From: Escherichia phage V18 | Reading direction: 5' to 3' (one strand) | Length of the DNA stretch: 64,000 nucleotides | Sequence record: NC_041937.1 | Shown here: piece after piece, positions 1 through 64,000 of the stretch | How positions within the stretch are numbered: position 1 is the first letter of the stretch | Layout: each line of letters opens with the position of its first letter | The notes under the pieces: generated by a model | The model's database searches: none | Seen by the model: only the letters and a program-made list of their open reading frames with translations | Told to the model about the DNA's origin: nothing | Translations under genes and position numbers: made by a program

Positions 1-31
1 AAAAGCCCCCGCCGAAGCGAGGGCAAAACAG

Positions 32-1064
32 TTACTTCAGTTTCTCTTGCAACCCAGTAACAACCTCTGTCAATTTTTTAACCTGCTCCTCAAGGGCGGT
101 TATTTTATCATCCTGCTCCCTGCAAACCTGGACAAGCAAGCCTGTTACAGCTGCGTAATCCACGCTGTAGAATCTTTCCTCTGTTATCAAAGGAGTTCCA
201 TCTTGATCAGGGTTTGGGATTTCCTTTCTTTGCACGAAAGAGCTAACTGCTTCCGGCAGCGCTTCAAGCACCTCTTGTGCTATAACACCTGCATAAGGCA
301 TACCATTCTCTTTCAAGGTGTAGGTATAACCCTTCATCTTACGGATAGCTTCTAACGCATCAGGAATAACAACTATGTTATCTTTCAGGTCTCTGTCAGA
401 ACTCTGATTGACAGATGTGCAATTCACAGCACCGTTTACAGAAAGATATCTTGATTTATCCGGCAAGGTACCGCAATGCCATACATAAGCTGATTGAGAC
501 TCGTCAAGAACCTTAAACTCTAGCACGTTTGGACGAGTCCCTGCACTGCCGTTGCCCCAATAATGCTGCCATCTGGAAAGCGTAGTTTCCAGAAAATGCC
601 ACAGACAACCCGCCAACAACCATTGAACCTTCAGGTCCGTTGACGTTGCCAGCCAGTATTTTGGATGGGTTGTTAGGCCCAAACTGGTTGTTCCAGTCTG
701 CACCAGTATGACATACAAAACCACCCGGTGCTGAGAAAGTGCCATCTTTGTTGAAGTTGTAGAATCTATGAGCTGTGCCTACAACATCGCGAACGATAAC
801 TTGACCAGCTTCCGGAGTAGATCTGAACTCTGCCTGGCCTTGCAGTCTTGCACCATTACCACATTTAGAGGTAAAGGTGTTGTTGATCAGATCCTCTGTT
901 CCTTCTGATGCAGCTTGGAACCCTGCGTTAGAGAACAGTGCTTTTCTAGTGGTCTGACTACCAGGACAAATGTAGTCAATACCGTCTGCCCAAAGCTCGA
1001 CTTTAGGCATGTTCATTTTGCTCATCACTGCATAGCGTTCAGGAGTCCCCAGGTAGTGCCACAT
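32..1064 (-). CDS. distal tail fibre protein with C-terminal intramolecular chaperone-like domain; reading frame changes near 540-560 (ORFs 513-1064 and 32-745)
   Basis: C-terminal SDRDLKDNIVVIPDALEAIRKMKGY followed by coiled coil resembles the self-cleaving chaperone domain of tail fibres/endosialidases; two overlapping ORFs in different frames. Confidence 0.5.
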
Positions 1065-1163
1065 AGTTCCACCACCAGTGTAGAAACCTGATGTTCCTTT
1101 GAACTCAACCAGAGGTCTGGTGTTTGTTACATCATCACCTTTGATTGCAAGACTTGGAAAGAA

Positions 1164-2963
1164 TCACCTCTGTCTGTCCAGCCACCAGTTCTGTAGTGAC
1201 ACTGTAGTGTAGCACAGTTCATTGGGTCCCCCTACAGTCCTGGCACTGGTACCACCACAAGCTATCGGTAGTGGTTCCCATTTGGCTTTCCGGTTGTTAT
1301 AAACACCCCATTCCAAACTGCCGTTACCGGATTCGTCCATCCCGCCATCCCAGATGACCATCTTGGCGGCTTTCTTAGATCCCCAGAAACCTCTTTCTGC
1401 TCCTGAACTGCGGATCCATTCTCCAAGTCCCCAGTTTGCCAGCTGACCGTTCAGATCACCAACCTGCATATATTTAGGACAATCTAAGACCCCATCCTCA
1501 CGGAAGCCTAAATATCTATGAGTTTCAGATCCTTTTGCGCCTTTGTGCAGGTGGATTGTCAACCAAGCCTTATTGTCGTTTCTTACCTCAGAGTAGATCC
1601 TATACCCATGCTCAAGGACACCGTCAGCGCTGTATTTGTCCCCGTTAACAATACCTGATGCTGACTTAACATCAGCAGAACTTTGAGACAGGTAAAGGTG
1701 CCCAAAGGTAGGGGAGTTTCTAGACCCGAGACCGATGTGTGCTCTAAAGGTATCATCGTTACGAGGTCTGACCATCGGCTGCCATGCAGTCCACTGATTT
1801 GTGTTGGCCTGGTAGGTTCTCAAATACCAAACATCTACGTTAGAGAATGGATAGTATTCCTGACGACAACCTGTACCGCCGTTAGCATTGTTCTGCCAAA
1901 CAATCAAGTGACCAGCACCAGAACCTGCAGGGTAACCATTTGCCTCAGTTGCATAGGCAGTCATCGGCTGGTAGTACACACCATCCTGATTACCAGTTAA
2001 GTTATTGATATTGAAATTTGGCTCAAGGGCTGCACGTTGCTTATAGAAAGCCCCCAAGTTAATGCGTGAACCTGCGGCATCCCTGGCACCTGTGCCGCCT
2101 TGCTCTATAGCAAGAGGTTGCCACGAAGCTGTTTGTTGGTTCCACATACCCCAACGGCCTGTTGCATCAAGCTGCAAGTACCCTGCTGTGTTTAAATCAT
2201 CTCCAGCACGGATAACTGTTCTTGTTGGGTTGTTTGCCTCTAGGCGTTTAAATTCATCACGAAGTGCTATTCTTTTTGTTGTTGCTACACCGTTGGTTAC
2301 TGCAATGGTATACATGGCTCCGGTGGTAGCGCCACGGAAAATACCATCAACAGTTGTAGTATCACGACGAGATACCACACCATTCAGAAATTTTTCACCA
2401 GCTGCTACAGAAGGGTAGTTGGTAGTTCTTCCCTCTTCAATAACTGCAGGGCCAACAAAGTTATCAAGGTGAATAACATCGCCTACAGTGTGCACTGTAC
2501 CAAAATCTACACGCTGTGCAAGGGCTTTAGCATCGTTAGCTGTCTGAACAGTAACATCCATTACATCCTGGACAGACTGCCCTTCGGCTGTCATAATCAT
2601 AGATGCGCCAATGGTAGATTCCAGCTCCTCCCTTAAGGACGGATCTGTATATACCATCCATGCAGCGTCAGTAATCCCACCATCGGAGTACGGTGAAGAT
2701 AGTGCAGGGACAGTGTGTGGAAATTCGCCTTTCCAACGCAGGTAGAGGTCTTCCTCTTCGAAGTAGGCAAAATCCATTGGGCCGTTTAACTTACCACCTT
2801 CCTTAAAGGAGATTACATGAGAAACAGTCCCATCCACATGGACAACATCGCCAATTTTTACACGACGAGTCAGGTCTGGTTGTTGAACAACCAGGTAATC
2901 ATCCTCTGTCACTGCGGTAGTGGCAGGAAGAGATTCAATTCTGACAACTTTAATATCAGCCAT
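1164..2963 (-). CDS. tail fibre protein
   Basis: 599 aa; N-terminus DDYLVVQQPDLTRRVKIGDVV shared with ORF 5598-6266; GGTGA(R) ... NLG fibre motifs (QGGTGARDAAGSRINLGA, ACGGTSAR). Confidence 0.7.
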   Translation of the reverse strand: MADIKVVRIESLPATTAVTEDDYLVVQQPDLTRRVKIGDVVHVDGTVSHVISFKEGGKLNGPMDFAYFEEEDLYLRWKGEFPHTVPALSSPYSDGGITDAAWMVYTDPSLREELESTIGASMIMTAEGQSVQDVMDVTVQTANDAKALAQRVDFGTVHTVGDVIHLDNFVGPAVIEEGRTTNYPSVAAGEKFLNGVVSRRDTTTVDGIFRGATTGAMYTIAVTNGVATTKRIALRDEFKRLEANNPTRTVIRAGDDLNTAGYLQLDATGRWGMWNQQTASWQPLAIEQGGTGARDAAGSRINLGAFYKQRAALEPNFNINNLTGNQDGVYYQPMTAYATEANGYPAGSGAGHLIVWQNNANGGTGCRQEYYPFSNVDVWYLRTYQANTNQWTAWQPMVRPRNDDTFRAHIGLGSRNSPTFGHLYLSQSSADVKSASGIVNGDKYSADGVLEHGYRIYSEVRNDNKAWLTIHLHKGAKGSETHRYLGFREDGVLDCPKYMQVGDLNGQLANWGLGEWIRSSGAERGFWGSKKAAKMVIWDGGMDESGNGSLEWGVYNNRKAKWEPLPIACGGTSARTVGGPNELCYTTVSLQNWWLDRQR

Positions 2964-2998
2964 TCTTTCTCCTGAAAGGGGGCAAACAGCCCCCTATG

Positions 2999-5596
2999 TT
3001 AAAGGTACAATCCACGGTATTGAGCATAAAGGCCTAGACCGCGAAGGATTTCGCCAGAGTGATAGCCAACCGGGTCAGAAACTGCCCAGCAGCCGTTTAA
3101 AATATTATCCCCATTAATGAAGTGGTGCTTTTGCAGTAGCTTCACACAGGCTTCCACAACAATATCTATTTGAGGTATTGTCTCTGAATACCCGCAAAGA
3201 CCTAGCCAGCAGCAACCTGCAAGCCATTCACCTACCACCCACATCCTGTCTCCTCTGTCCTGATAAGAATATCCCCCAGAGGTGTTAAAGTCTGTAGGCA
3301 GATTTCCTGAATGAGATGACTGGAATCTGTTGAGGAACCATGCCCATTTCTGGCAGAACAGGAATAGTCTTTCATCAACAGGTTCTTTATGTTTCTTGAG
3401 CTCATATATTGTGCGGCACGCAGCAACAAAAGATCTTGACTGGAGCTTAGAGTTATCTACCATCTCCCACCAACCAGTCAACCCTTCATTACCTCTTTGC
3501 CATACATAACGTGAGGCAACTGGACCCTCTGTCTTAAATGTATTATTATACCAGACTTGAGCGTCATACAGAAAGCCTATTGTATTTGACAATCTATGGC
3601 GATCTATGTTTTCTGCACCCATGCAGTAGACTGCTGGGTATTGCATGCCAGGGTAGGGCCAATTTGGCTTTTCCTCTAAGAGATAGTTTTCCTTATCTAT
3701 CATCTTTCCGGCAGGGAACACACCCGGTGTGTGCCTGTATGCACCTTGCTTGTAGTTTCTGACATAGCAATCTCCAACCTTAGCGGTTGATTCTGTCTTG
3801 CTTGCCATCCATACACTAAACCAGATTAGATAAGCATCCCTATCTGCAATATAGAATTGCGGCAGCGTGTTGACGCAATATAGATCAAACAAGCCATTAC
3901 CTATCTGCCTGTCGCTTAGGCTGAAATCTACAGAGGTGAGCCCCTTAGGATTAGCAAAGAAAGGTTTAATCTCTTCTTCGGTGTGGTGAGGTTGTGTCGG
4001 ATCTAGTTTGAAATCTCCTAGAGTAAGAGTTTCTGTTATCCATTGTCCATTAGTGGCATATAGATCAGCATACCATAACCACCTGTCTTTGTCAAGAAAT
4101 TTGACCCTTACCATCTCATCATCTGATCGATAAGTTACTGAGTTTAAAGAAACCTCTCTTCCAAAATTGAAAGTTACTTTACCTCTTGCTATATTACAAC
4201 GGGTGAAGTTGTCAGAGTGGTTGTAAATGTCGGTATCATACTGCATACTGACACTAGCGCCACCGCTCACGGCAATGTTTTCCTCTTTAGGTAAGAGATA
4301 CGGATTACCGTCTTTACCAACCACCTCTACAAAATCAGTAACCTTGGCAACTGTTTCTGTTACCTCTGCCCCTCCAAAAGGGACACCTATTCTGTACTGT
4401 TTTTTGTTATTGTTACCATCATTAAGGATGAAATGTGGTTGGAACAGAACCCCTTCTCCTCCGAAATTCATAACAATTTCAGCATCTCTGCCTATTTTGT
4501 ATGTAGTCCCTTTTTGGATTATTTCGCAAGGCTGGCGTGCGTTCATTCTAAAATTGATATATCCGTCACTATCCCTACTCATGACAGGTACTGTTCCTGC
4601 AACTAGACAAGTGCCATCTGTGAACGGGGCCTTAATCAACGTGGTCTTTCTGAACAGCTTGTCGTAGGCATTTATATCACTAAAATTAAGCAACTTATTG
4701 TAAGACTGCTTAAACGCGGTGTAATACTTTTCCTCACCTGTCAAGGTATAGAGTTGATAGCAAGCGTCACACCACATCTCTTCCCCGTCTAACTCTGTGG
4801 CTTGATTGTCTGCAACCACATTTATAGGATTTACAATTACAGGGGATCCAGCAGGTATCACCGATCCACCCTGCTCTTGTGGCAATCTCACACAGTAGGT
4901 CACCTTGTGGCTGCCTGTAACACCCTTATCCTGCAGTTGGATTGTGCCGAACTCTGCAGACGTATGACCACTATCGGCTATGCTACCGTTGGCCCAATAG
5001 CGGTTACCATCCCATGCTATATACCACTCAACCCACCAACTTAACCCGGATGTTGTCCAATCTGGGTTAGCATCTGTGCCACCGTAAACATCAGAGTCTA
5101 CAGTGTTTCTTCCTAATACACCGTTATATGCTTGAAATGCCTTGTCCAGGTATTCCCCCCATGTCGGAGATCCAGCTGGGATTTTTCCTCTACCATTGGT
5201 AAAAGATACCACCACATCTTTAAACCCACCATGTGATGGAACCCCATCTGTGGATAGAGGGTAGTGGGACAATCTTTGCATTTTACTTTCTACTGCATAT
5301 GCACCCAAAAGATGACTATTGTAAGCTTCCCAAGCATCTTTTGCCCTATCCAAGTAGAAATCGCTTTTCGATGCCCTGTATGCTTCAATGTACCCCAGAA
5401 TCAACACAGCTTGGGACTCATGCATTGCCCAATCATTATTTATCTTATTACCTGCCCACCCTGCAGCTATAAGACCATCAGGGTTTACTAGCTTATTTTG
5501 TGTGGGAGTGTTGGTAATACCTGTGTTGTTATCGAGGCACTTCCTGTGCCCCTCAATCATCTGAAATACGTTATCAATGTTGTGTTGAATACGCAT
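2999..5596 (-). CDS. putative tailspike / receptor-binding protein with possible polysaccharide-degrading domain
   Basis: 865 aa immediately downstream of a fibre-anchor ORF (stop and start 1 nt apart); N- and C-terminal regions look like alpha/alpha-barrel glycosidase folds; function unverified. Confidence 0.45.
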   Translation of the reverse strand: MRIQHNIDNVFQMIEGHRKCLDNNTGITNTPTQNKLVNPDGLIAAGWAGNKINNDWAMHESQAVLILGYIEAYRASKSDFYLDRAKDAWEAYNSHLLGAYAVESKMQRLSHYPLSTDGVPSHGGFKDVVVSFTNGRGKIPAGSPTWGEYLDKAFQAYNGVLGRNTVDSDVYGGTDANPDWTTSGLSWWVEWYIAWDGNRYWANGSIADSGHTSAEFGTIQLQDKGVTGSHKVTYCVRLPQEQGGSVIPAGSPVIVNPINVVADNQATELDGEEMWCDACYQLYTLTGEEKYYTAFKQSYNKLLNFSDINAYDKLFRKTTLIKAPFTDGTCLVAGTVPVMSRDSDGYINFRMNARQPCEIIQKGTTYKIGRDAEIVMNFGGEGVLFQPHFILNDGNNNKKQYRIGVPFGGAEVTETVAKVTDFVEVVGKDGNPYLLPKEENIAVSGGASVSMQYDTDIYNHSDNFTRCNIARGKVTFNFGREVSLNSVTYRSDDEMVRVKFLDKDRWLWYADLYATNGQWITETLTLGDFKLDPTQPHHTEEEIKPFFANPKGLTSVDFSLSDRQIGNGLFDLYCVNTLPQFYIADRDAYLIWFSVWMASKTESTAKVGDCYVRNYKQGAYRHTPGVFPAGKMIDKENYLLEEKPNWPYPGMQYPAVYCMGAENIDRHRLSNTIGFLYDAQVWYNNTFKTEGPVASRYVWQRGNEGLTGWWEMVDNSKLQSRSFVAACRTIYELKKHKEPVDERLFLFCQKWAWFLNRFQSSHSGNLPTDFNTSGGYSYQDRGDRMWVVGEWLAGCCWLGLCGYSETIPQIDIVVEACVKLLQKHHFINGDNILNGCWAVSDPVGYHSGEILRGLGLYAQYRGLYL

Positions 5597-5597
5597 C

Positions 5598-6266
5598 TTA
5601 GATAGCTCCTGCGATAATCAGTGCCCCGTACCAAGTTAACCCGTTGTCGTAGGTTTCCAACTTGAAAATATCTGTTGCACCAGCTGTAAATGTTAGGATA
5701 GGATCTCTTCCGTAGGACCATTTAACATTATCAGGCCAATAGACTTTGTTGCCGCCAGAGGTCTGAGTAATGCATACGGTTATAGTTCTCGCCACCCCTT
5801 CAAGACCTTCTGCTTGATTTTCAAAAGAGATTGTGGTATTTGAAGTTAGTCGAACCTTAAAGGTATCCGCAACTTCAAGATCCATATCAAGCTGACCACC
5901 GATAGATCCGTAATCAACTATTCTGCCAGAAGAAGTTGCAGCAAGCTCACCAAAAACAGACCAGGCATTTGCAGACACACCCCCAGCACCCTCTACAGTG
6001 GAGTCTGGGAGGATTATTTTAGGATAATCCCCGTTCCACGTGTAGTAGCGCTTAGTCTCTGGGTCATAAGCAAAGTCCTTCTTGCTCTTAAGATAACCAC
6101 CCTCTGTGAAATAGACTATCTTAGTGATACTAAGATCGTTGACAACATCGTCAATCTTAGCCTTTCTTGTCCCATCAGTCTGGTTGACAACCAAGAAGTC
6201 ATCACTCAGGACTGTTTCTGCATCTTCAAGATCTGGAATTGGTATTGTAGGATAAGCTACAGCCAT
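5598..6266 (-). CDS. tail fibre/tailspike N-terminal anchor-domain protein
   Basis: 222 aa; N-terminus DDFLVVNQTDGTRKAKIDDVV ... FTEGGYL ... DFAY is paralogous to the N-terminus of ORF 1164-2963. Confidence 0.55.
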   Translation of the reverse strand: MAVAYPTIPIPDLEDAETVLSDDFLVVNQTDGTRKAKIDDVVNDLSITKIVYFTEGGYLKSKKDFAYDPETKRYYTWNGDYPKIILPDSTVEGAGGVSANAWSVFGELAATSSGRIVDYGSIGGQLDMDLEVADTFKVRLTSNTTISFENQAEGLEGVARTITVCITQTSGGNKVYWPDNVKWSYGRDPILTFTAGATDIFKLETYDNGLTWYGALIIAGAI

Positions 6267-6275
6267 GATTTCTCC

Positions 6276-6992
6276 TTAGTTAACATCAATAGCACGACCA
6301 GACTGGTTGGCAATAGCCTCATCGTTGGAGGTAGCAATAACACCAGAGTATTCGCGCTCATCTGGAGCAAGCGTCCAGGTATTGCGGTTAATGGTTTGTT
6401 CTGCCTCAGTCATCAGCAGATCTTTATCCTGAGTCAACAGAGAGCCTACAGGGATCGGGTTTTCCATCTCAGGACCAGCATACTGGTTCCACCATGTGGC
6501 ATCTCCGGTTCTAGGCAATCTGAAGTTGATCAGATAGTACAGTTTATTAGCCCACTTAATCCAACCCTCATCATCACAAAGAGAGGTTGTCCCAGAATCA
6601 GGTTGTGGGTAGGTGAACTGATCAAGACCTACGAAAGCCAGTCTTACAATCTCGTTCTCTTTGGTAACAACCTCAAAGAACGCTTGGTATGTTCTCGATC
6701 TTCGATCCATGGTGGACTGGAAGTTTATGATGTTTAGCACATCCGGCTCTTGTCTTGCCACTTCCATGATCTTGTTATCAAGAACAGTCTTCATGACCTT
6801 CTTACTGAGAAAGTCCATATAAGGGAAGCCAAACAGCTCGTCGAAGTACCAGCTCCCCTTCCACGTATTAAACCTCATCCACAAGCGCTGGCGCAGACTT
6901 ACCTGGTTTGAATCTATCAACTCAAGACCTTTGTCTATCGCCAAATCGCCTGTCTGTGGGTCCATCAATATATCACTATAAAGCGTAGCCAT
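6276..6992 (-). CDS. putative baseplate protein
   Basis: 238 aa ORF in baseplate block between spike-like gene and fibre genes; position only. Confidence 0.4.
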   Translation of the reverse strand: MATLYSDILMDPQTGDLAIDKGLELIDSNQVSLRQRLWMRFNTWKGSWYFDELFGFPYMDFLSKKVMKTVLDNKIMEVARQEPDVLNIINFQSTMDRRSRTYQAFFEVVTKENEIVRLAFVGLDQFTYPQPDSGTTSLCDDEGWIKWANKLYYLINFRLPRTGDATWWNQYAGPEMENPIPVGSLLTQDKDLLMTEAEQTINRNTWTLAPDEREYSGVIATSNDEAIANQSGRAIDVN

Positions 6993-7004
6993 GAAAGCCC
7001 TCTA

Positions 7005-7682
7005 TTAGTGTGGTCCACTTGTCTCGCCATCAGGGCAAGAGTGGGTATGACCTTTATATTCTGCATAGAATGAATCCAAATCCACACCAGCAGCAGTTAT
7101 AATTCTACCAGATGGGTCTATTGTGGCACCATTCATTCTGATATTTCCATCCACAGCAGCTCGCAAATTGGCAGCCCCATTAGTGAAAGAAAACTCCCCA
7201 CTGCTGTCGCACCGTAATGTCCCACCAGGTGTTTGAAGCTCAAAATCGCCAGAAGGTGTCAGTTTAAAATAAACCCTATCATTCCATAACTCTACGTTAT
7301 CAGGATCGATCTGTAAAGAGTTTGAGTCTGAATGAACAGAGGTGATTGCCCACCCTGGAAACAGGCCGTGAGTTTGTTGATCGTCGTTATTGTTTTCATT
7401 TCTCTCTGAAAACTGCAATCCTACAACATCTCCGGCCTTAATAGGAAGTGTTAACCTTGCCTTTCCGCTGTTTGCAGACATCACCTGAATTGGAACGTCA
7501 TAGATAAGAGGGTATCTCTCCACATCTCCGTCATCAAACGTGGTTTCAGCTATTGGCTGCACGGCTGCAGAAGGAATACTGTAGTCAACACTGACAACTC
7601 TGGCCCTGATGCTGGTGTGGTAGTCCCTCATTATTTTTTCTATAAAGGATCTTACAGCAGCGTCTTTCCTATTTATTGCCAT
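7005..7682 (-). CDS. putative baseplate central spike (gpV-like)
   Basis: 225 aa; beta-rich repeat region and His-rich C-terminal tip (YKGHTHSCPDGETSGPH) typical of spike tips; GAGGAGG RBS upstream. Confidence 0.5.
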   Translation of the reverse strand: MAINRKDAAVRSFIEKIMRDYHTSIRARVVSVDYSIPSAAVQPIAETTFDDGDVERYPLIYDVPIQVMSANSGKARLTLPIKAGDVVGLQFSERNENNNDDQQTHGLFPGWAITSVHSDSNSLQIDPDNVELWNDRVYFKLTPSGDFELQTPGGTLRCDSSGEFSFTNGAANLRAAVDGNIRMNGATIDPSGRIITAAGVDLDSFYAEYKGHTHSCPDGETSGPH

Positions 7683-7685
7683 TAT

Positions 7686-8679
7686 ACCTCCTCAGTTTTG
7701 TCAACAACTCCACCCACTGTTTCCCCAAGGCCAAGCTCTGTAGTGTAATCACCGCCTTCTATGGTGCCCTTATGATGCACCGTGATCACCTTATAGAAGC
7801 CTGTATATTGCTTGCTTTTAAGATAAATAGTGGACTCTGGGAGGATAGCTCCGTTAAGGCATGTGGTTACAGTAAGACCGACATCCTCTCTCGGGTTTTT
7901 CTTTTTCTTACGTGTGCCACCTTTCGCAGCAGCTTTAGCTTTTCGTTTTTTAGCAGGCTCGGGGTTTTTAGGGTGGGAGATCCGTGCATCCCAGACTCTG
8001 CACTTATTTCAAACACAGAGTCCTTGAACCTTTTTCCAACCTTGGTCCAATACAAAGCCCCATCCTGAACGCTAAATGTGGAGTTGGTCAGTCTTGCAAA
8101 CCTGCGGAGGTTCTCTGCAGTGTTTCCAGAGAAAGCCATAGAGTATTGCAAAGTCTGGTTTCCAAAACCAACAACCCTACCTTTTGGCAAGTTCATATCC
8201 TTCAGTAGGTCATTAAGCACAGAGTTCAGAGGTGTGCCTTTCTGATAAGATCTTGTGCTTTGGCACTTAATGATGTTCTCAGTACCATCCCCGAAGATGA
8301 ACTTAGTTTTTCTGGTCGGACCTTCCCATCTGTCTTCAACAAACTCTACAGTTCCGGAGAATATCAACTGGTTCTCATCATCATAGCCAGCTTCAAACAT
8401 AACTGCAAGGGCATCAGCCTGATGCATATCCAGATAGTTAACTGTATCGTCAGACAGGTTGTAAACTGTCACATAACCTTTGTTTGGCTCTTTGGTATTG
8501 TCCTTTTGTATGTCAAACTCTATATTGGCGGCACCAGTGTCTGAGCTAACTTCATAAACTCCGGAATCACTCTCCCCTTTCTTTTCAACAGATTTTGGGA
8601 TATTGGTTTTTGATTTACCGCCATGCTCTACCGGACGACCAAACAATAATCGCCATGTTCTACGTCTGTACTCTGCCAT
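7686..8679 (-). CDS. putative baseplate/tail protein, apparent frame change near 7930-7990
   Basis: 270 aa ORF 7867-8679 ends in an implausible basic tail; another frame stays open to 7686 and encodes a Lys/Ala-rich linker plus C-terminal domain. Confidence 0.4.
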
Positions 8680-9059
8680 TATTCTAACCCTTGCTGTTCC
8701 TTGTAAAGATCAACCGGGGTGCCGTATACAAGTTGTAGCTCAGATCTCGCCCCAAGGTTATATCTTCCAACCCTACCCCAATATTGATCGTCTTTAAACG
8801 ACAGCGCCATCAGTCTACCTTTCGGTAAATCATCTCTGTAATGCAGTCCGTCTAAAATATCTTGACAAGCTGTTACTTTTCTGGTTACTAAAGGGCTGTC
8901 ACCTACTGGACCAAGAGATAACCACCAGGACTCATCCCTCTCATTCCATTGCATACGCATTTCATACGTTTCATTGTCTAAAACAACACGCATGGTTTGA
9001 TCAGGAAAGCCGTCAATGTCCCACACAAAGGTGATTATGCACCAATCTTTAAGCTCCAT
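8679..9059 (-). CDS. hypothetical tail/baseplate protein
   Basis: 126 aa ORF, start overlaps upstream stop (coupled), in tail block. Confidence 0.4.
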   Translation of the reverse strand: MELKDWCIITFVWDIDGFPDQTMRVVLDNETYEMRMQWNERDESWWLSLGPVGDSPLVTRKVTACQDILDGLHYRDDLPKGRLMALSFKDDQYWGRVGRYNLGARSELQLVYGTPVDLYKEQQGLE

Positions 9060-9071
9060 TATACGCTCCCC

Positions 9072-9983
9072 TTATTTCCCGTTAACTTTGTCGTAGTTTC
9101 CCTGTTCAGATGGGACTATGGTAGAAGGTCTTCCATATTCCTGATAATACCAATCCGCAGCCGATTGGGTAACACCGTTTTCATCTGTCCACATCATAGA
9201 TTTATATGGCTGCCACTCCTCTGCAGCATTTGTGGATGCAGTGTCTGCAAATGCCCCTGTGTCCCTCTTGTTACCTACGTTACTACCATTCTTACAGTCG
9301 TTGACAGCACCTTTTTGTTGGGTCTTGCCTACTTTCTTAGGGTTGCTGTATACGGTTGCATTAACAACCTTGTTCAAGTAGAATGTGCGGAACTCTGTAA
9401 GTTCTACATCAAACACCATTGCAGCACCTTCACCAACAGACTTGCTGGCAGAAAGGCTGGTTATGATGTAGTTCTCAAGAAGTCTCTCCTCGGTAACCAA
9501 AGAAACCAACTGTCGCTTATTAATGATCTCAGTCAAAGCCTCCAGTGCGGCACCTGGTCGCATAGATGCTGCAGGGTTTTTAGAGTCAGTATTCCTATCG
9601 ATGTAGTTTTGCTCATAGATTATATGTGGGGATGTATTTACCCTACCAGTAAAAGAAAATACACCATCTTTAATCACAGCGTGGTCTGACAGGGTAGATT
9701 TATCTTCCACCGCAAACCCCGTCTTATCAACAGAGTGTTTGAAAGAGTAATTCTCAACCTGATCGAAGATAATGGCAAGATCGTTAGTGAAGTTTTTACC
9801 CTTCATCTCTATGTTGCGACCGCCATAGTTAAGACCGCTGACAAACATAGTGTACTTTACATCGCTTTCGGTTTGCTGCTCTGCCTTTTCAGCCTTTGGA
9901 GATTTAACCTCTCGAGGCTTGTACAGGTCTTTTTCATCAACTATGTTACTTTGCATAACCTCTCCAGGACACTCCGATACCAT
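9072..9983 (-). CDS. hypothetical tail protein
   Basis: 303 aa ORF directly downstream of tape measure gene. Confidence 0.4.
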   Translation of the reverse strand: MVSECPGEVMQSNIVDEKDLYKPREVKSPKAEKAEQQTESDVKYTMFVSGLNYGGRNIEMKGKNFTNDLAIIFDQVENYSFKHSVDKTGFAVEDKSTLSDHAVIKDGVFSFTGRVNTSPHIIYEQNYIDRNTDSKNPAASMRPGAALEALTEIINKRQLVSLVTEERLLENYIITSLSASKSVGEGAAMVFDVELTEFRTFYLNKVVNATVYSNPKKVGKTQQKGAVNDCKNGSNVGNKRDTGAFADTASTNAAEEWQPYKSMMWTDENGVTQSAADWYYQEYGRPSTIVPSEQGNYDKVNGK

Positions 9984-10023
9984 TTAAATATTGTATCATA
10001 AAATAGCCGTTTTTACAACACTG

Positions 10024-10048
10024 ATAAAATAAAGGGGGCCAGAGCCCC
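10024..10048 (-). terminator. rho-independent terminator candidate after tape measure gene
   Basis: GGGGC-CAGA-GCCCC hairpin followed by T-run on minus strand. Confidence 0.45.
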
Positions 10049-10059
10049 TGCACAGTTTA

Positions 10060-11559
10060 TTACCAAAGGTCGGTAGACATGAAGTTGATATCTTTGCTGT
10101 TCTCCCACTCAAGTTTTGCATCAAGTATTTTGCTAAACTCACCCTCATCTATGGAAAGCGTGATTTTCCCATCACTGATCTCTAAAGGTAGCATTTCCAT
10201 AGTTCTTAATTGAGAAGCAAAACCAGGGCCACCTGGCAACGGAAGAGTCCCGCCCGGCAAAGTGTCCAAAGGATTAACAAACCCGTTACCTCCCGATATG
10301 ATATCTTTGCGAATCATATCGCTGATAGTATCCAGTTGCTGATTTCTTTCACTCAGTGGGTTGAAACGGTCATTAAATAATTCCCCGGCGCTTAATATTG
10401 TACCGATAATGCCCAGCTTGCCGAGCAGACCAACTTTACCACCAGGTGTCTTGAGGCCACCTCCACCTTTTCCTGCCGCGCCACCACTACTAGATCCTTC
10501 TGCAGTAGCGGCACCCGCTGCTCCAGCTGCACCCCTTAGAGAGTTAAGGAATTTAAAGGTTTTTACAAGCATAGATGCCATGACAAAACCTTTTGTTAGG
10601 GCGTTGACTACCAGCATGATGGCAGCAGCAAACCCTGCCCATTTAGCATAGCTAAAGGTGTCATGAAGCTCTTCAGAATATTCCTTCGTCTTAGCTGTTA
10701 TGAATCCCCATTTAATCCCCCATTCAAGGAAAAACATGCGGATCTTGACTATAGTGTTGTTTAGTTCACCAACTACCCAGTTAAGGCCTCTCACAAACCC
10801 ACTAACAAAATCACCAGAGGCATCCCACACAAATTGCAGAGTCTCACCAGTGCGGATTAATGTATAATAGAACTCTGTTAGTTCGTCAGACCAACGGGTG
10901 AACAGTTTCTGACGAGTCAGTTCGATGAAGGTTTTCAGTCTGTTTTCTGCCAGCACGTTAGACTTCTGCATTCTTTCATAACCAGCTGCAGATGCCTCGT
11001 TCATGTACTTAGCCACATACTTCATGATCTTGGCTGTTTTAACCTCACCTTTCTTCATCATGTCCATGAACTGATCCATGGATAGTTCAGAAAGACCAAA
11101 AGCCTCTTTAGTGGCCTTGATAAAAGGTTCGTATGCACCAGGCAAGGCTTCAGCAAGTTGTTGCTTCAGTTCTTCGGACATTACTTGTCCCTTGCCAAGC
11201 ATCTGTTGGATTGCCATAATACCGCGCTGGTATTTTACCTCATCAGCACCATAAGCAGCAGCATACTGGGAGTATGCAGAAAACAGCTCATGCACTTCCT
11301 GATTTGTCATCTGGTTTTTGGCGTTTACCGACATCTGGGCGTAACCTTGAAGACCAGATTTGAGATCAAAACCAAGACGCATAGCCTCTTGCTGGACAAA
11401 CGCAACCTCACTGTTGGCTTTGTTTGGATCTCCAGTAACAGCAGTAAGAGCAGCACTTGCCCCCTCCATCATGTGACCGGATCTGTTAACCGCAGCAAAT
11501 CCAGAAAAAGCTGTATACGCAGCTGTTGCATTAATAACAGATCTACGTAAGTCTCTCAT
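10060..11559 (-). CDS. tape measure protein
   Basis: 499 aa; long helical protein with hydrophobic segment and Gly-rich stretch (GAAGAAGAATAEGSSSGGAAGKGGGG); sits after tube and chaperone genes. Confidence 0.65.
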   Translation of the reverse strand: MRDLRRSVINATAAYTAFSGFAAVNRSGHMMEGASAALTAVTGDPNKANSEVAFVQQEAMRLGFDLKSGLQGYAQMSVNAKNQMTNQEVHELFSAYSQYAAAYGADEVKYQRGIMAIQQMLGKGQVMSEELKQQLAEALPGAYEPFIKATKEAFGLSELSMDQFMDMMKKGEVKTAKIMKYVAKYMNEASAAGYERMQKSNVLAENRLKTFIELTRQKLFTRWSDELTEFYYTLIRTGETLQFVWDASGDFVSGFVRGLNWVVGELNNTIVKIRMFFLEWGIKWGFITAKTKEYSEELHDTFSYAKWAGFAAAIMLVVNALTKGFVMASMLVKTFKFLNSLRGAAGAAGAATAEGSSSGGAAGKGGGGLKTPGGKVGLLGKLGIIGTILSAGELFNDRFNPLSERNQQLDTISDMIRKDIISGGNGFVNPLDTLPGGTLPLPGGPGFASQLRTMEMLPLEISDGKITLSIDEGEFSKILDAKLEWENSKDINFMSTDLW

Positions 11560-12395
11560 GCATCGCCTAGTGTAAGCGTTTGGCTGGTGGCACTTTTAAA
11601 TCCAGACTGCAGTGCTGACAGGTGGGCGTTAAAGGTTGACTTTTTCATCTCCCCGCGAGCAAACCTGGACTCTAACTCTGAGTATCCTGGCAAGCTTCCA
11701 CGGAATCCGGCCCCATACTTGGCAGAAAGTCTTATCGCGGAGTTGTAGAGGTGGGTTCTTCTTGCCTCACGATCCGACATAAGCCTATTATCCATACCAG
11801 CTTTACCGTCCCTTCTTAGCTGTCTATGATAACGATTCATAGCAGCTGTCTGAGCTTTTACAAGATTAGGGTCGGAAGCCACACCACCCATATTAGGGTT
11901 ACCGGGGATATATTTGAAAGCTTTGGCATTAGCCAGAACTCTTGCCTTAGGTGCCTTATAACCGCCGTAAGACACTGGTGCAGATTTGGCAGCCTTTTTG
12001 GCCTCTTTAGCTTGCTGCTGGTAGAACTTACGCATCCTAGCCATTTCTGGATTTTTAGCGGTAAGATTACCTACAGCTTGTTTACGTCTCGCATTCTCCC
12101 TACGTTCTATTGCAGCCCTTACTGCAGCCTCTTTCTTGGCCTGTGCTACGCTCTCCCTGTGCAGCTTAGCATTTGCCTGAGATTGCTGTCTGGCAACCCG
12201 CTGCATTGTCTGCTGGGTTTTAACAGCTACCGCCTGCCATCTACTCATGGGGTTGGCTGAGTTAAAATCCTCACCTAGTTTCCTGAACTCCCTCCCAATA
12301 CTGCGAATTTTCTCTACAGCTTTTTTGTAGGAGGAGTTCTCTATCTCAAAGCCAATCTTGTTGACTGTTGTGGCAACTATTTTGTTTGTAGCCAT
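11556..12395 (-). CDS. tape-measure-associated basic coiled-coil protein (possibly N-terminal part of the tape measure)
   Basis: 279 aa Lys/Arg/Ala-rich helical protein; its stop overlaps the next start (ATGA). Confidence 0.5.
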   Translation of the reverse strand: MATNKIVATTVNKIGFEIENSSYKKAVEKIRSIGREFRKLGEDFNSANPMSRWQAVAVKTQQTMQRVARQQSQANAKLHRESVAQAKKEAAVRAAIERRENARRKQAVGNLTAKNPEMARMRKFYQQQAKEAKKAAKSAPVSYGGYKAPKARVLANAKAFKYIPGNPNMGGVASDPNLVKAQTAAMNRYHRQLRRDGKAGMDNRLMSDREARRTHLYNSAIRLSAKYGAGFRGSLPGYSELESRFARGEMKKSTFNAHLSALQSGFKSATSQTLTLGDA

Positions 12396-12405
12396 GGTTT
12401 CCTCA

Positions 12406-12444
12406 TAATAAAAAGGGCCAGATCCCAGAAAAGGAATCCGGCCC
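12406..12444 (-). terminator. rho-independent terminator candidate
   Basis: GC-rich imperfect hairpin (GGGCC...GGCCC) followed by TTTTTATT on minus strand. Confidence 0.4.
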
Positions 12445-12449
12445 TTAGA

Positions 12450-12698
12450 TTATCCTCTCCTGCGCTTAGCTTTCGCAGCAGCTGCGGCAGCCTTCTGCTC
12501 CCGCTCCATTTCCCTGTTTTGGACGGTATCTAGGAATTCTTCGATATCAAGATACTCACAGAGCTTCAGGAAATACGCCATATCTGCAAGATTTAGCGAT
12601 TCAAAATTTTCCCCTTTGAAATTCTTGAGCACCCTGCACCAAAGAAAGTCGAACCAGTTGAGTGAACTGTTCTTGGCTGCCCACTCACTGGCCCTCAC
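12450..12698 (-). CDS. putative tail assembly chaperone (T-like ORF)
   Basis: 82 aa ORF with GTG start, in -1 frame relative to upstream 157 aa ORF, between tube and tape measure genes. Confidence 0.4.
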   Translation of the reverse strand: MRASEWAAKNSSLNWFDFLWCRVLKNFKGENFESLNLADMAYFLKLCEYLDIEEFLDTVQNREMEREQKAAAAAAKAKRRRG

Positions 12699-12709
12699 AA
12701 CAACCTTAC

Positions 12710-13183
12710 TTATTCCTGCTCTTCCGGAGTCTGATCCAGGTTGTTCACCTGCTGAATCATACCCATCTGCTGTAACATCTCCAGAAGGCTTCCTAAACCG
12801 TCTTGTGTGAAAAAACAGCCGTAGTTAACCTCCAGAACCTTACCTGCCAGCTTAATCATCTCCAGCAGATGCCCTGCAAACACAACATCTGGGTTAAGCT
12901 TATCCACACCATCTACGGTAATATCTTCGAACAAGATTTTAAATAACTCTTCAATAGAGCTATCATCAAGTTCTTGGAACAGGTAAGCCAGAGCAGTAGG
13001 AAGGACCTCTGCCATATTCTGACCACCAGAGATAATAGATCCACCGATAGCACCTAGCGGGACAGCCACAATCTTACCGATTTTAGGCATGTTTTTCATT
13101 GCTTTCATCGGTCCCCAGTGGGTGATCACAAAGTTGTGCCCTGCTAAATCAATCTCTGTTGTAGGTCTAAAGTTTATAGCCAT
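12710..13183 (-). CDS. putative tail assembly chaperone (G-like)
   Basis: 157 aa acidic protein between tube and tape measure genes; preceded by sigma70-like promoter. Confidence 0.45.
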   Translation of the reverse strand: MAINFRPTTEIDLAGHNFVITHWGPMKAMKNMPKIGKIVAVPLGAIGGSIISGGQNMAEVLPTALAYLFQELDDSSIEELFKILFEDITVDGVDKLNPDVVFAGHLLEMIKLAGKVLEVNYGCFFTQDGLGSLLEMLQQMGMIQQVNNLDQTPEEQE

Positions 13184-13209
13184 TTTATAGCATCCTTATT
13201 AGTCATGTT

Positions 13210-13249
13210 GTGCACCATATTTGTGTATTTTACCATGATTATGGTGCAT
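13210..13249. repeat. inverted repeat bracketing promoter -10 region
   Basis: GTGCACCATA (13210-13219) and TATGGTGCAT (13240-13249), 9/10 complementary. Confidence 0.45.
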
Positions 13250-13255
13250 TGTCAA
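13227..13255 (-). promoter_or_regulatory. sigma70-like promoter for chaperone/tape-measure genes
   Basis: Minus strand TTGACA-N17-TAAAAT; flanked by inverted repeat GTGCACCATA / TATGGTGCA(T). Confidence 0.45.
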
Positions 13256-13295
13256 TTTAACCTTTCAAGCAATTCAAGAACGTGTGTCAAAACCA

Positions 13296-13328
13296 TAAAA
13301 GCAAAAAGCCCCACCCGAAGGTGAGGCT
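13296..13328 (-). terminator. rho-independent terminator after tail tube gene
   Basis: Hairpin AGCCTCACC-TTCG-GGTGGGGCT followed by TTTTTGCTTTT on minus strand. Confidence 0.5.
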
Positions 13329-13345
13329 TATGCTAAAGTGTGCCC

Positions 13346-13819
13346 TTAGATAATACCTGCAAGACCTGCGAGGCCAGTAAGAGCACCAGTGATGTTATCA
13401 CGGTTGAGCCATGCATCCAGAATACCGATATCCCAGTCCAGCTGACCTACTTCGGTTCCGTAAGTCAGGTCAGGCTGTTTCTGGATCCAACCAATTGTGG
13501 AAATACCAGGGCCCTGGCTACCTTCCAGCAGAACCGGGAAGAATACCAGGCCAGTAATCGATGCCTGTTTCTGCCAGTCAGAAAGGTAAGCGTTCCATAC
13601 AGAAGTGTTCTGCAAAGACACGGTCATAACACCAGATTGGTTACGAGACAGAGCTGCAGACATTTCACCATCCACACCGACGTGAGGATAAATGTTGTCT
13701 TCGTTTCTTGAAACAACAATCTTGGTGTCAGCAGCGAAGCCAGTGACACGCTGCTGCATCAGATACAGTTTGACCTTTTTAGGGTCATACGCATAAGGAG
13801 TTAAAATTTGAGTTTCCAT
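13346..13819 (-). CDS. tail tube protein
   Basis: 157 aa ORF immediately downstream of sheath gene, followed by hairpin terminator. Confidence 0.6.
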   Translation of the reverse strand: METQILTPYAYDPKKVKLYLMQQRVTGFAADTKIVVSRNEDNIYPHVGVDGEMSAALSRNQSGVMTVSLQNTSVWNAYLSDWQKQASITGLVFFPVLLEGSQGPGISTIGWIQKQPDLTYGTEVGQLDWDIGILDAWLNRDNITGALTGLAGLAGII

Positions 13820-13829
13820 CTAGGCTTCC

Positions 13830-15206
13830 TTATTCAGTCATTGCAACAGCATTGGTGGATTTAGAACCAACTTTGTCCAGAAGGACGTTGATCCGGATAC
13901 GAACGAAGTGCAGGGCGTTGTTATACACCAGTTCTACTTTCACACCTTCCAGAACACGAGCAGCCAACTGATTGGTTGGAATCTCTGCACGTTTAGGAAC
14001 TGTGATGATCGGGTCGTAGAACACATTGTTGTCTTCGTCAAAACCTGTCAGGATCGCACCATTCTTAATGCCAGTGTTGATTGGGTTGTTCATCAGGACA
14101 GACTTGATAACCGGAAGATCATCATCAGACATCTTCATGCTTAAACCCATGTTGGAGCGACGATGCATGTACCCAAACATAGATTCTTCAGATCTGAACT
14201 TGATCCAGTGTGCAAAACGAATAGCGTCTGCATACTGACCTGAAGCACACTTGCCTTCCCAGAAAGCACCAACACCGTTAATCATTCTGTAGAAGTTAAC
14301 GTGGTTTTCCCAAATCGCCATACGCTGAGTTAAAGTCATAGATGGTGCAATCACACCCGGCATCTGTTTTAAGTGCAAGCTGTCACCGTAAGACGGATCG
14401 TTGGATGCCATAGCGCCTACGATACCACCCTCTGGAAAATCTTTATCAGCACGAGGATCGTACATGCCAACACTGTCATATTGTGCAGCCATCAGTTTGG
14501 TGGCAATGTTATTATCTTTACCAGTCACATCTTCTGCAGTAGAGTAGACATGCAGCTTGTAGTTAGCCTGAGCCCACTTAGCACATGCTTCAATGTCGGT
14601 GTGGTCTTCATGGCACAGGAAGTACCAATTGTCACGCTCAGCATTGATCTTATCAACTACTGTAGAAGGTTTTTCAGCATTGGCGATATTTTTGATTGTA
14701 TAGTTACCAGTATGGTAACCAACAGTACAGTCACCCGTGATGGTGATAACACCTTCAGAAGCCTCTACAGTGATATCGTCCAAGTTATCATCTGCTTCGA
14801 TTTTAGTCTTCATTGACTCTGCAATCTGAGTTGCACCTGTTCCACCAGAGATAGGCACTATCAAAGAAGTATTGTAGCTACCTTTTGCAATAGTCATTAC
14901 GACATCGGTATCAGCTGCGGCAGCAATACCTTTAAAATCTACAGTGGTCTTTTCTTTGGCCTGTCTGCCGATCATAACGTATTGTGGAGGGAATACACCA
15001 CCAAAAGCTTTTGCTGCAAACTCATACGCTGCAGAGCCTTGTGCGAAACCATCTTCCACCATCTGATCCAGCTCTGCATATACGCGAGCTCGCTCAGTAA
15101 AGTTGTTGTGGATAGCGATGAACAGGGGAGTTTCGAAACCTACAGTGTCAATAGGCTGGGTTCCGAGGTTAACTGTAACATCTACCACTTTATCTAAATA
15201 TGGCAT
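13830..15206 (-). CDS. tail sheath protein
   Basis: 458 aa ORF preceding tube gene; size, position and composition fit contractile-tail sheath proteins. Confidence 0.65.
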   Translation of the reverse strand: MPYLDKVVDVTVNLGTQPIDTVGFETPLFIAIHNNFTERARVYAELDQMVEDGFAQGSAAYEFAAKAFGGVFPPQYVMIGRQAKEKTTVDFKGIAAAADTDVVMTIAKGSYNTSLIVPISGGTGATQIAESMKTKIEADDNLDDITVEASEGVITITGDCTVGYHTGNYTIKNIANAEKPSTVVDKINAERDNWYFLCHEDHTDIEACAKWAQANYKLHVYSTAEDVTGKDNNIATKLMAAQYDSVGMYDPRADKDFPEGGIVGAMASNDPSYGDSLHLKQMPGVIAPSMTLTQRMAIWENHVNFYRMINGVGAFWEGKCASGQYADAIRFAHWIKFRSEESMFGYMHRRSNMGLSMKMSDDDLPVIKSVLMNNPINTGIKNGAILTGFDEDNNVFYDPIITVPKRAEIPTNQLAARVLEGVKVELVYNNALHFVRIRINVLLDKVGSKSTNAVAMTE

Positions 15207-15246
15207 TTGTTTCCTCTTAATATCTGTGCACGGATATCAAACACGC

Positions 15247-15263
15247 AGTGTAATCATTACACT
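15247..15263. repeat. 17 bp perfect palindrome upstream of tail sheath gene
   Basis: AGTGTAATCATTACACT, about 45 bp upstream of sheath start codon on the transcribed side. Confidence 0.45.
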
Positions 15264-15445
15264 ACACAATTATAACGATTACTGACCACTGTCTGTAACC
15301 GCTTTACCAGAATTGGGTGAAGGGAAGTGTGTGGTTATTTCAGCCTTAATTCCCTGAAGATCCTCAAAAGCCCCAATGTCTGTTTCAACAAACCTTACGT
15401 TAAATGTCAGCATCACAGTGGCTCTATTTTCATACGTCTGCTTAT

Positions 15446-15829
15446 TCAACGGCACTCTTTGAGGTGAGATTGTTGAATTGTTAGAGTAGGCAAAGCACGA
15501 TCCAGAGGGAAATACTTATCATAAAACATTGGAAGGTTTATTGCTTGCAATACTCTGCTAAGTGCAGCATATGCCCTGCCACGATAAGCTGTTAGCAGAT
15601 AGGTAACAGTGTAACTGTGGGTGACACAAGCATTACCCTCCGCATCTTGAAACTCATTATCTTCCCAAGTGGTAGGATTGATCGCCAAGGTTTGTAAAAG
15701 TACAAACTCACCTTCCGGCTTCGGTATGGTAGAGCTTTCTGCCAGAACTACAGTTCTTCCTGTGGCAACCTTGACGAGCTTAGCAATGGTTGTTTCAAGA
15801 TCAGAAAAAACTTTTTCGAAAGCTTCCAT
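15446..15829 (-). CDS. hypothetical head-tail joining/completion protein
   Basis: 127 aa ORF in coupled array between capsid and sheath genes. Confidence 0.4.
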   Translation of the reverse strand: MEAFEKVFSDLETTIAKLVKVATGRTVVLAESSTIPKPEGEFVLLQTLAINPTTWEDNEFQDAEGNACVTHSYTVTYLLTAYRGRAYAALSRVLQAINLPMFYDKYFPLDRALPTLTIQQSHLKECR

Positions 15830-16254
15830 CAGTTTTCTCCTTCAGGCTCTTCTACCACAAAAAATCTATATCTCCCACCACCAGAGGTAACATATGCATC
15901 GCATTTTAAAACGGTAAACCATTTCAAGTCACCACGGATGTCAGGAAGTTGAATTTGATCAGCCATTGCATATGTTCCTTCATCCGGACTATACAACTTG
16001 GTTGAGGAGTAAACTGTAAAAGCCTCGTACTGTCTGTCACCTTCAGGATTTATTTGAGAGGAGTAATCTTTAGCTGCCCTTCCTGTCAACGGCTGCACAA
16101 CACACTCTAAGACATCAAACTCTTCATACTCAAGCTCTAACCCCTCGTTGGCAAAAGGACCACCAACTGTTTTGTTATACACTCTGTGGCGACCTTTGAA
16201 TGTTTTACGAGGTATTAGTCTGTTCTTTCCTATCAGCTTATAACCTGCTGCCAC
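15829..16254 (-). CDS. hypothetical head-tail joining/completion protein
   Basis: 141 aa ORF, start overlaps upstream stop. Confidence 0.4.
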   Translation of the reverse strand: MAAGYKLIGKNRLIPRKTFKGRHRVYNKTVGGPFANEGLELEYEEFDVLECVVQPLTGRAAKDYSSQINPEGDRQYEAFTVYSSTKLYSPDEGTYAMADQIQLPDIRGDLKWFTVLKCDAYVTSGGGRYRFFVVEEPEGEN

Positions 16255-16269
16255 TCAACCCCCTTATTT

Positions 16270-16740
16270 TTACTGTCCGATTTTAAAGGTTGCAGATTCA
16301 AGCAGCACATCGTAATGCCGCATAGCCTCGTTGAAGCCCTTTTCTTGTGCCCACTGCTCACTAACAGTAGGATTACTAAACTGCCCAGCCTCAATAACAA
16401 ACTGGATAGCTTTGGCCCCTGTGTCCCCCATCTGCTTAAGAATAGCCTCTGCACTTGATCCTCTAGCCATAGCTCTCAACAATTTTTCTGTCAAGGTCTG
16501 TAGTTGAGCACTGTGAAATGCAAAGGCTGTCTCCATGAAATTGCGAACAGGCAGCCCGTTCCAACCGAAGTTGTGAATGGCTGCCAATGTTGCCATATTT
16601 AAGCCTGACGGGTGAGGTTCGTCATAAAAGCCGTAGGTTATTGTTTTGCTTTCAAGTCTCACAAGATCTTTGTAGAAGCGATCTAAACGCTTTAGGTTGA
16701 ACCTTGTTTGACACTTAACCTTTAGCATTATATCCCTCAC
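16270..16740 (-). CDS. hypothetical head-tail joining/completion protein
   Basis: 156 aa ORF in same co-oriented array. Confidence 0.4.
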   Translation of the reverse strand: MRDIMLKVKCQTRFNLKRLDRFYKDLVRLESKTITYGFYDEPHPSGLNMATLAAIHNFGWNGLPVRNFMETAFAFHSAQLQTLTEKLLRAMARGSSAEAILKQMGDTGAKAIQFVIEAGQFSNPTVSEQWAQEKGFNEAMRHYDVLLESATFKIGQ

Positions 16741-16781
16741 TAATGTATTTTACCACAAAGATACATCAAAAGCAACAGTTT

Positions 16782-17402
16782 TTAAAAACTGCGTTTGCGT
16801 CTTGGGTGGCGAGGAGGTTGATTATTTAGACCACTGATAGGTGTAATCCCCTGGACATCAAACGGTCCGTTGCTGTTTTCATTAAATTTAACCCGAATTC
16901 CTTCGTCTACACGAACACCACCAATGATAATCATTCTGCTGTAAGCATCCAGTTCAGAATCTACATAGTCAGGGTGTGCCAGCAGCCAATCAAGGAAATC
17001 TTTCCATTGGGCGTAGGAAGATCCACCACGAATCTCTATGGTCTCATCACCTATTTTTTCCAGACGGGAAGTTATACTTGCATTACCGCTGGACACTTCC
17101 TGCATCATCAGCCACCGCACAAGCTGCACAAGCACATTGTACTTAAGCAGAGGTAGCTTATCAGGGTCTGCTGGATAATTTAGTTTCAGCTTCTCCATGT
17201 CAAGGAATGTTTTAATTACCTCGTCAGGGAGGGTTTCCTCATCAACATTGCCAAGCAACAACCTCATAATATTAATAAGGGGTTGGTCTGGATCAGGTTC
17301 CGGAGGTACAGGATCTTCTTTTGGTGGTTCTTCTGGGGTATCAACTACACCATCATGGTTAGGCGGGGACGGGATAATCTCTTCATCTTCATACCATGCC
17401 AT
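16782..17402 (-). CDS. hypothetical structural protein
   Basis: ORF 16782-17459; start placed at ATG 17402 (MAWYEDEE) with GAGGT RBS; Pro/Glu-rich linker. Confidence 0.4.
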   Translation of the reverse strand: MAWYEDEEIIPSPPNHDGVVDTPEEPPKEDPVPPEPDPDQPLINIMRLLLGNVDEETLPDEVIKTFLDMEKLKLNYPADPDKLPLLKYNVLVQLVRWLMMQEVSSGNASITSRLEKIGDETIEIRGGSSYAQWKDFLDWLLAHPDYVDSELDAYSRMIIIGGVRVDEGIRVKFNENSNGPFDVQGITPISGLNNQPPRHPRRKRSF

Positions 17403-17415
17403 TTGAAAATACCTC

Positions 17416-17452
17416 GTAAAAATAAAGCCCCATTCCTGATTTGGAAGGGGCC
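17416..17452 (-). terminator. rho-independent terminator candidate
   Basis: GC stem GCCCC ... GGGGC with inner TTCC/GGAA stem, followed by T-rich run on minus strand. Confidence 0.4.
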
Positions 17453-17461
17453 TTAACAAAA

Positions 17462-17914
17462 TTATGCCAGTGCAGCCTCAAAATCTTTCATCATATTTTG
17501 GAAAGTTTTTGCCTTACTTAAGGTAACACCGTACTCTTTGGCGAAGGTTTGGAGTGCATCTTTTGAACCACTTTTGTCATCTTCGTTGTTAAGAGCTGCT
17601 GCCTGCTGTAGTATGGCATCAACATCACTGCGAGAAGATCTTGATTCTTGTGCCTGTTCAGGATCCTGCTCAGTGCCTTCCTCAGGTACAGTCGGGCCTT
17701 GAGATTCTTCACCACCACCAGGTTCAGTAGGACCTACAGGCGGCTCCGGCTCTGGTTCAGGCGGTGGAGCTACCGTAGAGGTCAGTCCAAGATTCACAAC
17801 CTGAGAACGTTTCTTAGGCCACTCAATGGTGAAAGTTTGGGTATCTTCTTCATAAACAATGCTGCATTGCTCATCGTTTATGGTCACTTTTTTAGGCATC
17901 CCTACAGGTCCCAT
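17462..17914 (-). CDS. hypothetical structural protein with Pro/Glu-rich linker
   Basis: 150 aa; PPPEPEPEPPVGPTEPGGGEE linker; followed by hairpin plus T-run. Confidence 0.4.
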   Translation of the reverse strand: MGPVGMPKKVTINDEQCSIVYEEDTQTFTIEWPKKRSQVVNLGLTSTVAPPPEPEPEPPVGPTEPGGGEESQGPTVPEEGTEQDPEQAQESRSSRSDVDAILQQAAALNNEDDKSGSKDALQTFAKEYGVTLSKAKTFQNMMKDFEAALA

Positions 17915-18306
17915 AGATGGCCCTCTGCCACGGAAACTTGGAAAGCAGCGTCTACCTCTTTAAACACTGACGGGGTGAGTGTAATATTGACATCCCCGCT
18001 TTGCAGTGTTAAAGTGCTTTCATCAAGGTTCTCTGTGAAGAACAGAAGAATAACACCCATACGGATAGTTGAAATACCAGTATCAATTGGCAGGCCTGTA
18101 TGTTTTGCAATCTTCTCGAAGAAGTCTACAATCGTTCTGCATGGATAGTGAACACTGCCAATAACGAACTCTGTTGGTGGCAGCAAGGCTGATAAACCGA
18201 CATTGATTTCTGGATTATATTGTGCTAAAAATTGATAAAAACTTAACTGATTGTTGAAAACTCTTAATAGAGGATCATACTCAACTGGGTAGACGGTTCG
18301 CTTCAC
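17902..18306 (-). CDS. hypothetical head protein
   Basis: 134 aa ORF downstream of capsid gene terminator. Confidence 0.4.
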   Translation of the reverse strand: MKRTVYPVEYDPLLRVFNNQLSFYQFLAQYNPEINVGLSALLPPTEFVIGSVHYPCRTIVDFFEKIAKHTGLPIDTGISTIRMGVILLFFTENLDESTLTLQSGDVNITLTPSVFKEVDAAFQVSVAEGHLWDL

Positions 18307-18330
18307 GGGACACTCCTGTTAAACCCTAAT

Positions 18331-18363
18331 AAATAAAAAGGGGAGGGGGAGAACCCCCTCCCC
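18331..18363 (-). terminator. rho-independent terminator after major capsid gene
   Basis: Perfect 10 bp stem GGGGAGGGGG-AGAA-CCCCCTCCCC followed by TTTTTATTT on minus strand. Confidence 0.6.
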
Positions 18364-18387
18364 ATATGGGATGAATCACCTCAGTGA

Positions 18388-19212
18388 TTATTCACCACCT
18401 TTCAGAGTTGCTTTAACAACCAGCTCTGGACGGGTGTTAACTGCCAGCATGGAAGTTTCAGATTCAATCTTCTCTTCACGCAGGTATGCAGAGTGTTTAT
18501 ACCACATGTACAGTTCCTGTGCTGGAGTGTTTGCTTCGTTAACATCGTCTGCCGGAGCAAAGTGCAGCTGGAACATCTGATCAATACCCATCGGCAGAAT
18601 GCGAGCTTCTTTCTTAGGAATATTGCCAGAGATATCTTCGATAAAGGTGATACCTTTATGCTCAAACACACGGTATACGCTGTCTTGACCGCCAGCACCC
18701 AGACGGCGACGCAGAGGTTCCTGAGCAGAGCCGTAATAGGTGTATGCCAGTTCTACCAGAGGGTCATACTGACAGGTTGTGTCACCAGGTGCATAGGATT
18801 TACCCAGAATAGCCTGGAACAGCGCTTTCTCACGCAGTGCTTCATGAGAAACACGGATACGGCGAACAACGCGGGTTACTACGTCCTGAACAGTTTTCGG
18901 AGCATCAGGTGTGAAGTAACGACGGAAGTTCTGAACATCTGCTGCGGTGATGCCTTTGTCCAGAGGGAAGAACGGGATGTTCAGGTTTTTAACCTGAGCA
19001 CGTTCACTACCAACGTAGTTACGCTCACCACCACGACGGCGTGCCGGAATGTCGGTTACAACTTCATCAACACGCTCAATCTGAGCAATTGTTGAGGTGC
19101 CGAGACGGGTTTCGAACAGATCCATACCAGTAATCAGGCGGAATTGACGCGGAACAAGGTCCAGAGTAGCACCTAAATCAACAATGCCAAATTCATCTTT
19201 ACGAGTAATCAT
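18388..19212 (-). CDS. putative major capsid protein
   Basis: 274 aa; strongly biased GC-rich codon usage unlike neighbours (high expression); downstream of portal and head ORFs; perfect 10 bp GC hairpin terminator follows. Confidence 0.55.
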   Translation of the reverse strand: MITRKDEFGIVDLGATLDLVPRQFRLITGMDLFETRLGTSTIAQIERVDEVVTDIPARRRGGERNYVGSERAQVKNLNIPFFPLDKGITAADVQNFRRYFTPDAPKTVQDVVTRVVRRIRVSHEALREKALFQAILGKSYAPGDTTCQYDPLVELAYTYYGSAQEPLRRRLGAGGQDSVYRVFEHKGITFIEDISGNIPKKEARILPMGIDQMFQLHFAPADDVNEANTPAQELYMWYKHSAYLREEKIESETSMLAVNTRPELVVKATLKGGE

Positions 19213-19296
19213 TTATTTCTCCAAAGTAAAATTGTAGCCAGCATCGCTAGAATCAACTTTGCCGAGCACGATATCAGAATATTGAGCGGTAATCAT
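19213..19296 (-). CDS. small upstream ORF (27 aa) preceding capsid gene
   Basis: MITAQYSDIVLGKVDSSDAGYNFTLEK; shares GAAATAAATGATTAC initiation region with the capsid gene; may be leader peptide or non-functional. Confidence 0.25.
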   Translation of the reverse strand: MITAQYSDIVLGKVDSSDAGYNFTLEK

Positions 19297-19380
19297 TTAT
19301 TTCCCCCGTTAAACTCTTATGCTTCAGCAGATCCAGATACTCTTTAGTTTTGGTTGCGTCCCTTGATCAGGTTCCCTTCT

Positions 19381-19728
19381 TTATCGAAGAGATCCCAGCC
19401 TACCAATACAAGACTCTGCGTCAGCTTGCGCCCATTCCCAATCAGGATGCTCTTTAGCCCAAGCCTCCTCTTCAATCTCAAAACCAAGCATGTGTGCAAG
19501 TGCTTTAGCATCATCATACCACATATCGAAGAAACGACGCAAGTATTCTTCAAAACTAAGCTCCACAGTAACTTGGCGAAGTGCCTTAACAATATCGTCT
19601 GTTAACTGCTCAGGCTTAAGATCACTCTTCATCAAAAGAGATACAGGTCTGTTGTTAGCGCTATAGCCTTGCGCCTTATGGCACAGGGCAATCCCCTTCT
19701 CTTTAATAGTAATCGTTTTTTCAGACAT
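19381..19728 (-). CDS. hypothetical head protein
   Basis: 115 aa acidic ORF between portal and capsid genes. Confidence 0.4.
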   Translation of the reverse strand: MSEKTITIKEKGIALCHKAQGYSANNRPVSLLMKSDLKPEQLTDDIVKALRQVTVELSFEEYLRRFFDMWYDDAKALAHMLGFEIEEEAWAKEHPDWEWAQADAESCIGRLGSLR

Positions 19729-20148
19729 TATTCATTGCCCTCTTCTACAACACTGATCCCGAAGTTTACGTTGGTAATTTCACCAGTTTCTTCATCAACA
19801 TTACCTGTTGCCTGAATGCTTAGGCCACCAACAATGCCAGCCTTCTTAGCTTCCCATAATTCAGGATTATTGTATTTAACTTTAGCAACCCAAGAGCCAG
19901 CCTTGATGACCTGCTCAGTGCCAATTACTACAACATCAAACTCTTCTTGAATCCACGTCTTTTCAATAGTGAAAGCATCTGTAGAGGTCAAGTGAAAAAG
20001 GTTTTCAGAAACTAGGCCTGCGGCGTATGCTGCGTCCCAATTATCTTTAGCCTTTTTGATGGTGTCTTTACTCATCCACTCACCGTGAGCATCTTTAGTG
20101 TCAGGTTCGTAGATGATTTCGTAGGAAATCATTTCTTCCTGTGGCATC
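19728..20148 (-). CDS. hypothetical head protein (scaffold or protease-like position)
   Basis: ORF 19728-20303 overlaps portal 3' end; start placed at ATG 20148 (MPQEEMISYE) with GAGGA RBS. Confidence 0.4.
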
Positions 20149-20214
20149 TTATTCCTCATGTGGATTATTTTATCACGCCAAAGGAGGTTTTGCAACCCCC
20201 TGTGTTGATAATTT

Positions 20215-21771
20215 TTAATTTTCCATGTTGGATATGGAATTATCTCTGGTTGATGACATCTTAGAAGTGCCGTTGCCAGTGGATCCTGCAGCCATTCCAT
20301 CACCAGCCCTACTAATGTCCTGGCCCAAGAGCTTCATCAGCTCTTCCTGATCCATGTCCTCGTCAAATCTTTCATCAAACCCGCCTACTTCAAGAATCTT
20401 ATTAATTACTGCAGGAGTTTTTGGCAAGTAACCTACAGCACCGATCCTCTGGACAAACTTGGAGAAGCTCTCCATATCCACTTCTTCAATCAGACCAGGT
20501 TTCAGTTTAGGCATATCATCATCTTCAAGGATGATACCATTCAATGCCAGAAGCTGTGGAATAAGATCTTTATTGAAGGCCTCAGTGATAATATCTATAT
20601 CACGCTGAACAAAATGACCATGGATAGACTGTTTTGACTCAGACAGAGAGAAGGATCCAACGTTATCGTTACCGAGGTTAATAAAGCCAGCACCGAAACG
20701 GTCAAGGATCGCCTTCTTACGGGCATCAATCAAATCTTTAGTGGAATACTGCTTACCCATACCGTCAACCCCCTTCAGGGTCATGGAGTAAAGCTCTTTA
20801 CCAGACTTATCTCTATCAGACGGAAGTATAAAGAAACTTTGCTCACCACTATGGGCGTTTGCTGCGTCAAGCATAAGGTCTGCAACCATTCTCCCTTCCA
20901 TTGAATTCGGGTCAATGCTGGCCTTGTTCAAAATATTGGAAGGAATTTTCAGCTCAAGCACACCACCAAGGTCTTTAGAACAGCCAACAACCTCAAGGTT
21001 TTCAATCAGAACTTTCTCACGGAAAGATCTGTAGCAACCTATCATCGGTGACACACCTGCAGGGTTAGATTCTGTTCCTGACAGGGTCATGAGCATAAGC
21101 TTTTTAGCAGGGATGAAAATTTCAGGCTCATTAAAGCCTTTTGAAGGCATTGCAGCAAGAGGTCCAGCCCAGCGTGCATTTTGAGTGTTTAGAAATGCAT
21201 TAGGTGATTGATAAATACCTGTCAGTGTTCTGCTATTCTTGTCAAAGACAAACGGCTCTGATCTGGACAAACTGGCCTGAGGTCGGAATGCAATTTTATC
21301 AATAAGAAGCATCCCGGCATATTTACCTTCTTTCTCTCTGCGGTATACTTTCTCAAACAGTGAAAAACCATACTCGTTAAAGGTAGCTGCGCTTCTTGCA
21401 ATATCTCGAAGAGTTTGTTGGTTTGCCAAATTACGCAAAGAATACTCTATAAGCTCGGCAGCTTTCTTAGAGTCTTCACTTTTAACATTATAAAGGATCT
21501 TAAAATCATTGAATGCTTTCGTGATGAAAACATATTTTGTATCTAAGGCAGTAGCAACTGTGGAATCACATTTCATAGTCTCCACTGTAGCAATCAGCTG
21601 AGGCCAACGCAATTCCTCAACCATCATAGATTGCGATTCTGCCATAATTTGGGAAAGTGCGCCAGAACCGATCTCACTCATACGAACATTATGAGTTGGT
21701 GCGCCTGCGTTCCCAGATTTATTCACAGTTTTGGCTGTGGCGTTGTGTTTCCTGCGGTTCTTTTTGGACAC
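20215..21771 (-). CDS. portal protein
   Basis: 518 aa ORF immediately downstream of terminase; size, position and acidic C-terminus typical of portal proteins. Confidence 0.7.
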   Translation of the reverse strand: MSKKNRRKHNATAKTVNKSGNAGAPTHNVRMSEIGSGALSQIMAESQSMMVEELRWPQLIATVETMKCDSTVATALDTKYVFITKAFNDFKILYNVKSEDSKKAAELIEYSLRNLANQQTLRDIARSAATFNEYGFSLFEKVYRREKEGKYAGMLLIDKIAFRPQASLSRSEPFVFDKNSRTLTGIYQSPNAFLNTQNARWAGPLAAMPSKGFNEPEIFIPAKKLMLMTLSGTESNPAGVSPMIGCYRSFREKVLIENLEVVGCSKDLGGVLELKIPSNILNKASIDPNSMEGRMVADLMLDAANAHSGEQSFFILPSDRDKSGKELYSMTLKGVDGMGKQYSTKDLIDARKKAILDRFGAGFINLGNDNVGSFSLSESKQSIHGHFVQRDIDIITEAFNKDLIPQLLALNGIILEDDDMPKLKPGLIEEVDMESFSKFVQRIGAVGYLPKTPAVINKILEVGGFDERFDEDMDQEELMKLLGQDISRAGDGMAAGSTGNGTSKMSSTRDNSISNMEN

Positions 21772-21873
21772 AAGCTTTACCCCTCAAAACAGTATAACAA
21801 AATAGCCCTCATGTTAGAGGGCTAGTATCTCCGATTACTCTATTCTACCACATCTAATTAAGATTGGCAACAC

Positions 21874-23429
21874 TTAGATAAAACGCTTGAACATAGAAGG
21901 TGATGAGATTGATGGAATCACACAAGGAAGTGCTACCTCCTCTTTCTCCAGGAAATTAATCGCAGAAGCTACACAGTCGGCCCAGTCGTCTTTTCTGTTA
22001 AATGTTGATCTTTCCCCGTTGAATTTTTCAAGTTCAGTCAGAAATGCTTCCAGAGTATCAGGATGGAAACTGGATTTTACAATCCTCACCATTCCTTGTT
22101 GGGCAAGATTGGCAAAAGGTGAGAACCTTGTCAGTTTAGATTTGTTGGAAGGCATTGGGTCTTCTTCAACCCTAAACCCTTCGGCAAGCAAGGATCTGGA
22201 GGAGGTTAAGAACTCACTCTTACCTGCCTGACCGGGGTCCACAGAGAATACGATTATACAATCATCACCATCAAACTGCGCCTGTTTCCTGATGATCACA
22301 TCTCGTTCACCAGCCTTTTTACAGAACTTGCCTTCCAGACCTGTGGAATACCTCCCGTCATCCACGTTCTCAGGACAATAATCCCCGGACAGGTAATAAA
22401 AGCCGTCGCTATCTTTACTTACCTTGACACTGGCGGTAAAGTCAGGAAATTTATTACCGGAAGTTCTCTCGGTTCCTGCTTTATCCCATGCCCTGCAAGA
22501 CACTGATCCAAGGGGTACTCTATCGGCATCACGAAGGAAAGATCTTTGAAAATAGTTTGCACCCTCAGGCTTTGCAAACCAGTTACCATGGAGAAGCTGA
22601 GCTTTTTCAAGCTCGGGCAGACCTTCAAGGAAAGCAAGGTATTCTGGGTTGTCTCTTAAGCAGACAGGATTATCGAAGATTGTTGCGCCTATAAACGAGA
22701 ATGACAACGGTCTCGGCTTGATCTCTACACCCAGTCCGTTAACCGTGGTGTATTTCTCTATCAACTCTTCTTTAGAGTCTCCCCAGATAAATTCACCGTC
22801 GCGTCGGATAAAATATCTTTTCTTACCGCATTTCTCCGGATCTGGATACCCTTCATCGTCCAACCACCACCTAACCAGTTTGGCAAGCATGTGTTCTGAA
22901 TCGGGGTTACAGCTGATAACCATTCTTGATGGATACTTTGACTGAGATCTCAGACGAGACATCAGATAGTCTATCTGCTCCCATTCGAACTGCGTGCCTC
23001 ATCGAAGCAAACCAAGCAAACCATGGTATACTCAAGCCCTTGATGGTTAAGCTTATCTTGTACATACTCCATGTGGCAGTATTTTACAACAGCTCCCTTT
23101 TTGCTTCTATCCCACTTGCCAGTGTTCGGATCAAACCGTGGAAAAATGAACTTATGATCCTTCTCTCTGAACTTTGGCTTAATGTTTTCAGGCAGATCAC
23201 TATAAATAGCTACTGCTTTAGGCCATAGTCCACCCTCACCTTCCAACTGTGGGGTTGTTCTTCGGAACATAACCACAGAGCTGTGGGGGTCATCAATAAT
23301 TTTAAGTGGCATCAATTGCAAGAGGAACGACTTGCCAGACCCTGCGGCACCGCCGATTACCAAAATATCTGCATCGTTTTCGAGGATCATCTTCTGCTTT
23401 TCAGAACACGGTCCGTAAATCTTAGACAT
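21874..23429 (-). CDS. terminase large subunit, split into two frames (ATPase ORF 22971-23429, nuclease ORF 21874-22962)
   Basis: Walker A GGAAGSGKS and Walker B CLVCFDEA in N-terminal ORF; other frame continues ...EWEQIDYLMSRLRSQSKYPSRMVISCNPD after a single frame change. Confidence 0.75.
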
Positions 23430-23716
23430 TAACCTCTCTCCTTTGGAAACAGTGTTCTAATATAGTCTTGCAAAATGATCAATTTAGCTCTATCATTGCT
23501 ACAAGACAGATTATTATCCCTCATAATGCCAGAATTCACTGCATCTGGCGCACCTTTCTTCAAAGGCATAGCTTTAGCAGGTGGTTTCATGGCACCTTCC
23601 GGGGGTTTAACAATCAACCTTCCTACATCAGGAGGGTCAATCTTGTATTCTCTCTCAACGCTGGTTGCACACCCACATAATAACAAGCAAACAATAAACA
23701 GTGTAGCAACTCTCAT
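23429..23716 (-). CDS. o-spanin (Rz1-like outer-membrane lipoprotein)
   Basis: 95 aa; signal peptide with lipobox-like LLLCGCA; Pro-rich mature region; overlaps i-spanin stop by 4 nt. Confidence 0.6.
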   Translation of the reverse strand: MRVATLFIVCLLLCGCATSVEREYKIDPPDVGRLIVKPPEGAMKPPAKAMPLKKGAPDAVNSGIMRDNNLSCSNDRAKLIILQDYIRTLFPKERG

Positions 23717-24111
23717 TGATCCTCCTGATTGATACTCTCATTATAAATATCTATAAGCTGATCAGGAAGTGTTGACTTCTTGCCTTCAGGTGACTGGAGG
23801 TAGATAATCTGCTTTTCTTTACCTGCCTTCTCAGCCATATTTAATTTATCCTGCAGATCAGAAAGGGATTTTTCAAGGTTTTTAACCTCCTCTGCGTGGC
23901 CCATTTTAATTTTGTCGGCCTGCTTTTGTTGCTGATCAAGGATCCGTTCCCACTTTAACTCTGTTGCTGACACACCCTCTTGGTAGGCTTCATTAAGCTT
24001 AGAGTTAAACCAATATACGGCCCCAAGATAAGCTGTACCTAGCGCAGCTGCAAAAACTAAACCTTTTATGATCCCTCTATACCTACTCAGCCATGTTAAA
24101 ACTGAAATCAT
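23713..24111 (-). CDS. i-spanin (Rz-like)
   Basis: 132 aa; N-terminal transmembrane helix (LVFAAALGTAYLGAVYWF) then coiled coil; paired with lipoprotein ORF. Confidence 0.55.
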   Translation of the reverse strand: MISVLTWLSRYRGIIKGLVFAAALGTAYLGAVYWFNSKLNEAYQEGVSATELKWERILDQQQKQADKIKMGHAEEVKNLEKSLSDLQDKLNMAEKAGKEKQIIYLQSPEGKKSTLPDQLIDIYNESINQEDQ

Positions 24112-24127
24112 TTTAAGGCTCCAGAAA

Positions 24128-24164
24128 CGAAAAAACCCCGCAGCTATACAGCTAACGGGGCGGG
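24128..24164 (-). terminator. terminator-like structured element upstream of spanin genes
   Basis: CCCGC ... GCGGG stem enclosing AGCT-ATAC-AGCT palindrome, followed by T-run on minus strand. Confidence 0.35.
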
Positions 24165-24209
24165 TTAAAATTGAGTAACCTAAATAGATCGAAACTAACT
24201 AAAAGGAGA

Positions 24210-24485
24210 CTAATACTTATCGAGCACTCGGTGGATGATTCTAACAGTAACTGCATTTTCATTCATCAAGTATGCATCTACATCTCTGTAAATATAAAAC
24301 TTCTGCTCACTATCAACAACACAAGCTACTGCCCCTTCAGAGTTGTCTTCAAAAAAGACCACCACTGCATCGCAGCTGAGTTCATGATATGACTCTCGAA
24401 GATTTACAGCCAGAGGATTGAAATCGTCACGAAAATCTACAGTATGGGTTGGATTTACACGCTCTACAATTTTAAGTGTATACAT
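24210..24485 (-). CDS. hypothetical protein
   Basis: 91 aa ORF between tRNA cluster and spanin genes; terminator-like structure downstream. Confidence 0.45.
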   Translation of the reverse strand: MYTLKIVERVNPTHTVDFRDDFNPLAVNLRESYHELSCDAVVVFFEDNSEGAVACVVDSEQKFYIYRDVDAYLMNENAVTVRIIHRVLDKY

Positions 24486-24531
24486 TTTAAAGGTTCCTTT
24501 TGTTTATATATGTTTAAAGTATAACTGAAAG

Positions 24532-24608
24532 TGGTCTCCACGGAGTGATTCGAACACTCGACCTCCTGATCCCAATGGTTTATCTCTACCAAGCTGAGCT
24601 ACGCGGAG
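24532..24608 (-). tRNA. tRNA-like gene, Pro(UGG)-like, with non-pairing 5' anticodon-stem strand
   Basis: Hand-folded: acceptor CTCCGCG/CGTGGAG, T-arm GAGTG-TTCGAAT-CACTC, encoded CCA, loop ATTGGGA, but AAACC cannot pair with TCAGG. Confidence 0.45.
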
Positions 24609-24619
24609 TATTTATTATT

Positions 24620-24694
24620 TGGTGGCCCTGGGTGGAATTGAACCACCGTCTGGCGATTATGAGTCGCTTGCTTGAACCTTCCAGCTACAGGGCA
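24620..24694 (-). tRNA. tRNA-Met (anticodon CAT)
   Basis: Hand-folded cloverleaf: anticodon loop CTCATAA, T-arm GGTGG-TTCAATT-CCACC, encoded CCA; position 1:72 is a T:C mismatch. Confidence 0.6.
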
Positions 24695-24770
24695 TGGTGC
24701 TGATAGCAGGACTCGAACCTGCAACCTATTGATTACAAATCAATTGCACTACCAATTGTGCTACATCAGC
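24695..24770 (-). tRNA. tRNA-Thr (anticodon TGT)
   Basis: Acceptor GCTGATG/TATCAGC, D-arm GCAC/GTGC, anticodon stem ATTGA/TCAAT with loop TTTGTAA, T-arm GCAGG-TTCGAGT-CCTGC, CCA encoded. Confidence 0.7.
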
Positions 24771-24867
24771 AAAAAGGTGCTAGGTGATGGAATCGAACCA
24801 CCTATGTATTCAACGACCAATAGATTTACAGTCTACACCGCTACCTCTACGGGATAACTCCCCAATT
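24771..24867 (-). tRNA. tRNA-like element with Tyr(GUA)-type anticodon arm; acceptor stem not resolved
   Basis: Anticodon arm GTAGA-CTGTAAA-TCTAT and T-arm GGTGG-TTCGATT-CCATC present, long variable region, but 5' and 3' ends do not pair; may be degenerate or mis-folded by me. Confidence 0.3.
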
Positions 24868-24942
24868 TGGCACCCCGTACTGGACTCGAACCAGTGTCAA
24901 CGGCTTAGAAGGCCGCTGCTTTATCCACTAAGCTAACAGGGC
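24868..24942 (-). tRNA. tRNA-Arg (anticodon TCT)
   Basis: Acceptor GCCCTGT/ACGGGGT with G:U pairs, D-arm GCTT/AAGC, anticodon stem GCGGC/GCCGT with loop CTTCTAA, T-arm ACTGG-TTCGAGT-CCAGT, CCA encoded. Confidence 0.65.
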
Positions 24943-25000
24943 ACTGGGTGGCTTTCTTTTACACCTTAGCCGCCAGAAAAGGTGGGAGACCATGTTTACA

Positions 25001-25028
25001 ATATTACACTGTTAAGCAAAGTTTGTCA
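25001..25028 (-). promoter_or_regulatory. sigma70-like promoter upstream of tRNA cluster
   Basis: Minus strand TTGACA-N16-TAATAT about 60 nt upstream of first tRNA 5' end. Confidence 0.45.
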
Positions 25029-25038
25029 AGAAAATATT

Positions 25039-25377
25039 TTAGCTATTGCTAACAGGTTGTATTTCTGTGGTAAATGGCATAAAAGGTGCTGGTTTTTCAG
25101 CCTCTTCTACTACCACCTCTTCCTCTTCACCAAACATCTCATCATATTCTTCCTGCATTCGGTCTGCCTTATCAAGAACATACTCTGCAATGCTTTGACG
25201 AATATTTTGTTTGGTTTTCGGGTCCAACATCAGCTCTCTTAAAACTTTGTGAGCTTCTGGAACCATCGCTATAAAAGATTCCTTCATATCAAGGATGTTC
25301 TTCTCTAGCTGAATGGCGTTGGACTCCTCTTTCAGAGGTCTGCCTCTACGGCGACGCTTTTTAGTTGTATCCGCCAT
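25039..25377 (-). CDS. hypothetical basic/acidic protein
   Basis: Start placed at ATG 25377 (MADTTKKRRRRGRPLKEE...) with sigma70-like promoter upstream; longer track ORF to 25497 runs into GC-rich noncoding DNA. Confidence 0.45.
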   Translation of the reverse strand: MADTTKKRRRRGRPLKEESNAIQLEKNILDMKESFIAMVPEAHKVLRELMLDPKTKQNIRQSIAEYVLDKADRMQEEYDEMFGEEEEVVVEEAEKPAPFMPFTTEIQPVSNS

Positions 25378-25405
25378 GTTTCCTCCATTATCACGTGATA
25401 GGTGG

Positions 25406-25434
25406 ATTTTATCACAGCAAATACTGATTGTCAA
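25406..25434 (-). promoter_or_regulatory. sigma70-like promoter for ORF 25039-25377
   Basis: Minus strand TTGACA-N17-TAAAAT; palindrome ATCACGTGAT between -10 and start codon. Confidence 0.4.
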
Positions 25435-25721
25435 GTTCGCCGCAGGGGTGTATTCCCTGCGACTTGCCCAGCGTCCTGGACCAGCAAGACCCAACAAGTG
25501 GGTTACCAGAGCACATTACCGCGCTTTGGCTCGACCTTATTACAGGTTGGCTGGGGTCACATCGTCATGTGCTGGCTGCCCCTACCATTTTAAGTGTGGT
25601 GCACTATCAAGCCCTCTAAGGGGAACTCAGTCTTCTCCGAACCCTGTTTCAAAACATCCGGAGATAAAGCCATCAAATTCATCTTTAAATCGGATATTCA
25701 TCATGATACACGAAAACAACC

Positions 25722-25964
25722 TCATTGTAAAGCACAAATAAATAAAACATACTTAATTTGTTTGTTATCAGGCTCAGGGTAGAAGTAGAAGATCTTGCTA
25801 TCACCGATCTGAACACCACCATCCCAACAGCATAGCCCATAACCCGTATTCATACAAGCTAAGTCGTTGGCAAAATCTATTGCATCATCCAGTGCACGAA
25901 ATTCACCTTCATCTTCTAAATAATCCTCATTCATGGAACGAAAAACGAGCTTAACCTTAAACAT
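25722..25964 (-). CDS. hypothetical protein
   Basis: 80 aa ORF, co-oriented with neighbouring leftward genes. Confidence 0.4.
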   Translation of the reverse strand: MFKVKLVFRSMNEDYLEDEGEFRALDDAIDFANDLACMNTGYGLCCWDGGVQIGDSKIFYFYPEPDNKQIKYVLFICALQ

Positions 25965-26056
25965 AGCATTACCTGTAGACCTCGTAAGTTAAAATTGTAT
26001 CACATCATATTGCAGATCTTATCAGGTAACATTATTTTTGTCAACAGATTCCGGCC

Positions 26057-26230
26057 TTATCCCCTCCTGTCTGCATATTCTTTAATCGCAACCTCATCTG
26101 CATTGGCGACTAAATCTTCAAAGTAACTCTCAAGCTCCTCGTCAATGTCAGGAAACCAACTCTTTTTCCTGTCAGTGTGAATCGCAGACTTGTTGAACTT
26201 ATTACAGTTCTTTGCTACCGGATTGTTCAT
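26057..26230 (-). CDS. small hypothetical protein (57 aa)
   Basis: Short ORF MNNPVA...AIKEYADRRG not in the track, immediately upstream of ORF 26241-26819's start region. Confidence 0.3.
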   Translation of the reverse strand: MNNPVAKNCNKFNKSAIHTDRKKSWFPDIDEELESYFEDLVANADEVAIKEYADRRG

Positions 26231-26240
26231 TAATCACCCC

Positions 26241-26819
26241 TCAGCGTTCATAATAAATCTTATTTAACATTACCTCATCCTTTGCAGAGAGAATACCGAG
26301 ATATGCATCACCGAACCTACCTGCAACAACCTCTACATGATACATCACTTCGTTAATATCGTCAAGAGTGATAACTGGATGACCGTATCTCTCTGAGTAT
26401 TGTCTCAGAGTGCGATGTAGGGAATCATCATCGTAGGCAGACTTTTTAATATCACAAACACGACGAATAGCCTTGATGTCGAAAAACCCTGTGCGATACC
26501 AACCAAGAAAAAGGTTTCGTACAGTGTCAACACCTACATCAACACCGTCAAGAACCTTATCTACAAGATAACTGTCATCCTTTGGACCTGCTTCCTTAGT
26601 GCGAATGTAGTTGCCATCTTTTCCAGGTGACATCTCCTTCTCATCACCAACCTGAATACCATCATTTGGTGGTGTTAACCACTTATCCGGATGCTTACGA
26701 TCACGAGCGTTAGAATGATTACGCTGGAAACCTGGCTTCCACTTGAAAGTTTTCTCCATCTGTTCTTCATTCTGATAACGTTTTGCAATCTTTTCACGGT
26801 CATCTTTGCGTGGACTCAT
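26241..26819 (-). CDS. hypothetical protein
   Basis: 192 aa ORF with good coding composition; no motif recognised. Confidence 0.5.
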   Translation of the reverse strand: MSPRKDDREKIAKRYQNEEQMEKTFKWKPGFQRNHSNARDRKHPDKWLTPPNDGIQVGDEKEMSPGKDGNYIRTKEAGPKDDSYLVDKVLDGVDVGVDTVRNLFLGWYRTGFFDIKAIRRVCDIKKSAYDDDSLHRTLRQYSERYGHPVITLDDINEVMYHVEVVAGRFGDAYLGILSAKDEVMLNKIYYER

Positions 26820-27180
26820 AGCTGCCTCCTCTTCAAGTTATAGAAAAACTCACTGTATCGCTTTGTAACGAGCTTTTCTATCAAACTGGTGCGATTGCCT
26901 TACCTGGTATAGTTTATATAGCTGTGGAGCGATTTAGGGGCCTTCTTGTCCGTTTCCACACATAAACTTCATCCAAGCTCGCGCGGGAGACTCTCAACCG
27001 ACTCCTTACGGCGCTGGCAAGCTTTCGTCGGTGGTCCACATCAGTGCTCGGCCTTTGGCCTGCGCTATCGCTTCGCTCCCACACATGTTAACAGACCTGC
27101 ATGTATGCACTTCTGTTATTGTGTGCACCCGGGAGGCCCGGCATCTCGCCCCTCGTAGCGAGTGCCAATGAAGGGCCGAC

Positions 27181-27320
27181 ACTACCCGTAGTAAGTAATA
27201 AATTTAAAACATAGTACTTAGGATCTAGTATATTCTACATAAGTTAAGTATATGTACTTAGTACCATAAGTACTAGATCTTTTATTTTTTATTATTTAGT
27301 TATTTTAGTTATATTCTTTA
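27181..27320. other. AT-rich tract with short repeats (possible DNA unwinding element)
   Basis: Strongly AT-rich; repeated GTACTTAG / AGTACT words and tandem TTATTTTAG; lies between GC-rich segment and palindromic repeats. Confidence 0.4.
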
Positions 27321-27322
27321 TG

Positions 27323-27382
27323 TGTCCGTATCACGGACAGTTAGTGTCCGTATGACGGACAGTAGTGTCCGTATCACGGACA
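27323..27382. repeat. three phased palindromic repeats (iteron/operator-like array)
   Basis: TGTCCGTATCACGGACA at 27323-27339 and 27366-27382, TGTCCGTATGACGGACA at 27345-27361; 7 bp arms, 3 bp centre, 21-22 bp phasing. Confidence 0.7.
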
Positions 27383-27457
27383 GTTACTAACCTCTGTTCC
27401 ATAGCGAACATAAAACATACGAATCCTTATAGTACAGATATTTAAGTTTTTACTGGT

Positions 27458-27808
27458 CTAACCAGTTGTTGACATTCGAATAACTTCTTCTGGTGGCAAA
27501 ACTTTGGAAAATGTGCATCTTTTACCTCTCCCTTGTGTGGATATTTCAACCACTCCTGCACATTCTAAAGTTTTAACGCACGCTGCTGCTTTTGTTTTCT
27601 TTATCCCAATATCTGCTGCAATTTTCCTTGTGCTGGGCGTGAAGCGTGAATTTCCTCCAAGCTTATACCAGTTGTGCAGGTAGCAGTATACGATCTTGTC
27701 ATATAAGTCAAGAACAACAACCTCACCAGTTGTGTCATTCAAAACTTTTGACATAGACAGTATTTCAAGGGGGACTTTAAGATATAGCAGCTTATCCCCA
27801 TCTTTCAT
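27458..27808 (-). CDS. small winged-helix DNA-binding protein (putative regulator or initiator)
   Basis: 116 aa; FTPSTRKIAADIGIKKTKAAACVKTLECAGVVEIS resembles a wHTH recognition region; 3' end lies about 75 bp from three palindromic repeats. Confidence 0.5.
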   Translation of the reverse strand: MKDGDKLLYLKVPLEILSMSKVLNDTTGEVVVLDLYDKIVYCYLHNWYKLGGNSRFTPSTRKIAADIGIKKTKAAACVKTLECAGVVEISTQGRGKRCTFSKVLPPEEVIRMSTTG

Positions 27809-27855
27809 ATCTCCTGATTCTCCTTGTGTGGCAATTTTCTTTAAAATAGCAGGGA

Positions 27856-28410
27856 TTACTCCCCGCTGTCAATAGCAAGACTCATTGCAATACGGTATGC
27901 CTCTTCTAATGGTAAGAGTCTCCCCCACACATCCCAACCGACATCAAACTGCCTGCCAAACAACTGCTGTGTGGTTCCGTGAGCATGACCGAACAGTTGG
28001 ACCGATCCGTGAGGCTTTCTGTTCCACTTTGCAAACTGGTAATGGCTCATACAGATCAAATTCTTGTTGTGGCGAAGCTCGTAATAATCTACAACCTCAT
28101 GACCGAACTCTTTCATAATTCTGACAGTCGTCCTTGTGTCATGGTTACCACGAACAAGAATAATATGTCCGTTCAACATATTTAGAACATCTGGGAGCAA
28201 TTTGTTAATATTCTTATCATTAGTGCACGCAATATCTCCTAAGTGAAACACAGTGTCTGCAGGTGACACAACAGAGTTCCACTTGGTGATGATCCCCGCA
28301 TTCATACTGTCAAGATTGTGATCATACTGAGATCTGTGTTTTTGACATGAGTCAAACTCCATGACCCGCTGGTGGAGAAAGTGTGTGTCGCTTGTTACAA
28401 AGTATTTCAT
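27856..28410 (-). CDS. calcineurin-like metallophosphoesterase (putative polynucleotide 3'/2',3'-phosphatase)
   Basis: Start at ATG 28410 (MKYFVTSDTHFLHQ) with GAGGA RBS; motifs DTHF, HLGDIA, RGNHD, GHAH. Confidence 0.65.
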   Translation of the reverse strand: MKYFVTSDTHFLHQRVMEFDSCQKHRSQYDHNLDSMNAGIITKWNSVVSPADTVFHLGDIACTNDKNINKLLPDVLNMLNGHIILVRGNHDTRTTVRIMKEFGHEVVDYYELRHNKNLICMSHYQFAKWNRKPHGSVQLFGHAHGTTQQLFGRQFDVGWDVWGRLLPLEEAYRIAMSLAIDSGE

Positions 28411-28417
28411 ACATTCC

Positions 28418-28828
28418 TCATTTAAGTTTAATGCAGTTTTTAAGCTGGCGTTCCATACGATCCACAACCCTGTCTGGAACATCATGAATGCTTTTACTAC
28501 CATGGCGGTTTTCAACCACGATTACGGTATAACTATACCCATGACTGATCGCCATGTCAATATATTCTTGCACATATTTTTCTTTTGTAAATGTATTACT
28601 TACCACGATACGGTCGTATCCCATACGCATCATATCTTCTACGTTATCTTTGCACCATTTTGCTGCAAGTGTTACTTTACTTGCATCCCAGTTGTAATTT
28701 CCATCATCGTCGTACCAGAACATGTCGTTCTCAAAATGTGGATACAGACCTTCTAAAGATAGCGCACTTGCCAGTGTTGATTTGCCAGACCCTGGTAGAC
28801 CACGCACGATATATAGCATTTTAGACAT
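28418..28828 (-). CDS. P-loop polynucleotide kinase-like protein
   Basis: Start at ATG 28828 (MSKMLYIVRGLPGSGKSTLA) with GGAGG RBS; resembles T4 Pnk kinase domain; stop overlaps phosphatase RBS. Confidence 0.6.
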   Translation of the reverse strand: MSKMLYIVRGLPGSGKSTLASALSLEGLYPHFENDMFWYDDDGNYNWDASKVTLAAKWCKDNVEDMMRMGYDRIVVSNTFTKEKYVQEYIDMAISHGYSYTVIVVENRHGSKSIHDVPDRVVDRMERQLKNCIKLK

Positions 28829-28856
28829 AGTAATCCTCCGTTTTAATTTCAACGAT

Positions 28857-28885
28857 AGTATACCTAACTGTTTTGTTAATTTCAA
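28857..28885 (-). promoter_or_regulatory. sigma70-like promoter for kinase/phosphatase operon
   Basis: Minus strand TTGAAA-N17-TATACT in divergent intergenic region. Confidence 0.4.
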
Positions 28886-28928
28886 GTGTTGACACTAGGT
28901 TATTTGTGTGGCAGGATAGACTGACAAA

Positions 28929-29606
28929 ATGACAAATGAGGAACGTATGATGAAGTATTTTAATGCAGACGACCTAGTTGACAAAGGTCTTGTAACCAGC
29001 AGATATTACACAGATCTTGGGTTAAAGATCTATAAATATGCCAGAAAAGTATTTTACAACAATTTATGGCATTTGTCCCCTCGTTTACTGGAGTGCCGAG
29101 GCATTGTTGTCGGTAATGAAGGAAATGTTGTGGCATGGCCCTTCACAAAAGTGTTTAACTTGGGAGAAAACTCCACCAACCTGTCTGACAATAAGCTTGT
29201 GACGGCGGTAGAGAAAAAGAACGGATTCCTTGGTGTGGTATCATCTCATAAAGGTGAACTATTGTTCTCAACAACCGGATCTCTTGATTCTCCATATTGT
29301 AACCTCGCAAAGGAAACCATCCAGGAGCAATGTGGTAATTTAGATCTTATCAAGAAGGTTATGGGCAATGAAAACATGACATTCATGTTTGAAATTTGTC
29401 ACCCTTCAGATCCGCATATTGTTCAGGAAGATCATGGCGCATATTTGATAGGTTGCAGGTATAATGATTCTGGAATAATGCTACCAGAGGCAGCTTTAGA
29501 TGGGATTGCCAAATACCTTGGTGCAAAACGTCCTCACACTGTGCGTGAAATTCCGTTCAGCTATGCAAAAGAATTGGCTGCAGAAACAAGAGGTGAAGGT
29601 ATATGA
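28929..29606 (+). CDS. putative RNA/DNA ligase-like nucleotidyltransferase
   Basis: 225 aa; candidate motif I lysine in VEKKNGFLGV (KxNG); divergent from kinase/phosphatase operon; assignment tentative. Confidence 0.45.
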   Translation: MTNEERMMKYFNADDLVDKGLVTSRYYTDLGLKIYKYARKVFYNNLWHLSPRLLECRGIVVGNEGNVVAWPFTKVFNLGENSTNLSDNKLVTAVEKKNGFLGVVSSHKGELLFSTTGSLDSPYCNLAKETIQEQCGNLDLIKKVMGNENMTFMFEICHPSDPHIVQEDHGAYLIGCRYNDSGIMLPEAALDGIAKYLGAKRPHTVREIPFSYAKELAAETRGEGI

Positions 29607-29863
29607 TTCGTAAGCCTTACTATCCTTATGATCTGCAGCTGAAGATTAAGTCTCCATACTATCTGGCACGGAAGGCCGTAATGAGGGGTAAAGCTTGGAA
29701 GATTTGGGATGATGATATCTTTAAACGTGTTGACGAAGAGTTTTACGGCATGGTAAACTTCATTCGTAGCAATTACACAGAAGATGTGTGGAACTGCCTC
29801 CTGGAGCAGGAACGCCGTGAGATACTTGACTGCTATTTCCACAACGAGGACTATATGCAATGA
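29603..29863 (+). CDS. hypothetical protein
   Basis: 86 aa ORF translationally coupled to ligase-like gene. Confidence 0.4.
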   Translation: MIRKPYYPYDLQLKIKSPYYLARKAVMRGKAWKIWDDDIFKRVDEEFYGMVNFIRSNYTEDVWNCLLEQERREILDCYFHNEDYMQ

Positions 29864-30042
29864 AGAAGTGGAAAGTTCTTTTTAATCACTCCAGAGAAAC
29901 GTCAAATTATGGGCTCCCAGACGCTATTTGGCTAAAGAATTCCTCCGAGTTTATGGATTTTATTAACGATAATAGAAAGCTCTACAGACGCGTTTCTGAG
30001 TGGCATATGGACAACGACCTTGGAGAGGTGTTCGAAGGGTAA
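29860..30042 (+). CDS. hypothetical small protein
   Basis: 60 aa ORF, start overlaps upstream stop. Confidence 0.25.
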   Translation: MKKWKVLFNHSRETSNYGLPDAIWLKNSSEFMDFINDNRKLYRRVSEWHMDNDLGEVFEG

Positions 30043-30211
30043 GACTGTTTTATTGCGCTTGGAAGAGCTATTTGTATTTGGTAAGCCTCCTGTAGTTGAC
30101 AACGTGAAGATTTTCGTGCATACTTCTAACCCATCAGCGGCTCGTAAATTCATGCTTGCGGCTGACTCGTTTAAAAAGTTTGGAATAGAGATTAAACAAA
30201 ACATCTACTGA
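30020..30211 (+). CDS. hypothetical small protein
   Basis: 63 aa ORF overlapping previous in another frame; may be a frame variant of the same gene. Confidence 0.25.
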   Translation: MERCSKGKTVLLRLEELFVFGKPPVVDNVKIFVHTSNPSAARKFMLAADSFKKFGIEIKQNIY

Positions 30212-30219
30212 GGACACTT

Positions 30220-30921
30220 ATGCGACGACTGATTGTTATCTCCGGTGCTGGTTTGAGTGCTGAATCTGGTATTCCCACTTTCCGATCTGGTAGCACTGCA
30301 ATGTGGGAGAATTTCAGCATCGATGAGGTGTGCAACATCCACACCTTTGCCAAGAACTACTATAAGGTGCATGACTTTTACAATGCACGTCGTGTAGCTT
30401 TAGGCAGTGTTGAGCCTAACCTTGCACATCTTCGGATCGCTGAGTGGTATTCCCGCTGGTCTGGTCGTGTGATCAACCTTACCACCAATGTAGATGATTT
30501 GCTGGAGCGTGCTGGTGTAAAACATGAAGATATTTTACATGTCCACGGGTATTTGCCAGAAATAGTCTATGAGGACGATGAAGGAAGTGACGTCATTAAG
30601 GACATTGGATACTCTGAGGTAGACGCAGGAAAGTATACCTGGGTTAAGCCTAATGTGGTGTTCTTCGGAGAAGTAGCTCCGAAGTATACAGACATGTATG
30701 ACCTGTTGACTTCTCTTACGAGCAATGATATGGTTATCCTTGTAGGGTGCTCCAACACAGTTATCAATTTTAACTGGGAGCATCTAGAGGAGAATGGCAT
30801 TTCACGTAGTGATATTTACCAGTATGAGGATCGCGGCATCCCAGTTTGGTTTAACGGTGCGGTTGATGCCTTCTCTGATAAAACATTCATTGAGACTGTA
30901 GAAAACTTTATGGAACTTTAA
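30220..30921 (+). CDS. Sir2-family (sirtuin-like) NAD-dependent protein
   Basis: GAGLSAESGIPTFRS Rossmann motif, NVDDL and HVHG motifs; no CxxC zinc-binding module; GAGGA RBS. Confidence 0.7.
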   Translation: MRRLIVISGAGLSAESGIPTFRSGSTAMWENFSIDEVCNIHTFAKNYYKVHDFYNARRVALGSVEPNLAHLRIAEWYSRWSGRVINLTTNVDDLLERAGVKHEDILHVHGYLPEIVYEDDEGSDVIKDIGYSEVDAGKYTWVKPNVVFFGEVAPKYTDMYDLLTSLTSNDMVILVGCSNTVINFNWEHLEENGISRSDIYQYEDRGIPVWFNGAVDAFSDKTFIETVENFMEL

Positions 30922-30934
30922 AAGGAGAACTTTA

Positions 30935-31648
30935 ATGCTGAATACTAAATTAATTGACAACCTGGAAAAACTATCCCAACCTGAAAACTACCTTTGGTCT
31001 GCCAACTGGGTGGAAAACTGGAACCGTGTGGCAGCTAAAGTGAAAAAATCATACACACCATTCGAATTACAGCTTAGCTTCATTGAGGAAGAGTTCAATG
31101 AAGTTTTGGAAGAGCTGGAGAAAGGTGATGGTGGAGATCACCTGCTAAAAGAGGCCTGCGATCTTCACGTTGTCACAAGTTATGCCGCTTATCTTGTTAA
31201 TGACAATCACGAAAAGTGGTCAAGCCTGTTTGATAATCCACAGGGTCTTAAGTTCAAGATCGGTGAGTTCTATGATACCCTGATCGCTGCGAAAAACACA
31301 CCTAAGCAAAGAGCGTCAGCTTACCGCTTAGCGGAGTTGTCAACAGCTTTGCTGTTCCAGCTTCGCGGCGATGTGTGCGGGATGATGCGTAAGGTTCTCA
31401 AATCGAATGACAGTAAGTTTGCACGGGTCAACCATCTACGGTATTCACACGGTGCCAGTGCAGATATGCCTGCTGAACAACTCATCGAGTTGGAGATTAA
31501 AGATCTTGAGCGACGCTTTGATGGTAGATATGAAGGTTTTGTTGCTAAGGAAGAGTTCTACAACGGTAATAAAGTTATCATATTCCTTGACAGTAAAGGT
31601 AAGATCATGAAGCCTTCGAGCTTCAAGGATGTAACAGAGTATATTTAA
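30935..31648 (+). CDS. putative MazG-like nucleotide pyrophosphohydrolase domain protein
   Basis: FIEEEFNEVLEELEKGD ... HLLKEACDL resembles the EExxE/D metal-binding helices of MazG-type NTP-PPases; tentative. Confidence 0.4.
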   Translation: MLNTKLIDNLEKLSQPENYLWSANWVENWNRVAAKVKKSYTPFELQLSFIEEEFNEVLEELEKGDGGDHLLKEACDLHVVTSYAAYLVNDNHEKWSSLFDNPQGLKFKIGEFYDTLIAAKNTPKQRASAYRLAELSTALLFQLRGDVCGMMRKVLKSNDSKFARVNHLRYSHGASADMPAEQLIELEIKDLERRFDGRYEGFVAKEEFYNGNKVIIFLDSKGKIMKPSSFKDVTEYI

Positions 31649-31654
31649 CAACAT

Positions 31655-31680
31655 AGCCGGGATTACCCGGCTTTACTTGT
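31655..31680 (+). terminator. terminator candidate
   Basis: AGCCGGG-ATTA-CCCGGCT hairpin then T-rich tail. Confidence 0.4.
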
Positions 31681-31681
31681 T

Positions 31682-32020
31682 GTGGAAAGTATGCAAGTGA
31701 GGAAGATAGTTATGTACAAGCACTCTAGAGATCTTGAAAACGATGCTGTGTTTGGGGATCAGATGAAAGAGTTGGTTAAACTCATAGGCAGGATAGAGGA
31801 TAAGTTTGACACTAAGATCTACATCGACAGCAAAGTATTCAACCACAAAATATGGACAAATCTGTGTGTTGGACTACATGGAGATAAAGATGTGGTAAAT
31901 TTAGTTGTAATTAAGTTCATAGTGTGGCAGAATAAAACTATAAATTATTACGATCCACACCTTCTTGTTTACCCGATAAAAGACCTATTAGATAAGGAGG
32001 ACTGCAGTGCCGTTATTTAA
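31682..32020 (+). CDS. hypothetical protein
   Basis: 112 aa ORF after terminator-like hairpin. Confidence 0.4.
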   Translation: MESMQVRKIVMYKHSRDLENDAVFGDQMKELVKLIGRIEDKFDTKIYIDSKVFNHKIWTNLCVGLHGDKDVVNLVVIKFIVWQNKTINYYDPHLLVYPIKDLLDKEDCSAVI

Positions 32021-32276
32021 TCTTGCTAAACCTGTAGAAGCACACCAGTTTGACGGAAGCTCTTCATCAGTATCTGATCTGCAACGGTGGATTGATACAG
32101 GTGTGTTTACATCGTCACCTGTTCGTACCAGAGATCTTCGTCGCATGTGTGAGCTTGTCGAGCCGTTTGGTAACCTGGTCTTGTACCAGGGAGATTGGTT
32201 AGTTGACTTTATGGGAGACTGGTTGGTAATGAGTAAAGAAGAGATGTTTAACATTTTTAAGGAAGAGGCCGAGTAA
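32007..32276 (+). CDS. hypothetical protein
   Basis: 89 aa ORF coupled to ligase gene (stop overlaps ATG). Confidence 0.4.
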   Translation: MPLFNLAKPVEAHQFDGSSSSVSDLQRWIDTGVFTSSPVRTRDLRRMCELVEPFGNLVLYQGDWLVDFMGDWLVMSKEEMFNIFKEEAE

Positions 32277-33598
32277 TGCATCAGATCAAAACAACACTGT
32301 ACGCACTGAACAAAGATGGCAGCTACCAACAGTGGAAAGTATTCACGGATGGTGATAAGGTTATCGTAGAGTTTGGCAAGCTTGATGGTAAATTGCAATA
32401 CAAAGAGACGATCTGCACACCTAAGAACGTTGGTCGCGCCAATGAAACTACAGCTGAGCAACAGGCCGAGCTGGAAGCGATCAGTAAGTGGGAAAAACAG
32501 GTCCGACTCGGGTACGTGGAGAGTATGGAAGATTGTGAGCAAGGTGTTGATCTTTTACCAATGTTAGTGCATGACTACCTGAAGCGTGGCAAGGCACTTA
32601 AATTACCTTGCTGGATCTTGCGTAAGTTAGATGGCCTTCGTCTACTTGTTGTTTTCCAGAATGGTGAGCCTAAATTTATTTCCCGTGGTAATAAATCCTA
32701 CCCTATTCAAGGAAAGCTTTTGGAGCAACTTCGCTCTTTCCACCTAACCACCGGGATTAAACAGCTCGACGGAGAGCTCTATATTCATGGTCTGCCTCTG
32801 CAGAAAATAGTGTCTCTTGCTAAACGGTGGCGCACACAGGAAGAAATTCAGGCCGAGATCGATAAAGACTACGAGGCAGATAAAAAACGCCGTCAGGCTG
32901 CGATTAAGGCAGGTTTAGCAACATACAAAAACTTCAACAAGATGGATATTCCTGTTGATGTTGATCCTGTTCGTGATGATTTGCGTTACGGAGGGTACTG
33001 CAGCTACGACCTAGAGTATCATATTTTCGATATCCCTAGCGATAAGGTGTGGTGGGATCCTGAAACAGAGTCTGGTCGCTGTAAGGATCTTATGGAGGCA
33101 AACGGTGCTATTACTTCTTTGATGCTTGATCATATTAAGGTTGTTGATGCAGAGCTTGCATATACGGTTGATCGGTGCGAAGAGTCTGTTGGTATATTTA
33201 TGTCTGAAGGATATGAAGGTACCATTATGCGTAACTTCTGTGGTAAATATGAGTATGGTCAGCGAACATCTGAAGCATTGAAATGGAAAAAGTTCAACGA
33301 CGCAGAGGTGAAAGTTATTGACGTTGAGAAAGATAAGAATGATGAAGGTGTTCTTATCTGTGTTGACAAGGAAGGTGTTGTTGTTAAAATGAAGATGAAA
33401 GGCACGCACGAGGAGCGTAGCTATGACAGGATGCAGGAAATGATCGGCAAGTTTGTCACCTTCAAATATCAAGCAAGGACAGAAGACAACAACTACCAAT
33501 TCCCGGAGTGGTGGGATGCTGTATGCGTCAGAAAATCCGCAGAATATGCAAAACATGATGATTCGTTGGAAGAGTGGTTTAATCGGAGGTTTAAATGA
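32276..33598 (+). CDS. ATP-dependent DNA ligase
   Basis: 440 aa; motif I KLDGLR, motif IV EGYEGTIMR, motif V KWKKF. Confidence 0.75.
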   Translation: MHQIKTTLYALNKDGSYQQWKVFTDGDKVIVEFGKLDGKLQYKETICTPKNVGRANETTAEQQAELEAISKWEKQVRLGYVESMEDCEQGVDLLPMLVHDYLKRGKALKLPCWILRKLDGLRLLVVFQNGEPKFISRGNKSYPIQGKLLEQLRSFHLTTGIKQLDGELYIHGLPLQKIVSLAKRWRTQEEIQAEIDKDYEADKKRRQAAIKAGLATYKNFNKMDIPVDVDPVRDDLRYGGYCSYDLEYHIFDIPSDKVWWDPETESGRCKDLMEANGAITSLMLDHIKVVDAELAYTVDRCEESVGIFMSEGYEGTIMRNFCGKYEYGQRTSEALKWKKFNDAEVKVIDVEKDKNDEGVLICVDKEGVVVKMKMKGTHEERSYDRMQEMIGKFVTFKYQARTEDNNYQFPEWWDAVCVRKSAEYAKHDDSLEEWFNRRFK

Positions 33599-34074
33599 AG
33601 CTAGATAAAAATGTACAATTGAGAGCATTTTTTTCGATGATTTCACACTCAGAAGGTACTGACAGGTATGGTGGCGAAGATGCTTCGTACCACATCCTTG
33701 TTGGTGGAAAATACATAGAGGATCTCAGCAGGCATCCCGGTATTTATGTCAAATTAAGACCGGGCCTTACCTCTTCAGCATTTGGCAGATACCAAATTCT
33801 GGAGAAATACGCTAAGCATTACATGAAGCAGCTTGGCTTAAGAGATTTTGGTCCGGCAAGTCAAGATGCCATAGCAAAACAGTTGATCCGCGAATGTAAA
33901 GCCCTTGATGACATTTATGAAGGAAGGATCCGTTCAGCTATCTATAAATGCCGTAGCCGTTGGGCAAGTTTCCCACCACCACCGGGGGCTGGTAAACTGT
34001 ATGATCAGCGTGTAGAAAACATAGAGAAGATGCTGGACGTCTTCCGAAAAGCCGGAGGCACAGTACTGGATTAA
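33595..34074 (+). CDS. endolysin (lambda R-like lytic transglycosylase)
   Basis: Aligns by eye with lambda R: SHSEGTD, ILVGG, SSAFGRYQIL, KQLGLRDFGPASQDAIA, WASFPPPPGAG, KAGGTV. Confidence 0.75.
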   Translation: MKLDKNVQLRAFFSMISHSEGTDRYGGEDASYHILVGGKYIEDLSRHPGIYVKLRPGLTSSAFGRYQILEKYAKHYMKQLGLRDFGPASQDAIAKQLIRECKALDDIYEGRIRSAIYKCRSRWASFPPPPGAGKLYDQRVENIEKMLDVFRKAGGTVLD

Positions 34075-34077
34075 TGG

Positions 34078-34106
34078 TTGACATAACCACACGGACGTGG
34101 TATTGT
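34078..34106 (+). promoter_or_regulatory. sigma70-like promoter
   Basis: TTGACA-N17-TATTGT upstream of ORF 34138. Confidence 0.45.
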
Positions 34107-34137
34107 CACCTCATAAGATGTTCAGGAGGGTTTAACC

Positions 34138-34344
34138 ATGAAAGATTTTCTGTTGGCAATTTTGTTCATGGCGGCATGTCTGGCCTGTGGTGTAGTGTTT
34201 GCAGGTGAAACAGCGTATCTTGTCGATGTATATCGGGACAATGGTAAACGTATTTGCCTTTATGAGACAAGCCAAGGTGAGCTCTACGAGCTTGTGAAAC
34301 AAGGCGAGGCAGGTTCCTGCCCTCGCACCCATTTCTTTGAATAA
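34138..34344 (+). CDS. small secreted/membrane protein (signal peptide or lipoprotein-like)
   Basis: 68 aa; N-terminal hydrophobic segment LLAILFMAACLACGVV; preceded by sigma70-like promoter; could be lysis-associated. Confidence 0.4.
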   Translation: MKDFLLAILFMAACLACGVVFAGETAYLVDVYRDNGKRICLYETSQGELYELVKQGEAGSCPRTHFFE

Positions 34345-34353
34345 GGGGGATAC

Positions 34354-34817
34354 GTGGAAGACGGACGTTTAATGAAGTCTGAACGCAGGCTTATTGTGCA
34401 ACTGATCCCAGAAACAGCTTGGTATAATAACCTCCGAAACGCTGTGAAGGAGAGTGAGTGGGATAAGATCCGCAAGAAGTGCTATAGAGAAGCCAACTAC
34501 ACTTGTGAGGTGTGTGGCGGTAAAGGCAGCAAACACCCAGTGGAGTGTCATGAACTTTACACTTTCGAAGAGGGAGTGATCCGGCTTGTCGGACTGATAG
34601 CGTTGTGCCAGATTGTCACACATCGGTGCATCCTGGGTTAGCAAATATTCGTGGAAAGTATGCTCAGGCAGTTAATCAGTTGGCTAAGGTGAATAAGATC
34701 ACCAAAGGTATGGCAGAGGCGTATTACCGAGACTGCTTTGCAGAGTGGCGTGAGCTTAGTAAAGTTCCAGAGTGGAAGACTGACTTTTCGTGGATAGAGG
34801 GTTACCTTGATGGCTAA
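34354..34817 (+). CDS. HNH-like zinc-finger nuclease, apparent frame change near 34605-34641
   Basis: CEVCGG ... HPVECHE in first ORF; second overlapping ORF begins ...PDCHTSVHPGL (second Cys/His pair); together resemble an HNH nuclease. Confidence 0.4.
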
Positions 34818-35100
34818 GAGATCTGTAAAAGAGAAATTCGATAAGACAGCTTTTGTATTCGATACACCTCTGGACGATATCATCAGAGGTATGCAAGCCT
34901 TGTATCGGAAGGCTGAATCTGAGCAGTTGTCTGAATCAGAACTTTACTGGCTTGGTTGGTGGGAGTTAAACCTGCCTAAAGCTGAAAGTTCTTGTCTGAG
35001 AACTGTTAAAACGTGCGCCCAAGAAAACGCTGCACTTGGAATCTACCACAAAAGGAAAAGATCAACAAAAAGCTCTCCAAGAAAGACTAAAAAGTCTTGA
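34807..35100 (+). CDS. hypothetical protein
   Basis: 97 aa ORF with basic C-terminus. Confidence 0.4.
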   Translation: MMAKRSVKEKFDKTAFVFDTPLDDIIRGMQALYRKAESEQLSESELYWLGWWELNLPKAESSCLRTVKTCAQENAALGIYHKRKRSTKSSPRKTKKS

Positions 35101-35126
35101 CAAAAGTGTTATTAATCTGATATTAT
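35097..35126 (+). promoter_or_regulatory. sigma70-like promoter
   Basis: TTGACA-N18-TATTAT upstream of ORF 35201. Confidence 0.45.
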
Positions 35127-35200
35127 CGGTCAGATATCTATAAACTAGGAGAACTAGATATGCTTAAATTTTTATTGTTGAAGATAAAGATATTGTCCAG

Positions 35201-35467
35201 TTGTATGCAAACGAGAATCATAAAGGTATGATTCTAAAGAAGGCAAGCAACCTTCATGAAAACACAATTCAACCTGGTGATGTAATTAAGATCTGTGGTT
35301 ATATGATACCAGACTCCTTGATGAAAATAACCCACCACTGGGGGTCTAATCCGTTCCTTTTTGAAAAGTATTGGGATGTTGAGTCACTTATTGCAGAGAG
35401 TGATGATGCCTTCCATTGCAGCATCCAACCATCTTGCAGAATAACTAACAGGAGGGTCTTTGAGTAG
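35201..35467 (+). CDS. hypothetical protein
   Basis: 88 aa ORF downstream of promoter 35097-35126. Confidence 0.35.
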   Translation: MYANENHKGMILKKASNLHENTIQPGDVIKICGYMIPDSLMKITHHWGSNPFLFEKYWDVESLIAESDDAFHCSIQPSCRITNRRVFE

Positions 35468-36599
35468 AGAATATCCACTTATTGAGTCCATAGATTGTCT
35501 GGCTGATCTTCTTGAACCTGACGCTATAGTTTATTATGACTTCGATCAGGTTGCATATCAAGCTGCAGCAAGTTGTGAAAAAAGGACAATTGAGGTAACA
35601 CACAAAGCCTCCGGACGTAAGAAGATGTTTAAAACACGAACAGAGTTCTGGGGGCGGCAGAAGAACACCGTTGGTGGTTGGTTAAAAGCTGAGAATACCA
35701 ACCGTGAAGCTGCATGTAAAAAGGCTGGCAAGGAGTTTATTCCGTGGACACGAGAAGATTTCGATGTCTTGGATATCCAAACCCCTGATCCTGTAGAGAA
35801 CTGCTTGCACACAATTAAGTGTAAAGCCAATGCAGTCCTTAATTATCTCGGTATTCCGGAAGATCGGTGCGTGGGGGTACTTGGAGGCACAGGTAATTTC
35901 AGACTAGATCTTCCCATGCCGGAAAGATATAAAGCCAACCGTAACAATACTCTTCGACCACTGCTGCTTGGAGATGCAAGACAGTATCTCCAAAAGCAGT
36001 ATAATGCTCAAGTGATCAACGGTATCGAGGCTGACGACTGGTTAGCTATCCAGCAATTTGAAGGTTGGAACCACTACCAAAAAACAGGTAAGTTCAACAA
36101 GTTTATTATCTCTATTGATAAGGACCAAAGAACACTACCGGGGCTTGTGTTCGATCCCATGCGAAACGATAAGGGAGATTTTGTAAGGGAAACCCCTATG
36201 CTGATCGATAACGGTATGGGGAACATCTTCATGAAGCCTAATGGAGAGGTTGGTGGTTACGGAATGCTGTTCTTCGGATACCAAATGCTGTGTGGTGACT
36301 CTGCTGACAACATCAAGCCGTATCAAGGACTTATCGGTAAGGGTAAGTTCGGAGATGCCTCAGCATTCTACCTACTGTCTCAGTGCAGCACTCCAAAGGA
36401 GATGTGGGTGGCTATTATTGATCAGTACAAGAAGTGGTTCCCGAAAGGTGTTGTTAAGTATACTGACTTCAATGGTATTGATCGTAGAATTTCCGTAGGT
36501 CAATGGATGAGTATAATTTTTGACTGTTTGTATATGAAGCGAACATTCAATGATCAAACAAAACTTGTTAACGTTCTTAGAAATGTTGGAGCAATTTGA
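35460..36599 (+). CDS. 5'-3' exonuclease / flap endonuclease (FEN/RNase H-like)
   Basis: 379 aa; GIEADDWLAI and IISIDKD acidic motifs typical of phage 5'-exonucleases. Confidence 0.6.
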   Translation: MSREYPLIESIDCLADLLEPDAIVYYDFDQVAYQAAASCEKRTIEVTHKASGRKKMFKTRTEFWGRQKNTVGGWLKAENTNREAACKKAGKEFIPWTREDFDVLDIQTPDPVENCLHTIKCKANAVLNYLGIPEDRCVGVLGGTGNFRLDLPMPERYKANRNNTLRPLLLGDARQYLQKQYNAQVINGIEADDWLAIQQFEGWNHYQKTGKFNKFIISIDKDQRTLPGLVFDPMRNDKGDFVRETPMLIDNGMGNIFMKPNGEVGGYGMLFFGYQMLCGDSADNIKPYQGLIGKGKFGDASAFYLLSQCSTPKEMWVAIIDQYKKWFPKGVVKYTDFNGIDRRISVGQWMSIIFDCLYMKRTFNDQTKLVNVLRNVGAI

Positions 36600-46318: not shown

Positions 46319-47407
46319 ATGGCTGTATTTAATGCTGAGAACACCGCTCATAAAACTGGTGACTATCCGCTGTTTTTAGGACAGCAAATGGGTATGTACG
46401 ACTCTATCAACAAAAAATATCCACAACTGTTTGAACTATACAAAAAACAAAAAGAACAAGATTGGGCAGAGGATGAAGTGGATTTGTCGCAATCTATTTC
46501 AGATTTTGTAACATGCTCAAAGTCAACTTATGACGTGATGGTACAGACCTTGATGTGGCAATGGGAGGCTGATAGCGTTGCGGCAAGATCGATCATCTGC
46601 CTCTTTTCACCGTTCATCACTAATAGTGAGCTTTTCACTCTATTGATGAAACAGTCGGAGATTGAAGTTCTTCACGCACTAACTTACTCAGAGATTGTTA
46701 GACAATGCCTCCCCAATGCCCGTGAGATTATAGAAGAGATTCAGGAAAACCAAAACGTTCTGAGCAGATCCGGTGTTATTGTCAAATACATGCAAGAGCT
46801 AGAGGTTATTGGTGCAAAATACCGACTGGATCCTTCTAGTGTTGAAGAAGATGTTGTGCGGAAATGCATTCTTAGAGCGCTTTTTGCACTTTTAGCTCTG
46901 GAAAGTATTGAGTTTATTGCAAGTTTTGCATGCACTTTCGCAGTAGCTGAACAGGGTATCTTTGTTCAGGTGGCGCAGCTTGTTCAAAAAATCATGCTTG
47001 ACGAAATGCTACATTCGAAAGGTGATTTTGCCATCATTGATATCTTGCTTAACGATCCCGCATGGGAGAAAAGCTTCCTGGAGATAAAAGGGGAGTTAAA
47101 AGAGATTCTTGATGAAGTACGAACCAAAGAGTACGGTTGGAGTGACTATATTTTCAGCGAAGGAAGAGCGATTATAGGTCTTAACTCACCGTTGCTTAAA
47201 GAATGGGTTGACTATAACTGCTCACCGATTTATGATTACTACGACATCGACAAAGACTTTGTGCCGCCAACAAAGGACCCGCTACCGTTTATGCAGGTGT
47301 GGATGAAACCTTCATTGCAACAGACGGCGAACCAAGAAATGTCGAACACTGACTACCGCGTCAACACAACTGTTAACGACGCTGAAGAAGAAATTTGGGA
47401 GTTTTAA
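46319..47407 (+). CDS. nrdB: ribonucleoside-diphosphate reductase beta subunit
   Basis: 362 aa helical protein immediately after nrdA terminator; size and position typical of NrdB. Confidence 0.8.
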   Translation: MAVFNAENTAHKTGDYPLFLGQQMGMYDSINKKYPQLFELYKKQKEQDWAEDEVDLSQSISDFVTCSKSTYDVMVQTLMWQWEADSVAARSIICLFSPFITNSELFTLLMKQSEIEVLHALTYSEIVRQCLPNAREIIEEIQENQNVLSRSGVIVKYMQELEVIGAKYRLDPSSVEEDVVRKCILRALFALLALESIEFIASFACTFAVAEQGIFVQVAQLVQKIMLDEMLHSKGDFAIIDILLNDPAWEKSFLEIKGELKEILDEVRTKEYGWSDYIFSEGRAIIGLNSPLLKEWVDYNCSPIYDYYDIDKDFVPPTKDPLPFMQVWMKPSLQQTANQEMSNTDYRVNTTVNDAEEEIWEF

Positions 47408-47410
47408 TAT

Positions 47411-47689
47411 ATGAGCTGCGAAAAATCTTTTTTCATCATCATTTACGGTAAGGATAACTGCCCACACTGTGTCAGAGCAAAAGAATTTGCAATCAGCAAA
47501 GGTCTGCCTTTTGTATATAAGACACTTGGCGATGGCTACACAAAAGAAGAGCTTATTGAGAAGTGTAGTCCAATTGTCCCCAGAACGTTGCCGCAGATCT
47601 TCTTAGAAAGCGATCTTGACAGTATCCATATAGGCGGTGCCGACGATTTCATCTCTTTTGTTAAGAATGGTTTTGGAGAGAAAAAGTGA
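47411..47689 (+). CDS. glutaredoxin/thioredoxin-like protein
   Basis: 92 aa; redox motif YGKDNCPHCVRAK (CPHC). Confidence 0.65.
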   Translation: MSCEKSFFIIIYGKDNCPHCVRAKEFAISKGLPFVYKTLGDGYTKEELIEKCSPIVPRTLPQIFLESDLDSIHIGGADDFISFVKNGFGEKK

Positions 47690-49808
47690 AAGTTGTAAAA
47701 CGGGACGGTAGAGAAGAGTTCTATAACGGAATTAAGGTGATCAAGGCGGCAGAGTCCGCCTTACTTGAGTCTGGACATACTGAAGAAGAAGCTTACCGGA
47801 TCGCCTGCGCGGTTAATGAAGTTGTTGCTAACAATCTACCAACCGACCAGTGCACGATCTCTGTAAAAAATATCCATATCCTTGTTGAAGATGCTCTTAT
47901 GGATATGGGTTTAAAATGTGCAGCCAGAGAATACATCCAGTATAGACAGACAAGAGATAATAACAGAGAGGCAGGTGGAAAACTGCTTGCAGATATTAGT
48001 GGCTTCTTGGATCGAACTTGTGATGAATTTACAAAAGAAAACGCAAATAAGCCCACTAATCATGTACACACTCATCGTGACCTGCTTGCAGGCATCCTTA
48101 GCAAACACCTTGCATCAACACAGATCCTGCCAGACCGTGTTTCAGAAGAGCACAATAAAGGCTTCATCCATGTGCATGATCTTGACTACTTGATCAGTCC
48201 GTTAACAAACTGTTGTTTGGTAAATTATCCAGATATGTTGGAAAACGGATTCAACATTGGCAACGCCCATGTCAGTAAGCCGAAGTCAATAGGGGTTGCA
48301 ACAACAATCCTTAGCCAAATCTCTAGTGCGGTAGCTAGTGCTCAATATGGTGGTCAGACTATGAGCCATATTGATCATTATCTGGCACAGTATGCTGAAG
48401 CGACCTATGAGAAGAACCTTAAATTTTGCCAGGAACATTGGTTGCCAGATGCTGAGACTGTTGCAATGCAAATGACAGATAAAGACGTGTTTGACAGCAT
48501 GCAGACGTTGCTTTATCAGATCAACACACTAACCTCGGTAAACGGTAACCCCTTTTATCACATTAAGTTTAGGTTTGGACACTTCGGTCTTTGGTAGAAT
48601 GATTACCAAAAACTACCTGAAAGTCCACAAAATGGGTCTTGGTGAAGAACGTATTACACCTGTGTTCCCTAAAGTGCTGTTCTTCCTAGAAGAGGGTGTC
48701 AACATGAACCCTGGGGATCCTAACTACGATTTGAAACGATTAGCTCTGGAATGCTGTGCAGAACGTATCTACCTGACTTCGTATCTGTACCACTAAATAG
48801 AAAAGTGACAGGCTCGACAGATGGCAAAGTAACGAGCATGGGATATGTAGAAGTTTCTTATCGAAATATAGCGACCCTGTAACAGGCGAGGAGAAATACC
48901 TTGGCAGATTTAACTTAGGCGTTGTTAGCCTTAACCTGCCAATGATTGCGGCAAAAGCTAAGACGGAAGGTGTTGATTTCTTTGCAGTTCTTGACGAATA
49001 CTTGGATCTTGCATACGAGGCTCACCTTGTAAGGGTTAATCGTCTAAAAGGAACAAAGGCGGGGCAGAACCCCATCATGTGGTGTGAAGGCGCTCTTGCT
49101 CGCCTGGATCCCGAAGAGAGTATTGATAAACTCTTCTATGACGGGTACGCTTCCATCAGTATTGGGTATATCGGTGTGTATGAAACCTGTCAGATTTTGG
49201 GTAGAGAAGGCGACAAGGCTTTAGCTCTTGGAATCCTTCAGCACATGAGAGATGCTTGTGAGCGATACAAGAAGGAAAGTAGACTAGCATTTAGCTTGTA
49301 CGGCACTCCTTCTGAGAGTCTATGCTATAAAGCTGCAACCTGTCTGGATCGTGAATATCCGGAAGTGTTGAAGCACGAGCATGAATATCTCACCAACAGT
49401 TTCCATCAGCCAGTATGGATAAATAGCTCTCCTTTTGATAAGTGGGAGTATGAGGAAGGTTTTGCTATGATCTCCTCTGGTGGCAACATCGGATACGTAG
49501 AGACACCTAACCTGAAAAACAACCTGGATGCTTTAGAGGCCCTTGTTGACTTCGGGTATAAACACATTATGTATTTTGGTATTAACCAACCTGTAGATAA
49601 ATGTCTCAAGTGTGGTTTCTCTGGTGAGTTCAGTGCAACAGCTAAAGGCTTTGTATGCCCAGAGTGTGGAAACCATGAAGAGGGAACGATCAGTGTAATT
49701 CGACGTGTGTCTGGATACCTTTCCAGTCCTAACTCCCGTCCTTACAATAAAGGTAAGCAAGCGGAAGTTATCGAGCGAGTTAAGCACTACGGAAGTTGTG
49801 GTTGCTGA
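47686..49808 (+). CDS. nrdD: anaerobic ribonucleoside-triphosphate reductase, interrupted by three frame changes
   Basis: N-terminal ATP-cone; segments resembling E. coli NrdD (ERIYPDF...KVTGS, CRSFL, RFNLGVVSLNLPMIA, glycyl-radical RVSGYL, CxxC zinc ribbon) lie in frames 1, 2, 1 and 0. Confidence 0.7.
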
Positions 49809-49871
49809 TTCTTGACAAAAGCCACAAGGATGTGGCATATTATTGACACACAGTGAGCTAGGAGGTGCAGT

Positions 49872-49985
49872 ATGTCATCAGGTATTTATAAAATTTGCAA
49901 GTGTGGTTGTCGTTGCAATCTTCGTTGGTGCAAGGCACTAGACGATTTTATTTGGCATTGCCCTAAATGTGATGCGGAGTATCTA
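49872..49985 (+). CDS. small Cys-rich zinc-ribbon protein (37 aa)
   Basis: MSSGIYKICKCGCRCNLRWCKALDDFIWHCPKCDAEYL; AGGAGG RBS; stop overlaps nrdG start. Confidence 0.3.
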
Positions 49986-50458
49986 TGAACATTGTCGGAT
50001 ACACAGAAATATCTTACACCGAAGGGCCAGGTATTAGAACTGCCTTGTGGGTATCTGGGTGCCCACACGCTTGCCCTGGTTGCTTTAATCAGGCATTTTG
50101 GTCAAAAGATAAGGGGAGGGAGTTCACTGAAGAAGATTTGCAAAAAATCTTGTCAGATTTAGATAACCTGTCTGTGTGCGGTATCTCTCTGCTGGGTGGA
50201 GAACCCTTAGCATACTATAATGAGCCAGATATTATTAGCCTGATGGAGAAAATTAAGGAAAAATTTGGTGACAAGAAAACTATTCTTGTATATACTGGGT
50301 TCACATTTGACCATATCTCTAGTGATGTTCTTAAACTGGCTGATATCATCATTGACGGTAAGTATGTAAAAGATTTACCAACCAAGAAACCGTTCCGAGG
50401 CAGCGATAACCAAAGAATGTTTAAAAAAGTAGCAGGCGGTTGGGTTCAGGTAGACTAG
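49985..50458 (+). CDS. nrdG: anaerobic ribonucleotide reductase activating protein (radical SAM)
   Basis: Cys cluster GCPHACPGC near N-terminus; 157 aa; adjacent to nrdD. Confidence 0.75.
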   Translation: MNIVGYTEISYTEGPGIRTALWVSGCPHACPGCFNQAFWSKDKGREFTEEDLQKILSDLDNLSVCGISLLGGEPLAYYNEPDIISLMEKIKEKFGDKKTILVYTGFTFDHISSDVLKLADIIIDGKYVKDLPTKKPFRGSDNQRMFKKVAGGWVQVD

Positions 50459-50461
50459 TTG

Positions 50462-50491
50462 TTGACAAAGCTTGGTTTAGATAGGTATAAT
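50462..50491 (+). promoter_or_regulatory. sigma70-like promoter
   Basis: TTGACA-N18-TATAAT upstream of small basic ORF. Confidence 0.5.
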
Positions 50492-50522
50492 TATCGTAAA
50501 ATGAAAGCAGAGGAGGTGCCAA

Positions 50523-50636
50523 ATGGCTAAAAAAGCCTTGAAGAAGGCGTACAAAAAAGAGATTGCGCTTGAGCTTAAGAAAAAACACAAGCGTGAAAAG
50601 AAACATCATGAAGATGAAGAGGGGGTGCAACAGTGA
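50523..50636 (+). CDS. small basic protein (37 aa)
   Basis: MAKKALKKAYKKEIALELKKKHKREKKHHEDEEGVQQ; AGAGGAGG RBS; directly after promoter 50462-50491. Confidence 0.3.
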   Translation: MAKKALKKAYKKEIALELKKKHKREKKHHEDEEGVQQ

Positions 50637-50983
50637 CACAAGAACGTATCGATTTGGCTAATAAGTTTGTAGATCTCATTTTGCCACGGTTAGTTACTCA
50701 ACATGCAGATGCTATTTCTACTAATCTTGATGGCTTACGCCTAATGCTGAATCGCACAGATGACCCTCGTATTCGGGCTGATTTAGAAGCCTCTGCCAAC
50801 AAACTGGAAAAGTTCTTGCAAGTAGACACGCAAGAAGCCTTACACAAGATTATGGTGGAAGGTTTCTCTAAAGAATTTACCATTAAAGAGCTTAAGGAGC
50901 TGATCCACCAAGAAGAGATGAATATCCGAGTTCAGGCTGTTGCAAGCAGCATGGAAGCGGCTATTGAAAAACTGTTGCAGTAA
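50633..50983 (+). CDS. hypothetical helical protein
   Basis: 116 aa ORF coupled to upstream small ORF. Confidence 0.4.
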   Translation: MTQERIDLANKFVDLILPRLVTQHADAISTNLDGLRLMLNRTDDPRIRADLEASANKLEKFLQVDTQEALHKIMVEGFSKEFTIKELKELIHQEEMNIRVQAVASSMEAAIEKLLQ

Positions 50984-51021
50984 AAGTACTTGGCACATCT
51001 CAATCTGAAAGGAGTCCCAAC

Positions 51022-51809
51022 ATGGGTCGAGCTAAAGAAACAAAACGCATGCGTGATGAAGCTAGAGAGGCTCGCAAATCTGATCGCCTGCGTAAGGCTG
51101 CTGAGAAATTTGCTGACGAACGAGAGCACACTGCTCCAGCTCTCCGACCAATGAATAAGAAGCAGCAAAAGTATCTTGATTACCTAGGGTCGCGTAAAAT
51201 TATCATTGTAAACGGAGTGTTTGGGTCTGGTAAAACATTCATGGCATCTGCTATGCAGGTGACCTTCTGCGTAAGAATGAAATTGATAAGATCATTGTTG
51301 CACGTCCTTACGTTCAGACAGGAAAGACTTCAGGATTTAAACCTGGAAATGCAATGCAGAAACTGTGGCCCTATCTTCGAAGCATGATGGACACGATTTG
51401 TCGTCGTGTTGGCAAAGGTGCTTTTGCCGCAATGCTGGGAGACGGTCAGAACAGCCGTATCGAGATTTGTGAAGTTGAAAGCATTCGTGGTCGTAGTTTC
51501 GATGAGCGATGCTTTGTCCTGATTGACGAGGCACAGCAAACTAACCCTGAAGAAATGTTGTCAATTATCACAAGGATCTCTGATCAAGCCACCCTTGTAA
51601 TTATGGGTGATAATAGCCAACGTGACATCCCTGGTAAATCTGGCCTTGCATGGGTGACGGATTTCTTTACTCGTCATCCAGATCCTGAGGTTGGAATGAT
51701 CAGCTTTGATAGTCCAGACGATGTCGTTCGTTCTGGGTTGGGTCGTCAGATCGCACTCAATCTTATTGAGGATCGTGCAAATCATATTTGGACCCCTGTT
51801 TCCGAGTAA
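51022..51809 (+). CDS. phoH: PhoH-like ATPase, frame change near 51250
   Basis: Walker A GVFGSGKTFMA in first ORF; second frame gives KIIVARPYVQTGKTSGFKPGN ... FVLIDEAQ. Confidence 0.65.
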
Positions 51810-51853
51810 TACAGAAGGGTGGTTATTCCACCCTTAAATATCTAAAACAGTTG

Positions 51854-51882
51854 TTGACAAATAGGTAAGCTTTAGATATTAT
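51854..51882 (+). promoter_or_regulatory. sigma70-like promoter
   Basis: TGTTGACA-N17-TATTAT upstream of ORF 51911. Confidence 0.5.
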
Positions 51883-51910
51883 TATCGGACAAAACAGAGA
51901 GAAGGACAGT

Positions 51911-52222
51911 ATGGCTACAATACAAGAGAAACTGAATAAAATATACTGCCTGTTTGTCTATAACGGCGAGACAATTTTGGCAAATAAAGGATCCAAGAAT
52001 GTGTGGACCAAGGACAGCGGTGGTAATATAATTAACTTAGCGTTGCTACGTGAGCGCCGACACAGATTCTTTATCGAGTCTCGAATTATTGAAAGCAGCA
52101 CTTGCTACAGAACAGGCGATAAAGTAATTGTTGACAATGATACGTGGTATGTGGTAGACTGGCAATCATTGAGTTGTGATGCTTCTGACAATCGTAAGTA
52201 TTCCATAGTGATTGCTAAATAA
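51911..52222 (+). CDS. hypothetical protein
   Basis: 103 aa ORF downstream of promoter 51854-51882. Confidence 0.4.
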   Translation: MATIQEKLNKIYCLFVYNGETILANKGSKNVWTKDSGGNIINLALLRERRHRFFIESRIIESSTCYRTGDKVIVDNDTWYVVDWQSLSCDASDNRKYSIVIAK

Positions 52223-52282
52223 AGGTAAATGTGAATCAGGTTTAAATAAATAGCTTTCAACTTCCAATATTAAGGATTTCTC

Positions 52283-53329
52283 ATGAATTTAACACCTCGC
52301 AGCACCATGGTACACGGCATGAAAGAAAAACAGAACGGTTTCGAACCTATGAGTAATAAAATGTTTGGTATGCCGGGTGGTATCATGGAAACATACAGCT
52401 ACCCAACACCTGTTGTTGACCACGTTCTTTATATCGACGATTTGGAAGACCTGCAGGATCATATGTCTCGTCTGCAGACGATCCGTATGGCTCAGCCGGA
52501 AGAAAGCATTCGGGTGATCATCAATAGCCCTGGGGGTTGCGTGCACATTGCAATGGCTTATCTACAGGCATTCCGCGAGTCTCAGGCAAGCGTTGTTGCA
52601 CATGCTGAAGGGATGTGCTGCTCTGCGGGAACAATCTTATGGCTGGGTTGTAAAGAACGCACTGTGGCTCCGGACACAGAATTTATGTTCCACTACTATC
52701 AAGGTGGCACTTATGGTAATGGTGTGAACATGAATACTCAGGTCAGCTACTGGAAAAAACGTTTTGAACGCCTGATCGAAAAATACTACGGTGGGGTGCT
52801 GACAGAAGATGAGATCGCATCCATCACAGCTGGTGGTGAAGTGTGGTTGGACGGAGAGGAGCTGGCAGCTCGAACTGGAGCCATCATTCTGGATGAAGGC
52901 AACATACAACGCATCCAGAATGGACAAAAACCTAAAAAGCTTCTGGCAAAAGGTGATGAAGGCGTGTTAGGTGAAGCAGGTCTTCCGGAGATTCACCAGT
53001 GCACCTCTTTAGATGAGCTAGTTCATGCTGTTGAATCTGCGAAAGCGGTTGGTTCGAAAGGTGATGTTCACACTGTGTTCCTGAATCTGCAGATGGAAAG
53101 TGGTGAGACCATTAAGATTGCCTTAGGTGAGATTACCTCAGAAGATCTGCAGCGATTCTCTGTCGTTGAACTTCAAGACATTCTGTCCCAATTGAAGACA
53201 ACCCTGAACGGCGGTGAAGAGGTTAAGGTAAAAGATAAGACTCGCAAGCGTCTGGTGGACAATATTATTAAAACAGCAAAAGAACTCAATGAAAAAATCC
53301 TGGGTGCAGGAATTGTCGAAGAAGCTTAA
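52283..53329 (+). CDS. ClpP-like (S14 family) serine protease with long acidic C-terminal extension
   Basis: RVIINSPGG, catalytic-Ser context GMCCSAGT, His context FMFHYYQGG; about 150 aa helical acidic tail; terminator hairpin follows. Confidence 0.65.
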   Translation: MNLTPRSTMVHGMKEKQNGFEPMSNKMFGMPGGIMETYSYPTPVVDHVLYIDDLEDLQDHMSRLQTIRMAQPEESIRVIINSPGGCVHIAMAYLQAFRESQASVVAHAEGMCCSAGTILWLGCKERTVAPDTEFMFHYYQGGTYGNGVNMNTQVSYWKKRFERLIEKYYGGVLTEDEIASITAGGEVWLDGEELAARTGAIILDEGNIQRIQNGQKPKKLLAKGDEGVLGEAGLPEIHQCTSLDELVHAVESAKAVGSKGDVHTVFLNLQMESGETIKIALGEITSEDLQRFSVVELQDILSQLKTTLNGGEEVKVKDKTRKRLVDNIIKTAKELNEKILGAGIVEEA

Positions 53330-53342
53330 ACATTAATTCTAA

Positions 53343-53365
53343 AGCCCTCTTCGGAGGGCTTTTAT
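53343..53365 (+). terminator. rho-independent terminator after ClpP-like gene
   Basis: AGCCCTC-TTCG-GAGGGCT hairpin followed by TTTT. Confidence 0.55.
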
Positions 53366-53380
53366 GATCTGGAGATTTGC

Positions 53381-53914
53381 ATGACTTGTGCTAGAAAACC
53401 TGATGAACAACGTAACGCCTACGATGAGTATGTGACACCGGAGTGGTGTGCAGAAGGGCTGTATGACCTTATTCCGTTCCCAGAAGACTGGACCTACTTA
53501 GAGCCTTGCAGGAATAGTGCCTCAGGTGTGTTCTACTCCCGTATGCCGTTAGGATCTGCATGGGGAGAAATCCAAGAAGGTGTTGACTATCTGAATACAG
53601 AATACAACCATGTTGACTGTATTATCACCAACCCACCATACAGTTTGGCTCGTGAGTTTGTAGACAAGGCGTTGAAAGATGCTGACGTAGTTATTATGCT
53701 TTTGCGTCTTAATTTTCTGGAAAGCAAAGCCAGATTTGAATGGTGGCTTGATAATGCACCTACCACTGTGATCACAATATCTAAGCGTCCATCTTTTCAA
53801 TCAAATGGCAGAACTGACGGGCAAGCATATGCATATTTTGTGTGGGATAAGAAAAACCGTTTAGGCTTGCCGCCATTTATGTGGTTGGCACCACCAGAGG
53901 TAGACCTGAAATGA
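53381..53914 (+). CDS. N6-adenine DNA methyltransferase
   Basis: IITNPPY (motif IV) and YVTPEW; 177 aa. Confidence 0.6.
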   Translation: MTCARKPDEQRNAYDEYVTPEWCAEGLYDLIPFPEDWTYLEPCRNSASGVFYSRMPLGSAWGEIQEGVDYLNTEYNHVDCIITNPPYSLAREFVDKALKDADVVIMLLRLNFLESKARFEWWLDNAPTTVITISKRPSFQSNGRTDGQAYAYFVWDKKNRLGLPPFMWLAPPEVDLK

Positions 53915-54195
53915 AGATGAGTGCTAAGGACAAATTACACCAGTTAGCGCTAAAACGTCCTGTAACGCTCCCTGACGAGCTTAACTCCATTTATGATGCG
54001 ATTGTAGGGGAGATACAAAATAAAGCGTTAGCAGGCTTTCTGGGATGCGGATTTTCGATAAATCTACCCTCGCATCTCTCAGATTACTTCCCGCACATTG
54101 TTGGAGATTTGAGAGCAGGAGGTCTGCAGGTAGATGTTGTTGGCATCTCCCCAGAGAAAAATAACACGGTTGCCTACTTGACAGTAACCTGGTAG
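53881..54195 (+). CDS. hypothetical protein
   Basis: 104 aa ORF overlapping methyltransferase 3' end. Confidence 0.35.
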   Translation: MVGTTRGRPEMKMSAKDKLHQLALKRPVTLPDELNSIYDAIVGEIQNKALAGFLGCGFSINLPSHLSDYFPHIVGDLRAGGLQVDVVGISPEKNNTVAYLTVTW

Positions 54196-54471
54196 TTGTG
54201 TATTGTTGTTCTCAACAAGGGGGAGTCATTTATGTACAAGTCATTTTCAATTTACTCAAGACAGGGGAAACACTACACAGAGATCCTGATCACTCAGAAA
54301 AAATCTGTAGAAGGTGAGTGGGAATATCACCATAAAATGTTGCGTCCAGATTGGGTTTTTGATAGACTTATTGCCATGATCCCTCTTGGAGAAGTATATC
54401 CTCTGACAGGCGGGAGGGATGTTTGGGATTTAATTGCTTACATAGATTCATTTAAGGAGCCCAGTGTATGA
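54196..54471 (+). CDS. hypothetical protein
   Basis: 91 aa ORF. Confidence 0.35.
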   Translation: MCIVVLNKGESFMYKSFSIYSRQGKHYTEILITQKKSVEGEWEYHHKMLRPDWVFDRLIAMIPLGEVYPLTGGRDVWDLIAYIDSFKEPSV

Positions 54472-54869
54472 AGATTGAGATCACCAAAGAAGGCAAGAAA
54501 GTGTCTGGCGACTATGCAACAGTAATTCGGGATTTAATGTTTGAAGCCACCAAGATCGGTACATCTAAAGTTGGTCAAACTGTTAGTGTGCAAAGTAATA
54601 TCGCCACAGGAGAGAAGGTATTCATTGTGGTCAAAGGGCAGGATCCTGTGGAAGGAACAGTGGGCCGAGGAGGTTACCTGTGCATTTCTGAAGAGCCTCG
54701 TATGCTAGTGGCTGACTCCGCTACTATAGGTGGGAAACGTGTGTGCGAGGCGGATGAGGTAATGATTATCCAGCCTGTTGACCCAGATGATCCAGCAACT
54801 TGGGTGGTAGGAAATGAAATCTTCTCTTTAGAAGAGTTATCCTTCCCAGCCCCGCGCTCTGTTCAGTAA
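54468..54869 (+). CDS. hypothetical protein
   Basis: 133 aa ORF, start overlaps upstream stop. Confidence 0.4.
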   Translation: MKIEITKEGKKVSGDYATVIRDLMFEATKIGTSKVGQTVSVQSNIATGEKVFIVVKGQDPVEGTVGRGGYLCISEEPRMLVADSATIGGKRVCEADEVMIIQPVDPDDPATWVVGNEIFSLEELSFPAPRSVQ

Positions 54870-54908
54870 TAATTTATCTTACCAGGGACGGTAGAAGCAG
54901 GAGGTAGC

Positions 54909-55142
54909 ATGAAAGTTAAATTTCTTACAGATTTAGGGTACCCTTCCTTGGTTGACTGTGTTGGTAAAATTGTGGAAGCAAAACGGCTATCTGCAAACGA
55001 GAATGTTGTCCTGGTTAAAGGGAAGGATTTACTAGCTGCAGGTGCAGAGTCTGGCAGGATCTCTCCTGATTATATGTATTACCTATCTTTAAGTAATCTG
55101 CCAGAGCGAGGCGGTAAAGGCCTTGAAGTTGTGGAGGAGTGA
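54909..55142 (+). CDS. small acidic protein, MKVK...DL(L/I)AAGA paralogue family member
   Basis: 77 aa; MKVKFLTD ... DLLAAGA ... LEVVEE; paralogous to 57400-57627 and 57617-57871. Confidence 0.45.
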   Translation: MKVKFLTDLGYPSLVDCVGKIVEAKRLSANENVVLVKGKDLLAAGAESGRISPDYMYYLSLSNLPERGGKGLEVVEE

Positions 55143-55238
55143 CAGGTATGCTTCTGATTAACTGGGAAGACCTCTATGGGCCTTTATGGGAAAAGAGCAT
55201 GTATTTAAAATGGTGCGTTAATTTAGGGAGGCCTTCCA

Positions 55239-55358
55239 GTGTTTCAAGCCATGTTTATTGAGATGCTATCTGGGGTATTGTTACTGGTAGCCATCTTAGG
55301 TGGTGCAGTTCTGATGTATAACTATCTTGAAAAAGGAGACAGCAATGGTAAAAAATAA
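55239..55358 (+). CDS. small membrane peptide (39 aa)
   Basis: GTG start after GGGAGG RBS; single transmembrane helix MLSGVLLLVAILGGAVLMY. Confidence 0.25.
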   Translation: MFQAMFIEMLSGVLLLVAILGGAVLMYNYLEKGDSNGKK

Positions 55359-55530
55359 ATCTTTAGAGCAGGCTGAAAACCTTCTCCACGAGCTGGTAAA
55401 GGAGTGGAAAGTTGAATACTCAGATTTTAATGCACGAGAGGGTGAAGATTATTGGCCTACGGAGCGCTCAGAGGGCGAATGGTATCAAGATTTTATAGAG
55501 TGGTTATATCAGACGTGCGATGAGGGGTGA
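55327..55530 (+). CDS. hypothetical small acidic protein
   Basis: 67 aa ORF. Confidence 0.35.
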   Translation: MKKETAMVKNKSLEQAENLLHELVKEWKVEYSDFNAREGEDYWPTERSEGEWYQDFIEWLYQTCDEG

Positions 55531-55991
55531 CGATGTTTGTTAAATATGTAAAAACGTGCCTCAACAGTCTTGGCAGAGAGCATTGGTACACCTTGCTTGA
55601 AAAAGGGGAAATTTTAACAAAATCTGGAAAGATAACTTTTATACATAGTAAAGGTAAAGACCCGTCACGACTTGTTATAGATGATTACGTTACAGGTGTG
55701 ACGTTCGAGGTCTCTGTGGAGAGGTTAATACGCAGAGCTGGCGGCCCTTATGACCGAAGAGAGTATGTTTTCGATTCCGTTACAGAGATGGGGGAGCATC
55801 CGTCTTTAATGTTCAGGATGGTAATCAGAGATATGAGGTCATCTATAGATAGGATTGTAAAGGACATTAAGGAACCTTTTAGAGTAAAAGTTAAGAAGTT
55901 TTTCGATTCTAAGATTAACATACTCGCCGTTGCACTAGGTGTAGTTCAACTTCTGTTAATTTTGCACTATTTTGAACTACTATTTAAGTAG
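55527..55991 (+). CDS. hypothetical protein with C-terminal hydrophobic segment
   Basis: 154 aa ORF; C-terminal ILAVALGVVQLLLILHYF. Confidence 0.4.
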   Translation: MTMFVKYVKTCLNSLGREHWYTLLEKGEILTKSGKITFIHSKGKDPSRLVIDDYVTGVTFEVSVERLIRRAGGPYDRREYVFDSVTEMGEHPSLMFRMVIRDMRSSIDRIVKDIKEPFRVKVKKFFDSKINILAVALGVVQLLLILHYFELLFK

Positions 55992-56053
55992 TAGTTGAGA
56001 TATGGCACAAAGGATGTGCCATAGTGAAATAAACTAAGAAAGAGGTAGAGAGA

Positions 56054-56401
56054 ATGCCAAAGATTAAAACGTTATTACTGTGGGTAACTGTTTTAGCTTT
56101 TATAGGGTACTGGACTTGGGAAACTGAATTAAAAGATATAGGATATACCAGTCTTGAGAGCAAGGCGTGCATTGGCATAACCGATGCGTTCAGGCAAAAT
56201 GCTATGGATCACGAATGTGTTGATGCAGATATAGATGAGAAACTGTCTAAGGACAAAGATTTTTACCATGGGCATGCTTTACTTGATAGTGGTGACACTG
56301 TAGAGTTCTGGTCGTGGTTTCGTGAAGATGGAACAATAAAAACAGCAGTAAAGATCTCTAACAAAGAGTTAATGCTGTTGCAGCAAAAGGAGGCTCAATG
56401 A
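56054..56401 (+). CDS. hypothetical protein with N-terminal signal/transmembrane segment
   Basis: 115 aa; N-terminus LLLWVTVLAFIGYWTW. Confidence 0.4.
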   Translation: MPKIKTLLLWVTVLAFIGYWTWETELKDIGYTSLESKACIGITDAFRQNAMDHECVDADIDEKLSKDKDFYHGHALLDSGDTVEFWSWFREDGTIKTAVKISNKELMLLQQKEAQ

Positions 56402-56685
56402 TCTGGATATCCTATGCTGATGGCACCATGCTGTATACTGCAGGTACCAGATATGAAGTTCAGGAGAACGATAAAAAATTTATCGTAAAAACATTTGACA
56501 AGGACGACAACCTTTTGCTAGAATTGACTTACAAGGTTGGAGAGGTATCCAATATCCAATTGGATTGTGGTCATAAAGATAACCCACTCAAAAAACCTGG
56601 AATAGGCAAGGCTTCAGAAGAACGTTTGTCTCGTATTGCAGAAAGCGTTTCTACACAAAAATCTAAGAAGGGGACTAGAAAATGA
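56398..56685 (+). CDS. hypothetical protein
   Basis: 95 aa ORF coupled to upstream gene. Confidence 0.4.
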   Translation: MIWISYADGTMLYTAGTRYEVQENDKKFIVKTFDKDDNLLLELTYKVGEVSNIQLDCGHKDNPLKKPGIGKASEERLSRIAESVSTQKSKKGTRK

Positions 56686-56750
56686 AAAACTTACGTTTTA
56701 ACACTGGCGCAATGGAAGAAGCAATATTCTAAACCAGGCGGGAGGGTTTT

Positions 56751-56936
56751 ATGAAGCACTATTGCCTGTCTGGTAGAATGGGTACAGATTGTGATTGGGT
56801 TTTCTTAAAACTTGTCAGCATTCGAGAGTTCATCCCAGAGGAAGAGCAAGAAAGCGAGCTGATGTCATGGATCAACCATTACGGTAACACTTTTCGGCAT
56901 GTTAAGGTAGAAGAGTTGCCAAGCGAGGCTGATTGA
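56751..56936 (+). CDS. hypothetical small protein
   Basis: 61 aa ORF. Confidence 0.35.
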   Translation: MKHYCLSGRMGTDCDWVFLKLVSIREFIPEEEQESELMSWINHYGNTFRHVKVEELPSEAD

Positions 56937-56938
56937 CT

Positions 56939-57028
56939 ATGATTGCATCAATATTAACGTTTATGGGTGGCGTGGCATTCGGATTCATTGTTTGCCTGTT
57001 TATAGTGATTATGTCTATGCGAGGCTGA
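56939..57028 (+). CDS. small membrane peptide (29 aa)
   Basis: MIASILTFMGGVAFGFIVCLFIVIMSMRG; coupled between flanking ORFs. Confidence 0.25.
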   Translation: MIASILTFMGGVAFGFIVCLFIVIMSMRG

Positions 57029-57031
57029 ATT

Positions 57032-57403
57032 ATGAAACTTTTTGAGTGGTTTAAAAAGTTTAAATATAAAGCTGTAGCCATCGTGCCGTGGTCAATTCAG
57101 TGGGTTGATGAAGGTGGTCTACCAATACCTGGTGACAAAGATACTGGGTACTGGATTATGATGGAGAACGGGTTTGGAAAGCGAAAGTATACGTGCACAA
57201 ACTCTACTCGATCTGCCACTAACTGGTCTAAATTCTACTGGGGAGCCAACGAGTGGGGAAGATACGCCACCAAATCAATGGCACTTATTGGTATAGCAGA
57301 GTACATTGCAGCCAGAGATAGGGTTGGAGACACTTATTACTATACTGCGGACGATATTCGTAACAGTGTTTACGTCCCACAACCACCTGATGGAGACCGT
57401 TGA
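57032..57403 (+). CDS. hypothetical protein
   Basis: 123 aa ORF. Confidence 0.4.
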   Translation: MKLFEWFKKFKYKAVAIVPWSIQWVDEGGLPIPGDKDTGYWIMMENGFGKRKYTCTNSTRSATNWSKFYWGANEWGRYATKSMALIGIAEYIAARDRVGDTYYYTADDIRNSVYVPQPPDGDR

Positions 57404-57627
57404 TGAAAGTTAAAGTTTTAGATTCAAGCTTCTATATTGGTCAGGAGCCCTTAGTGGGGAAAGTGTTTACTGCTGTCCCTAACGAAGATTACCCCGACCT
57501 TTTAAAAATAAAAGGGGCAGATCTTATTGCCGCTGGTGCATCTCATGAATGCTTTGACAGTCAGTGGACCTACAACTTTGCCCTAGGTGAGGATGTAGAG
57601 ATAGTGGAGGACGATCATGAAGGTTAA
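57400..57627 (+). CDS. small acidic protein, MKVK...DLIAAGA paralogue family member
   Basis: 75 aa; MKVKVLDSSFYIGQ ... GADLIAAGA ... EIVEDDHEG. Confidence 0.45.
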   Translation: MMKVKVLDSSFYIGQEPLVGKVFTAVPNEDYPDLLKIKGADLIAAGASHECFDSQWTYNFALGEDVEIVEDDHEG

Positions 57628-57871
57628 AATTCTTGATTCTAACGTCTACTTGGGACAATCCTTCCTGAAGGGAAAGGTAGTTCCTGCGGTATACTTTGAA
57701 GGGTTGCCGTGGGATGATCCTGTGCGGCAACATCACAGTTATGTAGGCCACAACGTAGTGTTTATCTTAGGATCAGACCTGATCGCTGCTGGTGCACCGG
57801 AATATTATTTCGGGGAAGAATCCTATTATGCCTTTGGGGCAGGGTCAGATGCAGATATTGTAGAGCTGTGA
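57617..57871 (+). CDS. small acidic protein, MKVK...DLIAAGA paralogue family member
   Basis: 84 aa; MKVKILDSNVYLGQ ... GSDLIAAGA ... DIVEL. Confidence 0.45.
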   Translation: MKVKILDSNVYLGQSFLKGKVVPAVYFEGLPWDDPVRQHHSYVGHNVVFILGSDLIAAGAPEYYFGEESYYAFGAGSDADIVEL

Positions 57872-57883
57872 TGGGTAACCGTT

Positions 57884-58279
57884 GTGAAAAATAAACTGTT
57901 CAAAGTTACAATGAAAATTCGCGGAGCTTGGAGCGTAAAGCAAGGGCGTATCCCAGAATTTGAGAAAGACTTCTACGTAGTCTCCACCTCGGAGGAGGCT
58001 GCATGCTGGCAGGCTGGCTATGCCTATGCAAGAACCTGGTACGAAGGATACCAGACTGGGGGCTATGACGGAGAAATTATCAGCAAGGGTGTGGAAGAAA
58101 TTAATGTGTTGACAAGTAAAAATTTTGTTATAGTGCATCCAGATTCCAGAGTGAAGCATTACTGGAATGCCAGAACAAAAACTTGGACACCGTTTGCAGA
58201 TTCTGCTACACCACTTTTAAACCAAAAAGCTCTTGACTCTGCCCCGAGCTACGGGGTTGTTGAAGAAAAGCTAGACTGA
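57884..58279 (+). CDS. hypothetical protein, paralogue of 60089-60484
   Basis: Shared C-terminal segment (V/M)(V/R)HP.S ... YW ... WTP with ORF 60089-60484. Confidence 0.4.
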   Translation: MKNKLFKVTMKIRGAWSVKQGRIPEFEKDFYVVSTSEEAACWQAGYAYARTWYEGYQTGGYDGEIISKGVEEINVLTSKNFVIVHPDSRVKHYWNARTKTWTPFADSATPLLNQKALDSAPSYGVVEEKLD

Positions 58280-58296
58280 AACAGTGAGGTGCCACT

Positions 58297-58587
58297 ATGA
58301 TGGATTTAGTTCTGAATATTGATAACGCAGGGGAGTTTAAAGACGATGGTGTAACAAGCATTGACCAACCATGCTCTGCCAAGATTGACTCAAAATGGGC
58401 CTACAAGTTTGACGGAGAGATCTTCGCAAATGATGAGAAGGTTGTAGATGCTGCAGCCATTTTGAACGCTCTAGGGTACGACCCTGTGAATTCTTTGATC
58501 AAGGATCCTGTTGAGTTTGCAGAGTATGTTCGAAAAATGGCAGATCTTGCTGTAGATATTTTAGATACTATCGATAATAAGCTGTAA
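58297..58587 (+). CDS. hypothetical acidic protein
   Basis: 96 aa ORF. Confidence 0.4.
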   Translation: MMDLVLNIDNAGEFKDDGVTSIDQPCSAKIDSKWAYKFDGEIFANDEKVVDAAAILNALGYDPVNSLIKDPVEFAEYVRKMADLAVDILDTIDNKL

Positions 58588-58593
58588 AAACTG

Positions 58594-58622
58594 TTGACAC
58601 AACGCTTCAGATTTAGTATCAT
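58594..58622 (+). promoter_or_regulatory. sigma70-like promoter upstream of HPF-like gene
   Basis: TGTTGACA-N17-TATCAT. Confidence 0.5.
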
Positions 58623-58671
58623 TGTTTTCAAAGAGAGATAGTTATTCCCTCTTCCTTAAAAGGAACACGTT

Positions 58672-58992
58672 ATGCAAATTGAAATCACTGGCAACAATGT
58701 AGAAATCACAGAAGGTATGGTATCTTTTATTTCCCGCAAAATGTCCAAGCTGGAGCGTTTACATCCCTCTGTCAACTATGCACGTGTGAGTGTAAAAGTT
58801 GAAAATGATCACCAGGAAGTTATGGCGTTCATTTTTGACAATTCTGGAAAAGAAGTTATTGCCAAAGCTAAAGGCAGTGATGCTTACGAGGCAACTGACC
58901 GTATGGTAGATGTTGCAGCACGTCAGCTGGCTAAATGCGGTGGAAAGAAAGGTAAGGGGAAAGGCAAAGTAAAGATTGACTTTGGAGAATGA
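58672..58992 (+). CDS. ribosome hibernation promoting factor / RaiA (YfiA) family protein
   Basis: MQIEITGNNVEITEGMVSFISRKMSKLERL ... YARVSVKVE ... AKAKGSDAYEATDRMVDVAARQLAK matches short HPF/RaiA pattern; own promoter and AAGGA RBS. Confidence 0.65.
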   Translation: MQIEITGNNVEITEGMVSFISRKMSKLERLHPSVNYARVSVKVENDHQEVMAFIFDNSGKEVIAKAKGSDAYEATDRMVDVAARQLAKCGGKKGKGKGKVKIDFGE

Positions 58993-59001
58993 GGTGCTAC
59001 A

Positions 59002-59103
59002 ATGGGTGTGATTAAGAAATTAGTCACAAATGTAGAGATTGCATGCTTTGAAATTATGTTTGCAATCGCAGTTGTAGTTAATGTGTTAGGTTACGGCTAT
59101 TAA
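59002..59103 (+). CDS. small membrane peptide (33 aa)
   Basis: MGVIKKLVTNVEIACFEIMFAIAVVVNVLGYGY; GAGGTG RBS. Confidence 0.25.
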   Translation: MGVIKKLVTNVEIACFEIMFAIAVVVNVLGYGY

Positions 59104-59129
59104 TATCAAATAATTGAGGAGACCTCTAA

Positions 59130-59399
59130 ATGAAAATTAAATTATTCAAAACTGAGCTGGCAGACAAAAACTGTGGACTGGTTGAAGGCATGATTGTTGA
59201 AGCACAACCAGTGGACTATATGAAGGTGGTTCGTGATGCCCTAGGTGAAGGTTTTGATCTGATGGAGCCAGCTCTGCGAGAAGATGTTATCGAGATGGCT
59301 AAAAAGCACACACCTGAAGGTTTGGTGGTGTTTGTTGCACCGGGTAACGGAGAAGAGTTGATTGTAACTCCGGATGTGTATGAGATTGTAGAGGAATAA
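59130..59399 (+). CDS. small acidic protein ending YEIVEE (paralogue family B)
   Basis: 89 aa; MKIKLFKTE ... YEIVEE; similar architecture to 60561-60821. Confidence 0.45.
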   Translation: MKIKLFKTELADKNCGLVEGMIVEAQPVDYMKVVRDALGEGFDLMEPALREDVIEMAKKHTPEGLVVFVAPGNGEELIVTPDVYEIVEE

Positions 59400-59490
59400 T
59401 CCTGCTTGGATTAGCATACTTCCTCGATAAGGAAGATTTGTAATTATTTGTGGGAAAGGAATCCCAATCTCTTACCAGAGGTGATACTAT

Positions 59491-59670
59491 ATGATTGTTT
59501 ATTTTAAAACTTCAGGTGGATACCCTGATTCTCAAAGCTTGATCGGAAAAACGTGCACAGCATACTCACCTCTTGATGAGGAGGTAAGCGATATTCTACG
59601 AAATATGTATCGGATTGACCCCCAAGAAGCTTTGATCAAAACCTTGTATTTGTCAAGGGCTCAGATATGA
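59491..59670 (+). CDS. hypothetical small protein (59 aa)
   Basis: MIVYFKTSGGYPDSQ... ORF not in track. Confidence 0.3.
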   Translation: MIVYFKTSGGYPDSQSLIGKTCTAYSPLDEEVSDILRNMYRIDPQEALIKTLYLSRAQI

Positions 59671-59757
59671 AGTCTTTGGGAGCATTCCCTGAAGCAGATG
59701 ATGATGCCGTTTATTCGTTCATGACTCCTTTTGAAGCTATGGTTGTTGGGTGATAAT

Positions 59758-59949
59758 ATGAAAGTACGCTTTATTGGTGAAACAATTCCTGTGCATCTCC
59801 GGTCTCCTGAGGATTCTGCAGATCTTGCATCTCAAAAGGCGAGAGGTTATGATAAGAAAGTAACCTCAACCGATGTAGTGCTTGAGGCTACTAGCTACCT
59901 GACCCTGCTGCATTCTTTAATCATTATGGGTACTATTTCAGCAACCTGA
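59758..59949 (+). CDS. hypothetical small protein
   Basis: Start placed at ATG 59758 (MKVRFIGETIP) within track ORF 59731-59949. Confidence 0.35.
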   Translation: MKVRFIGETIPVHLRSPEDSADLASQKARGYDKKVTSTDVVLEATSYLTLLHSLIIMGTISAT

Positions 59950-60092
59950 TGAATATCGGTGAGCTTGTATTTATTAGTGGTGGAGAAATTGTTAGCAAGC
60001 TCGGTGGCGATCCAGATGTCTTTCATGAAACCTGTCCTTTTGCATTTGTGGTAGGTTCAGATGTGGAAGTTATTGAGGAGGTGCGGTAATGG
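59949..60092 (+). CDS. hypothetical small acidic protein (47 aa)
   Basis: MNIGELVFISGGEI ... VEVIEEVR; coupled to flanking genes. Confidence 0.3.
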
Positions 60093-60484
60093 TAAGCCTA
60101 TACCGTGTCGAGTATAGCTCGGATACTGTATACAACGTAAGAAGCAAAGATCGCAGCGACAGAGTGCAAGAAATGTATGTTCTTGCCGACAGTCCGTTAT
60201 CTGCAGCGTTCAAGGCAGGGGCTCTTGCATCTCGTTGGAAATTTGAAGGTGGATCTTTCTATGAAGAAACCCTTGAAGATTCTGTTGTTATTTCTTCTGT
60301 AGAGGTTTCAGATGACTACGAAGGGAAAAAGTTCGTAATGCGGCACCCACACAGCAATATTGCGTACTACTGGGACGTTCTGAACAACGAGTGGACCCCA
60401 GATCTTCAGAAGGCTACTGTGCTAACACCGTTTTTGGCAGATAAGTTCCCACCAGAAGGTAATTTATCTGCACTGTTTCAGTAA
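60089..60484 (+). CDS. hypothetical protein, paralogue of 57884-58279
   Basis: 131 aa; shared C-terminal HP.S ... YW ... WTP segment. Confidence 0.4.
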   Translation: MVSLYRVEYSSDTVYNVRSKDRSDRVQEMYVLADSPLSAAFKAGALASRWKFEGGSFYEETLEDSVVISSVEVSDDYEGKKFVMRHPHSNIAYYWDVLNNEWTPDLQKATVLTPFLADKFPPEGNLSALFQ

Positions 60485-60502
60485 TTTTCTTGCACACAGG
60501 TG

Positions 60503-60531
60503 TTGACAACGCCAACCCTGTGTGAAATAAT
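60503..60531 (+). promoter_or_regulatory. sigma70-like promoter
   Basis: TGTTGACA-N17-AATAAT with TGTG upstream of -10. Confidence 0.4.
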
Positions 60532-60560
60532 ACCTTCATCTTAACAAGACAGGAGACCGA

Positions 60561-60821
60561 TTGATGAAGATTAAATTGAAAAACCTTGAAACGGCAGAGA
60601 TTCAGGACGGTGTTGATTTCCGTTCTAAAGATGGTGACATCTTAGAGGTAAATATTCCAACCTACGATCTGATCAAAGGTTTTGGCAACGTCCCCGAGGA
60701 AGGTATCGCAGACGTTCTTCTAATGTTAATCGTTAGTGGGACAGTGTTCTTGGGTGAAGGTGAGAACGCTATTGCAATCCCAAGCCATTTTTATGAAGTA
60801 GTTGACGAAGAGGTGCTGTAA
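60561..60821 (+). CDS. small acidic protein ending YEVVDEEVL (paralogue family B)
   Basis: 86 aa; MKIKLKNLE ... YEVVDEE; promoter 60503-60531 upstream. Confidence 0.45.
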   Translation: MMKIKLKNLETAEIQDGVDFRSKDGDILEVNIPTYDLIKGFGNVPEEGIADVLLMLIVSGTVFLGEGENAIAIPSHFYEVVDEEVL

Positions 60822-61172
60822 ATGAAAGTAGAAATTACTGGTTTTGATGTGAATGCGGTTCCGGAAGATATTTTAGCTAAACTTCCGGAAGGTTTTGGTA
60901 ACGGTGTTGTGGTGGATGCTGTTCCTCCTACCAAAGACATTCTGCTGCAGTATGGTGTAGCAGAGGAAGATGTCGATAAAGTTCTTACAATGATGGCAAT
61001 CGATCGTGTTGTCGTTGTTAAAGGTCTCGATAATTTTGAGAGTGATCCCCTGATTATTCGTGGAGATGACTACAAAATCATCGATAATGAAGGCCAAGAG
61101 TTCTATGAACCTTGTGCAGAAGATATTCTTAACTTATTACTGGAAGCAGGCACCGAAGAGGAGGACGAATAA
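60822..61172 (+). CDS. small acidic protein
   Basis: 116 aa; MKVEITGF ... acidic C-terminus EAGTEEEDE. Confidence 0.45.
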   Translation: MKVEITGFDVNAVPEDILAKLPEGFGNGVVVDAVPPTKDILLQYGVAEEDVDKVLTMMAIDRVVVVKGLDNFESDPLIIRGDDYKIIDNEGQEFYEPCAEDILNLLLEAGTEEEDE

Positions 61173-61501
61173 TGAAGATTGACCCGTTACTGAAGGCTCG
61201 TGCAGAAAAAGCGTACACCATTAAGCTGACCACCCTGGTTCCTGCTTGTCATCCGGATGTAGGTTGGCCCGAAGGTCTGGTAGAGGGGACTGTAACAGCC
61301 GCATACCTTCCTAACATCAAATACCTTATGGAAATCTTAGAGATGGATGAGGAAACTGCAGAACAGTTCCAGTTGGATATGAAACAAAGTGGGACTTTGG
61401 TTATTCACGGGTGGTATAATACTAAAGATGCAGAAGACCCTCTGGTAACTTCTAATCTGGCATATGAAATCTTAGGGCCTTTGAACCTGGGGGAAGACTA
61501 A
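61172..61501 (+). CDS. small acidic protein
   Basis: 109 aa; ends AYEILGPLNLGED. Confidence 0.45.
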   Translation: MKIDPLLKARAEKAYTIKLTTLVPACHPDVGWPEGLVEGTVTAAYLPNIKYLMEILEMDEETAEQFQLDMKQSGTLVIHGWYNTKDAEDPLVTSNLAYEILGPLNLGED

Positions 61502-61788
61502 TGAAAGATCTGGTTAAGATTAAGATTAAAGATACCAATGGAGAACTCAGCCATTTTGGAATTAATGATGGTGACGAGCTGATCGCACACTTGCCTACCA
61601 AGGAAGTTGTAAGCAAAGCGGTTGCCGGAGAAGAAGCTGCAATGCAGGCTGCAGGTGTGGATGAAAACTATGTAGCCATGTGCATGTGCCGAGATCAGGT
61701 TGTTCTGTATAAAGCGTATCGACCAAACGGAGCCACGGAGTGGCTTGTATTCCGACCTGAAGGATATGAAATCTTAGAGGCACTATGA
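61501..61788 (+). CDS. small acidic protein
   Basis: 95 aa; ends EGYEILEAL. Confidence 0.45.
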   Translation: MKDLVKIKIKDTNGELSHFGINDGDELIAHLPTKEVVSKAVAGEEAAMQAAGVDENYVAMCMCRDQVVLYKAYRPNGATEWLVFRPEGYEILEAL

Positions 61789-61877
61789 TAAATCTTGCCA
61801 AGGTTGCAATGGTCCTGCTAATTATTTGCTGGTCAGTAACCTTAACACTGTGTCTTGTATTTCAGTAAGGTGCTTAT

Positions 61878-62075
61878 ATGAACATCCTGATGTGGGTTGT
61901 AGCAGTGGCGTTTGTTGCATGTTTTTGCTGCTGGGTTGCGGTGAGGATTTCTGTAGCTACCTTCGGAAGTTGGGGTTCTCAGAGTGGGATATTAATATCC
62001 TTTCTTTTCGCAATGAAACAATCTCAGCCGCCCTGCTCTGTAAGAAATTCAAGTGGGAACCTTGTGAGGTCATGA
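61878..62075 (+). CDS. small membrane protein (boundaries uncertain)
   Basis: N-terminal helix MNILMWVVAVAFVACFCCWVAV; overlapping ORF 61826-62140 has a plausible C-terminal half in another frame. Confidence 0.3.
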   Translation: MNILMWVVAVAFVACFCCWVAVRISVATFGSWGSQSGILISFLFAMKQSQPPCSVRNSSGNLVRS

Positions 62076-62168
62076 ACTATCTAAGAACGGGGGATATCCC
62101 TGAAAGATTTAAAAAAGTTCTTGACGGCAAGGATAAATGATAGTATAGTGACTAACAAGAGGTGAGGA

Positions 62169-62309
62169 ATGACTGATTTTACTGAAGCTTTGATGATGGC
62201 CTTGTCTGTTTTAGCGCTATCGGTATGTTTTGGGGCGTTATTCACATCTCTGGTTAAAGTTTTACATACAGTATTATTACCCAAGGAGCGCAGTAATGAC
62301 GAAGATTGA
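62169..62309 (+). CDS. small membrane protein (46 aa)
   Basis: MTDFTEALMMALSVLALSVCFGALFTSLVKVL...; GAGGTGAGGA RBS. Confidence 0.25.
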   Translation: MTDFTEALMMALSVLALSVCFGALFTSLVKVLHTVLLPKERSNDED

Positions 62310-62547
62310 CTTGAATGCTGGCGACCATGTTGTTGTCAAATGCATCGGAGATTATCTTGGATTCACAATCGGCAATACTTACGAGGCGGTAGTGTCGAAG
62401 GTTTATCATGATAAAGTCCTCAGTCTTGTATTTGACTGCGATGATGATGGGGATGACCGATACGTCTGTGAGGTGCTGGCACGAGACGATAGTGAAGACC
62501 AGAAATTCCTGGTTATTGAACTGAACGGTATTTTTGTAGAACGTTAA
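62296..62547 (+). CDS. hypothetical small protein
   Basis: Start placed at ATG 62296 (MTKIDLNAGDHVVV) with AAGGAG RBS. Confidence 0.45.
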   Translation: MTKIDLNAGDHVVVKCIGDYLGFTIGNTYEAVVSKVYHDKVLSLVFDCDDDGDDRYVCEVLARDDSEDQKFLVIELNGIFVER

Positions 62548-62575
62548 TTTAAAACAACATAAGGAGACTCTTACT

Positions 62576-62881
62576 ATGGCTAAATCTAAAGTTGAACTGT
62601 TCACCTCTCTTCCTTCTGACACTGCAGAACGTGATCGCCTTCGCAAAACAATCGAAGAACTGGTGGAACTCCAGCTTCAGATTAAAGACCTGAAAGATGC
62701 CATCAAGGATATCATTCTCGTTGAGAAGCAGGATCATCTATATTCTCCTAAATTCATCAAATCTCTGGTGGCTACAGAGTTTGATATCCGCTACGAAGCT
62801 GAAAAACGTCGCGCTAAGATTGAAGAAGAGGTTGAGCACATGTCTGAGGCAGACATTCTGTTCAAACGCTCTGTAGAATAA
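62576..62881 (+). CDS. hypothetical coiled-coil protein
   Basis: 101 aa helical protein; AAGGAGA RBS; terminator hairpin follows. Confidence 0.45.
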   Translation: MAKSKVELFTSLPSDTAERDRLRKTIEELVELQLQIKDLKDAIKDIILVEKQDHLYSPKFIKSLVATEFDIRYEAEKRRAKIEEEVEHMSEADILFKRSVE

Positions 62882-62889
62882 TGACAAAA

Positions 62890-62914
62890 AGAGGGGCCCA
62901 AGCCCCTCTTTTTA
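62890..62914 (+). terminator. rho-independent terminator
   Basis: AGAGGGGC-CCAA-GCCCCTCT hairpin followed by TTTTT. Confidence 0.55.
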
Positions 62915-62936
62915 CTATCTATGAAGGAGATTTGAG

Positions 62937-63263
62937 ATGGGTATACCGATCACTGTAAAAGAATTGAATGAACGTGATGCAGGCGGTCTATGGCCTGCAC
63001 GAAAAATACGCTGCGTCTATATGAAAGAGAATCTTGAACATCTTGATCAACAGATAAAGGTCGGCGATATTTTCGAGGTCTTCTATTCCAATCGGCGCAA
63101 CTGGGAAACCATTCAGCCTTCTGGTTTTGTTCTTGCCAAACTTGACACTGGAGAAGTGATTATCCCTGGGTTGGATATTGTCTTCGAAATTATCCAGGAG
63201 TGGGATCCGGATAAGATTAGATACGAAGAACTATTCGGTAAAGGTATTATCAAACCTGTGTGA
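62937..63263 (+). CDS. hypothetical protein
   Basis: 108 aa ORF with AAGGAGA RBS after terminator. Confidence 0.45.
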   Translation: MGIPITVKELNERDAGGLWPARKIRCVYMKENLEHLDQQIKVGDIFEVFYSNRRNWETIQPSGFVLAKLDTGEVIIPGLDIVFEIIQEWDPDKIRYEELFGKGIIKPV

Positions 63264-63655
63264 GGTGGATTATGTCTACAAAGGCGGCTAAATACTCTTA
63301 CATGCCATCAACCTCTGCAGAGGTAGACTTTAGTTTCGATGTGTTTCCACTGTTTGAGGTGGTTCTGGCATACCCAACAATACTATCTACTCCTGAATCA
63401 CTTGTGCCTGTTAAGTTGCAGAACGCTATGCATTCTATGCACTACAACAATAAATGTAGGCACAGATGGTGTCAAGACGAGGAAAAAGATTTGGATAGTT
63501 TGAGGGATTTTGACAGTCACCTTTTGACACCTTTCAGCTACTCCAACCTTGATAAGCCTCATGGGTATAGCAAAATATCAAATTTAAGACACCTAGGACG
63601 CTCTGTGGCGTCCTTTTCTTTATCTGGTGCACGATTGCATACCTTGGACAGATAA
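63260..63655 (+). CDS. hypothetical protein
   Basis: 131 aa ORF coupled to upstream gene. Confidence 0.4.
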   Translation: MRWIMSTKAAKYSYMPSTSAEVDFSFDVFPLFEVVLAYPTILSTPESLVPVKLQNAMHSMHYNNKCRHRWCQDEEKDLDSLRDFDSHLLTPFSYSNLDKPHGYSKISNLRHLGRSVASFSLSGARLHTLDR

Positions 63656-63783
63656 TCCCGTTACAGAGCGTTTAAGAGCTTCCTACAAACAAATCTCTCT
63701 TTCGAGCGTAGCGAGAACGCACGTCCGTTTTGACCCAAATCACCATACGCTCGGATTTTAACCAAACCCTCGCGGCGTTTCTG

Positions 63784-63812
63784 TTGACACATTACCGCTA
63801 CCGTGATAGTAT
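63784..63812 (+). promoter_or_regulatory. sigma70-like promoter
   Basis: TGTTGACA-N17-TAGTAT upstream of small membrane ORF. Confidence 0.5.
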
Positions 63813-63830
63813 CCACACAGTTTGGAGAAT

Positions 63831-63932
63831 ATGGAATACACAATGAGAACATTGTCTGAAGTTTTAGTGGTGATCCTGATGATCATTACGTCTATAGCGG
63901 CTGTTGCCGGAATACTCACGGGTGGAACATGA
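63831..63932 (+). CDS. small membrane peptide (33 aa)
   Basis: MEYTMRTLSEVLVVILMIITSIAAVAGILTGGT; downstream of promoter 63784-63812. Confidence 0.25.
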   Translation: MEYTMRTLSEVLVVILMIITSIAAVAGILTGGT

Positions 63933-64000
63933 TCAACACACATGCATCTGAAGGAGTGACGACATGTAGCCTGGATGAGCCAGTTAAAGAGGAAAACTTA

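Follow-up and report, generated by a model that had tools for sequence, protein, structure and literature searches.

Does the pair of overlapping open reading frames (ORFs) at positions 34354–34817 of the deposited Escherichia phage V18 sequence represent a single nuclease gene and, if so, was that gene broken in the phage or only in its record? A preliminary description, made from the sequence, had taken the pair for a small HNH nuclease disrupted near 34605–34641 and had suggested that it might be the remnant of a homing endonuclease. Coordinates are those of the window, the 64,000-nucleotide stretch of NC_041937.1 that was analyzed, and the features mapped at this locus all lie on its plus strand.

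Two Overlapping Frames and One Missing Base

The whole gene (34354..34817) is the ortholog of rV5 gp087 (YP_002003589.1, ORF 91, annotated “HNH endonuclease”) and encodes 154 amino acids once a missing C is restored. It measures 464 nt in the window versus 465 nt in relatives. ORF1 (34354..34641) encodes 95 amino acids from a GTG start, and ORF2 (34605..34817) encodes 70 amino acids in frame +2 (equivalent to −1) relative to ORF1. The two overlap by 37 nt (34605–34641), and their boundaries are exactly those given in the preliminary description.

The proposal that they form one disrupted HNH nuclease gene is borne out, and the lesion can be placed within the overlap, at 34608..34609, where the window has a CC run that is CCC in all relatives. 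When the 464-nt stretch is aligned with rV5 gp087 and its counterparts in EduardKellenberger and bov10K2, the sole length difference is this one absent C; the window reads GTG-CCAGA (GTGCCAGA) where the relatives read GTGCCCAGA. The site falls between the codons of C85 (TGC, 34606–34608) and P86 (CCA), both of which are invariant residues. The loss of one C from the CCC run thus splits the gene into two overlapping ORFs, and its restoration yields a 154-residue protein that shares 98% identity with the unbroken orthologs, which form a cluster of 174 members. Compared with rV5 gp087 and its orthologs in approximately 117 Vequintavirus genomes, the gene occupies the same locus, with the same start, the same stop, and the same 8-nt downstream overlap, at 94–99.6% nucleotide identity. 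The closest comparison, with bov10K2 (99.6% identity), shows a single substitution (K33E).

A Shine-Dalgarno-like sequence (AAGGGGGA, 34343..34350), as read from the sequence, is located 4 nt 5′ of the GTG at 34354. This GTG is the annotated start in rV5 and slur16, whereas the V18 record uses the ATG at 34372 instead. Its product, V18_00090, has 89 amino acids and starts at M7, and ORF1 from M7 onward is identical to ASJ80443.1/YP_009602315.1.

Codons 1–85 of ORF1 are the true N-terminal part of the protein, harboring the helical N-region, the CxxC formed by C51 and C54, and the β-strand E64-C65-H66-E67, while its final 10 codons (QIVTHRCILG) are read through out of frame. ORF2 from 34608 is the true C-terminal part, with P86, the second CxxC (in which C85 would pair with C88), H89, H93, and a helical domain containing N114 and W141. 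For ORF2, the GTG at 34605 is unlikely to be a genuine start; no convincing start signal was seen for this frame, and it is absent from both the V18 annotation and the protein collection searched. The motifs first noticed in ORF1, CEVCGG (residues 51–56) and HPVECHE (residues 61–67), are present as described, except that the histidines of HPVECH are spaced as H-x4-H and not as H-x3-H. ORF2 opens with VPDCHTSVH, which contains the PDCH...H segment of the preliminary description.

The Repaired Protein as a Probable HNH-Like Nuclease

In profile searches, the repaired protein is recognized by nine HNH PHROG families, and its assignment to the HNH group is supported, with caveats. The strongest match is PHROG 5200 (“HNH endonuclease”, E = 4e-72), which chance would not produce, followed by eight further HNH PHROGs at 5e-13 to 5e-3, namely PHROG 119 (5e-13, the best non-self match), PHROG 144 (4e-9), and six more at ≤5e-3. 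The Pfam HNH family (PF01844) scores 13.8 bits (E = 0.065), below its cut-off of 21.4, and the NCBIfam IscB HNH region is matched with E = 3.9e-4, far below the equivalog cut-off. With a 44-sequence family profile as the query, the top four PDB matches are all HNH nucleases (6me0, 5h0m, 5zmm, and 6ghc), although they are weak (E = 0.03–0.2). Of these structures, 6me0 is the En domain of a group II intron maturase, 5h0m is a phage HNH protein, and 5zmm and 6ghc are McrA. The evidence for HNH membership is mixed but leans positive.

In the family alignment, all 44 of 44 homologs share the four cysteines C51, C54, C85, and C88 (Cys4) as well as H66, H89, and H93; W36, D37, R40, E52, G58, V63, E64, E67, L84, P86, G95, N114, and W141 are invariant as well. 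H66 corresponds to the HH of the En domain in 6me0, and the CH(x3)H segment to its CHxxxH. However, the column of the canonical asparagine (“LDNLVLI” in 6me0) is occupied by Gly79 (“LVGLIAL”), and the central Asn of H-N-H is missing. For this Asn-less variant, HNH-like or ββα-Me is the most fitting name.

A ββα unit formed by β64–72, β75–84, and α86–91, which is flanked by helical N- and C-terminal regions, is predicted by AlphaFold2 (mean pLDDT of 96.3, pTM of 0.90). A Foldseek comparison of the whole fold with the PDB gave no significant neighbor, the best match being DotN (E = 0.14), and a BFVD search returned mostly the truncated V18 protein itself, together with weak HNHc matches.

The protein shares with the Cys4 zinc-finger HNH/ββα-Me nucleases (6me0, 5h0m, 6ghc/5zmm, and IscB) the order of a CxxC, a histidine on β1, and a CxxCH on the helix, as well as the ββα topology in the model, and the sequence-profile matches are consistent with this relationship, though weak. 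There are several differences between them. The β1 motif is HPVECHE (ECHE) in place of their DH or HH, Gly79 stands at the canonical Asn position, and extra helical domains are found at both the N- and C-termini. The protein would thus be of the Cys4-zinc ββα-Me nuclease type, within a divergent and uncurated branch of it.

On the basis of these similarities, C51, C54, C85, and C88 may bind a structural zinc ion, with H66 on β1 as the putative general base and H89 and H93 on the following helix as candidate ligands of the catalytic metal ion. The helical C-terminal domain (residues 95–154) probably contacts DNA. The intact protein is probably a metal-dependent DNA nuclease that belongs to a replication/recombination block together with an exonuclease and EndoVII. 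Its role, as suggested by synteny, may be in recombination, in replication-linked processing, or in the breakdown of host DNA with the adjacent exonuclease.

A broader proposal, which we advance tentatively and at somewhat less than even confidence, is that rV5 gp087 and its approximately 200 homologs constitute a distinctive, uncurated branch of the ββα-Me nucleases, represented in Vequintavirinae by a domesticated core gene that is coupled to the exonuclease/EndoVII block. The marks of such a branch would be the HPVECHE strand, the missing Asn, and the private helical domains, with neither a Pfam family nor a PDB fold neighbor. If this is true, the gp087 branch in Vequintavirinae would be a nuclease of replication, recombination, or host-DNA processing and not a selfish homing endonuclease.

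Homologs also occur in other architectures and hosts. Some longer ones (~205 amino acids; P0053, P0061, P0083, and others) have an N-terminal DUF5710 (PF18974) fused to the HNH-like module, and chromosomal homologs are found in the cyanobacteria Acaryochloris and Gloeocapsa. The bacterial context of one homolog (P0090) gave no functional clue.

Gene Neighborhood

In rV5, the HNH gene sits between gp086, a small membrane protein, and gp088. The gp088 homolog of the window (34810..35100) encodes 96 amino acids of unknown function (PHROG 6208), with an 8-nt overlap (ATGGCTAA) between its ATG and the HNH stop. It is followed by the gp089 homolog (35160..35467), which is frame-broken, having lost one A (AAAA to AAA) at 35166; this lesion is of the same class as that of the HNH gene and lies 550 nt downstream from it. 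The 5′-3′ exonuclease, a homolog of rV5 gp090, is intact (35460..36599) and is a conserved downstream neighbor across Vequintavirinae. In rV5-like phages, only gp088 and gp089 separate the HNH gene from the exonuclease.

Distribution in Vequintavirinae

The window comes from a Vequintavirus, and at the nucleotide level 119 phage records match it between 34000 and 35200 at 90–99% identity. At least 80% of the gene is covered in 117 records, and all of the approximately 55 full-length relatives sampled carry a gene of 465 nt. The gene is present at full length in 117 of the 117 close relatives that cover the region, and no presence/absence polymorphism was seen among them. At the protein level, 238 phage records are matched, 117 of them at 95–99% identity and 121 below 60%, most of the latter being in other Vequintavirinae genera. 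In PVP-SE1 (Seunavirus), CR3 (Certrevirus), KpS8 (Mydovirus), and the Acinetobacter phage ABPH49, a homolog lies immediately upstream of the same 5′-3′ exonuclease, which is followed by two small genes and EndoVII. The homologs of these lineages (Seunavirus, Certrevirus, Mydovirus, and the Acinetobacter vequintavirine) retain 47–51% identity. Universal presence, retained synteny, and a divergence of ~50% point to a core gene of Vequintavirinae that is inherited vertically.

This distribution bears directly on the reading of the gene as a free-standing homing endonuclease or as what is left of one, the latter being the suggestion of the preliminary description. The idea has a basis in the literature and in the databases: mobile HNH genes are numerous in Vequintavirinae genomes (PMC7344957), many database records label this very gene “putative homing endonuclease”, and the region is an insertion hot spot, where EduardKellenberger has a homing endonuclease between the ligase and endolysin genes, and pangalan and CarlMeissner have additional genes. 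However, the mobile HNH genes of Vequintavirinae are patchy in distribution (PMC7344957), whereas this gene is carried, intact and syntenic, by essentially all relatives and by other Vequintavirinae lineages, its linkage to the exonuclease being kept even at 47–51% identity. Furthermore, none of the homing-endonuclease DNA-binding modules AP2, NUMOD, and IENR1 was found by Pfam, and the database labels are name transfers and not tests. A homing endonuclease, functional or decaying, is thus quite improbable here, and the many vequintavirus records that give gp087 this label are probably mistaken. A better description is a conserved core nuclease of putative function, which is how gp087 appears to behave. 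The gene is already known, being annotated in more than 100 genomes.

The HNH-AP2 homing endonuclease bas59_0189 of EduardKellenberger (PHROG 99) provides a direct comparison. Both are small phage HNH genes of the same neighborhood; however, bas59_0189 is sporadic (absent from rV5, slur16, and bov10K2), while the gene studied here is universal and syntenic, and the two differ in their PHROG and in their C-terminal module. A truly sporadic HNH element, unlike the studied gene, is the one that splits NrdD in slur16 (L004 39868–40401). It is absent from the window (48546–48599) and also from rV5_ev147, in which NrdD is a single uninterrupted CDS.

A trace of bas59_0189 is found in the DNA ligase ORF of the window (32276–33598), which has a chimeric C-terminus. 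Positions 33331–33504 match the EduardKellenberger ligase, after which the match jumps by 823 bp to the last 31 codons of bas59_0189 (window 33505–33598). The bas59_0189-like 3′ tail fused to the ligase overlaps the start of the endolysin gene. The chimeric product, V18_00087, has 440 amino acids versus 427 in relatives and is matched exactly in V18 only. The fusion is either a real homing-endonuclease remnant or another assembly collapse.

The ORF at 55533–55991 was considered as a paralog and rejected, as it has no Cys/His nuclease motif and is unrelated. The rV5_ev147 record names it “HNH homing endonuclease” and that of slur16 “virion structural protein”, and it has a hydrophobic segment at its end; the HNH label appears to be a misannotation. 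The copy in the window has a 6-nt in-frame deletion at 55645.

Origin of the Frame Break

The rest of the window bears on how the split arose. The window was compared with slur16 and rV5_ev147 over ~45 kb, and indels were counted if they were shared against both references. Frame-breaking indels are found in at least 13 conserved genes between 10870 and 51810, the HNH gene included. Frame switches in tblastn alignments occur in the tape measure (11560), tail completion (15502), gp114 (17907), large terminase (22997), RNA ligase (29598), hyp197 (~30051), HNH (34608), SAM methyltransferase (39684 and 39690), NrdD (48772–48863), and PhoH (51252) genes. At the nucleotide level, further frame-breaking indels are seen close to the ends of hyp124 (24224), hyp203 (26061), and gp089 (35166).

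In total, 40 indel events distinguish the window from both references, and 14 of them are clean changes of 1 nt standing in isolation (11 deletions and 3 insertions). Ten of the 14 lie in a CDS and one in a tRNA; this is roughly proportional to coding density and therefore leaves no trace of selection. In eight of the 11 clean 1-nt deletions, including that of the HNH gene, it is a run of 2–3 G or of 2–3 C that is shortened by one base. As a control, slur16 and rV5_ev147 were compared with each other over 48.7 kb and differ by only four 1-nt indels, all in long non-coding homopolymers.

Larger defects accompany these small ones. In the head-gene block (18764–19395), five deletion junctions are present relative to both references: a 183-nt in-frame loss in the major capsid gene, a loss of ~350 nt that removes most of the decoration gene, and losses of 367, 83, and 117 nt in the next gene. 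The head module looks like a collapsed, low-coverage assembly. The V18 record (129,454 bp) is also ~7 kb shorter than those of its relatives, and together the head-module junctions and the short genome point to poor assembly.

V18 (KY683736.1) is a therapeutic phage that has been propagated and counted as plaques (PMC13304965; PMC7431101). With a disrupted terminase or tape measure, no phage could form plaques, and it follows that the deposited sequence, and not the phage, is defective. The locus is very probably explained, accordingly, by an intact rV5 gp087 ortholog that was split by a sequencing or assembly error in the deposited V18 sequence. This error is deduced from context: one C of the CCC run would have gone missing from the record, and V18 itself most likely has an unbroken gene.

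Comparison of the junction across collections is consistent with such an error. The frame disruption is seen in the V18 record only, where comparable breaks affect essential genes. The 89-amino-acid V18 product forms a single-member cluster, whereas the intact form has 174 members. At an identity of at least 99%, the deleted junction is found in 0 of 109 phage records, and three metagenome matches all carry the intact 27-mer. Exact-pattern scans of IMG/VR matched neither the deleted nor the intact junction, so that this collection is uninformative here.

The alternative that comes closest is a genuine mutation in the V18 lineage, by which the gene would be a very recent pseudogene and the nuclease not needed for lytic growth under laboratory conditions. 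Nucleases of the HNH type are commonly accessory. The loss of an accessory nuclease need not kill a phage, and the other breaks could be errors while this one is real; the frameshift does stand in the deposited record, in which ORF1 is annotated as V18_00090. The lesion would also give a clean null, since it removes the second CxxC and both helix histidines: the ORF1 product would retain the first CxxC and the strand with His66 but lack Cys88, His89, His93, and the C-terminal domain, and it would be expected to be inactive. However, the same kind of lesion is found in at least 12 other genes, including those for the large terminase, tape measure, and tail completion. The gene shows no further decay (one missing C and the one substitution relative to bov10K2), the deletion recurs in no other genome or metagenome matched, and the retention of the gene at ~50% identity across Vequintavirinae lineages argues for selection. 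A genuine mutation is therefore unlikely, and the “disruption” noticed at first sight, as one of at least 13 frame-breaking indels, some of them in essential genes of a viable phage, is unlikely to be biology.

Programmed ribosomal frameshifting or slippage during transcription could in principle also join the two frames in vivo. The ORFs do share 37 nt, and a shift to the −1 frame at TGC-C would yield the full protein. However, there is no slippery heptamer, the sequence being G-TGC-CAG with a homopolymer run of only 2, and the gene is in a single frame in every relative, such that no recoding signal is conserved. Programmed frameshifting was rejected on these grounds and is effectively refuted.

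With the deposited-sequence error as the preferred explanation, the main value of the locus is as a data-quality flag. The V18 RefSeq/GenBank record seems to carry many indel and collapse errors, and neither the truncated “HNH endonuclease” (YP_009602315.1, which UniProt and BFVD also contain) nor the other split genes of V18 should be read as biology.

Other Differences in the Window

Several further differences were observed. In the tRNA region (24576–24942), ARAGORN identifies only three tRNAs (Met, Thr, and Arg), whereas the corresponding cluster of slur16 has seven (Pro, Met, Thr, an odd tRNA with a 4-base anticodon, Ser, Tyr, and Arg). Approximately 0.5 kb is missing from this region, and a 1-nt deletion is located at the Met/Thr boundary (24693).

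In the large terminase gene, a 9-nt tandem duplication (AAGCAAACC, present twice) lies beside the 1-nt deletion (22997–23013). In slur16, terL is divided into two CDS by a ~320-nt insertion, possibly an intron, that both the window and rV5_ev147 lack. Two further changes are intergenic: a 21-nt deletion relative to both references near 27353, and an 8-nt tandem duplication (AATGACAC) at 40580–40587, upstream of hyp178.

Follow-up and report, generated by a model that had tools for sequence, protein, structure and literature searches.

The question raised by this locus is whether an anaerobic ribonucleotide reductase gene that can be read only by changing frame three times is decaying, carries the traces of introns, or is intact in the phage and damaged in its record. 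The window, i.e. the whole 64-kb stretch of DNA that was analysed, belongs to the genome of a Vequintavirus (rV5-like E. coli myovirus), and both its nrd region and the remainder are 96-99% identical to relatives.

One nrdD gene in four frame segments

The broken gene, nrdD, lies in a neighbourhood of ribonucleotide reductase functions with the following features:

43964-46279: nrdA
46319-47407: nrdB
47411-47689: glutaredoxin
47686..49808, plus strand: nrdD, large subunit of the class III anaerobic ribonucleotide reductase, in four frame segments; 97% identity to the 2124-nt rV5-like nrdD
49872-49988: ORF of 38 aa, rich in Cys
49985..50458, plus strand: nrdG (activase), open and of full length with 157 aa (ORF listing, Pfam)

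The downstream nrdG is thus intact, as the original prediction had stated. Compared with five Vequintavirus relatives, NrdG has a single private change, P62L; the residue of FV3 at this position is Glu.

According to the ORF listing and a three-frame translation, the coding of NrdD passes through frames 1, 2, 1 and 0 (numbered as position mod 3), and alignment and translation agree with the three frame changes that had been predicted in this order. The length of the gene is 2123 nt in the window versus 2124 nt in intron-less relatives. Its segments are:

47686..48546, plus strand: segment A, frame 1; ATP-cone and NRDD profile 1-166; last residue Gly287 (GGT); ORF open until the stop at 48597
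48547..48771, plus strand: segment B, frame 2; NRDD profile 170-237; ORF 48575-48796
48772..48842, plus strand: segment C, frame 1; ...PDFVSVPLNRKVTGSTDGKVTSMG; ORF 48751-48882; below scorable length for Pfam
48846..49808, plus strand: segment D, frame 0; NRDD profile 264-562, Zn-ribbon cysteines and glycyl-radical motif; ORF 48942-49808

Across these segments the matches to PF13597 (NRDD), namely 1-166, 170-237 and 264-562, are consecutive parts of one profile. An ATP-cone (PF03477, E=5e-14) is found at the start of NrdD and a glycyl-radical domain (PF01228, E=2e-23) at its C-terminal end, where the Zn-ribbon motifs CLKCG and CPECG (residues 640-662) and the glycyl-radical motif RVSGY (residues 674-678, nt 49704-49718) can be recognised. 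Cys388 (TGT, 48846-48848) is aligned with Cys290 of T4 NrdD, which we take to be the active-site cysteine of the catalytic finger loop. The gene as written accordingly possesses the domains and catalytic residues of its class and lacks a single continuous frame.

Base-level alignment to the intact nrdD of rV5_ev168 and of seven other relatives, which had been proposed as a means of placing the indels, resolves the frame changes into three lesions:

between 48546 and 48547, plus strand: lesion 1, CA (start of the Gln288 codon) missing, from alignment to relatives
48772..48773, plus strand: lesion 2, one base missing in Tyr-Pro-Asp, CC versus CCC or TCC
48843..48845, plus strand: lesion 3, ATA replacing T (net +2), between the Gly387 and Cys388 codons

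At lesion 1 the window has GGT/AACCCC, with GGTAACCCC across the junction, where GGT CAA ACC CC would be expected. At lesion 2 it reads TACCTGAC where the relatives read TAC or TAT followed by CCT GAC; the C that had been reported as lacking from Tyr-Pro-Asp is indeed missing at 48772-48773, and the additional base is present in seven of seven relatives. The string across the junction of lesion 3 is GGGATATGT. This third break had been described as a single-base discrepancy at 48841-48848, which has to be corrected to ATA for T, net +2, a frame effect also obtainable from a -1 change. Together the lesions amount to a net -1 nt and are spread over 298 bp. The original prediction was right in placing them within about 300 bp and began too far downstream, lesion 1 lying 14 nt upstream of its start.

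Three minimal repairs produce an uninterrupted NrdD ORF of 707 aa. The repaired gene differs from that of rV5_ev168 at 57 nucleotides but at just five amino acids, and three of these five differences represent a haplotype also present in other phages. Such a pattern of substitution indicates strong purifying selection on nrdD and a gene without any sign of decay, and the proposal of a decaying anaerobic ribonucleotide reductase gene is abandoned because of it. On the same comparison the three breaks appear as those of one well-conserved gene cut by indels, a chance pattern being excluded. Relaxed constraint and lesions shared by relatives, the marks by which a decaying pseudogene would be recognised, were not found; among about 117 related phage genomes there is no case in which any of the three lesions is shared.

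We give hardly any credence to the idea that the broken gene is still decoded, be it through a programmed frameshift or bypass, or in the form of an enzyme made of several pieces. A split and active ribonucleotide reductase exists in the NrdA of Aeromonas phage Aeh1, as cited in PMC7344957; decoding of the present gene, however, would require three shifts of differing sign, all of them indispensable. Frame 0 has no start codon upstream of Cys388 and its first ATG is at 48942, which leaves Cys388 in no translatable piece, and the relatives are all in frame at the positions of the lesions, which are absent from them; on reading of the junctions, no recoding signal conserved in relatives was seen.

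Intron sites and exon patches

No intron was found in the nrdD of the window, either by an Rfam search of the window or in the length of the gene, and the intron sequences of relatives have no copy anywhere in the 64 kb; the prediction that no intron-like insert is present therefore holds. The contrast with the T4 nrdD intron that had been drawn from it stands only in part: the window is intron-less, but a link to introns was wrongly excluded, since two introns of sister phages have their exon junctions at exactly the bases where lesions 1 and 3 lie. Site 1 is situated after Gly287 (GGT/CAA) and site 2 at ATGGGT/TGTAGAAG, between Gly387 and Cys388; the in-frame junctions without introns are GGTCAAACC at site 1 and GGTTGT at site 2. 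Site 1 harbours an ORF-less element of 257 nt in CM1, nom, AlexBoehm and 241Ecol014PP, and a 797-nt form with an HNH gene in slur16 and, by alignment, apparently also in phita32 and FV3. At site 2, an element with an HNH gene is present in phita32 (762 nt measured) and 241Ecol014PP.

In comparison with Rfam RF00028 (Intron_gpI), the site-1 insert of CM1 scores 29.3 bits (E=1e-5, full length) and intron 2 of phita32 35.3 bits (E=3e-7, group I core), both scores lying below the gathering score of 50, so that the elements are recovered at an E-value threshold alone and the introns of relatives are missed by Rfam at the gathering threshold. Inspection by eye shows in both elements a terminal G and a P1 helix whose last pair, at the proposed 5' splice site, is U.G; the P1 pairings, also read by eye, are AAACGGU/GCCGUUU at site 1 and AUGGGU/GCUCAU at site 2. 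Exon and guide of intron 1 covary (AAACGGU-GCCGUUU in the short form, CAACGGU-GCCGUUG in the HNH form), and the exon of the window at site 1 is the partner of the short-form guide. The elements in the relatives are predicted group I introns, the spliced exons of which would restore the frame.

The nrdD backbone of the window is ev168/slur16-like, with about 1% divergence, and the bases adjoining both sites depart from this backbone in two patches:

48489..48587, plus strand: patch 1, flanks of site 1, a co-conversion-type tract including the P1 exon strand AAACGGT; matches short-intron carriers
48834..48880, plus strand: patch 2, flanks of site 2; no difference from intron-2 carriers, 34% difference from non-carriers

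Patch 1 shows no difference from CM1 in the 58 nt before and the 41 nt after site 1 (0/58 and 0/41), versus 11/58 and 8/41 from the intron-less ev168, and its divergence from intron-less alleles is 19%. Similarly, the 35 nt after site 2 have 0/35 differences from phita32 and 241Ecol014PP and 12/35 from all others. Patches of this sort are the product of co-conversion in intron homing (PMC2988022). Fourteen phage records contain the site-1 haplotype; in 13 of them it is split by a gap of about 257 nt, while the 14th matches one half alone. An uninterrupted haplotype of site 1 or site 2 was found in none of 50,697 phage records. Within the phage collection the window is the sole sequence with the patches and without the introns, and this state, with junctions off by -2 and +2 nt, is absent from every database record searched.

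Searches for a second copy of the junctions had a similar outcome. IMG/VR contains neither junction string in a Vequintavirus context. In GTDB genomes and JGI metagenomes, junction 1 had zero matches and junction 2 no Vequintavirus copy, its matches being chance 18-19-mers in sequences otherwise dissimilar to the window. When the NrdD fragments of 303, 288 and 73 aa and NrdG were looked up as exact sequences, nothing was returned, and there was no match in complete E. coli genomes. PLSDB contains one Vequintavirus that is filed as a plasmid; it is 95% identical and has intron 1.

A third intron site is hit in the large terminase gene, which in rV5 has introns (Kropinski et al. 2013, PMC3606486):

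22997..23013, minus strand: large terminase lesion, one C of CCC lost together with a tandem duplication of 9 nt (net +8), at the site of intron B, the second terminase intron of rV5

This lesion is private and frame-breaking and would be lethal if real; apart from it, the region has 100% identity with FV3 across 563 nt. The footprint of a transposon target site was considered as a possible source of the 9-nt duplication. The case supports the tie between intron sites and lesions, and a dropped intron would be no obvious fit here, the flanks being of the intron-less FV3 type.

One explanation for such a tie would be that an intron-less phage was cut at the nrdD and terminase homing sites by HNH endonucleases from intron-bearing phages in the same infection, and that it escaped because the ends were rejoined with errors, which altered the target sites. 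Private lesions are present at three of the four known intron sites in the window, where about 38 lesions per 64 kb give, by our own estimate, a chance of about 1% per site that one lies within +/-10 nt, and the corresponding introns of relatives harbour HNH endonuclease genes. Nevertheless we regard scars of this origin as very improbable. A phage with a frame-shifted large terminase would not survive, the +2 at site 2 does not have the form of a fill-in duplication, and prior homing, not escape from it, is needed for the exon patches. Moreover, template-independent end joining is, to our knowledge, no major route in infected E. coli.

Damage across the window and the origin of the lesions

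An error-prone stretch of the assembly had been the other proposal for nrdD. Error as such is supported; its confinement to about 300 bp is not, as the damage is window-wide. The indels of the whole window were compared with JeffSchatz, FV3 and rV5, and neither FV3 nor rV5, taken as reference, is collinear with the whole window. Versus JeffSchatz there are 26 isolated indels of a length not divisible by three, the majority of them losses of a single nt from runs of 2-6 G or C, and those that were checked are absent from all of the three to seven relatives compared. ORF mapping flagged 23 of 81 conserved ORFs (at least 90 aa) as disrupted, about 17 of them through frame-shifting length changes. 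Frame breaks were found by tblastn in the large terminase (aa 142), the tape measure (aa 279) and the baseplate hub (near aa 238); the tblastn match of the scaffold protein is confined to the first 109 of 325 residues, that of the decoration protein covers 39 of 129 residues, and the capsid protein is short by about 35-60 residues.

In addition to these breaks, about ten segments of 60-815 nt that are present in every relative examined are absent from the window. Within 55180-57222 the deficits are about 815, 144 and 213 nt, and five segments of about 83-367 nt are missing from the capsid module, all listed relatives having them; every listed relative is longer by about 1.1 kb in the capsid region and by about 1.2 kb at 55-57 kb. 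Where segments are missing, the junctions are often blurred, a few neighbouring bases being mismatched, and there are no N runs within the 64-kb window. Random dropout at low coverage was considered as a source of the gaps and rejected because, by our own estimate, a Poisson gap model does not account for how many segments are missing and how they cluster.

A lytic phage with a genome of this kind could not propagate, and the record itself is defective, because indispensable genes are broken and the rest is too well conserved for a relic. Private lesions throughout the window, with a bias to short runs and including genes that cannot be lost, are what an artefact would produce. Since the terminase, tape measure, hub, scaffold and capsid genes are equally broken, the private indels of the window are not credible as biology. 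Lesion 2 is an ordinary background error of the same type as the other single-base deletions, because about 26 such indels per 64 kb predict about 0.9 per 2.1-kb gene. Lesions 1 and 3 are different in kind from this background, neither having the character of a homopolymer error.

The reading that we prefer, with a probability of roughly 0.8, is that the frame changes are defects of the record and that the real phage has both introns, which were dropped imprecisely when the sequence was built. The nrdD of the real phage is most likely intact and probably contains introns, and the true gene would probably be functional after RNA splicing. Following Gly287 it would possess a short ORF-less intron, and ahead of Cys388 one that is T4-nrdD-like and includes an HNH gene; both may have been lost imprecisely (-2 and +2 nt) in assembly, in scaffolding on an intron-less reference, or in editing; the same poor process may also have dropped the other segments and lost single bases. 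The technical origin of the lesions is inferred.

Several simple routes to the observed junctions were tried and rejected. Starting from the known intron alleles, one deletion suffices for site 1, where the intron and CA would have been removed, but without microhomology; at site 2 it fails, as GGG-ATA-TGT requires an additional change. Soft-clipping of intron-bearing reads on an intron-less reference predicts an in-frame GGGCAAACC at site 1, which is not observed (compared by hand). Fill-in or chew-back of endonuclease cuts with a 2-nt stagger does not account for the +2, which is not a duplication.

A biological counterpart to dropped introns would be a real and very recent pseudogene, in which both introns were lost by imprecise deletion of DNA (-2 and +2) and a further nucleotide was deleted. 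Class III ribonucleotide reductase, and with it nrdD, is dispensable in aerobic propagation. Exon patches of the intron type without the introns imply that introns were formerly present, imprecise deletion leaves scars such as those observed, and gene function is restored by precise intron deletion only (PMC2988022). We nonetheless consider a pseudogene unlikely: three independent inactivating hits would have occurred without excess amino-acid change, the lesions are private in a record with impossible breaks in essential structural and packaging genes, and site 2 is no simple deletion of any known intron allele. Taken by itself, the proposition that the nrdD sequence is correct and documents how a single dispensable gene lost two different group I introns, naturally and imprecisely, at the DNA level is in our view quite improbable.

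The biological weight of the broken nrdD is slight, the gene being most likely intact in the real phage. For curation, frameshifts and split or missing genes of this record (nrdD, phoH, terminase, tape measure, capsid module) are to be presumed technical, and the scars at intron sites together with the co-conversion-type patches predict two nrdD introns that are unseen in the record. Were the lesions true, on the other hand, they would represent a dispensable phage gene from which introns were lost imprecisely, caught before further decay. They would show directly the purging of phage introns from a host gene that is not under selection, with co-conversion patches and 2-nt scars remaining.

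Comparison with known introns and with assembly errors

The group I intron of T4 nrdD (sunY) resides in the same host gene, has 1033 nt and encodes the GIY-YIG enzyme I-TevII. Its position, the Tyr codon of AYE-Y-EVN, corresponds to Tyr277 of the window, which precedes site 1 by 10 codons and site 2 by about 110. In two core blocks the Vequintavirus intron at site 2 has about 79% identity with that of T4, and the guide GCUCAU is common to both, pairing with AUGAGU in T4 and with AUGGGU in Vequintavirus. It is unlike the T4 intron in its site and in having an HNH instead of a GIY-YIG gene.

Errors of draft phage assemblies resemble the damage in the window: private losses of 1 nt concentrated in short G/C runs, essential genes that are broken, and absent segments whose junctions are fuzzy. 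Lesions 1 and 3 depart from this pattern in their tie to intron sites, neither being a homopolymer error. The terminase introns of rV5, from the same genus, are likewise HNH-associated group I introns in a conserved gene, and the window has its terminase lesion at their site B; its flanks, in contrast, are of the intron-less FV3 type, and the lesion consists of a -1 change and a 9-nt duplication.

The closest parallel is provided by the nrdD introns of Vequintavirus itself (FV3, slur16, CM1, nom, AlexBoehm, 241Ecol014PP and phita32), where GenBank has a split or joined nrdD and an HNH homing endonuclease. Unlike these carriers, the window lacks the introns and has junctions that are off by -2 and +2 nt; it shares with them the same gene, the same two positions, and identical flanking exon haplotypes.

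Lesions and missing segments along the window

The large terminase gene of the window is frame-shifted by a change of CCC to CC together with a 9-nt tandem duplication (AAGCAAACC x2), the latter absent from every relative. This lesion occupies the exact site of the rV5 terminase intron B, and apart from it the window and FV3 are 100% identical across 563 nt. Private 1-nt deletions or small clusters, i.e. changes absent from the relatives compared, break eight further ORFs, and several segments are missing altogether.

Lesions in the window

21874-23429, minus strand: large terminase gene, frame-shifted within 22997-23013
7910-7971: baseplate hub, private 1-nt deletion or small cluster
11560: tape measure, likewise
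15502; 17907: two structural ORFs, private 1-nt deletions or small clusters
29598: RNA ligase, private 1-nt deletion or small cluster
34608: putative homing endonuclease, likewise
39684-39690: N6-adenine methyltransferase, likewise
51252: phoH, likewise
18767, 19231, 19320, 19361, 19394: missing segments of ~186, 354, 367, 83 and 116 nt, capsid, decoration and scaffold genes
55180, 56705, 57222: missing segments of ~815, 144 and 213 nt, private to the window

The five segments of the capsid module are present in all listed relatives; the islands kept between them measure just 34-94 nt each, and some of the junctions show clustered mismatches. The losses at 55180, 56705 and 57222 affect small hypothetical genes as well as one gene that putatively encodes a glycosidase, and they likewise concern sequence that all listed relatives possess.

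The tRNA cluster is ~400 nt shorter in the window than in JeffSchatz, rV5 and FV3, and because the junction (24784-24817) falls inside a 34-nt repeat common to two tRNA genes, recombination or assembly collapse is suggested. An 8-nt tandem duplication relative to JeffSchatz (AATGACAC x2, 40580-40587) was also observed where two small genes meet.

Among public records, about 19 unannotated GenBank entries named 'Campylobacter phage' (MG0656xx) and a single PLSDB 'plasmid' from E. coli (CP057073.1, 137.6 kb) are Vequintavirus genomes, and their labels are therefore probably wrong.

The nrdD-nrdG interval and NrdG

49872-49988: 38-aa Cys-rich ORF with two CxxC-like pairs, between nrdD and nrdG

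The end of this ORF overlaps the start of nrdG (ATGA). It is annotated as a hypothetical protein in relatives, and a Pfam search with it gave no match. NrdG itself carries a Pro62Leu replacement (codon 62, window position 50169) that is private in comparison with five Vequintavirus relatives, residue 62 being Glu in FV3; the exact NrdG sequence of the window was absent from a large protein collection.

The nrdD introns of relatives and of T4

At intron site 1, after Gly287, alignment of five Vequintavirus relatives (L002-L006) revealed a compensatory change in P1, the helix pairing the 5' exon end with the intron guide sequence. Short ORF-less introns have the guide GCCGUUU, which pairs with exon AAACGGU, and HNH-bearing introns have GCCGUUG, which pairs with CAACGGU. 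The 5' exon haplotype is of the intron-less type in HNH-bearing alleles and diverged in ORF-less ones.

About 2958-3719 in phita32 (L005): nrdD site-2 intron

This intron and the one in T4 nrdD are relatives: they share ~79% identity (two core blocks) and the guide sequence GCUCAU. The enclosed ORF is HNH at site 2 and GIY-YIG in T4. The Vequintavirus insertion lies ~110 codons downstream of the T4 position and adjoins the catalytic Cys, and its exon (AUGGGU) resembles that of the T4 site (AUGAGU); its origin looks like transposition of an intron onto a look-alike site.

Follow-up and report, generated by a model that had tools for sequence, protein, structure and literature searches.

Phages related to rV5 carry a gene for a PhoH-like ATPase as a single open frame; how can the same gene come to be spread over two frames here? 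Has the phage lost the gene, are the two frames joined during its expression, or did a base drop out on the way to the record? The comparisons described below leave us confident, though short of certain, that the frame change is a sequencing or assembly error in the record and not a piece of phage biology.

Layout of the phoH-like gene

The window, that is, the whole stretch of 64,000 nt that was analysed, is by its sequence a genome segment of a Vequintavirus, an rV5-like Escherichia myophage. At the locus in question, nrdD, nrdG, two small ORFs, the phoH-like gene, a 103-aa ORF, a ClpP-like protease gene and a methyltransferase gene follow one another, and this order is the same in slur16, rV5_ev147, rV5_ev168 and Murica. 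The features needed for the argument are these:

51010..51014, + strand: ribosome-binding site AGGAG, 7 nt 5' of the ATG at 51022, read from the sequence
51022..51809, + strand: phoH-like ATPase gene, 788 nt in two frames here, 789 nt and 262 aa in relatives
51022..51387, + strand: N-terminal ORF as read, 121 aa (77 genuine and 44 out-of-frame residues), stop at 51385-51387
51214..51237, + strand: Walker A motif (P-loop) GVFGSGKT, in the upstream frame, aligning to GPAGSGKT of PDB 3b85
51251..51252, + strand: site of the missing base from alignments, GCA TAT GCA (Ala77 Tyr78 Ala79) in relatives and GC/T ATG CA in the window
51336..51342, + strand: heptamer T TTA AAC, whose phase in the broken upstream frame would permit -1 slippage
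51354..51809, + strand: C-terminal ORF as read, 151 aa from an internal Met, with Walker B and the remaining PhoH domain
51513..51536, + strand: Walker B motif FVLIDEAQ, in the downstream frame, aligning to FVILDEAQ of PDB 3b85

The annotation of Murica has a ribosome-binding site at the position equivalent to the AGGAG above. From the ATG at 51022, the upstream frame runs for 77 residues ending NGVFGSGKTFMASA, and then goes on with 44 unrelated residues. The downstream frame, shifted back by one base, has no stop from about 51234 onwards, reads YAGDLLRKNEIDKIIVARPYVQTGKTSGFKPGNAMQKLW...FVLIDEAQ... and is closed by the stop at 51807-51809. Thus the Walker A motif and the FVLIDEAQ segment do lie in different frames, just as the first-pass annotation had it. 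That annotation had also spoken of a single-base disruption, with the two frames joined near caggtgacc within 51240-51270. Alignment to relatives agrees that exactly one base is absent and that the junction falls within this interval; its place is to be corrected, as it lies not at caggtgacc itself but about 5 nt upstream, between 51251 and 51252. Against slur16 and rV5_ev147, the only alignment gap is found at that point, where GCATATGC becomes GC-TATGC by the absence of one A; rV5_ev168 and a metagenome scaffold (L005) bear out the missing base. The frame changes there from phase 1 to phase 0, and reading through it would need a -1 shift.

What would the gene encode if it were read in one piece? 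The identification as a PhoH-like ATPase, which had been proposed from the letters and translations, is borne out by two matches, to Pfam PhoH (PF02562) and to PDB 3b85. The repaired protein scores 160.9 bits against the Pfam profile (gathering cutoff 27) and covers profile positions 2-201 of 205 in one stretch. The fragments as read score 29.0 and 87.3 bits, the N-terminal one over positions 2-49 and the C-terminal one over positions 74-201, and positions 50-73 are found in neither ORF. Since the two fragments fit contiguous parts of one PhoH profile, the split between frames is not a matter of chance. PDB 3b85, a 'Phosphate starvation-inducible protein', is matched over residues 40-221 (E = 2.8e-27) in an alignment that takes in both Walker motifs and the ARP...GFxPG segment, and the break falls directly after the P-loop. 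GVFGSGKT conforms to the P-loop pattern GxxGxGKT of the PhoH family and FVLIDEAQ to its Walker B pattern hhhhDEAQ. The gene product is thus predicted to be a P-loop ATPase of the PhoH/YbeZ family. It shares the PF02562 domain and the match to 3b85 with the cellular PhoH/YbeZ (PhoL) family, whereas it differs from the cellular proteins in a basic N-terminal extension of about 40 residues and in having neither a KH nor a PIN domain. In a review of the cellular proteins, YbeZ/PhoH-like is described as the conserved partner of YbeY, a ribosome assembly factor (PMC10582724).

The same gene in related phages

If the split were an established trait of the group, it should be seen in other genomes of the group. 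The region around the break is matched by 119 GenBank phage records, with the top matches 97.5% identical, and 110 of them match over the full length at 93-98.5% identity. Nearly all of these 110 are Vequintavirus phages of Escherichia. Without exception, the 110 have a gene of 789 nt, against 788 nt in the window, and encode one 262-aa protein. GCATATGC is read in all ten relatives that were checked base by base. The entire PhoH domain, which cannot be read in one frame from the window as given, lies in one frame in 110 of 110 relatives, and in the window after repair of one base. The PhoH-like proteins of Vequintaviruses (slur16 CUL01563.1, Murica AKU44200.1 and rV5 NC_011041) come from the same locus with the same neighbours at a DNA identity of 97-98%; the genes of these relatives are unsplit, whereas the window copy, minus one base, becomes a split gene.

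Some of the records call for comment. A record with at least 99% identity in the phage search was dismissed, being merely a 43-nt fragment. Two phages, navn and YP-6, are partial matches over the first 137 nt of phoH only. The phoH of Escherichia phage navn (MN850642.1, 69416-70210) diverges past nt 137 at the megablast level, and it was considered as a candidate for another disrupted copy; this was rejected, because the allele is divergent yet intact, with a length of 795 nt. Judged from this allele, the phoH locus is mosaic. In navn, the gene is followed by an additional ORF of 930 nt. Two of the 'rV5_ev' records (LR597647.1 and LR694610.1) have product names that are off by one gene, so that 'PhoH-like protein' stands on the 116-aa ORF before phoH and 'ClpP protease subunit' on the 103-aa ORF. 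It is also to be noted that GenBank has about 19-21 records without annotation under the name 'Campylobacter phage' (MG0656xx; listed host Campylobacter jejuni) whose identity to rV5-like phages of E. coli is 94-98%; these are probably a case of wrong host attribution, or of contamination.

Is the deletion found anywhere else? A 32-mer across it was not found in viral, genome or metagenome contig collections, the exact 121-aa N-terminal product had no record in the protein look-up, and complete E. coli genomes gave no match. The plasmid collection gave one match (CP057073), which is intact. The window haplotype with the A restored was not found in viral contigs. The 151-aa C-terminal fragment has one identical protein, and it comes from the metagenome scaffold mentioned above (L005; ENA ERZ28614541 scaffold_18272). 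This scaffold was considered as a second instance of a split phoH and rejected: its split is a run of 10 N at positions 1009-1018 of the scaffold, and it keeps GCATATGC. The indel is therefore private to this record, as an artefact would be. In literature searches on PhoH of rV5-like phages, no work dealing with frame changes in particular was found.

Repair of the single base is instructive. When the A is restored, the protein becomes 100% identical to those of slur16, rV5_ev147, rV5_ev168 and one further relative (L009) despite 14-22 nt differences. All the nucleotide differences in phoH against these four are synonymous in the ancestral frame, and 4-12 of them lie downstream of the break. 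As these downstream differences are all synonymous, the downstream part must have stayed under purifying selection in its former frame to the present day.

These observations bear directly on the idea that the deletion is real, that is, that a lineage or a sub-population of genomes has very recently lost the function of phoH, an explanation which we hold to be unlikely. Its products would be a 77-residue N-terminal piece with a 44-residue nonsense tail and possibly an internally initiated piece of 151 aa, neither of them a functional ATPase. Such a loss could be tolerated, as phage phoH is probably dispensable; PhoH-like genes of phages are generally regarded as accessory. The sequence alone cannot tell a mutation that is minutes old from an error, and this leaves room for a loss too recent to have left any trace downstream. 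The loss is, however, seen in none of the 110 relatives, which reach down to about 93% identity, and even the divergent gene of navn is intact; the purely synonymous substitutions downstream of the break also speak against it. That a genuine deletion should leave a natural rV5-like phage to propagate with no functional PhoH-like ATPase is, in our estimate, a shade less probable still.

Can the two frames be joined in the cell?

Another possibility is recoding in vivo, with -1 ribosomal frameshifting or transcriptional slippage bridging the two frames, either at the junction or at the T TTA AAC heptamer. The shift that would be required is indeed in the -1 direction, and the heptamer is of the canonical X XXY YYZ type and lies in phase inside the overlap of the two open frames (51234-51387). 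How would such a mechanism fit the rest of the locus? As the residues next to the break are conserved both before it (MASA) and after it (YAGDLL), homology fixes the junction between 51251 and 51252, where the sequence GCA TCT GCT ATG CAG has no slippery motif; the sole heptamer is 85 nt further downstream. A slip at the heptamer would turn 28 conserved residues (YAGDLLRKNEIDKIIVARPYVQTGKTSG) into out-of-frame sequence. In relatives, the bases of the heptamer are part of GGA TTT AAA CCT, which are ordinary in-frame codons, and the two-frame layout occurs in 0 of 110. The RNA downstream of the heptamer has no significant structure: its MFE is -29.4, and shuffled sequences average -26.7 (z = -0.81). 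On the grounds of junction sequence, heptamer context, relatives and downstream fold, a programmed frameshift was rejected, and we think it highly improbable that any recoding takes place here. What the locus shares with known programmed -1 frameshifting systems, such as dnaX and the G/GT tail chaperones of phages, is only the direction of the shift and a chance heptamer; unlike them, it has no slippery site at the junction, no conserved two-frame layout and no stimulatory structure. The heptamer is judged to be a chance by-product and not a recoding signal.

Frame breaks in other genes of the window

How many other genes are broken? The first-pass annotation had remarked that the pattern in phoH recurs in several other conserved genes, and the survey bears this out, with about 18 more conserved genes having breaks specific to the window. 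The 110 annotated CDS of phage Murica were used as queries, 96 of which are fully covered in the window, and the pair of rV5_ev168 and Murica (107 CDS) served as a control. Frame-breaking indels were found in 19 of the 96 CDS in the window (25 events) versus only one of the 107 in the control; the sole control break is in a hibernation-factor gene, and the same event is present in the window.

Which genes are hit? In the tape measure gene, a deletion at 11559 turns GAT GCC ATG of relatives into GAT GCA TGA, a stop at aa 280 of 778. In the large terminase gene (TerL, - strand, about 22990-23014), a 9-nt tandem duplication (GGTTTGCTT GGTTTGCTT) is accompanied by a 1-nt deletion just downstream (at about 22996), both within the segment VCFDEGTQ, which we take to be the Walker B motif of the enzyme. 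In rV5_ev168, TerL is interrupted at the same place by about 0.9 kb of sequence that contains an endonuclease VII gene, and the annotation joins this TerL from two pieces. The disruption in the window could have arisen as an artefact of assembly, at an insertion site that is polymorphic. The frame of a 183-aa tail-module protein is broken by a deletion at 15501, and a 334-aa protein of the tail/baseplate module, NrdD, an RnlA-like ligase and a methyltransferase are also broken. Single-base deletions specific to the window further break a 281-aa protein, an HNH endonuclease and several small conserved ORFs. The positions of such deletions in the window are 11559, 15501, 17906, 7913/7970, 24223, 29599, 34611, 35168, 59630, 59894, 61959 and 63556.

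Two other regions are irregular in their own ways. In nrdD (48545-48862), five small indels (-2, -1, +2, -1, +1; net -1) lie clustered in a locally divergent patch near residue 288. At the same place, at least one relative (L008) has its NrdD in two fragments, of 287 and 391 aa, on either side of an HNH endonuclease gene, and the annotation of nrdD in slur16 also appears truncated. The patch in the window may be real divergence around a homing site combined with error. The capsid module (18764-19395, genes on the - strand) is a patchwork: in comparison with Murica and rV5_ev168, it lacks stretches of 182, 349, 366, 82 and 116 nt. These gaps hit the major capsid gene, the decoration gene and neighbouring genes, and the junctions overlap by 1-5 nt. 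It looks as if stretches without coverage had been closed up in the assembly.

Irregularities are also seen in the tRNA cluster (24000-26000, - strand), where ARAGORN gives only tRNA-Met, tRNA-Thr and tRNA-Arg in the window and did not detect tRNA-Pro. The annotations of Murica and rV5_ev168 list 6-7 tRNAs in this cluster (Pro, Met, Thr, Asp/Gly, Ser, Tyr and Arg). A 1-nt deletion at 24692 lies at the boundary of tRNA-Met and tRNA-Thr.

Taken together, the breaks in the tape measure, TerL, the tail module and further genes would make a phage that is unable to form plaques. Equivalent breaks in structural genes cannot all be real in a viable phage, which lessens trust in the break in phoH as well, and the presence in the same record of such breaks in the tape measure, the terminase and other structural genes weighs against a real knock-out of phoH.

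Indel spectrum and selection

Do the indels look like products of evolution or of the bench? Deletions of 1 nt outnumber insertions by 21 to 8 in the window, versus 6 to 10 in the control. Frame-breaking indels lie inside CDS in 29 of 39 cases in the window, where the coding fraction is 0.92, versus 5 of 21 in the control (Fisher p = 2.8e-4). The window deletions fall in runs of at least two identical bases in 16 of 21 cases (background 46%, p = 0.006), and in 15 of the 21 the lost base is a G or a C (GC content 43%, p = 0.009). The breaks are thus in excess, they reach essential genes and coding sequence is not spared, as one would expect of artefacts. These traits are shared with artefacts of error-prone or low-coverage assembly: deletion bias, short runs, G/C, indifference to coding, essential genes hit, and patchwork gaps. 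The phoH deletion differs from typical indel artefacts of assembly in one respect, since it lies outside a homopolymer (GC[A]TATGC), unlike most other deletions in the window. Homopolymers are the commonest context of platform errors, and this trait of the missing base is a point in favour of a real deletion.

If the broken genes had been abandoned by selection, amino acid changes should accumulate downstream of the breaks. Summed over all broken genes and read in the ancestral frame, the ratio of amino acid to nucleotide differences downstream of breaks is 0.20, while it is 0.18 in intact genes of the window and 0.18 in the control pair. By these ratios, selection is not relaxed downstream of the breaks, and the broken genes are not decaying pseudogenes.

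Concluding remarks

Where does this leave the two frames of phoH? The missing base is unique to this record, the window as a whole has an excess of such defects, and selection has not been relaxed. Probably, then, one A would have been lost between 51251 and 51252 in base-calling, in consensus building or in assembly, a technical cause to which the comparison of sequences points. The real phage most likely has an intact phoH-like gene of 789 nt, whose 262-aa ATPase would unite both Walker motifs in a single polypeptide as in every sequenced relative, and there is nothing novel in the break.

The lesson is chiefly one of quality control. As about one fifth of the conserved genes carry private breaks and the capsid module is incomplete, the window is unfit for the mining of pseudogenes, split genes or recoding events. 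Gene callers would yield from it truncated 'PhoH' proteins of 121 and 151 aa, which would pollute protein databases; a fragment of such a kind is already on record elsewhere, arising from the gap in the metagenome scaffold. If the deletion were real after all, it would be a natural knock-out, and the phoH gene that Vequintaviruses keep near-universally would prove dispensable under the conditions of isolation; even so, this would show merely that an accessory gene can be lost.

Follow-up and report, generated by a model that had tools for sequence, protein, structure and literature searches.

The gene of Escherichia phage V18 analyzed here has been known as an annotation, that of a ClpP protease subunit, since 2013. 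Its counterpart in phage rV5 is gp122, a protein of 349 aa listed as 'ClpP (ATP-dependent) protease subunit' (Table S3, Kropinski et al. 2013, PMC3606486). Table S4 of that study gives P121, a promoter of the sigma-70 type with nearly the same sequence as the one we found in V18, and the terminator t122 at -14.9 kcal/mol (PMC3606486). The predicted late promoters of rV5, of the TGGTAAAATA type, occur on the minus strand only and ahead of structural genes; P064 precedes the portal gene and t060 follows the capsid gene (PMC3606486). A more distant relative is Gp211 of phage ICP1 (326 aa), annotated as 'ClpP ATP-dependent protease subunit'. A subset of the ICP1 genes in the range gp176-gp211 peaks at 12 min, with gp211 at the end of that range, and the capsid protease of ICP1 is a separate protein, gp125, encoded in the capsid operon. 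In cellular ClpP (MEROPS S14; E. coli, PDB 1TYF/6WR2), the residues that form the docking pocket for ClpX, ClpA and ADEP have been described (bioRxiv 10.1101/2023.03.01.530711), and Y60 is reported to be conserved in all ClpP sequences (PMC6889138). ClpP-related enzymes also serve as head proteases, as in Gordonia phage Petra (gp4) and Vibrio phage K255 (CAL9954888), and C-terminal extensions are frequent among them. We searched the literature for a functional study of phage ClpP-like proteins (rV5, Vequintavirinae, ICP1 gp211, CRISPRi-ART) and found none.

We analyzed a stretch of 64,000 nucleotides of V18 (NC_041937.1), referred to here as the window, and collected the features of the locus in Table 1. 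The ORF is preceded by the Shine-Dalgarno sequence AAGGA, 8 nt 5' of the ATG. When the region 51000-54500 was searched, matches came from 121 phage records; in 113 of these the match spanned at least 80% of the region, with an identity of 90-99%. Nearly all of the 121 records came from Escherichia phages assigned to Vequintavirus, a genus of rV5-like myoviruses; JeffSchatz, HdK5 and rV5_ev146 are examples. The encoded protein was 100% identical to HdK5_00193, 'putative ATP-dependent Clp protease proteolytic subunit', and the other Vequintavirus orthologs among the matches listed were 96-99% identical. JeffSchatz bas55_0174, from the BASEL phages, is labelled 'ClpP-like protease'. These two genes and rV5 gp122 are the same gene as that of V18, with the same neighbours, promoter and terminator; apart from the one additional residue of gp122, nothing of substance separates them. 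The gene thus belongs to the conserved core of rV5-like phages, where it is already annotated, and matters little for the window as such. We think it likely that its product is a conserved non-structural ClpP-fold serine peptidase of the rV5 gp122 type in the Vequintavirinae, with an early-type promoter, distinct from the XkdF-type prohead protease of the same phage and probably independent of Clp ATPases.

Table 1. Features of the ClpP-like locus and of the head protease gene in the window, with the evidence for each
Feature	Position	Strand	Evidence or remark
Sigma-70 consensus-type promoter, TTGACA-17-TATTAT, 11/12	51854..51882	+	promoter scan; counterpart of rV5 P121
Upstream co-transcribed gene, 103 aa, rV5 gp121 homolog	51911..52222	+	PHROG 5456 (unknown function), E 2e-39
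ClpP-like serine protease CDS, 348 aa + stop	52283..53329	+	ATG start; counterpart of rV5 gp122; intact
ClpP-fold peptidase domain, residues 45-215, including handle-like helix 150-169	52415..52927	+	AF2, Foldseek, Pfam
Ser114 codon, predicted nucleophile	52622..52624	+	aligns with E. coli ClpP Ser97; invariant in 22 homologs
His137 codon, predicted general base	52691..52693	+	aligns with ClpP His122; invariant in 22 homologs
Glu186 codon	52838..52840	+	aligns with ClpP Asp171 (HMMER alignment to 9ndj_P; further alignments)
Variable-length linker, residues 216-240, predicted disordered	52928..53002	+	pLDDT <50 at 223-235; gappy alignment
C-terminal alpha/beta domain, residues 241-341, protein-family-specific	53003..53305	+	
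Intrinsic terminator, GCCCTC-TTCG-GAGGGC-TTTTAT	53344..53365	+	sequence; counterpart of rV5 t122
XkdF-type (Peptidase_S78_2, PF14550) prohead protease gene, 139 aa	19728..20147	-	between portal and scaffold-like genes

The original prediction had assigned the protein to the S14 (ClpP-fold) proteases with a Ser-His active site on the strength of three motifs, and this assignment was supported throughout. All three motifs were found in the 348-aa ORF: INSPGG at residues 80-85, GMCCSAGT at 110-117, which contains Ser114, and FHYYQGG at 136-142, which contains His137. Pfam CLP_protease (PF00574) matched residues 59-168 with 47.7 bits (E 2.1e-12; gathering cut-off 20.2). PHROG 5410, 'ATP-dependent protease', matched residues 24-344 over profile positions 4-322 of 323 with an E-value of 2.3e-153, and PHROG 1827 matched with 2.6e-40. 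A sequence search of the PDB returned 84 ClpP sequences at E<0.01. The AF2 monomer model, for which 22 homologs were used as input, had a mean pLDDT of 77; values were mostly 84-94 over residues 51-210 and fell to 66 at 141-150. When this model was compared with the PDB by Foldseek, the top matches were all ClpP (more than 1000 chains, probability 1.0), with target-normalised TM values to ClpP chains of 0.65-0.74. With the Pfam, PHROG 5410, PDB and Foldseek matches, the similarity to the ClpP family is far above chance. The V18 protein shares with cellular ClpP the fold, the positions of Ser and His, and an N-terminal loop and handle of similar length; it differs in its overall sequence (~20% identity), in the loss of the docking pocket, in the residue at Asp171, and in a 130-aa C-terminal extension that cellular ClpP lacks.

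We examined the conservation of the predicted catalytic residues among the 22 homologs, whose identity ranged down to 36%. Ser114, His137 and the motifs surrounding them were invariant, and the alignment indicated that Ser and His are also kept in the versions from ICP1, the T4-like vibriophage nt-1, Pakpunavirus and a T5-like phage. At the position of ClpP Asp171, the V18 protein has Glu and most other Vequintavirinae homologs have Gln; ICP1, nt-1 and the T5-like phage have Asp there, and the ClpP-related head proteases have Glu. A first MAFFT alignment, which showed Ala at this position, had misplaced the ClpP C-terminus and was replaced by HMMER and truncated-tail alignments. The Gln in most close homologs would fit a catalytically dead or regulatory protein of the ClpR kind that acts by binding, for example as an adaptor or by poisoning host ClpP rings, and the extra domain could mediate such binding. 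The invariance of Ser114 and His137 across the family and its distant relatives, together with the Glu that V18 itself carries at the acid position, makes this reading highly improbable as compared with an active peptidase.

The extension beyond the protease domain had been described in the original prediction as about 150 aa of acidic helical sequence resembling a scaffold. The acidity was confirmed only in a mild form, as residues 200-348 had a pI of 5.2, a D+E content of 17% and a net charge of -6, and the tail was no more acidic than the protease domain, with its net charge of -11. The helical part of the description did not hold, since AF2 predicted a disordered linker and an alpha/beta domain (a helix and a beta-hairpin, then three helices) in place of one long helix. 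The case for a scaffold-like tail in this protein is thus weak. Unlike the mildly acidic tail of V18, those of ICP1 gp211 and of the nt-1 homolog are strongly acidic. A profile search with the C-terminal domain against 1.84 billion representatives returned family members only, in addition to two repeat proteins that we judged spurious.

More than 100 GenBank records carry an ATP-dependent Clp protease subunit label, which agrees with a reading of the protein as a true ClpP paralog, one that would provide a proteolytic core for host ClpX or ClpA or mix with host ClpP and so redirect ATP-dependent proteolysis. The ClpP fold and the Pfam CLP_protease score above the gathering cut-off are in line with it, as are the N-terminal stretch ahead of the first strand and the handle, both of which had ClpP-like lengths in the alignment. 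The docking surface, on the other hand, argues against this reading. Alignments with ClpP indicated that Y60 is replaced by R77, Y62 by I79, F82 by E99, I90 by H107, M92 by E109 and L114 by A129, and that the V18 protein has a 5-residue deletion where ClpP has L48, F49 and A52. R77, E99, H107 and E109 were invariant within the protein family in the 22-homolog alignment. The hydrophobic IGF/LGF-loop pocket of ClpP is therefore not retained in the V18 protein. The profile scores also count against a ClpP paralog: the NCBIfam ClpP equivalog TIGR00493 gave 33.2 bits against a cut-off of 308.6, and other ClpP models gave 21-39 bits against cut-offs of 228-361, so that only the broad PF00574 was passed. 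Models of the SppA/S49, NfeD and SDH types likewise stayed below threshold (NfeD1b_N, 18.8 against 40 bits; SDH_protease, 15.8 against 31.3; Clp_like_SDH, 24 against 250). Furthermore, the annotations show no gene for an AAA+ unfoldase in the vicinity. The PhoH-like ATPase encoded upstream was considered as the ATPase of the protease and rejected: it is not a Clp-type unfoldase, and the proximity of the two genes recurs in ICP1 but not in Pakpunavirus, nt-1 or the T5-like phage. Taken together, we consider it doubtful that the protein is a ClpP paralog working with the host ATPases.

The same comparison suggests which ClpP properties the V18 peptidase may have kept. The protein probably assembles ClpP-like rings, given that its N-terminal loop and handle have kept their length. 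Canonical docking to host ClpX or ClpA through the IGF-loop pocket is probably absent, as judged from the charged or polar residues that now occupy the pocket. With the ClpX/ClpA pocket residues replaced, the 'ATP-dependent' part of the label is doubtful and, as far as the sequence goes, unsupported; the database label 'ATP-dependent Clp protease proteolytic subunit' probably claims too much, given that the docking pocket is not conserved. If there is no docking to ClpX or ClpA, the enzyme would need no Clp ATPase for its work, like the ClpP-related head proteases of phages.

To place the V18 protein among its relatives, we looked at where homologs are encoded in other phages. A homolog with 63% identity (P0004) had full-length relatives in 186 phage records at E<=1e-40, from phages of Escherichia, Klebsiella, Salmonella, Cronobacter, Erwinia and other hosts. 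By tblastn the protease domain was found in 944 phage records, and in every case inspected it lay outside the head module. ICP1 Gp211 resembles the V18 protein in having a ClpP-like domain with the Ser and His motifs, a linker (acidic in ICP1) and an extra C-terminal part, and its gene is also in a non-structural region, three genes after the PhoH gene (PhoH-x-x-ClpP). The two differ in that the ~36% identity between them is confined to the protease domain and in the third triad residue, which is Asp in ICP1. The nt-1 homolog is encoded between frd and uvsX, that of a T5-like Klebsiella phage adjoins a dNMP kinase gene, and the Pakpunavirus homolog is found next to tRNA genes in a region that looks early.

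For the non-structural peptidase that we favour, we propose that the protein would appear in the early or middle phase of infection and would have its targets, host or phage proteins, in the cytoplasm, with the C-terminal domain probably supplying recognition of a substrate or partner. A bolder version, which we put forward as speculation with little expectation that all of it is right, is that the gp122-type proteins and their relatives in ICP1, T4-like vibriophages, Pakpunavirus and T5-like phages form a distinct class of unfoldase-free, self-compartmentalising ClpP-fold enzymes made early or in mid infection, in which a lineage-specific C-terminal domain, with a possible SAP/HeH-like helix-extended-helix motif, recruits host targets such as defence or nucleoid-associated proteins. 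If this were true, the gp122-type protein would be a protease of host takeover or counter-defence, and neither a ClpXP core nor a capsid protease. As a widespread non-structural ClpP-fold family of virulent phages, these proteins are a reasonable target for deletion and substrate trapping.

We then examined the transcription unit. The ClpP-like gene is the second in a two-gene unit with a host-type promoter, of the sigma-70 consensus type, and a terminator of its own (Table 1); the unit lies in the genome arm that carries the genes of nucleotide metabolism and replication. The upstream gene is hypothetical in JeffSchatz and HdK5, and a Pfam search with it gave no match. The terminator had been part of the original prediction and was confirmed by its annotation in HdK5 (-15.1 kcal/mol) and by rV5 t122; a simple terminator scanner gave no call at 53344-53365, and the hairpin was read from the sequence. 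A copy of the rV5 late motif with one mismatch, TGGTAATATA, was present at 52021-52030, within the upstream gene. From the promoter type and the analogy with ICP1, we infer that the ClpP-like gene is expressed early or in the middle of infection.

The position of the gene had also been described correctly. In the window, the left arm (~1-28 kb) is leftward and carries the structural genes, the right arm is rightward, and the GC skew flips at ~28-30 kb. The portal gene (20215-21771) and the capsid gene (18388-19212) are both on the minus strand; the ClpP-like gene, on the plus strand, is ~30.5 kb away from the former and ~33 kb from the latter. Its neighbours encode NrdAB, NrdDG, thymidylate synthase, a PhoH-like ATPase (two genes upstream) and a DNA methyltransferase. 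The order NrdD-NrdG-...-PhoH-x-ClpP-like-methyltransferase is common to the window, JeffSchatz, HdK5 and the Certrevirus phiTE. We also noted that the PhoH-like gene of V18 carries a 1-nt frameshift.

The original prediction had left two readings for this position: a head protease encoded unusually far from the head module, in the form of a protease-scaffold fusion, or a non-structural protease. In the first, the protein would be a displaced or second prohead (capsid maturation) protease whose C-terminal extension targets procapsids as in such fusions. The closest curated models are indeed those of ClpP-related head maturation proteases. NCBIfam NF045542 ('head maturation protease, ClpP-related') gave 60.4 bits and NF045540 gave 52 bits; together with PHROG 1684 (E 7e-22), NF045542 outscored the cellular ClpP models (~39 bits). 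The cut-off of NF045542 is 120 bits, however, so that the match is far under the curated level, and the head-protease PHROGs 1684, 94, 2976 and 133, with E-values of 1e-14 to 1e-22, were far weaker than PHROG 5410. As the NCBIfam models place the protein in neither the ClpP nor the head-protease family, we filed it under the phage-specific family PHROG 5410/1827 only. Petra gp4 and the K255 enzyme share with the V18 protein the Ser and His, a Glu at the third triad position and the loss of the ClpX pocket. In V18 the protease is followed by a linker and a further C-terminal part, an arrangement similar to that of the fusions, and the tails of the nt-1 and ICP1 homologs are highly acidic; the V18 tail itself, in contrast, is a small, mildly acidic globular domain. 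The genomic setting differs as well. The Petra and K255 genes lie between the portal and the scaffold or capsid genes, whereas the V18 gene is separated from the head module by 30 kb, is on the opposite strand, and has a sigma-70-type promoter, its own terminator and nucleotide-metabolism genes as neighbours, in a phage that has another head protease. Moreover, members of the same family occur in T4-like, T5-like and ICP1 phages that have head proteases of their own.

The other head protease of V18 is encoded by the 139-aa ORF at 19728-20147. This ORF matched Pfam Peptidase_S78_2, 'putative phage serine protease XkdF', with 65 bits (E 6.8e-18; cut-off 24) as well as PHROG 1530 and PHROG 3017 ('head maturation protease'), and it is unrelated to the ClpP-like protein in fold and sequence. 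A PDB search for its sequence relatives returned none. We noted that RefSeq (APECc02) and PHROG 1530 label this gene 'DNA methyltransferase'. In relatives, the minus-strand order is portal, the 139-aa ORF, a 326-aa acidic protein, decoration protein and major capsid protein, which puts the XkdF-type protease in the canonical slot. Its orthologs in W70 (Septuagintavirus; PMC11370258) and CB7 (Certrevirus; PMC7344957) are described as capsid maturation or prohead proteases and were detected by MS in purified virions. The ClpP-like protein, on the other hand, was not among the 28 virion proteins of W70 (PMC11370258). All four Septuagintavirus phages encode the ClpP-like gene. When the rV5 MS file was queried with five strings from the ClpP-like protein, four of them peptide sequences, none was present. 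A prohead protease will often degrade itself and be lost from the particle, so that the lack of the ClpP-like protein in mature virions counts for little and is compatible with a head role; a virion-associated canonical protease in the right slot is the stronger evidence. The original prediction had named two observations that would speak against a head protease, a different prohead protease in the head module (for example ORF 19728-20148) and absence of the ClpP-like protein from procapsids, and it is the first of these that we found. With a protease gene already present beside the portal gene in the head operon, the ClpP-like protein is very probably not the head-maturation protease, and a displaced or second prohead protease appears quite unlikely. 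The evidence favours the non-structural reading, and with the XkdF-type protease recognised in the head operon, the apparent puzzle of a head protease encoded so far from the head module disappears. Separately, a comparison with all public relatives showed damage in the head genes of V18: 62 codons of the capsid gene are absent, with the frame kept, hardly anything is left of the decoration gene, and the scaffold-like gene encodes 115 aa instead of 326 aa.

Comparison of the head genes of the window with those of APECc02 and of all other public relatives identified several internal deletions at 18388-19728. The major capsid gene had lost 62 codons in frame and encodes 274 aa vs 336 aa in APECc02 and the public relatives, while nothing beyond the first codons was left of the decoration gene (130 aa in relatives). 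The acidic 'head stabilization' or scaffold-like gene was reduced from 326 aa to 115 aa through several deletions. A 281-nt stretch of these genes corresponded to ~1200 bp in 5 pieces in every public record, and the deletions are therefore common to no public record. The damaged head genes look like an assembly artefact or the product of a defective genome.

Coordinates of the features discussed (APECc02 is a relative of V18; its positions are those of the stretch compared)
Feature	Window	APECc02	Strand in window	Remarks
Counterpart of APECc02 gp208	17462-17914 and 17902-18306		-	two overlapping ORFs
Head genes with internal deletions	18388-19728		-	compared with APECc02 and every other public relative
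Acidic protein (326 aa, APECc02 gp211)	19381-19728 (remnant)	11855-12832		scaffold position, PHROG 2970
XkdF-type (Peptidase_S78_2) prohead protease gene	19728-20147	12832-13251	-	
Large terminase	21874-22962 and 22971-23429		-	two nearly abutting ORFs
PhoH-like ATPase gene	51022-51387 and 51354-51809		+	two overlapping ORFs

The full-length acidic protein has a pI of 4.7. Its ortholog in the related Septuagintavirus phage W70, W70_135 (40 kDa), was represented by 913 spectra and was among the most abundant virion proteins (PMC11370258). The protein thus seems to remain part of the mature head, unlike a classical scaffold, which is removed. For the adjacent XkdF-type prohead protease gene, both RefSeq APECc02 and PHROG 1530 give the label 'DNA methyltransferase'. 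The PHROG 1530 profile has 379 positions, and its match to the protease was limited to positions 241-373. This label is probably a mis-annotation propagated from fusion proteins.

Three further genes were found in two parts. In APECc02, the large terminase is divided by an insert of ~900 bp carrying an endonuclease VII/HNH gene; the window does not have this insert, and the terminase reading frame is nevertheless interrupted. APECc02 gp208 is an 846-bp hypothetical gene with the capsid gene on one side and the neck genes on the other, and the two-ORF state of its counterpart (window 17462-18306) suggests another frameshift. The PhoH-like gene spans 788 nt in the window as compared to the intact 789-nt gene in the Vequintavirus relatives JeffSchatz, HdK5 and rV5, which points to a frameshift or the loss of 1 nt.

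Both in Vibrio phage ICP1 (positions 1714-4412 of the stretch compared) and in the Vequintavirinae (window 51022-53329), the ClpP-like gene is preceded by a PhoH-family gene, with one or two small genes in between. Among the gene neighbourhoods compared, no PhoH gene was found near the ClpP-like gene in Pakpunavirus, nt-1 or T5-like phages. The proximity of the two genes may stem from a common origin of ICP1 and the rV5-like phages and not from a functional link.

About 18 records named 'Campylobacter phage' (MG0656xx; C12, C14, C5, D1 and others) shared 97-99% identity with this region of the E. coli Vequintavirus, which suggests that they are mislabelled or contaminant assemblies.

Follow-up and report, generated by a model that had tools for sequence, protein, structure and literature searches.

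Five paralogous genes for small proteins (family A) lie in the non-structural accessory region of the rV5-like E. coli phage V18, three of them intact and two frameshifted. The window is the whole 64,000-nucleotide stretch of V18 DNA that was analyzed, and all positions refer to it. Between 54.4 and 60.6 kb the window is 97-98% identical to approximately 120 genomes of Vequintavirus (rV5-like) E. coli myoviruses. The family A genes and the neighbors discussed with them are:

A1, 54909..55142, + strand: 77 aa, intact; orthologue of rV5 gp122/ORF127
A2, 57403..57627, + strand: 74 aa, intact, ATG start; rV5 gp135/ORF140
A3, 57617..57871, + strand: 84 aa, intact; rV5 gp136/ORF141
B1, 57884..58279, + strand: 131 aa, PHROG 7379, directly after A3
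gp141 ORF, 59130..59399, + strand: 89 aa, acidic; rV5 gp141, PHROG 11868
A5, 59491..59753, + strand: 1-nt deletion after 59630; 87 aa and intact in relatives (rV5 gp142)
A6, 59758..60089, + strand: 1-nt deletion after 59894; 110 aa and intact in relatives (rV5 gp143)
B2, 60089..60484, + strand: 131 aa, PHROG 7379, adjoins A6; pN/pS 0.04

An earlier note had singled out the ORFs of A1, A2 and A3 as paralogues. Their coordinates hold except for the start of A2, which is most likely the ATG at 57403 and not the TTG at 57400; the ATG has GGAG upstream, and relatives annotate a gene of 225 nt. Recognizable ribosome-binding sites are found for all three genes, with an AGGAGG Shine-Dalgarno sequence upstream of A1. 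A2 and A3 are a tandem pair and do overlap as described, with 11 nt read in two different frames. The last codons of A2 (GTGGAGGAC), which specify its acidic C-terminus, also contain the Shine-Dalgarno sequence of A3 (GGAGGA). In rV5, the region is part of a transcription unit (genes 82-163) that includes nucleotide-metabolism and replication genes and bears E. coli sigma-70-type promoters (PMC3606486). A scan of the window placed near-consensus sigma-70 motifs at 54178, 56495, 58594, 58976, and 60503. These motifs are only suggestive, since the total promoter count does not exceed the shuffled expectation. V18 lacks three segments that its relatives have in this 6-kb stretch. One ORF (57032-57403) is a fusion of gp133 and gp134, and was considered as a possible hybrid of paralogues. 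The two parent genes have no detectable similarity, and thus the fusion is a plain in-frame deletion.

The similarity of A1, A2, and A3 could in principle be a chance or low-complexity likeness between unrelated small ORFs, a prospect we regard as negligible. In a BLASTP search against all 533 window ORFs of at least 35 aa, their similarity is far beyond chance. A2 and A3 are 42% identical over 83 columns (E 5e-14), A1 and A2 are 31% identical over their full length (E 2e-6), and A1 matches A3 with an E of 4e-3, while unrelated window ORFs score 0.25 or worse. Each also has an end-to-end match to PHROG 5009 (A1, 8e-36; A2, 2e-38; A3, 5e-32), covering positions 1-74 of the 74 in the profile for A1 and A2, and 1-69 for A3. 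The motifs that had been pointed out (MKVK-x-L, G-x-D-L-[IL]-A-A-G-A, and an acidic C-terminus with V-E) are conserved in 81 family sequences and recur in 75 remote homologues. In the predicted fold they fall on beta-1, on the only helix, and on beta-5, and so are not low-complexity matches. A confident common fold and purifying selection, both described below, also argue against chance. Judged by their sequences, A1, A2, and A3 are genuine paralogues. The earlier note had recognized no known family. There is a catalogued one, PHROG 5009, and it has no assigned function.

The count of three members proved too low, as two more lie at 59491-59753 and 59758-60089. Each carries a 1-nt deletion in V18. 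A5 is reduced to a 59-aa ORF (59491-59670) plus an out-of-frame C-terminal half, and A6 is split into 59758-59949 and 59949-60089. The latter ORF (46 aa) was found by a profile of A1-A3 with an E of 1e-4. Both genes are intact CDSs (87 and 110 aa) in Gotham, A51.2, rV5, ECP26, S127 BCL3, and EdH4. Against a profile of remote homologues from which A5 and A6 were left out, the intact forms score 1e-6 and 3e-6, respectively, in the 533-sequence search space. A5 matches PHROG 13920, with a weak cross-match to PHROG 5009 (1e-4). A6 matches PHROG 13661 and has no direct match to PHROG 5009. PHROGs thus keeps as separate families what our profile searches unite as one. PHROG 5009 and the related 13920 and 13661 are phage families of no known function that already contain family A members. 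The five-copy expansion, the hybrids described below, and the fold are described neither in PHROGs nor in the rV5 genome paper, in which the word stems "paralog," "duplicat," and "gene famil" are absent (PMC3606486).

Both deletions are private to V18. The A5 deletion was found in 0/106 phage records (best match 99.2%, one gap apart) and the A6 deletion in 0/111 (99.3%, likewise one gap apart). In a collection of approximately 15 billion proteins, the truncated products (V18_00141 and V18_00142) come from a single contig of phage V18 only. The A6 orthologue cluster has 194 members, mostly 110-aa forms. The A5 deletion shortens a T-run from TTTT to TTT; that in A6 lies outside any homopolymer. 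The remaining gaps in a 9-kb comparison are in-frame or compensated, apart from one at 61959. The two deletions may represent real pseudogenization or errors in the deposited sequence. Programmed frameshifting was considered for both genes and rejected, as no relative has either gap and the sites (GAAGC^TTTGA and ACTAG^CTACC) are not slippery heptamers.

The stop codon of A6 overlaps the start codon of B2 (TAATG). B1 and B2 are 28% identical (E 1e-9), a divergence similar to that of A3 and A6 (29%), which points to an ancient duplication of a pair made up of an A and a B gene. The acidic ORF at 59130-59399 is possibly a very distant relative of family A. Its topology in an AlphaFold2 model (pLDDT 90, five strands and three helices) is compatible, with the strands in the order beta1/beta2...beta3/beta4/beta5 and a three-helix insertion, and two of its top six matches in BFVD are common to A2. 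Comparison with family A by BLAST, HMM (E 2.6), or hhalign gave no significance. An hhalign run with orthologues alone gave a probability of 1.3%, which rose to 13-19% (P 5e-4) once four neighboring look-alike ORFs were added to the pool. Its membership, like that of four downstream ORFs, is not established.

Each family A member is predicted to be a stand-alone, mostly acidic domain of approximately 70-75 aa, folded as a five-stranded SH3-like beta-barrel with a short helix. The AlphaFold2 model of A2, from an alignment of 30 sequences, has a mean pLDDT of 93 and a pTM of 0.80. It has strands at residues 2-5, 21-23, 33-37, 56-61, and 65-69, and its one short helix (38-43) bears the G-x-D-L-I-A-A-G-A motif. 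The predicted arrangement is that of the SH3-like fold, i.e., five antiparallel strands in a small closed or partly open barrel. Across 81 sequences the conserved positions are M1, K2, V3, K4, L6, Y11, G13, G19, A24, G38, L41, G45, A46, Y57, F59, E66, and E69. Two loops vary in both sequence and length in the same set: that between beta2 and beta3 has 4-26 residues, and that between the helix and beta4 has 7-16. The insertions that set A3 (14 aa), A5, and A6 apart are all in the beta2-beta3 loop. A Foldseek search of BFVD with the A2 model retrieved only uncharacterized small phage proteins, including proteins of CM1, Cronobacter phage CS01, Citrobacter phage Merlin, RB49, Sf20, and ZCKP1. The top match is an 87-aa protein of Shigella phage CM1 (TMq 0.79), which from its length and organism we infer to be the counterpart of intact A5.

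SH3-like small beta-barrels (SH3, the KOW domains of Spt5/NusG/L24, PsaE, and the C-terminal domain of retroviral integrase) are among the closest known systems. Profile searches place family A outside the SH3 and KOW families of Pfam and outside any PADLOC family. Pfam gave no match at E up to 1, including the SH3 families (SH3_1 and relatives), KOW, and Sm; NCBIfam gave only noise far below threshold; and the best E in a profile search of PDB sequences was 0.16. The PADLOC HMMs gave no match at E up to 0.1 to A1-A3, a prophage copy (P0027), or a remote member (P0043). Barrels of the KOW, Sm, or Sso7d-like kind bind nucleic acids, and family A proteins could likewise regulate the transcription or translation of RNA from phage or host. 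We find this role improbable given the charge of the proteins (pI 4.1-5.4 in the paralogues, median 4.5 in 54 remote single-domain members), the missing Pfam KOW or Sm match, and a conserved motif free of basic residues. The description of the original three proteins as acidic fits A2 and A3 (pI 4.2 and 4.7), whereas A1 (pI 5.4, net charge -1.5) is acidic only to a mild degree; the net charge of the other paralogues is -6 to -10.

The family extends well beyond rV5-like phages. At 90% identity, the matches of a word-indexed search form 36 clusters, and rV5-like phages account for nearly all of them. An exhaustive HMMER search of 1.84 billion representatives returned 75 proteins at E up to 1e-3. 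Most are stand-alone proteins of 63-88 aa with the consensus MKVKLLNDGGY...G.ELI.AGA...Y.F...EVIEE. Some chains contain two or three tandem copies (P0037, P0042, P0061, P0087, and P0093), and a few homologues have short Cys-rich or acidic tails. The sole recognizable partner among the longer homologues is DUF3310, fused in P0078 and itself uncharacterized. A 2833-aa repeat protein (P0038) was discarded as a false positive. Used as a tblastn query, a consensus composed from the remote members hit 189 cultured-phage records, all annotated as hypothetical. They include T4-like Krischvirus and relatives, T1-like Tlsvirus and relatives, phages of Proteus, Aeromonas, and Vibrio, and phAPEC8-like phages.

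The surroundings of the gene differ from phage to phage. The RB49 homologue is ORF073c, within the g38-dam block of approximately 18 small hypothetical ORFs, and the Tls homologue is gene 04, in the small-ORF block at the left end. A contig that is SU10-like and unrelated (L006) has two adjacent, overlapping paralogues (3990-4205 and 4195-4518). A1 is nearest to prophage/mEp021 copies (46% identity), and A1-type copies in mEp010, mEp021, and mEp-type prophages lie between the Q antiterminator and the holin. None of the genes next to the prophage, L006, or L007 copies has a match among the window ORFs. The A gene alone is common to these contexts, and thus it moves as a single gene; the A-B pairing is specific to rV5-like phages. 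The distribution shows a wide, patchy spread of a mobile single gene in the small accessory-ORF blocks of unrelated phages and prophages.

Copies are also rearranged in place. Other isolates carry a single 70-aa hybrid left by the collapse of A2 and A3, and its junction falls exactly at the conserved GADLIAAGA-coding stretch. One such hybrid (P0002) was confirmed in place on a 133-kb contig, with gp134 on one side and B1 on the other. Another protein, P0036, joins the N-terminus of A3 to the C-terminus of the ORF at 58297. Repeated tandem duplication, domain fusion, recombinational collapse (the A2::A3 hybrids), and loss have thus all taken place in the family.

The Q-to-holin slot of mEp021-type prophages is a classic location for morons, and family A could consist of moron-type genes that aid the lysogen or infected cell via superinfection exclusion or defense. 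We give this little weight, as there is no PADLOC match, most members are in strictly virulent phages, and the prophage copy occurs in only 13/5426 complete E. coli genomes. The terms gp40, gp41, mEp021_40, mEp021_41, and "moron" do not occur in the mEp021 paper (PMC11893012).

The family A genes are functional protein-coding genes in this lineage and are under purifying selection. In sets of six or seven orthologues, pN/pS is 0.11 for A1, 0.08 for A2, 0.12 for A3, 0.09 for A5, and 0.08 for A6 (A5 and A6 in relatives). For comparison, the adjoining ribosome-hibernation-factor homologue has a pN/pS of 0.09. Such strong purifying selection on all copies would suit proteins that assist the phage's own machinery for replication, nucleotide metabolism, or transcription as small adaptor or chaperone subunits, each paralogue having a phage partner of its own. 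Consistent with this, the genes share a transcription unit with replication and nucleotide-metabolism genes, and the homologue in a 42-kb siphophage sits between a primase-polymerase on one side and an AAA_24/DUF669 replication module on the other. However, the gene moves alone among phages with unrelated replication systems and has no co-conserved neighbor. Isolates with copies lost, fused, or frameshifted are viable, and the prophage copies in the Q-holin slot are far from replication genes. A phage-internal role is a serious but rather unlikely alternative.

The most economical role is that of an accessory host-interaction factor, acting in takeover or counter-defense, to which we assign a probability of roughly 40%. 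The proteins would be non-enzymatic binding modules built on a constant scaffold, made up of the strand core and the helix with the G-x-D-L-I-x-A-G-A motif. Partner specificity would be set by the beta2-beta3 and helix-beta4 loops, which differ between paralogues. This reading as a protein-binding module draws on the small barrel with its conserved scaffold and two hypervariable loops, the absence of any catalytic or known-family signature, and the acidity of the proteins, and also on single-gene mobility, individual dispensability, and the occurrence of tandem genes and domains. Their acidity makes a protein a more likely partner than a nucleic acid. The paralogues would be expressed together with the early/middle genes, and each would have its own target to bind and modulate, either a different host protein or one variant of a host protein. 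Copies could then be gained, fused, and lost because they are individually dispensable.

Gp2, Ocr, and Gp5.9 of T7 are examples of small acidic early proteins with which a phage inhibits proteins of its host. Family A resembles them in size, acidity, early or accessory location, dispensability, and lack of enzymatic motifs. It has no match to any characterized inhibitor family, of the kind of Ocr, ArdA, Gp2, Gam, Acr, or Tad/Gad, that is represented in Pfam, PDB sequences, PDB folds, or annotated BFVD entries. Two things speak chiefly against an arms-race reading: purifying selection is strong, with no sign here of diversifying selection, and in prophages the gene has a late-operon position. 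The earlier note had suggested that such locally expanded families are often host-takeover or anti-defense effectors. That interpretation is partly supported, and the proteins are ordinary but reasonable candidates for host-interaction factors. More speculatively, family A may be a class of SH3-like phage inhibitors in which each paralogue neutralizes a different host factor (e.g., variants of defense or stress-response proteins) via the two hypervariable loops. Adjacent, translationally coupled copies (A2/A3, and the natural 2-3-domain fusions) might then be hetero-oligomeric, and the five-copy array of rV5-like phages would be a "specificity library" shaped by duplication, recombination, and loss. 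We consider this extended version doubtful.

T4-like phages carry blocks of small early ORFs, and large phages carry multi-copy families of small genes. Family A is alike in its pattern of duplication and loss, and RB49 ORF073c lies in one such block (g38-dam). Unlike a lineage-specific family, it crosses Vequintavirinae, Straboviridae, Drexlerviridae, podophages, and temperate mEp phages. Family A is an expanded small-gene family of uncharacterized, SH3-like (by prediction) accessory phage proteins, and every record seen labels its genes hypothetical. Overall, this is solid but unsurprising phage accessory-gene biology. In large virulent phages, small ORFs without known function make up most of the genes, and screens for anti-defense, host shut-off, and toxicity would rationally begin with families that recur in unrelated phages and show local amplification. 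The three unexplained ORFs can now be placed in a defined domain family that offers a confidently modeled fold, a conserved motif as a target for mutation, and two candidate specificity loops. Natural knock-outs (V18 without functional A5 and A6) and natural hybrids are at hand, as are homologues in tractable phages (the rV5-like BASEL phages, RB49, Tls, and mEp021). If a target were found for one member, hundreds of hypothetical proteins would be annotated at once.

The window holds a second paralogue pair beside family A (small, mostly acidic proteins with a predicted SH3-like fold). Its two members, B1 and B2, are 28% identical (E 1e-9).

57884-58279, B1, 131 aa, PHROG 7379
60089-60484, B2, 131 aa, PHROG 7379

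Each lies directly after a family-A gene (B1 after A3, B2 after the frameshifted A6), and this shared order suggests that a two-gene A-B unit was duplicated long ago. Neither protein has a Pfam match, and the rV5 annotation records similarity to a protein of Listeria phage A118. The Shine-Dalgarno sequence of B2 (60073-60081) is made of the Glu/Asp codons of the acidic C-terminus of A6 (IEEV), and that of A3 (57608-57616) is likewise made of those of the preceding paralogue, A2 (IVEDD). Thus, the DNA that encodes the conserved acidic tail also serves translational coupling to the gene that follows, and the two are entangled.

Five acidic ORFs, consecutive or near one another, look alike.

59130-59399, acidic look-alike ORF (89 aa)
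60561-60821, acidic look-alike ORF
60822-61172, acidic look-alike ORF
61172-61501, acidic look-alike ORF
61501-61788, acidic look-alike ORF

All five share the layout 'MKIKL...G..EG.v.A...helical stretch...vvv...YEIvEE'. Each falls in a separate PHROG, and none of the pairwise scores among them is significant. In a phmmer search of 533 ORFs, the best non-self matches of the 59130 ORF include three of the other four at the top, and its structure is modeled as a barrel of five strands with a three-helix insertion. Aligned as a pool against family A with hhalign, the five gave a P of 5e-4 at a probability of 13-19%. They may constitute a sister family of family A.

Other genes lie within and upstream of the block.

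52283-53329, 348-aa protein upstream of the block, annotated in phage A51.2 as a putative ATP-dependent Clp protease proteolytic subunit
53381-53914, 177-aa protein upstream of the block, annotated in A51.2 as a putative DNA N6-adenine methyltransferase
58672-58992, phage-encoded homolog of a ribosome hibernation factor (HPF/RaiA, S30AE), mid-block

The hibernation factor homolog is preceded by a near-consensus sigma-70 promoter-like site (58594-58622, TTGACA-17-TATCAT), whose counterpart in rV5 is the annotated promoter P144.

Elsewhere in the window, a 70-aa ORF (34605-34817) aligns to an HNH endonuclease PHROG (phrog_5200) at positions 78-145 of 154 only, and looks like the remnant of a truncated homing endonuclease. 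GC skew is negative before ~28 kb and positive beyond, with the sign flip at ~28000-30000 consistent with a switch of the transcribed strand where divergent gene blocks meet.

Eighteen unannotated GenBank records (MG0656xx; 'Campylobacter phage C7, C9, A141...') are labeled as Campylobacter jejuni phages. Throughout the family-A region they match E. coli rV5-like phages at ~97% identity, and they probably represent host mis-assignment or contaminating coliphages.

Comparison with related phages defined three losses in V18.

Junction 55180/55181, loss of ~814 nt, which takes away the orthologue of gp123 and the greater part of the ORF that follows
Junction 56705/56706, loss of ~144 nt within the gp131 orthologue
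~57220, loss of ~207 nt, which makes an in-frame fusion of the orthologues of gp133 and gp134

The last of these produced the 123-aa fusion ORF at 57032-57403. A further uncompensated 1-nt gap relative to phages Gotham and A51.2, at ~61959 (around ORFs 61826-62140 and 61878-62075), may be another frameshift private to V18. In the accessory region that holds family A, the 129-kb V18 genome is a reduced version.

Follow-up and report, generated by a model that had tools for sequence, protein, structure and literature searches.

AcrZ, MgrB, MgtS and SgrT are small membrane regulators of bacteria, and together with the phage protein T4 Ac they belong to a size class (~30–50 aa) in which a single transmembrane (TM) helix is flanked by short tails. 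These proteins act through contact of the helix with a larger membrane protein. The T4 ac gene encodes a small phage membrane protein, and AcrAB-TolC is the presumed target (PMC13250531). Holins and antiholins (lambda S, the S21 pinholin, T4 T and RI), as well as T4 Imm and Sp, are likewise small phage-encoded proteins of the inner membrane. Holins usually have either two or three TM domains (TMDs) or an extensive soluble (periplasmic) domain, and their genes usually adjoin that of the endolysin. Typical holins also end in a charged C-terminal tail and trigger a lethal permeabilization of the membrane by which endolysin is released. Comparable length and extreme hydrophobicity are also found in the type I toxins (TisB, Hok/Gef, Ibs, Ldr and ShoB), which are encoded at repressed loci with antisense RNAs.

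Here we compare with these systems a group of short hydrophobic ORFs (A to G) located in a 64,000-nt stretch of the genome of Escherichia phage V18 (NC_041937.1; the window). The existence of such membrane genes is not new. The rV5 counterparts of ORFs A, C and E (ORF131, ORF145 and ORF156) were listed in 2013 as ‘membrane protein, 1 TMD’ by the rV5 authors, who made these calls with TMHMM/Phobius (Kropinski et al., Virol J 10:76, Table S3). All six of ORFs A to F are annotated in BASEL phage genomes (bas48_0168, 0161, 0153, 0144, 0143 and 0137 in CarlMeissner), five of the six have PHROG families of unknown function (15251, 15151, 13956, 16755 and 34195), and ‘putative membrane protein’ appears in the annotation of I29. 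The rV5 reference has no annotation for ORFs B, F and G. The orthologs ORF131, ORF145, ORF156 and ORF155 match A, C, E and D in length (39, 33, 46 and 87 aa) and gene order, with 88–100% amino acid identity. In the window, a frameshift shortens D to 65 aa and a P9T substitution in C is private; the biology is otherwise identical.

Genomic context

The window derives from an rV5-like Vequintavirus. Synteny with rV5 and its relatives is maintained in collinear alignments to 7–10 genomes, and the rV5 coordinates and lengths agree. The assembly contains at least 10 frame-breaking indels. All genes flanking the short ORFs are on the plus strand, as are the Nrd, Thy and ligase genes, and GC skew is positive. 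The endolysin homolog (33595–34071) is located more than 21 kb upstream. Absent from the window is a counterpart of rV5 ORF129; because this loss is accompanied by many assembly defects, a phage with this sequence may not be viable. The ‘early’ label applied to the genes in this region is an assumption, and a literature search for expression-timing data on them returned nothing.

Two larger plus-strand neighbours are also membrane proteins. One (55527–55991; 154 aa; rV5 ORF133 ortholog, PHROG 7821) has a TM helix at its C-terminus, and the other (56054–56401; 115 aa; rV5 ORF134 ortholog, PHROG 11867) has one at its N-terminus. In rV5, ORF133 is a virion structural protein by MS with one TMD, and ORF134 was listed as ‘membrane protein, 1 TMD’ (Kropinski et al. 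2013). MS of rV5 virions detected only larger neighbours of the short ORFs, namely ORF133, ORF137 and ORF152 (Kropinski et al. 2013). Proteomic, Ribo-seq or genetic data for ORFs A to G were not found in the literature.

Reasonable RBSs or promoters had been attributed to the short ORFs by an earlier note on this DNA, and promoter-like sites directly precede two of them. Sigma-70-like matches on the plus strand, each a consensus match only, are present directly upstream of ORF E (62121–62149; TTGACG-17-TATAGT, 10/12) and ORF F (63784–63812; TTGACA-17-TAGTAT, TG-extended, 10/12). The former is positioned for transcription to start just 5' of the RBS of E and is not in the stringent promoter list of rV5, and the latter is just 5' of the RBS of F. 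A terminator-like hairpin and T-run (63595–63614, plus strand) closes the preceding operon, and thus F appears to head a new unit; the Murica genome has a terminator annotated at the equivalent position. In contrast, the promoter-like sites near ORFs B and C are not directly upstream but extend over the start codons. A further plus-strand promoter (58594–58622; TTGACA-17-TATCAT, 11/12), equivalent to rV5 P144, would drive transcription of the HPF gene, followed by C and the gene after it.

Coding evidence for the short ORFs

The six ORFs reported previously (A to F) are all present on the plus strand exactly where they had been placed, and all are hydrophobic. Maximum 19-residue Kyte–Doolittle means (KD19) for the short ORFs range from 2.27 to 2.95. 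For all of the peptides but C, the estimated sums of Hessa insertion energies are negative (−1.5 to −3.6). Each peptide carries one hydrophobic segment, in keeping with bitopic small proteins of the inner membrane, a structural class rather than a homologous family in which a segment of ~19–23 residues with favourable predicted insertion is expected. The tails comprise 1–21 residues (no more than 14 except in E, with 21), and charged C-tails occur only in A, D and E. Among ORFs of 25–70 aa from position 55200 onward, a KD19 of at least 2.0 was observed for 7 of 35 on the plus strand versus 4 of 220 (1.8%) antisense ORFs serving as background (binomial p=2.8e-6).

The ribosome-binding sites had been described as reasonable, and our assessment agrees. 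SD energies of −4.0 to −11.8 resemble those of 25 neighbouring accepted genes (p=0.20) and are far stronger than those of the other 194 ATGs of the region (p=0.0004). Pooled pN/pS is 0.21 in frame compared with 1.13 and 1.15 off-frame, and ORFs A, B, D, E and F individually exhibit frame-specific purifying selection (0.07–0.27). Substitution counts per ORF are small due to the shallow divergence within the genus. Given that the wobble-sharing antisense frame has a pN/pS similar to that of the sense frame, the strand assignment rests on SD sites, start conservation and context. The antisense ORFs have no SD, and their starts or frames are lost in relatives.

On the basis of frame-specific purifying selection, SD sites, a snug fit between plus-strand genes, and conservation across 89–116 genomes, we judge that A, B, D, E and F are very likely genuine plus-strand protein-coding genes, as had been suspected when they were described as overlooked because of their length; for C this is not established. 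All of these genes are confined to the genus Vequintavirus, with A, C and E present in 116 of 116 genus members and nowhere else, and they are unrelated to one another and to any curated family.

ORFs A, B, E and F are predicted to yield proteins of 29–46 aa consisting essentially of one TM helix with short tails. ORF A (55239–55358, plus strand; 39 aa) has its TM segment at residues ~7–25 followed by a basic C-tail. It starts with GTG at 55239 (SD −11.8), where a divergent clade has ATG, and matches PHROG 15251 end to end with a profile of equal length (E=6.6e-31); its pN/pS is 0.07 (21 synonymous versus 5 nonsynonymous changes). ORF B (56939–57028, plus strand; 29 aa, with an ATG start at 56939) is nearly all a single TM helix and contains a GxxxG-type motif (GGVAFG) as well as an Arg at the C-terminus. 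It is carried by 89 of 115 genomes as part of a cassette of ~96 bp that is missing from the other 26, its pN/pS is 0.27, and its annotation is shared by CarlMeissner and NHEP1.

ORF E (62169–62309, plus strand; 46 aa) is conserved in all 116 genomes, with a TM segment at residues ~7–29 between an acidic N-tail and a mixed-charge C-tail. It starts with ATG at 62169 (SD −7.1), overlaps the start of the next gene by 14 nt, has a pN/pS of 0.23, and matches PHROG 16755 end to end on an equal-length profile (E=3.6e-36). ORF F (63831–63932, plus strand; 33 aa, ATG start), the first gene past the terminator and promoter-like site, is ATGA-coupled to the next gene. Its pN/pS is 0.14, and residues 5–33 align with the 29-position profile of PHROG 34195 (E=4.3e-21). 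Among 116 genomes, 113 carry F, and it is disrupted in NHEP1 and ECP32.

ORF D had been reported as one of these peptides at 65 aa (61878–62075). However, this frame is an assembly artefact: a private 1-nt deletion in the window (CCC to CC, about 61960), one of the frame-breaking indels mentioned above, leaves only the frameshifted front of an 87-aa gene (61878–62140, plus strand; ATG at 61878). The real product appears to be a bitopic protein with a soluble domain, and therefore D does not qualify as a very short single-helix peptide. An N-terminal TM anchor (residues 2–22; pN/pS 0.17) precedes a conserved basic helical domain of ~60 aa, and pN/pS of the C-terminal part is 0.06 in the 87-aa frame versus 2.67 and 1.38 in the other frames. 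The 87-aa product matches PHROG 13956 end to end with a profile of equal length (E=2.1e-61).

Proposed function

After translation, the peptides would be expected to insert into the E. coli inner membrane. The positive-inside rule predicts N-out/C-in topologies for A, B, D and E, and N-in topologies for C and G. Variable positions number 3 of 95 in the 19-residue TM cores compared with 16 of 80 in the tails (Fisher p=0.0004), and small-xxx-small motifs are present in A, B, E and F, although such motifs are common in TM helices generally. Because the cores are ~6-fold less variable than the tails, and because several peptides carry these motifs, the helix itself may be the functional part, making sequence-specific helix–helix contacts with host (or phage) inner-membrane proteins. 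This pattern fits specific binding better than it fits a generic anchor or non-specific membrane damage, and it favours intramembrane interactions with host proteins over roles in lysis. Conserved TM cores could also mean oligomerization into pores, as for toxins or holins.

The conserved-core and variable-tail pattern fits the mode of action of T4 Ac and the bacterial regulators, which have no sequence similarity to the peptides; the analogy would be functional only. The most likely role would be an accessory one, in which the peptides modulate envelope proteins of the infected host, with transporters or efflux pumps, functions in DNA entry or exclusion, and membrane-bound defence sensors as possible targets. 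That B and F are missing or disrupted in some genomes agrees better with accessory functions than with a core part in lysis. Taken as a whole, the explanation that these are genuine genus-specific genes with a helix-mediated role is, in our judgement, probably correct. The mechanistic portion, namely intramembrane binding that modulates the host envelope rather than the timing of lysis, should be regarded as tentative. The suggestions of the earlier note that such peptides might modulate host membrane proteins or act in superinfection exclusion are plausible.

ORF C and a possible nucleic-acid element

ORF C (59002–59103, plus strand; 33 aa; rV5 ORF145 ortholog) is located directly 3' of the HPF gene, and its coding status is in doubt. 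It starts with ATG at 59002, 7 nt downstream of a good SD (−6.9), is open at full length in 116 of 116 genomes, exactly fills the space between HPF and the gene that follows, and matches the PHROG 15151 profile (1.6e-25). However, its pN/pS of 1.46 gives no sign of purifying selection on the protein. Across 11 genomes, the two changes observed in the core are both nonsynonymous and none is synonymous, and the remaining variation is entirely nonsynonymous and falls in codons 2–9.

What is conserved may instead be a nucleic-acid element, such as an RNA structure, a DNA site or a 5' leader belonging to the gene that follows, with the frame being open and hydrophobic by accident and the peptide not under selection. 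Consistent with this, a comparison of eight genomes over 6.7 kb, in which 14.5% of sites vary, has its longest invariant run (75 nt) at the core (59027–59101). A TG-extended promoter match (58976–59003) overlaps the ATG of C, and thus transcripts from it would begin inside C. The helix contains Glu and Asn, and its estimated Hessa sum is a borderline +0.6. Against such an element, the RNA fold z-score is only −1.96, Rfam yielded no family match at C, and the nonsynonymous changes are conservative (V/I/M/T). We consider the chances that C is a real protein-coding gene to be even, and those of a nucleic-acid element to be considerable but short of even; dual constraint on peptide and RNA is equally possible.

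Other explanations

At least one of the peptides might reside in the inner membrane and block the entry of DNA from a secondary phage, in the manner of T4 Imm and Sp. The predicted membrane location and the sigma-70-type matches 5' of E and F agree with this, as does the genus-specific and partly dispensable distribution (B, F) that is typical of competition genes. However, Pfam, NCBIfam and PADLOC revealed no similarity to exclusion or defence families (PADLOC returned 0 families for all seven peptides), and the presence of A, C and E in 116 of 116 genomes is more in line with a core role in infection than with the variable occurrence of a competition gene. We therefore regard exclusion as unlikely. 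Exclusion overlaps with helix-mediated modulation, given that it would likewise work through host or phage membrane partners.

Peptides of 27–46 aa in which short polar tails flank one very hydrophobic helix also resemble type I toxins such as TisB, Hok, Ibs and Ldr, particularly in the case of B (29 aa, almost pure helix) and G (27 aa). They might oligomerize, depolarize the inner membrane and aid host shut-off, and the conserved TM cores would suit self-assembly. Unlike the toxins, however, they are sense-encoded in packed phage operons with ordinary SD sites, no toxin family model in Pfam or NCBIfam (E≤0.1/0.01) matches them, and Rfam identified no antitoxin sRNA in 54400–64000, although absence from Rfam is no test of function. 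Early depolarization would harm a lytic phage that needs an energized host through a long replication programme, and seven unrelated toxins would be redundant. Thus, a toxin role seems improbable.

The earlier note also proposed holin or antiholin roles, and these are disfavoured. As the holin of rV5, Kropinski et al. nominated ORF129 (78 aa, two TMDs), which belongs to this block. A viable phage lacking it would need a different membrane protein as its holin, although the loss of ORF129 comes with the many assembly defects of the window. Moreover, one-TMD holins exist, as exemplified by T4 T. However, T4 T is a protein of 218 aa and a periplasmic domain is part of RI, whereas these peptides have one TMD, minimal tails and almost no soluble domain. 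They lack linkage to the endolysin gene, match no holin family model in Pfam or NCBIfam at the same thresholds, and in the case of B are absent in 26 of the 115 genomes. No holin is named in this stretch by the annotation of Murica, which includes curated RBS and terminator features. A contribution to lysis timing, whether by holins, antiholins or other lysis regulators, is therefore very unlikely.

Finally, chance open frames, or spacer or leader ORFs that need only be translated, whatever their sequence, would suit the shortness of the ORFs, the lack of frame-specific selection in G and C, and the ease with which T-rich sequence gives hydrophobic frames, but for A, B, D, E and F this highly improbable explanation has already been largely refuted by the enrichment over background, the strong amino acid-level purifying selection, TM cores conserved beyond the tails, and SD sites like those of real genes.

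A seventh candidate

The list of hydrophobic ORFs in the earlier note had overlooked ORF G (61785–61868, plus strand; 27 aa). Its pN/pS (0.38) is not distinguishable from the off-frame values (0.55 and 0.67), a PHROG search gave no family, and whether G is a real gene is, on its sequence, somewhat doubtful. The frame overlaps the stop of the upstream gene through an ATGA, has an SD of −5.8, and is open in all genomes examined and annotated in none.

Genomic setting

The approximately 9 kb of DNA surrounding the six short hydrophobic ORFs (A to F) is 97% identical to sequences from numerous rV5-like myoviruses of Escherichia (genus Vequintavirus), and about 115-120 deposited genomes match this region. 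Between 28 and 64 kb of the window, every gene resides on the + strand and the GC skew is positive. This arm is equivalent to ORFs 82-163 of the reference Vequintavirus rV5. It opens with genes for ligase, endolysin, exonuclease, Thy, NrdAB/DG, PhoH and ClpP, and it closes with approximately 40 small ORFs that include A to F. The two best promoter matches, at 58594-58622 and 60503-60531, coincide with the annotated rV5 promoters P144 and P150, the first of which is the strong promoter belonging to the gene for a phage ribosome hibernation promoting factor (HPF/RaiA; rV5 ORF144) at 58672-58992. Several small soluble acidic proteins encoded nearby form paralogous families (54909-55142, 57400-57627 and 57617-57871, with 31-42% identity; 57884-58279 and 60089-60484, with 29-31% identity), and thus the block has expanded partly via local duplication.

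Evidence that the hydrophobic ORFs are genes

All six ORFs that the earlier note described as encoding single-helix membrane peptides among early genes are present in the window. These are ORF A (55239-55358, 39 aa), ORF B (56939-57028, 29 aa), ORF C (59002-59103, 33 aa), ORF D (61878-62075, 65 aa as the window reads), ORF E (62169-62309, 46 aa) and ORF F (63831-63932, 33 aa), each on the + strand. A seventh + strand ORF of like character, G (61785-61868, 27 aa), was absent from that list. The best 19-residue window of each of the seven has a mean Kyte-Doolittle hydropathy between 2.27 and 2.95, and summed Hessa-scale values are below zero for all except ORF C (+0.6). From position 55200 onward, 7 of 35 + strand ORFs of 25-70 aa are this hydrophobic, the antisense background in this arm being 1.8% (4 of 220 ORFs; binomial p = 2.8e-6), and therefore the density of such ORFs is not due to chance.

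Shine-Dalgarno (SD) energies for the best starts range from -4.0 to -11.8 kcal/mol. These values do not differ from those of 25 accepted neighbouring genes (median -7.8; p = 0.20) and are far stronger than at the 194 remaining ATGs of the region (median -2.8; p = 0.0004). The GTG at 55239 that had been proposed as the start of ORF A is backed by its ribosome-binding site, and a divergent clade carries ATG at this position. Promoter-like matches lie directly upstream of E (62121-62149) and F (63784-63812), whereas those near B and C overlap start codons.

Selection was assessed by aligning the window with seven relatives (I29, CarlMeissner, NHEP1, ECP32, YP-6, BP9 and Murica) spanning 88-100% identity. 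The encoded peptides are strongly conserved across this set despite many nucleotide changes. When distinct codon variants are counted, the pooled ratio of nonsynonymous to synonymous change (pN/pS) is 0.21 in the proposed frames and rises to 1.13 and 1.15 when the two remaining sense frames are read. Individual values are 0.07 for A (21 synonymous and 5 nonsynonymous changes), 0.14 for F, 0.17 for the transmembrane part of D, 0.23 for E, 0.27 for B and 1.46 for C. ORF G, which starts in an ATGA overlap with the upstream stop and has an SD energy of -5.8, is open in all nine genomes checked, rV5 included, and is annotated in none of them; its pN/pS is 0.38 in frame versus 0.55 and 0.67 in the other frames, and we regard it as a candidate gene.

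One antisense frame, whose wobble positions are common with those of the sense ORFs, gives a similar pooled pN/pS of 0.32. Antisense genes were nevertheless rejected as the selected product, with a single exception considered below. None of the antisense ORFs checked has an SD (dG -1.7 to +1.2), those opposite B and D (antiB and antiD1) have lost the start or gained stops in relatives, and a 2-nt indel upstream of the start of F, harmless to F itself, shifts the frame of antiF. The exception is a 67-aa minus-strand ORF (62081-62284) lying opposite most of E, the preceding spacer and the 3' end of D. This ORF retains the same TTG start and stop and is open in eight of eight genomes, but it has no SD (dG +1.2) and shares its wobble positions with E; it is probably a by-product of the codon structure of E. 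Given these results and the strand context, the selection signal belongs to the + strand ORFs, whose reality as genes is well supported. The original observation is therefore confirmed with corrections, in that D is 87 aa in length, C is uncertain and G is an additional candidate. Its interpretation is partly supported: selection, SD strength and conservation indicate genuine small membrane-protein genes for A, B, D, E and F, with D no longer a very short peptide and C uncertain.

ORF D is a frameshifted 87-aa gene

At approximately 61960, all relatives carry CCC and the window carries CC. The relatives' ORF is 264 nt and encodes 87 aa, and thus the 65-aa single-helix peptide proposed earlier is a frameshift artefact. 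Over the C-terminal 59 codons in relatives, pN/pS is 0.06 in the 87-aa frame versus 2.67 and 1.38 in the other frames, and so the 37 post-frameshift residues of the 65-aa reading are not a selected product. No deposited genome shares this deletion. The full-length protein (rV5 ORF155, listed with 87 aa in Table S3; PMC3606486) is predicted to be bitopic: residues 2-22 form the transmembrane helix, and after it comes a well-conserved basic domain of approximately 60 aa in which four short helices are predicted. Its AlphaFold2 model is of low confidence (pLDDT 62.5, pTM 0.33). Only four clusters, at 79% identity or above, were recovered among 5.8 billion proteins, and a profile search of PDB sequences found no relatives (best E 0.33). 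ORF D illustrates how assembly indels can yield spurious small ORFs.

ORF C may be constrained as a nucleic acid

ORF C is the immediate downstream neighbour of the HPF gene in every genome, starting 9 nt past it with a good SD, and it is open in every genome. Its pattern of variation is unlike ordinary purifying selection on a peptide. When eight genomes are compared over 6.7 kb, with 14.5% of sites variable, no invariant run is longer than the 75 nt of the core (59027-59101), and near-invariance extends through the spacer to the next gene, up to 59140. Adding FV3, B9-1 and rV5 introduces two changes in the core, both nonsynonymous (G32D and V24I), and no synonymous ones; variation outside the core is entirely nonsynonymous and falls in codons 2-9. 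An invariant core with zero synonymous changes suggests constraint on the nucleic acid (RNA or DNA), either alone or atop a peptide. RNA folding is marginally better than that of shuffled sequences (z = -1.96), and the core has no match in Rfam. A TG-extended promoter match (58976-59003) overlaps the ATG of C; transcription from it would turn the sequence of C into the 5' leader of the next gene. We consider the chances that C is a real peptide gene to be about even.

Distribution and prior annotation

All 116 Vequintavirus records contain full-length A, C and E, and no other phage does (tblastn, 50,697 phage genomes). DNA searches find the B cassette in 89 of 115 genomes and F in 113 of 116; B is cleanly missing from Murica and YP-6, and NHEP1 and ECP32 carry a disrupted F. 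The presence/absence region spans 56933-57031 in the window and corresponds to approximately 3380-3390 in Murica (L007) and 3376-3389 in YP-6 (L005). Genomes lacking B also have a replaced 3' end in the upstream 61-aa gene, which directly adjoins the downstream gene.

Pfam, NCBIfam, PADLOC and Rfam gave no credible match for the peptides. Sub-threshold Pfam matches to MP_p6 and YqzM (E 0.04-0.05, below the cut-off) were dismissed as hydrophobic noise, and weak Rfam matches fall on a terminator at 62.9 kb. The sole DNA-level homology outside Vequintavirus involves a regulator-like gene (62576-62881), whose homologs in Mydovirus and Klebsiella phages lie among replication genes with other neighbours, and no synteny was seen past the genus. 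Our literature search found no transcriptomic, Ribo-seq, expression or functional work on these genes.

The rV5 proteome had been scanned for transmembrane domains (TMDs) with TMHMM and Phobius, and its Table S3 lists ORF131 (39 aa), ORF145 (33 aa) and ORF156 (46 aa) as 'membrane protein, 1 TMD' (PMC3606486). These are A, C (ORF145 directly follows the HPF gene) and E, respectively. The same table assigns one TMD each to ORF133 and ORF134 (PMC3606486), whose counterparts are larger neighbours at 55527-55991 and 56054-56401. In addition, A to F are all annotated in the BASEL genome CarlMeissner, C and D are labelled 'putative membrane protein' in I29, and for each of A, C, D, E and F there is one PHROG family, of unknown function, with a profile as long as the peptide (nearly as long for F). 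Because these sources already list the genes, the six ORFs are a rediscovery of known, annotated, genus-specific hypothetical membrane-protein genes. The value of the observation is mainly for annotation, since length cut-offs in gene callers miss real membrane-protein genes of 29-46 aa despite their conservation in over 100 phage genomes. B, F and G are present in the rV5 reference genome yet still lack annotation there, and no annotation of G was found anywhere.

Possible modes of action

Variable positions number 3 of 95 in the 19-residue hydrophobic cores of A, B, C, E and F, compared with 16 of 80 in their tails (Fisher p = 0.0004). Were the helix a passive anchor, exchanges between hydrophobic residues would be tolerated; the near-constant transmembrane helix is thus more likely to be the working part of these peptides. 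A, B, E and F contain small-xxx-small packing motifs, which are common in transmembrane helices generally. The positive-inside rule suggests an N-out/C-in topology for A, B, D and E. Judging from sequence features throughout, we favour a mechanism in which the peptides would bind inner-membrane proteins through sequence-specific helix-helix contact, with superinfection exclusion as a special case. The bacterial small membrane proteins AcrZ, MgrB and MgtS provide an analogous precedent. A second is the T4 protein Ac, whose presumed target is AcrAB-TolC (PMC13250531).

The earlier note had listed holin, antiholin, exclusion and host-inhibitor roles. Toxin-like depolarisation of the membrane may also be considered, although loss of membrane potential at an early stage would work against a long replication programme, and seven depolarising toxins would be redundant. 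Lysis roles are less likely, given that each peptide has one TMD and minimal tails, lies more than 21 kb from the endolysin gene (33595-34071) and matches no holin model, and that B is dispensable.

Helix-helix binding could be extended to a broader, and in our estimation improbable, scenario in which rV5-like phages carry a genus-specific arsenal of at least 10 mutually unrelated transmembrane-helix 'ligands' of 27-46 aa. These would comprise the seven ORFs described here plus rV5 ORF170, ORF173, ORF181 and ORF193, four further small 1-TMD genes of the other arm. Each would use a near-invariant helix face to bind and switch one host inner-membrane protein, for example a transporter, a divisome component or a membrane-bound defence sensor, and C would additionally be dual-function, with both RNA and peptide constrained. 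If true, this would represent an unexplored class of phage effectors working inside the bilayer. An expanded peptide family was rejected, as no significant pairs were found among the peptides or with these four rV5 proteins. Vequintaviruses are candidate agents for both phage therapy and biocontrol, and conserved peptides with cores far more constrained than their tails would be a reasonable place to search for new phage-host membrane interactions.

Assembly defects and other features of the window

Mapping CarlMeissner proteins onto the window revealed at least 10 conserved genes whose two parts lie in different frames because of private 1-2-nt indels, with approximately 100% identity on each side. 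The sites are near 29598, 30059, 34608, 39690, 48843, 51252, 59631, 59895, 61960 and 63557, and the affected genes encode RNA ligase, a 116-aa protein, a homing endonuclease, an N6-A methyltransferase, NrdD, a PhoH-like ATPase and four small proteins including D. No deposited genome shares these frame breaks. Given so many private indels, assembly or sequencing error is the likeliest cause of the deletion in D and of the others, and short ORFs of this window should be compared with relatives before they are believed.

Larger differences are also evident. At junction 55180|55181, a segment of approximately 815 bp present in 118 of 118 matching deposited genomes is missing, leaving a 40-aa remnant ORF (55139-55261). 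The missing segment holds homologs of rV5 ORF128 (174 aa), ORF129 (78 aa, 2 TMD) and the 5' part of ORF130. ORF129 is the 'putative holin' of Kropinski et al. (PMC3606486); should this genome derive from a phage that is viable, ORF129 is no essential holin. A 145-bp deletion relative to other genomes at 56705|56706 removes the ORF136 homolog (64 aa), and one of approximately 212 bp at 57216-57224 fuses the ORF138 and ORF139 homologs into a 123-aa ORF (57032-57403). The 284-aa C5-cytosine methyltransferase gene of CarlMeissner is missing near 34.8 kb.

Within an arm that is otherwise approximately 97% identical, the endolysin homolog (33595-34071) and the NrdG homolog (49985-50455) are only 68% and 54% identical to those of CarlMeissner, which points to mosaic module replacement. 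Directly 3' of the endolysin gene is a 68-aa ORF (34138-34344) with a signal- or lipoprotein-like N-terminus (MKDFLLAILFMAACLACG...) that could be lysis-related. Finally, 18 unannotated GenBank records (MG0656xx; e.g. MG065644, MG065659 and MG065674) titled 'Campylobacter phage', with Campylobacter jejuni given as host, match this E. coli Vequintavirus region at approximately 96-100% identity; they probably represent coliphage genomes that were mislabelled or arose as contaminants.
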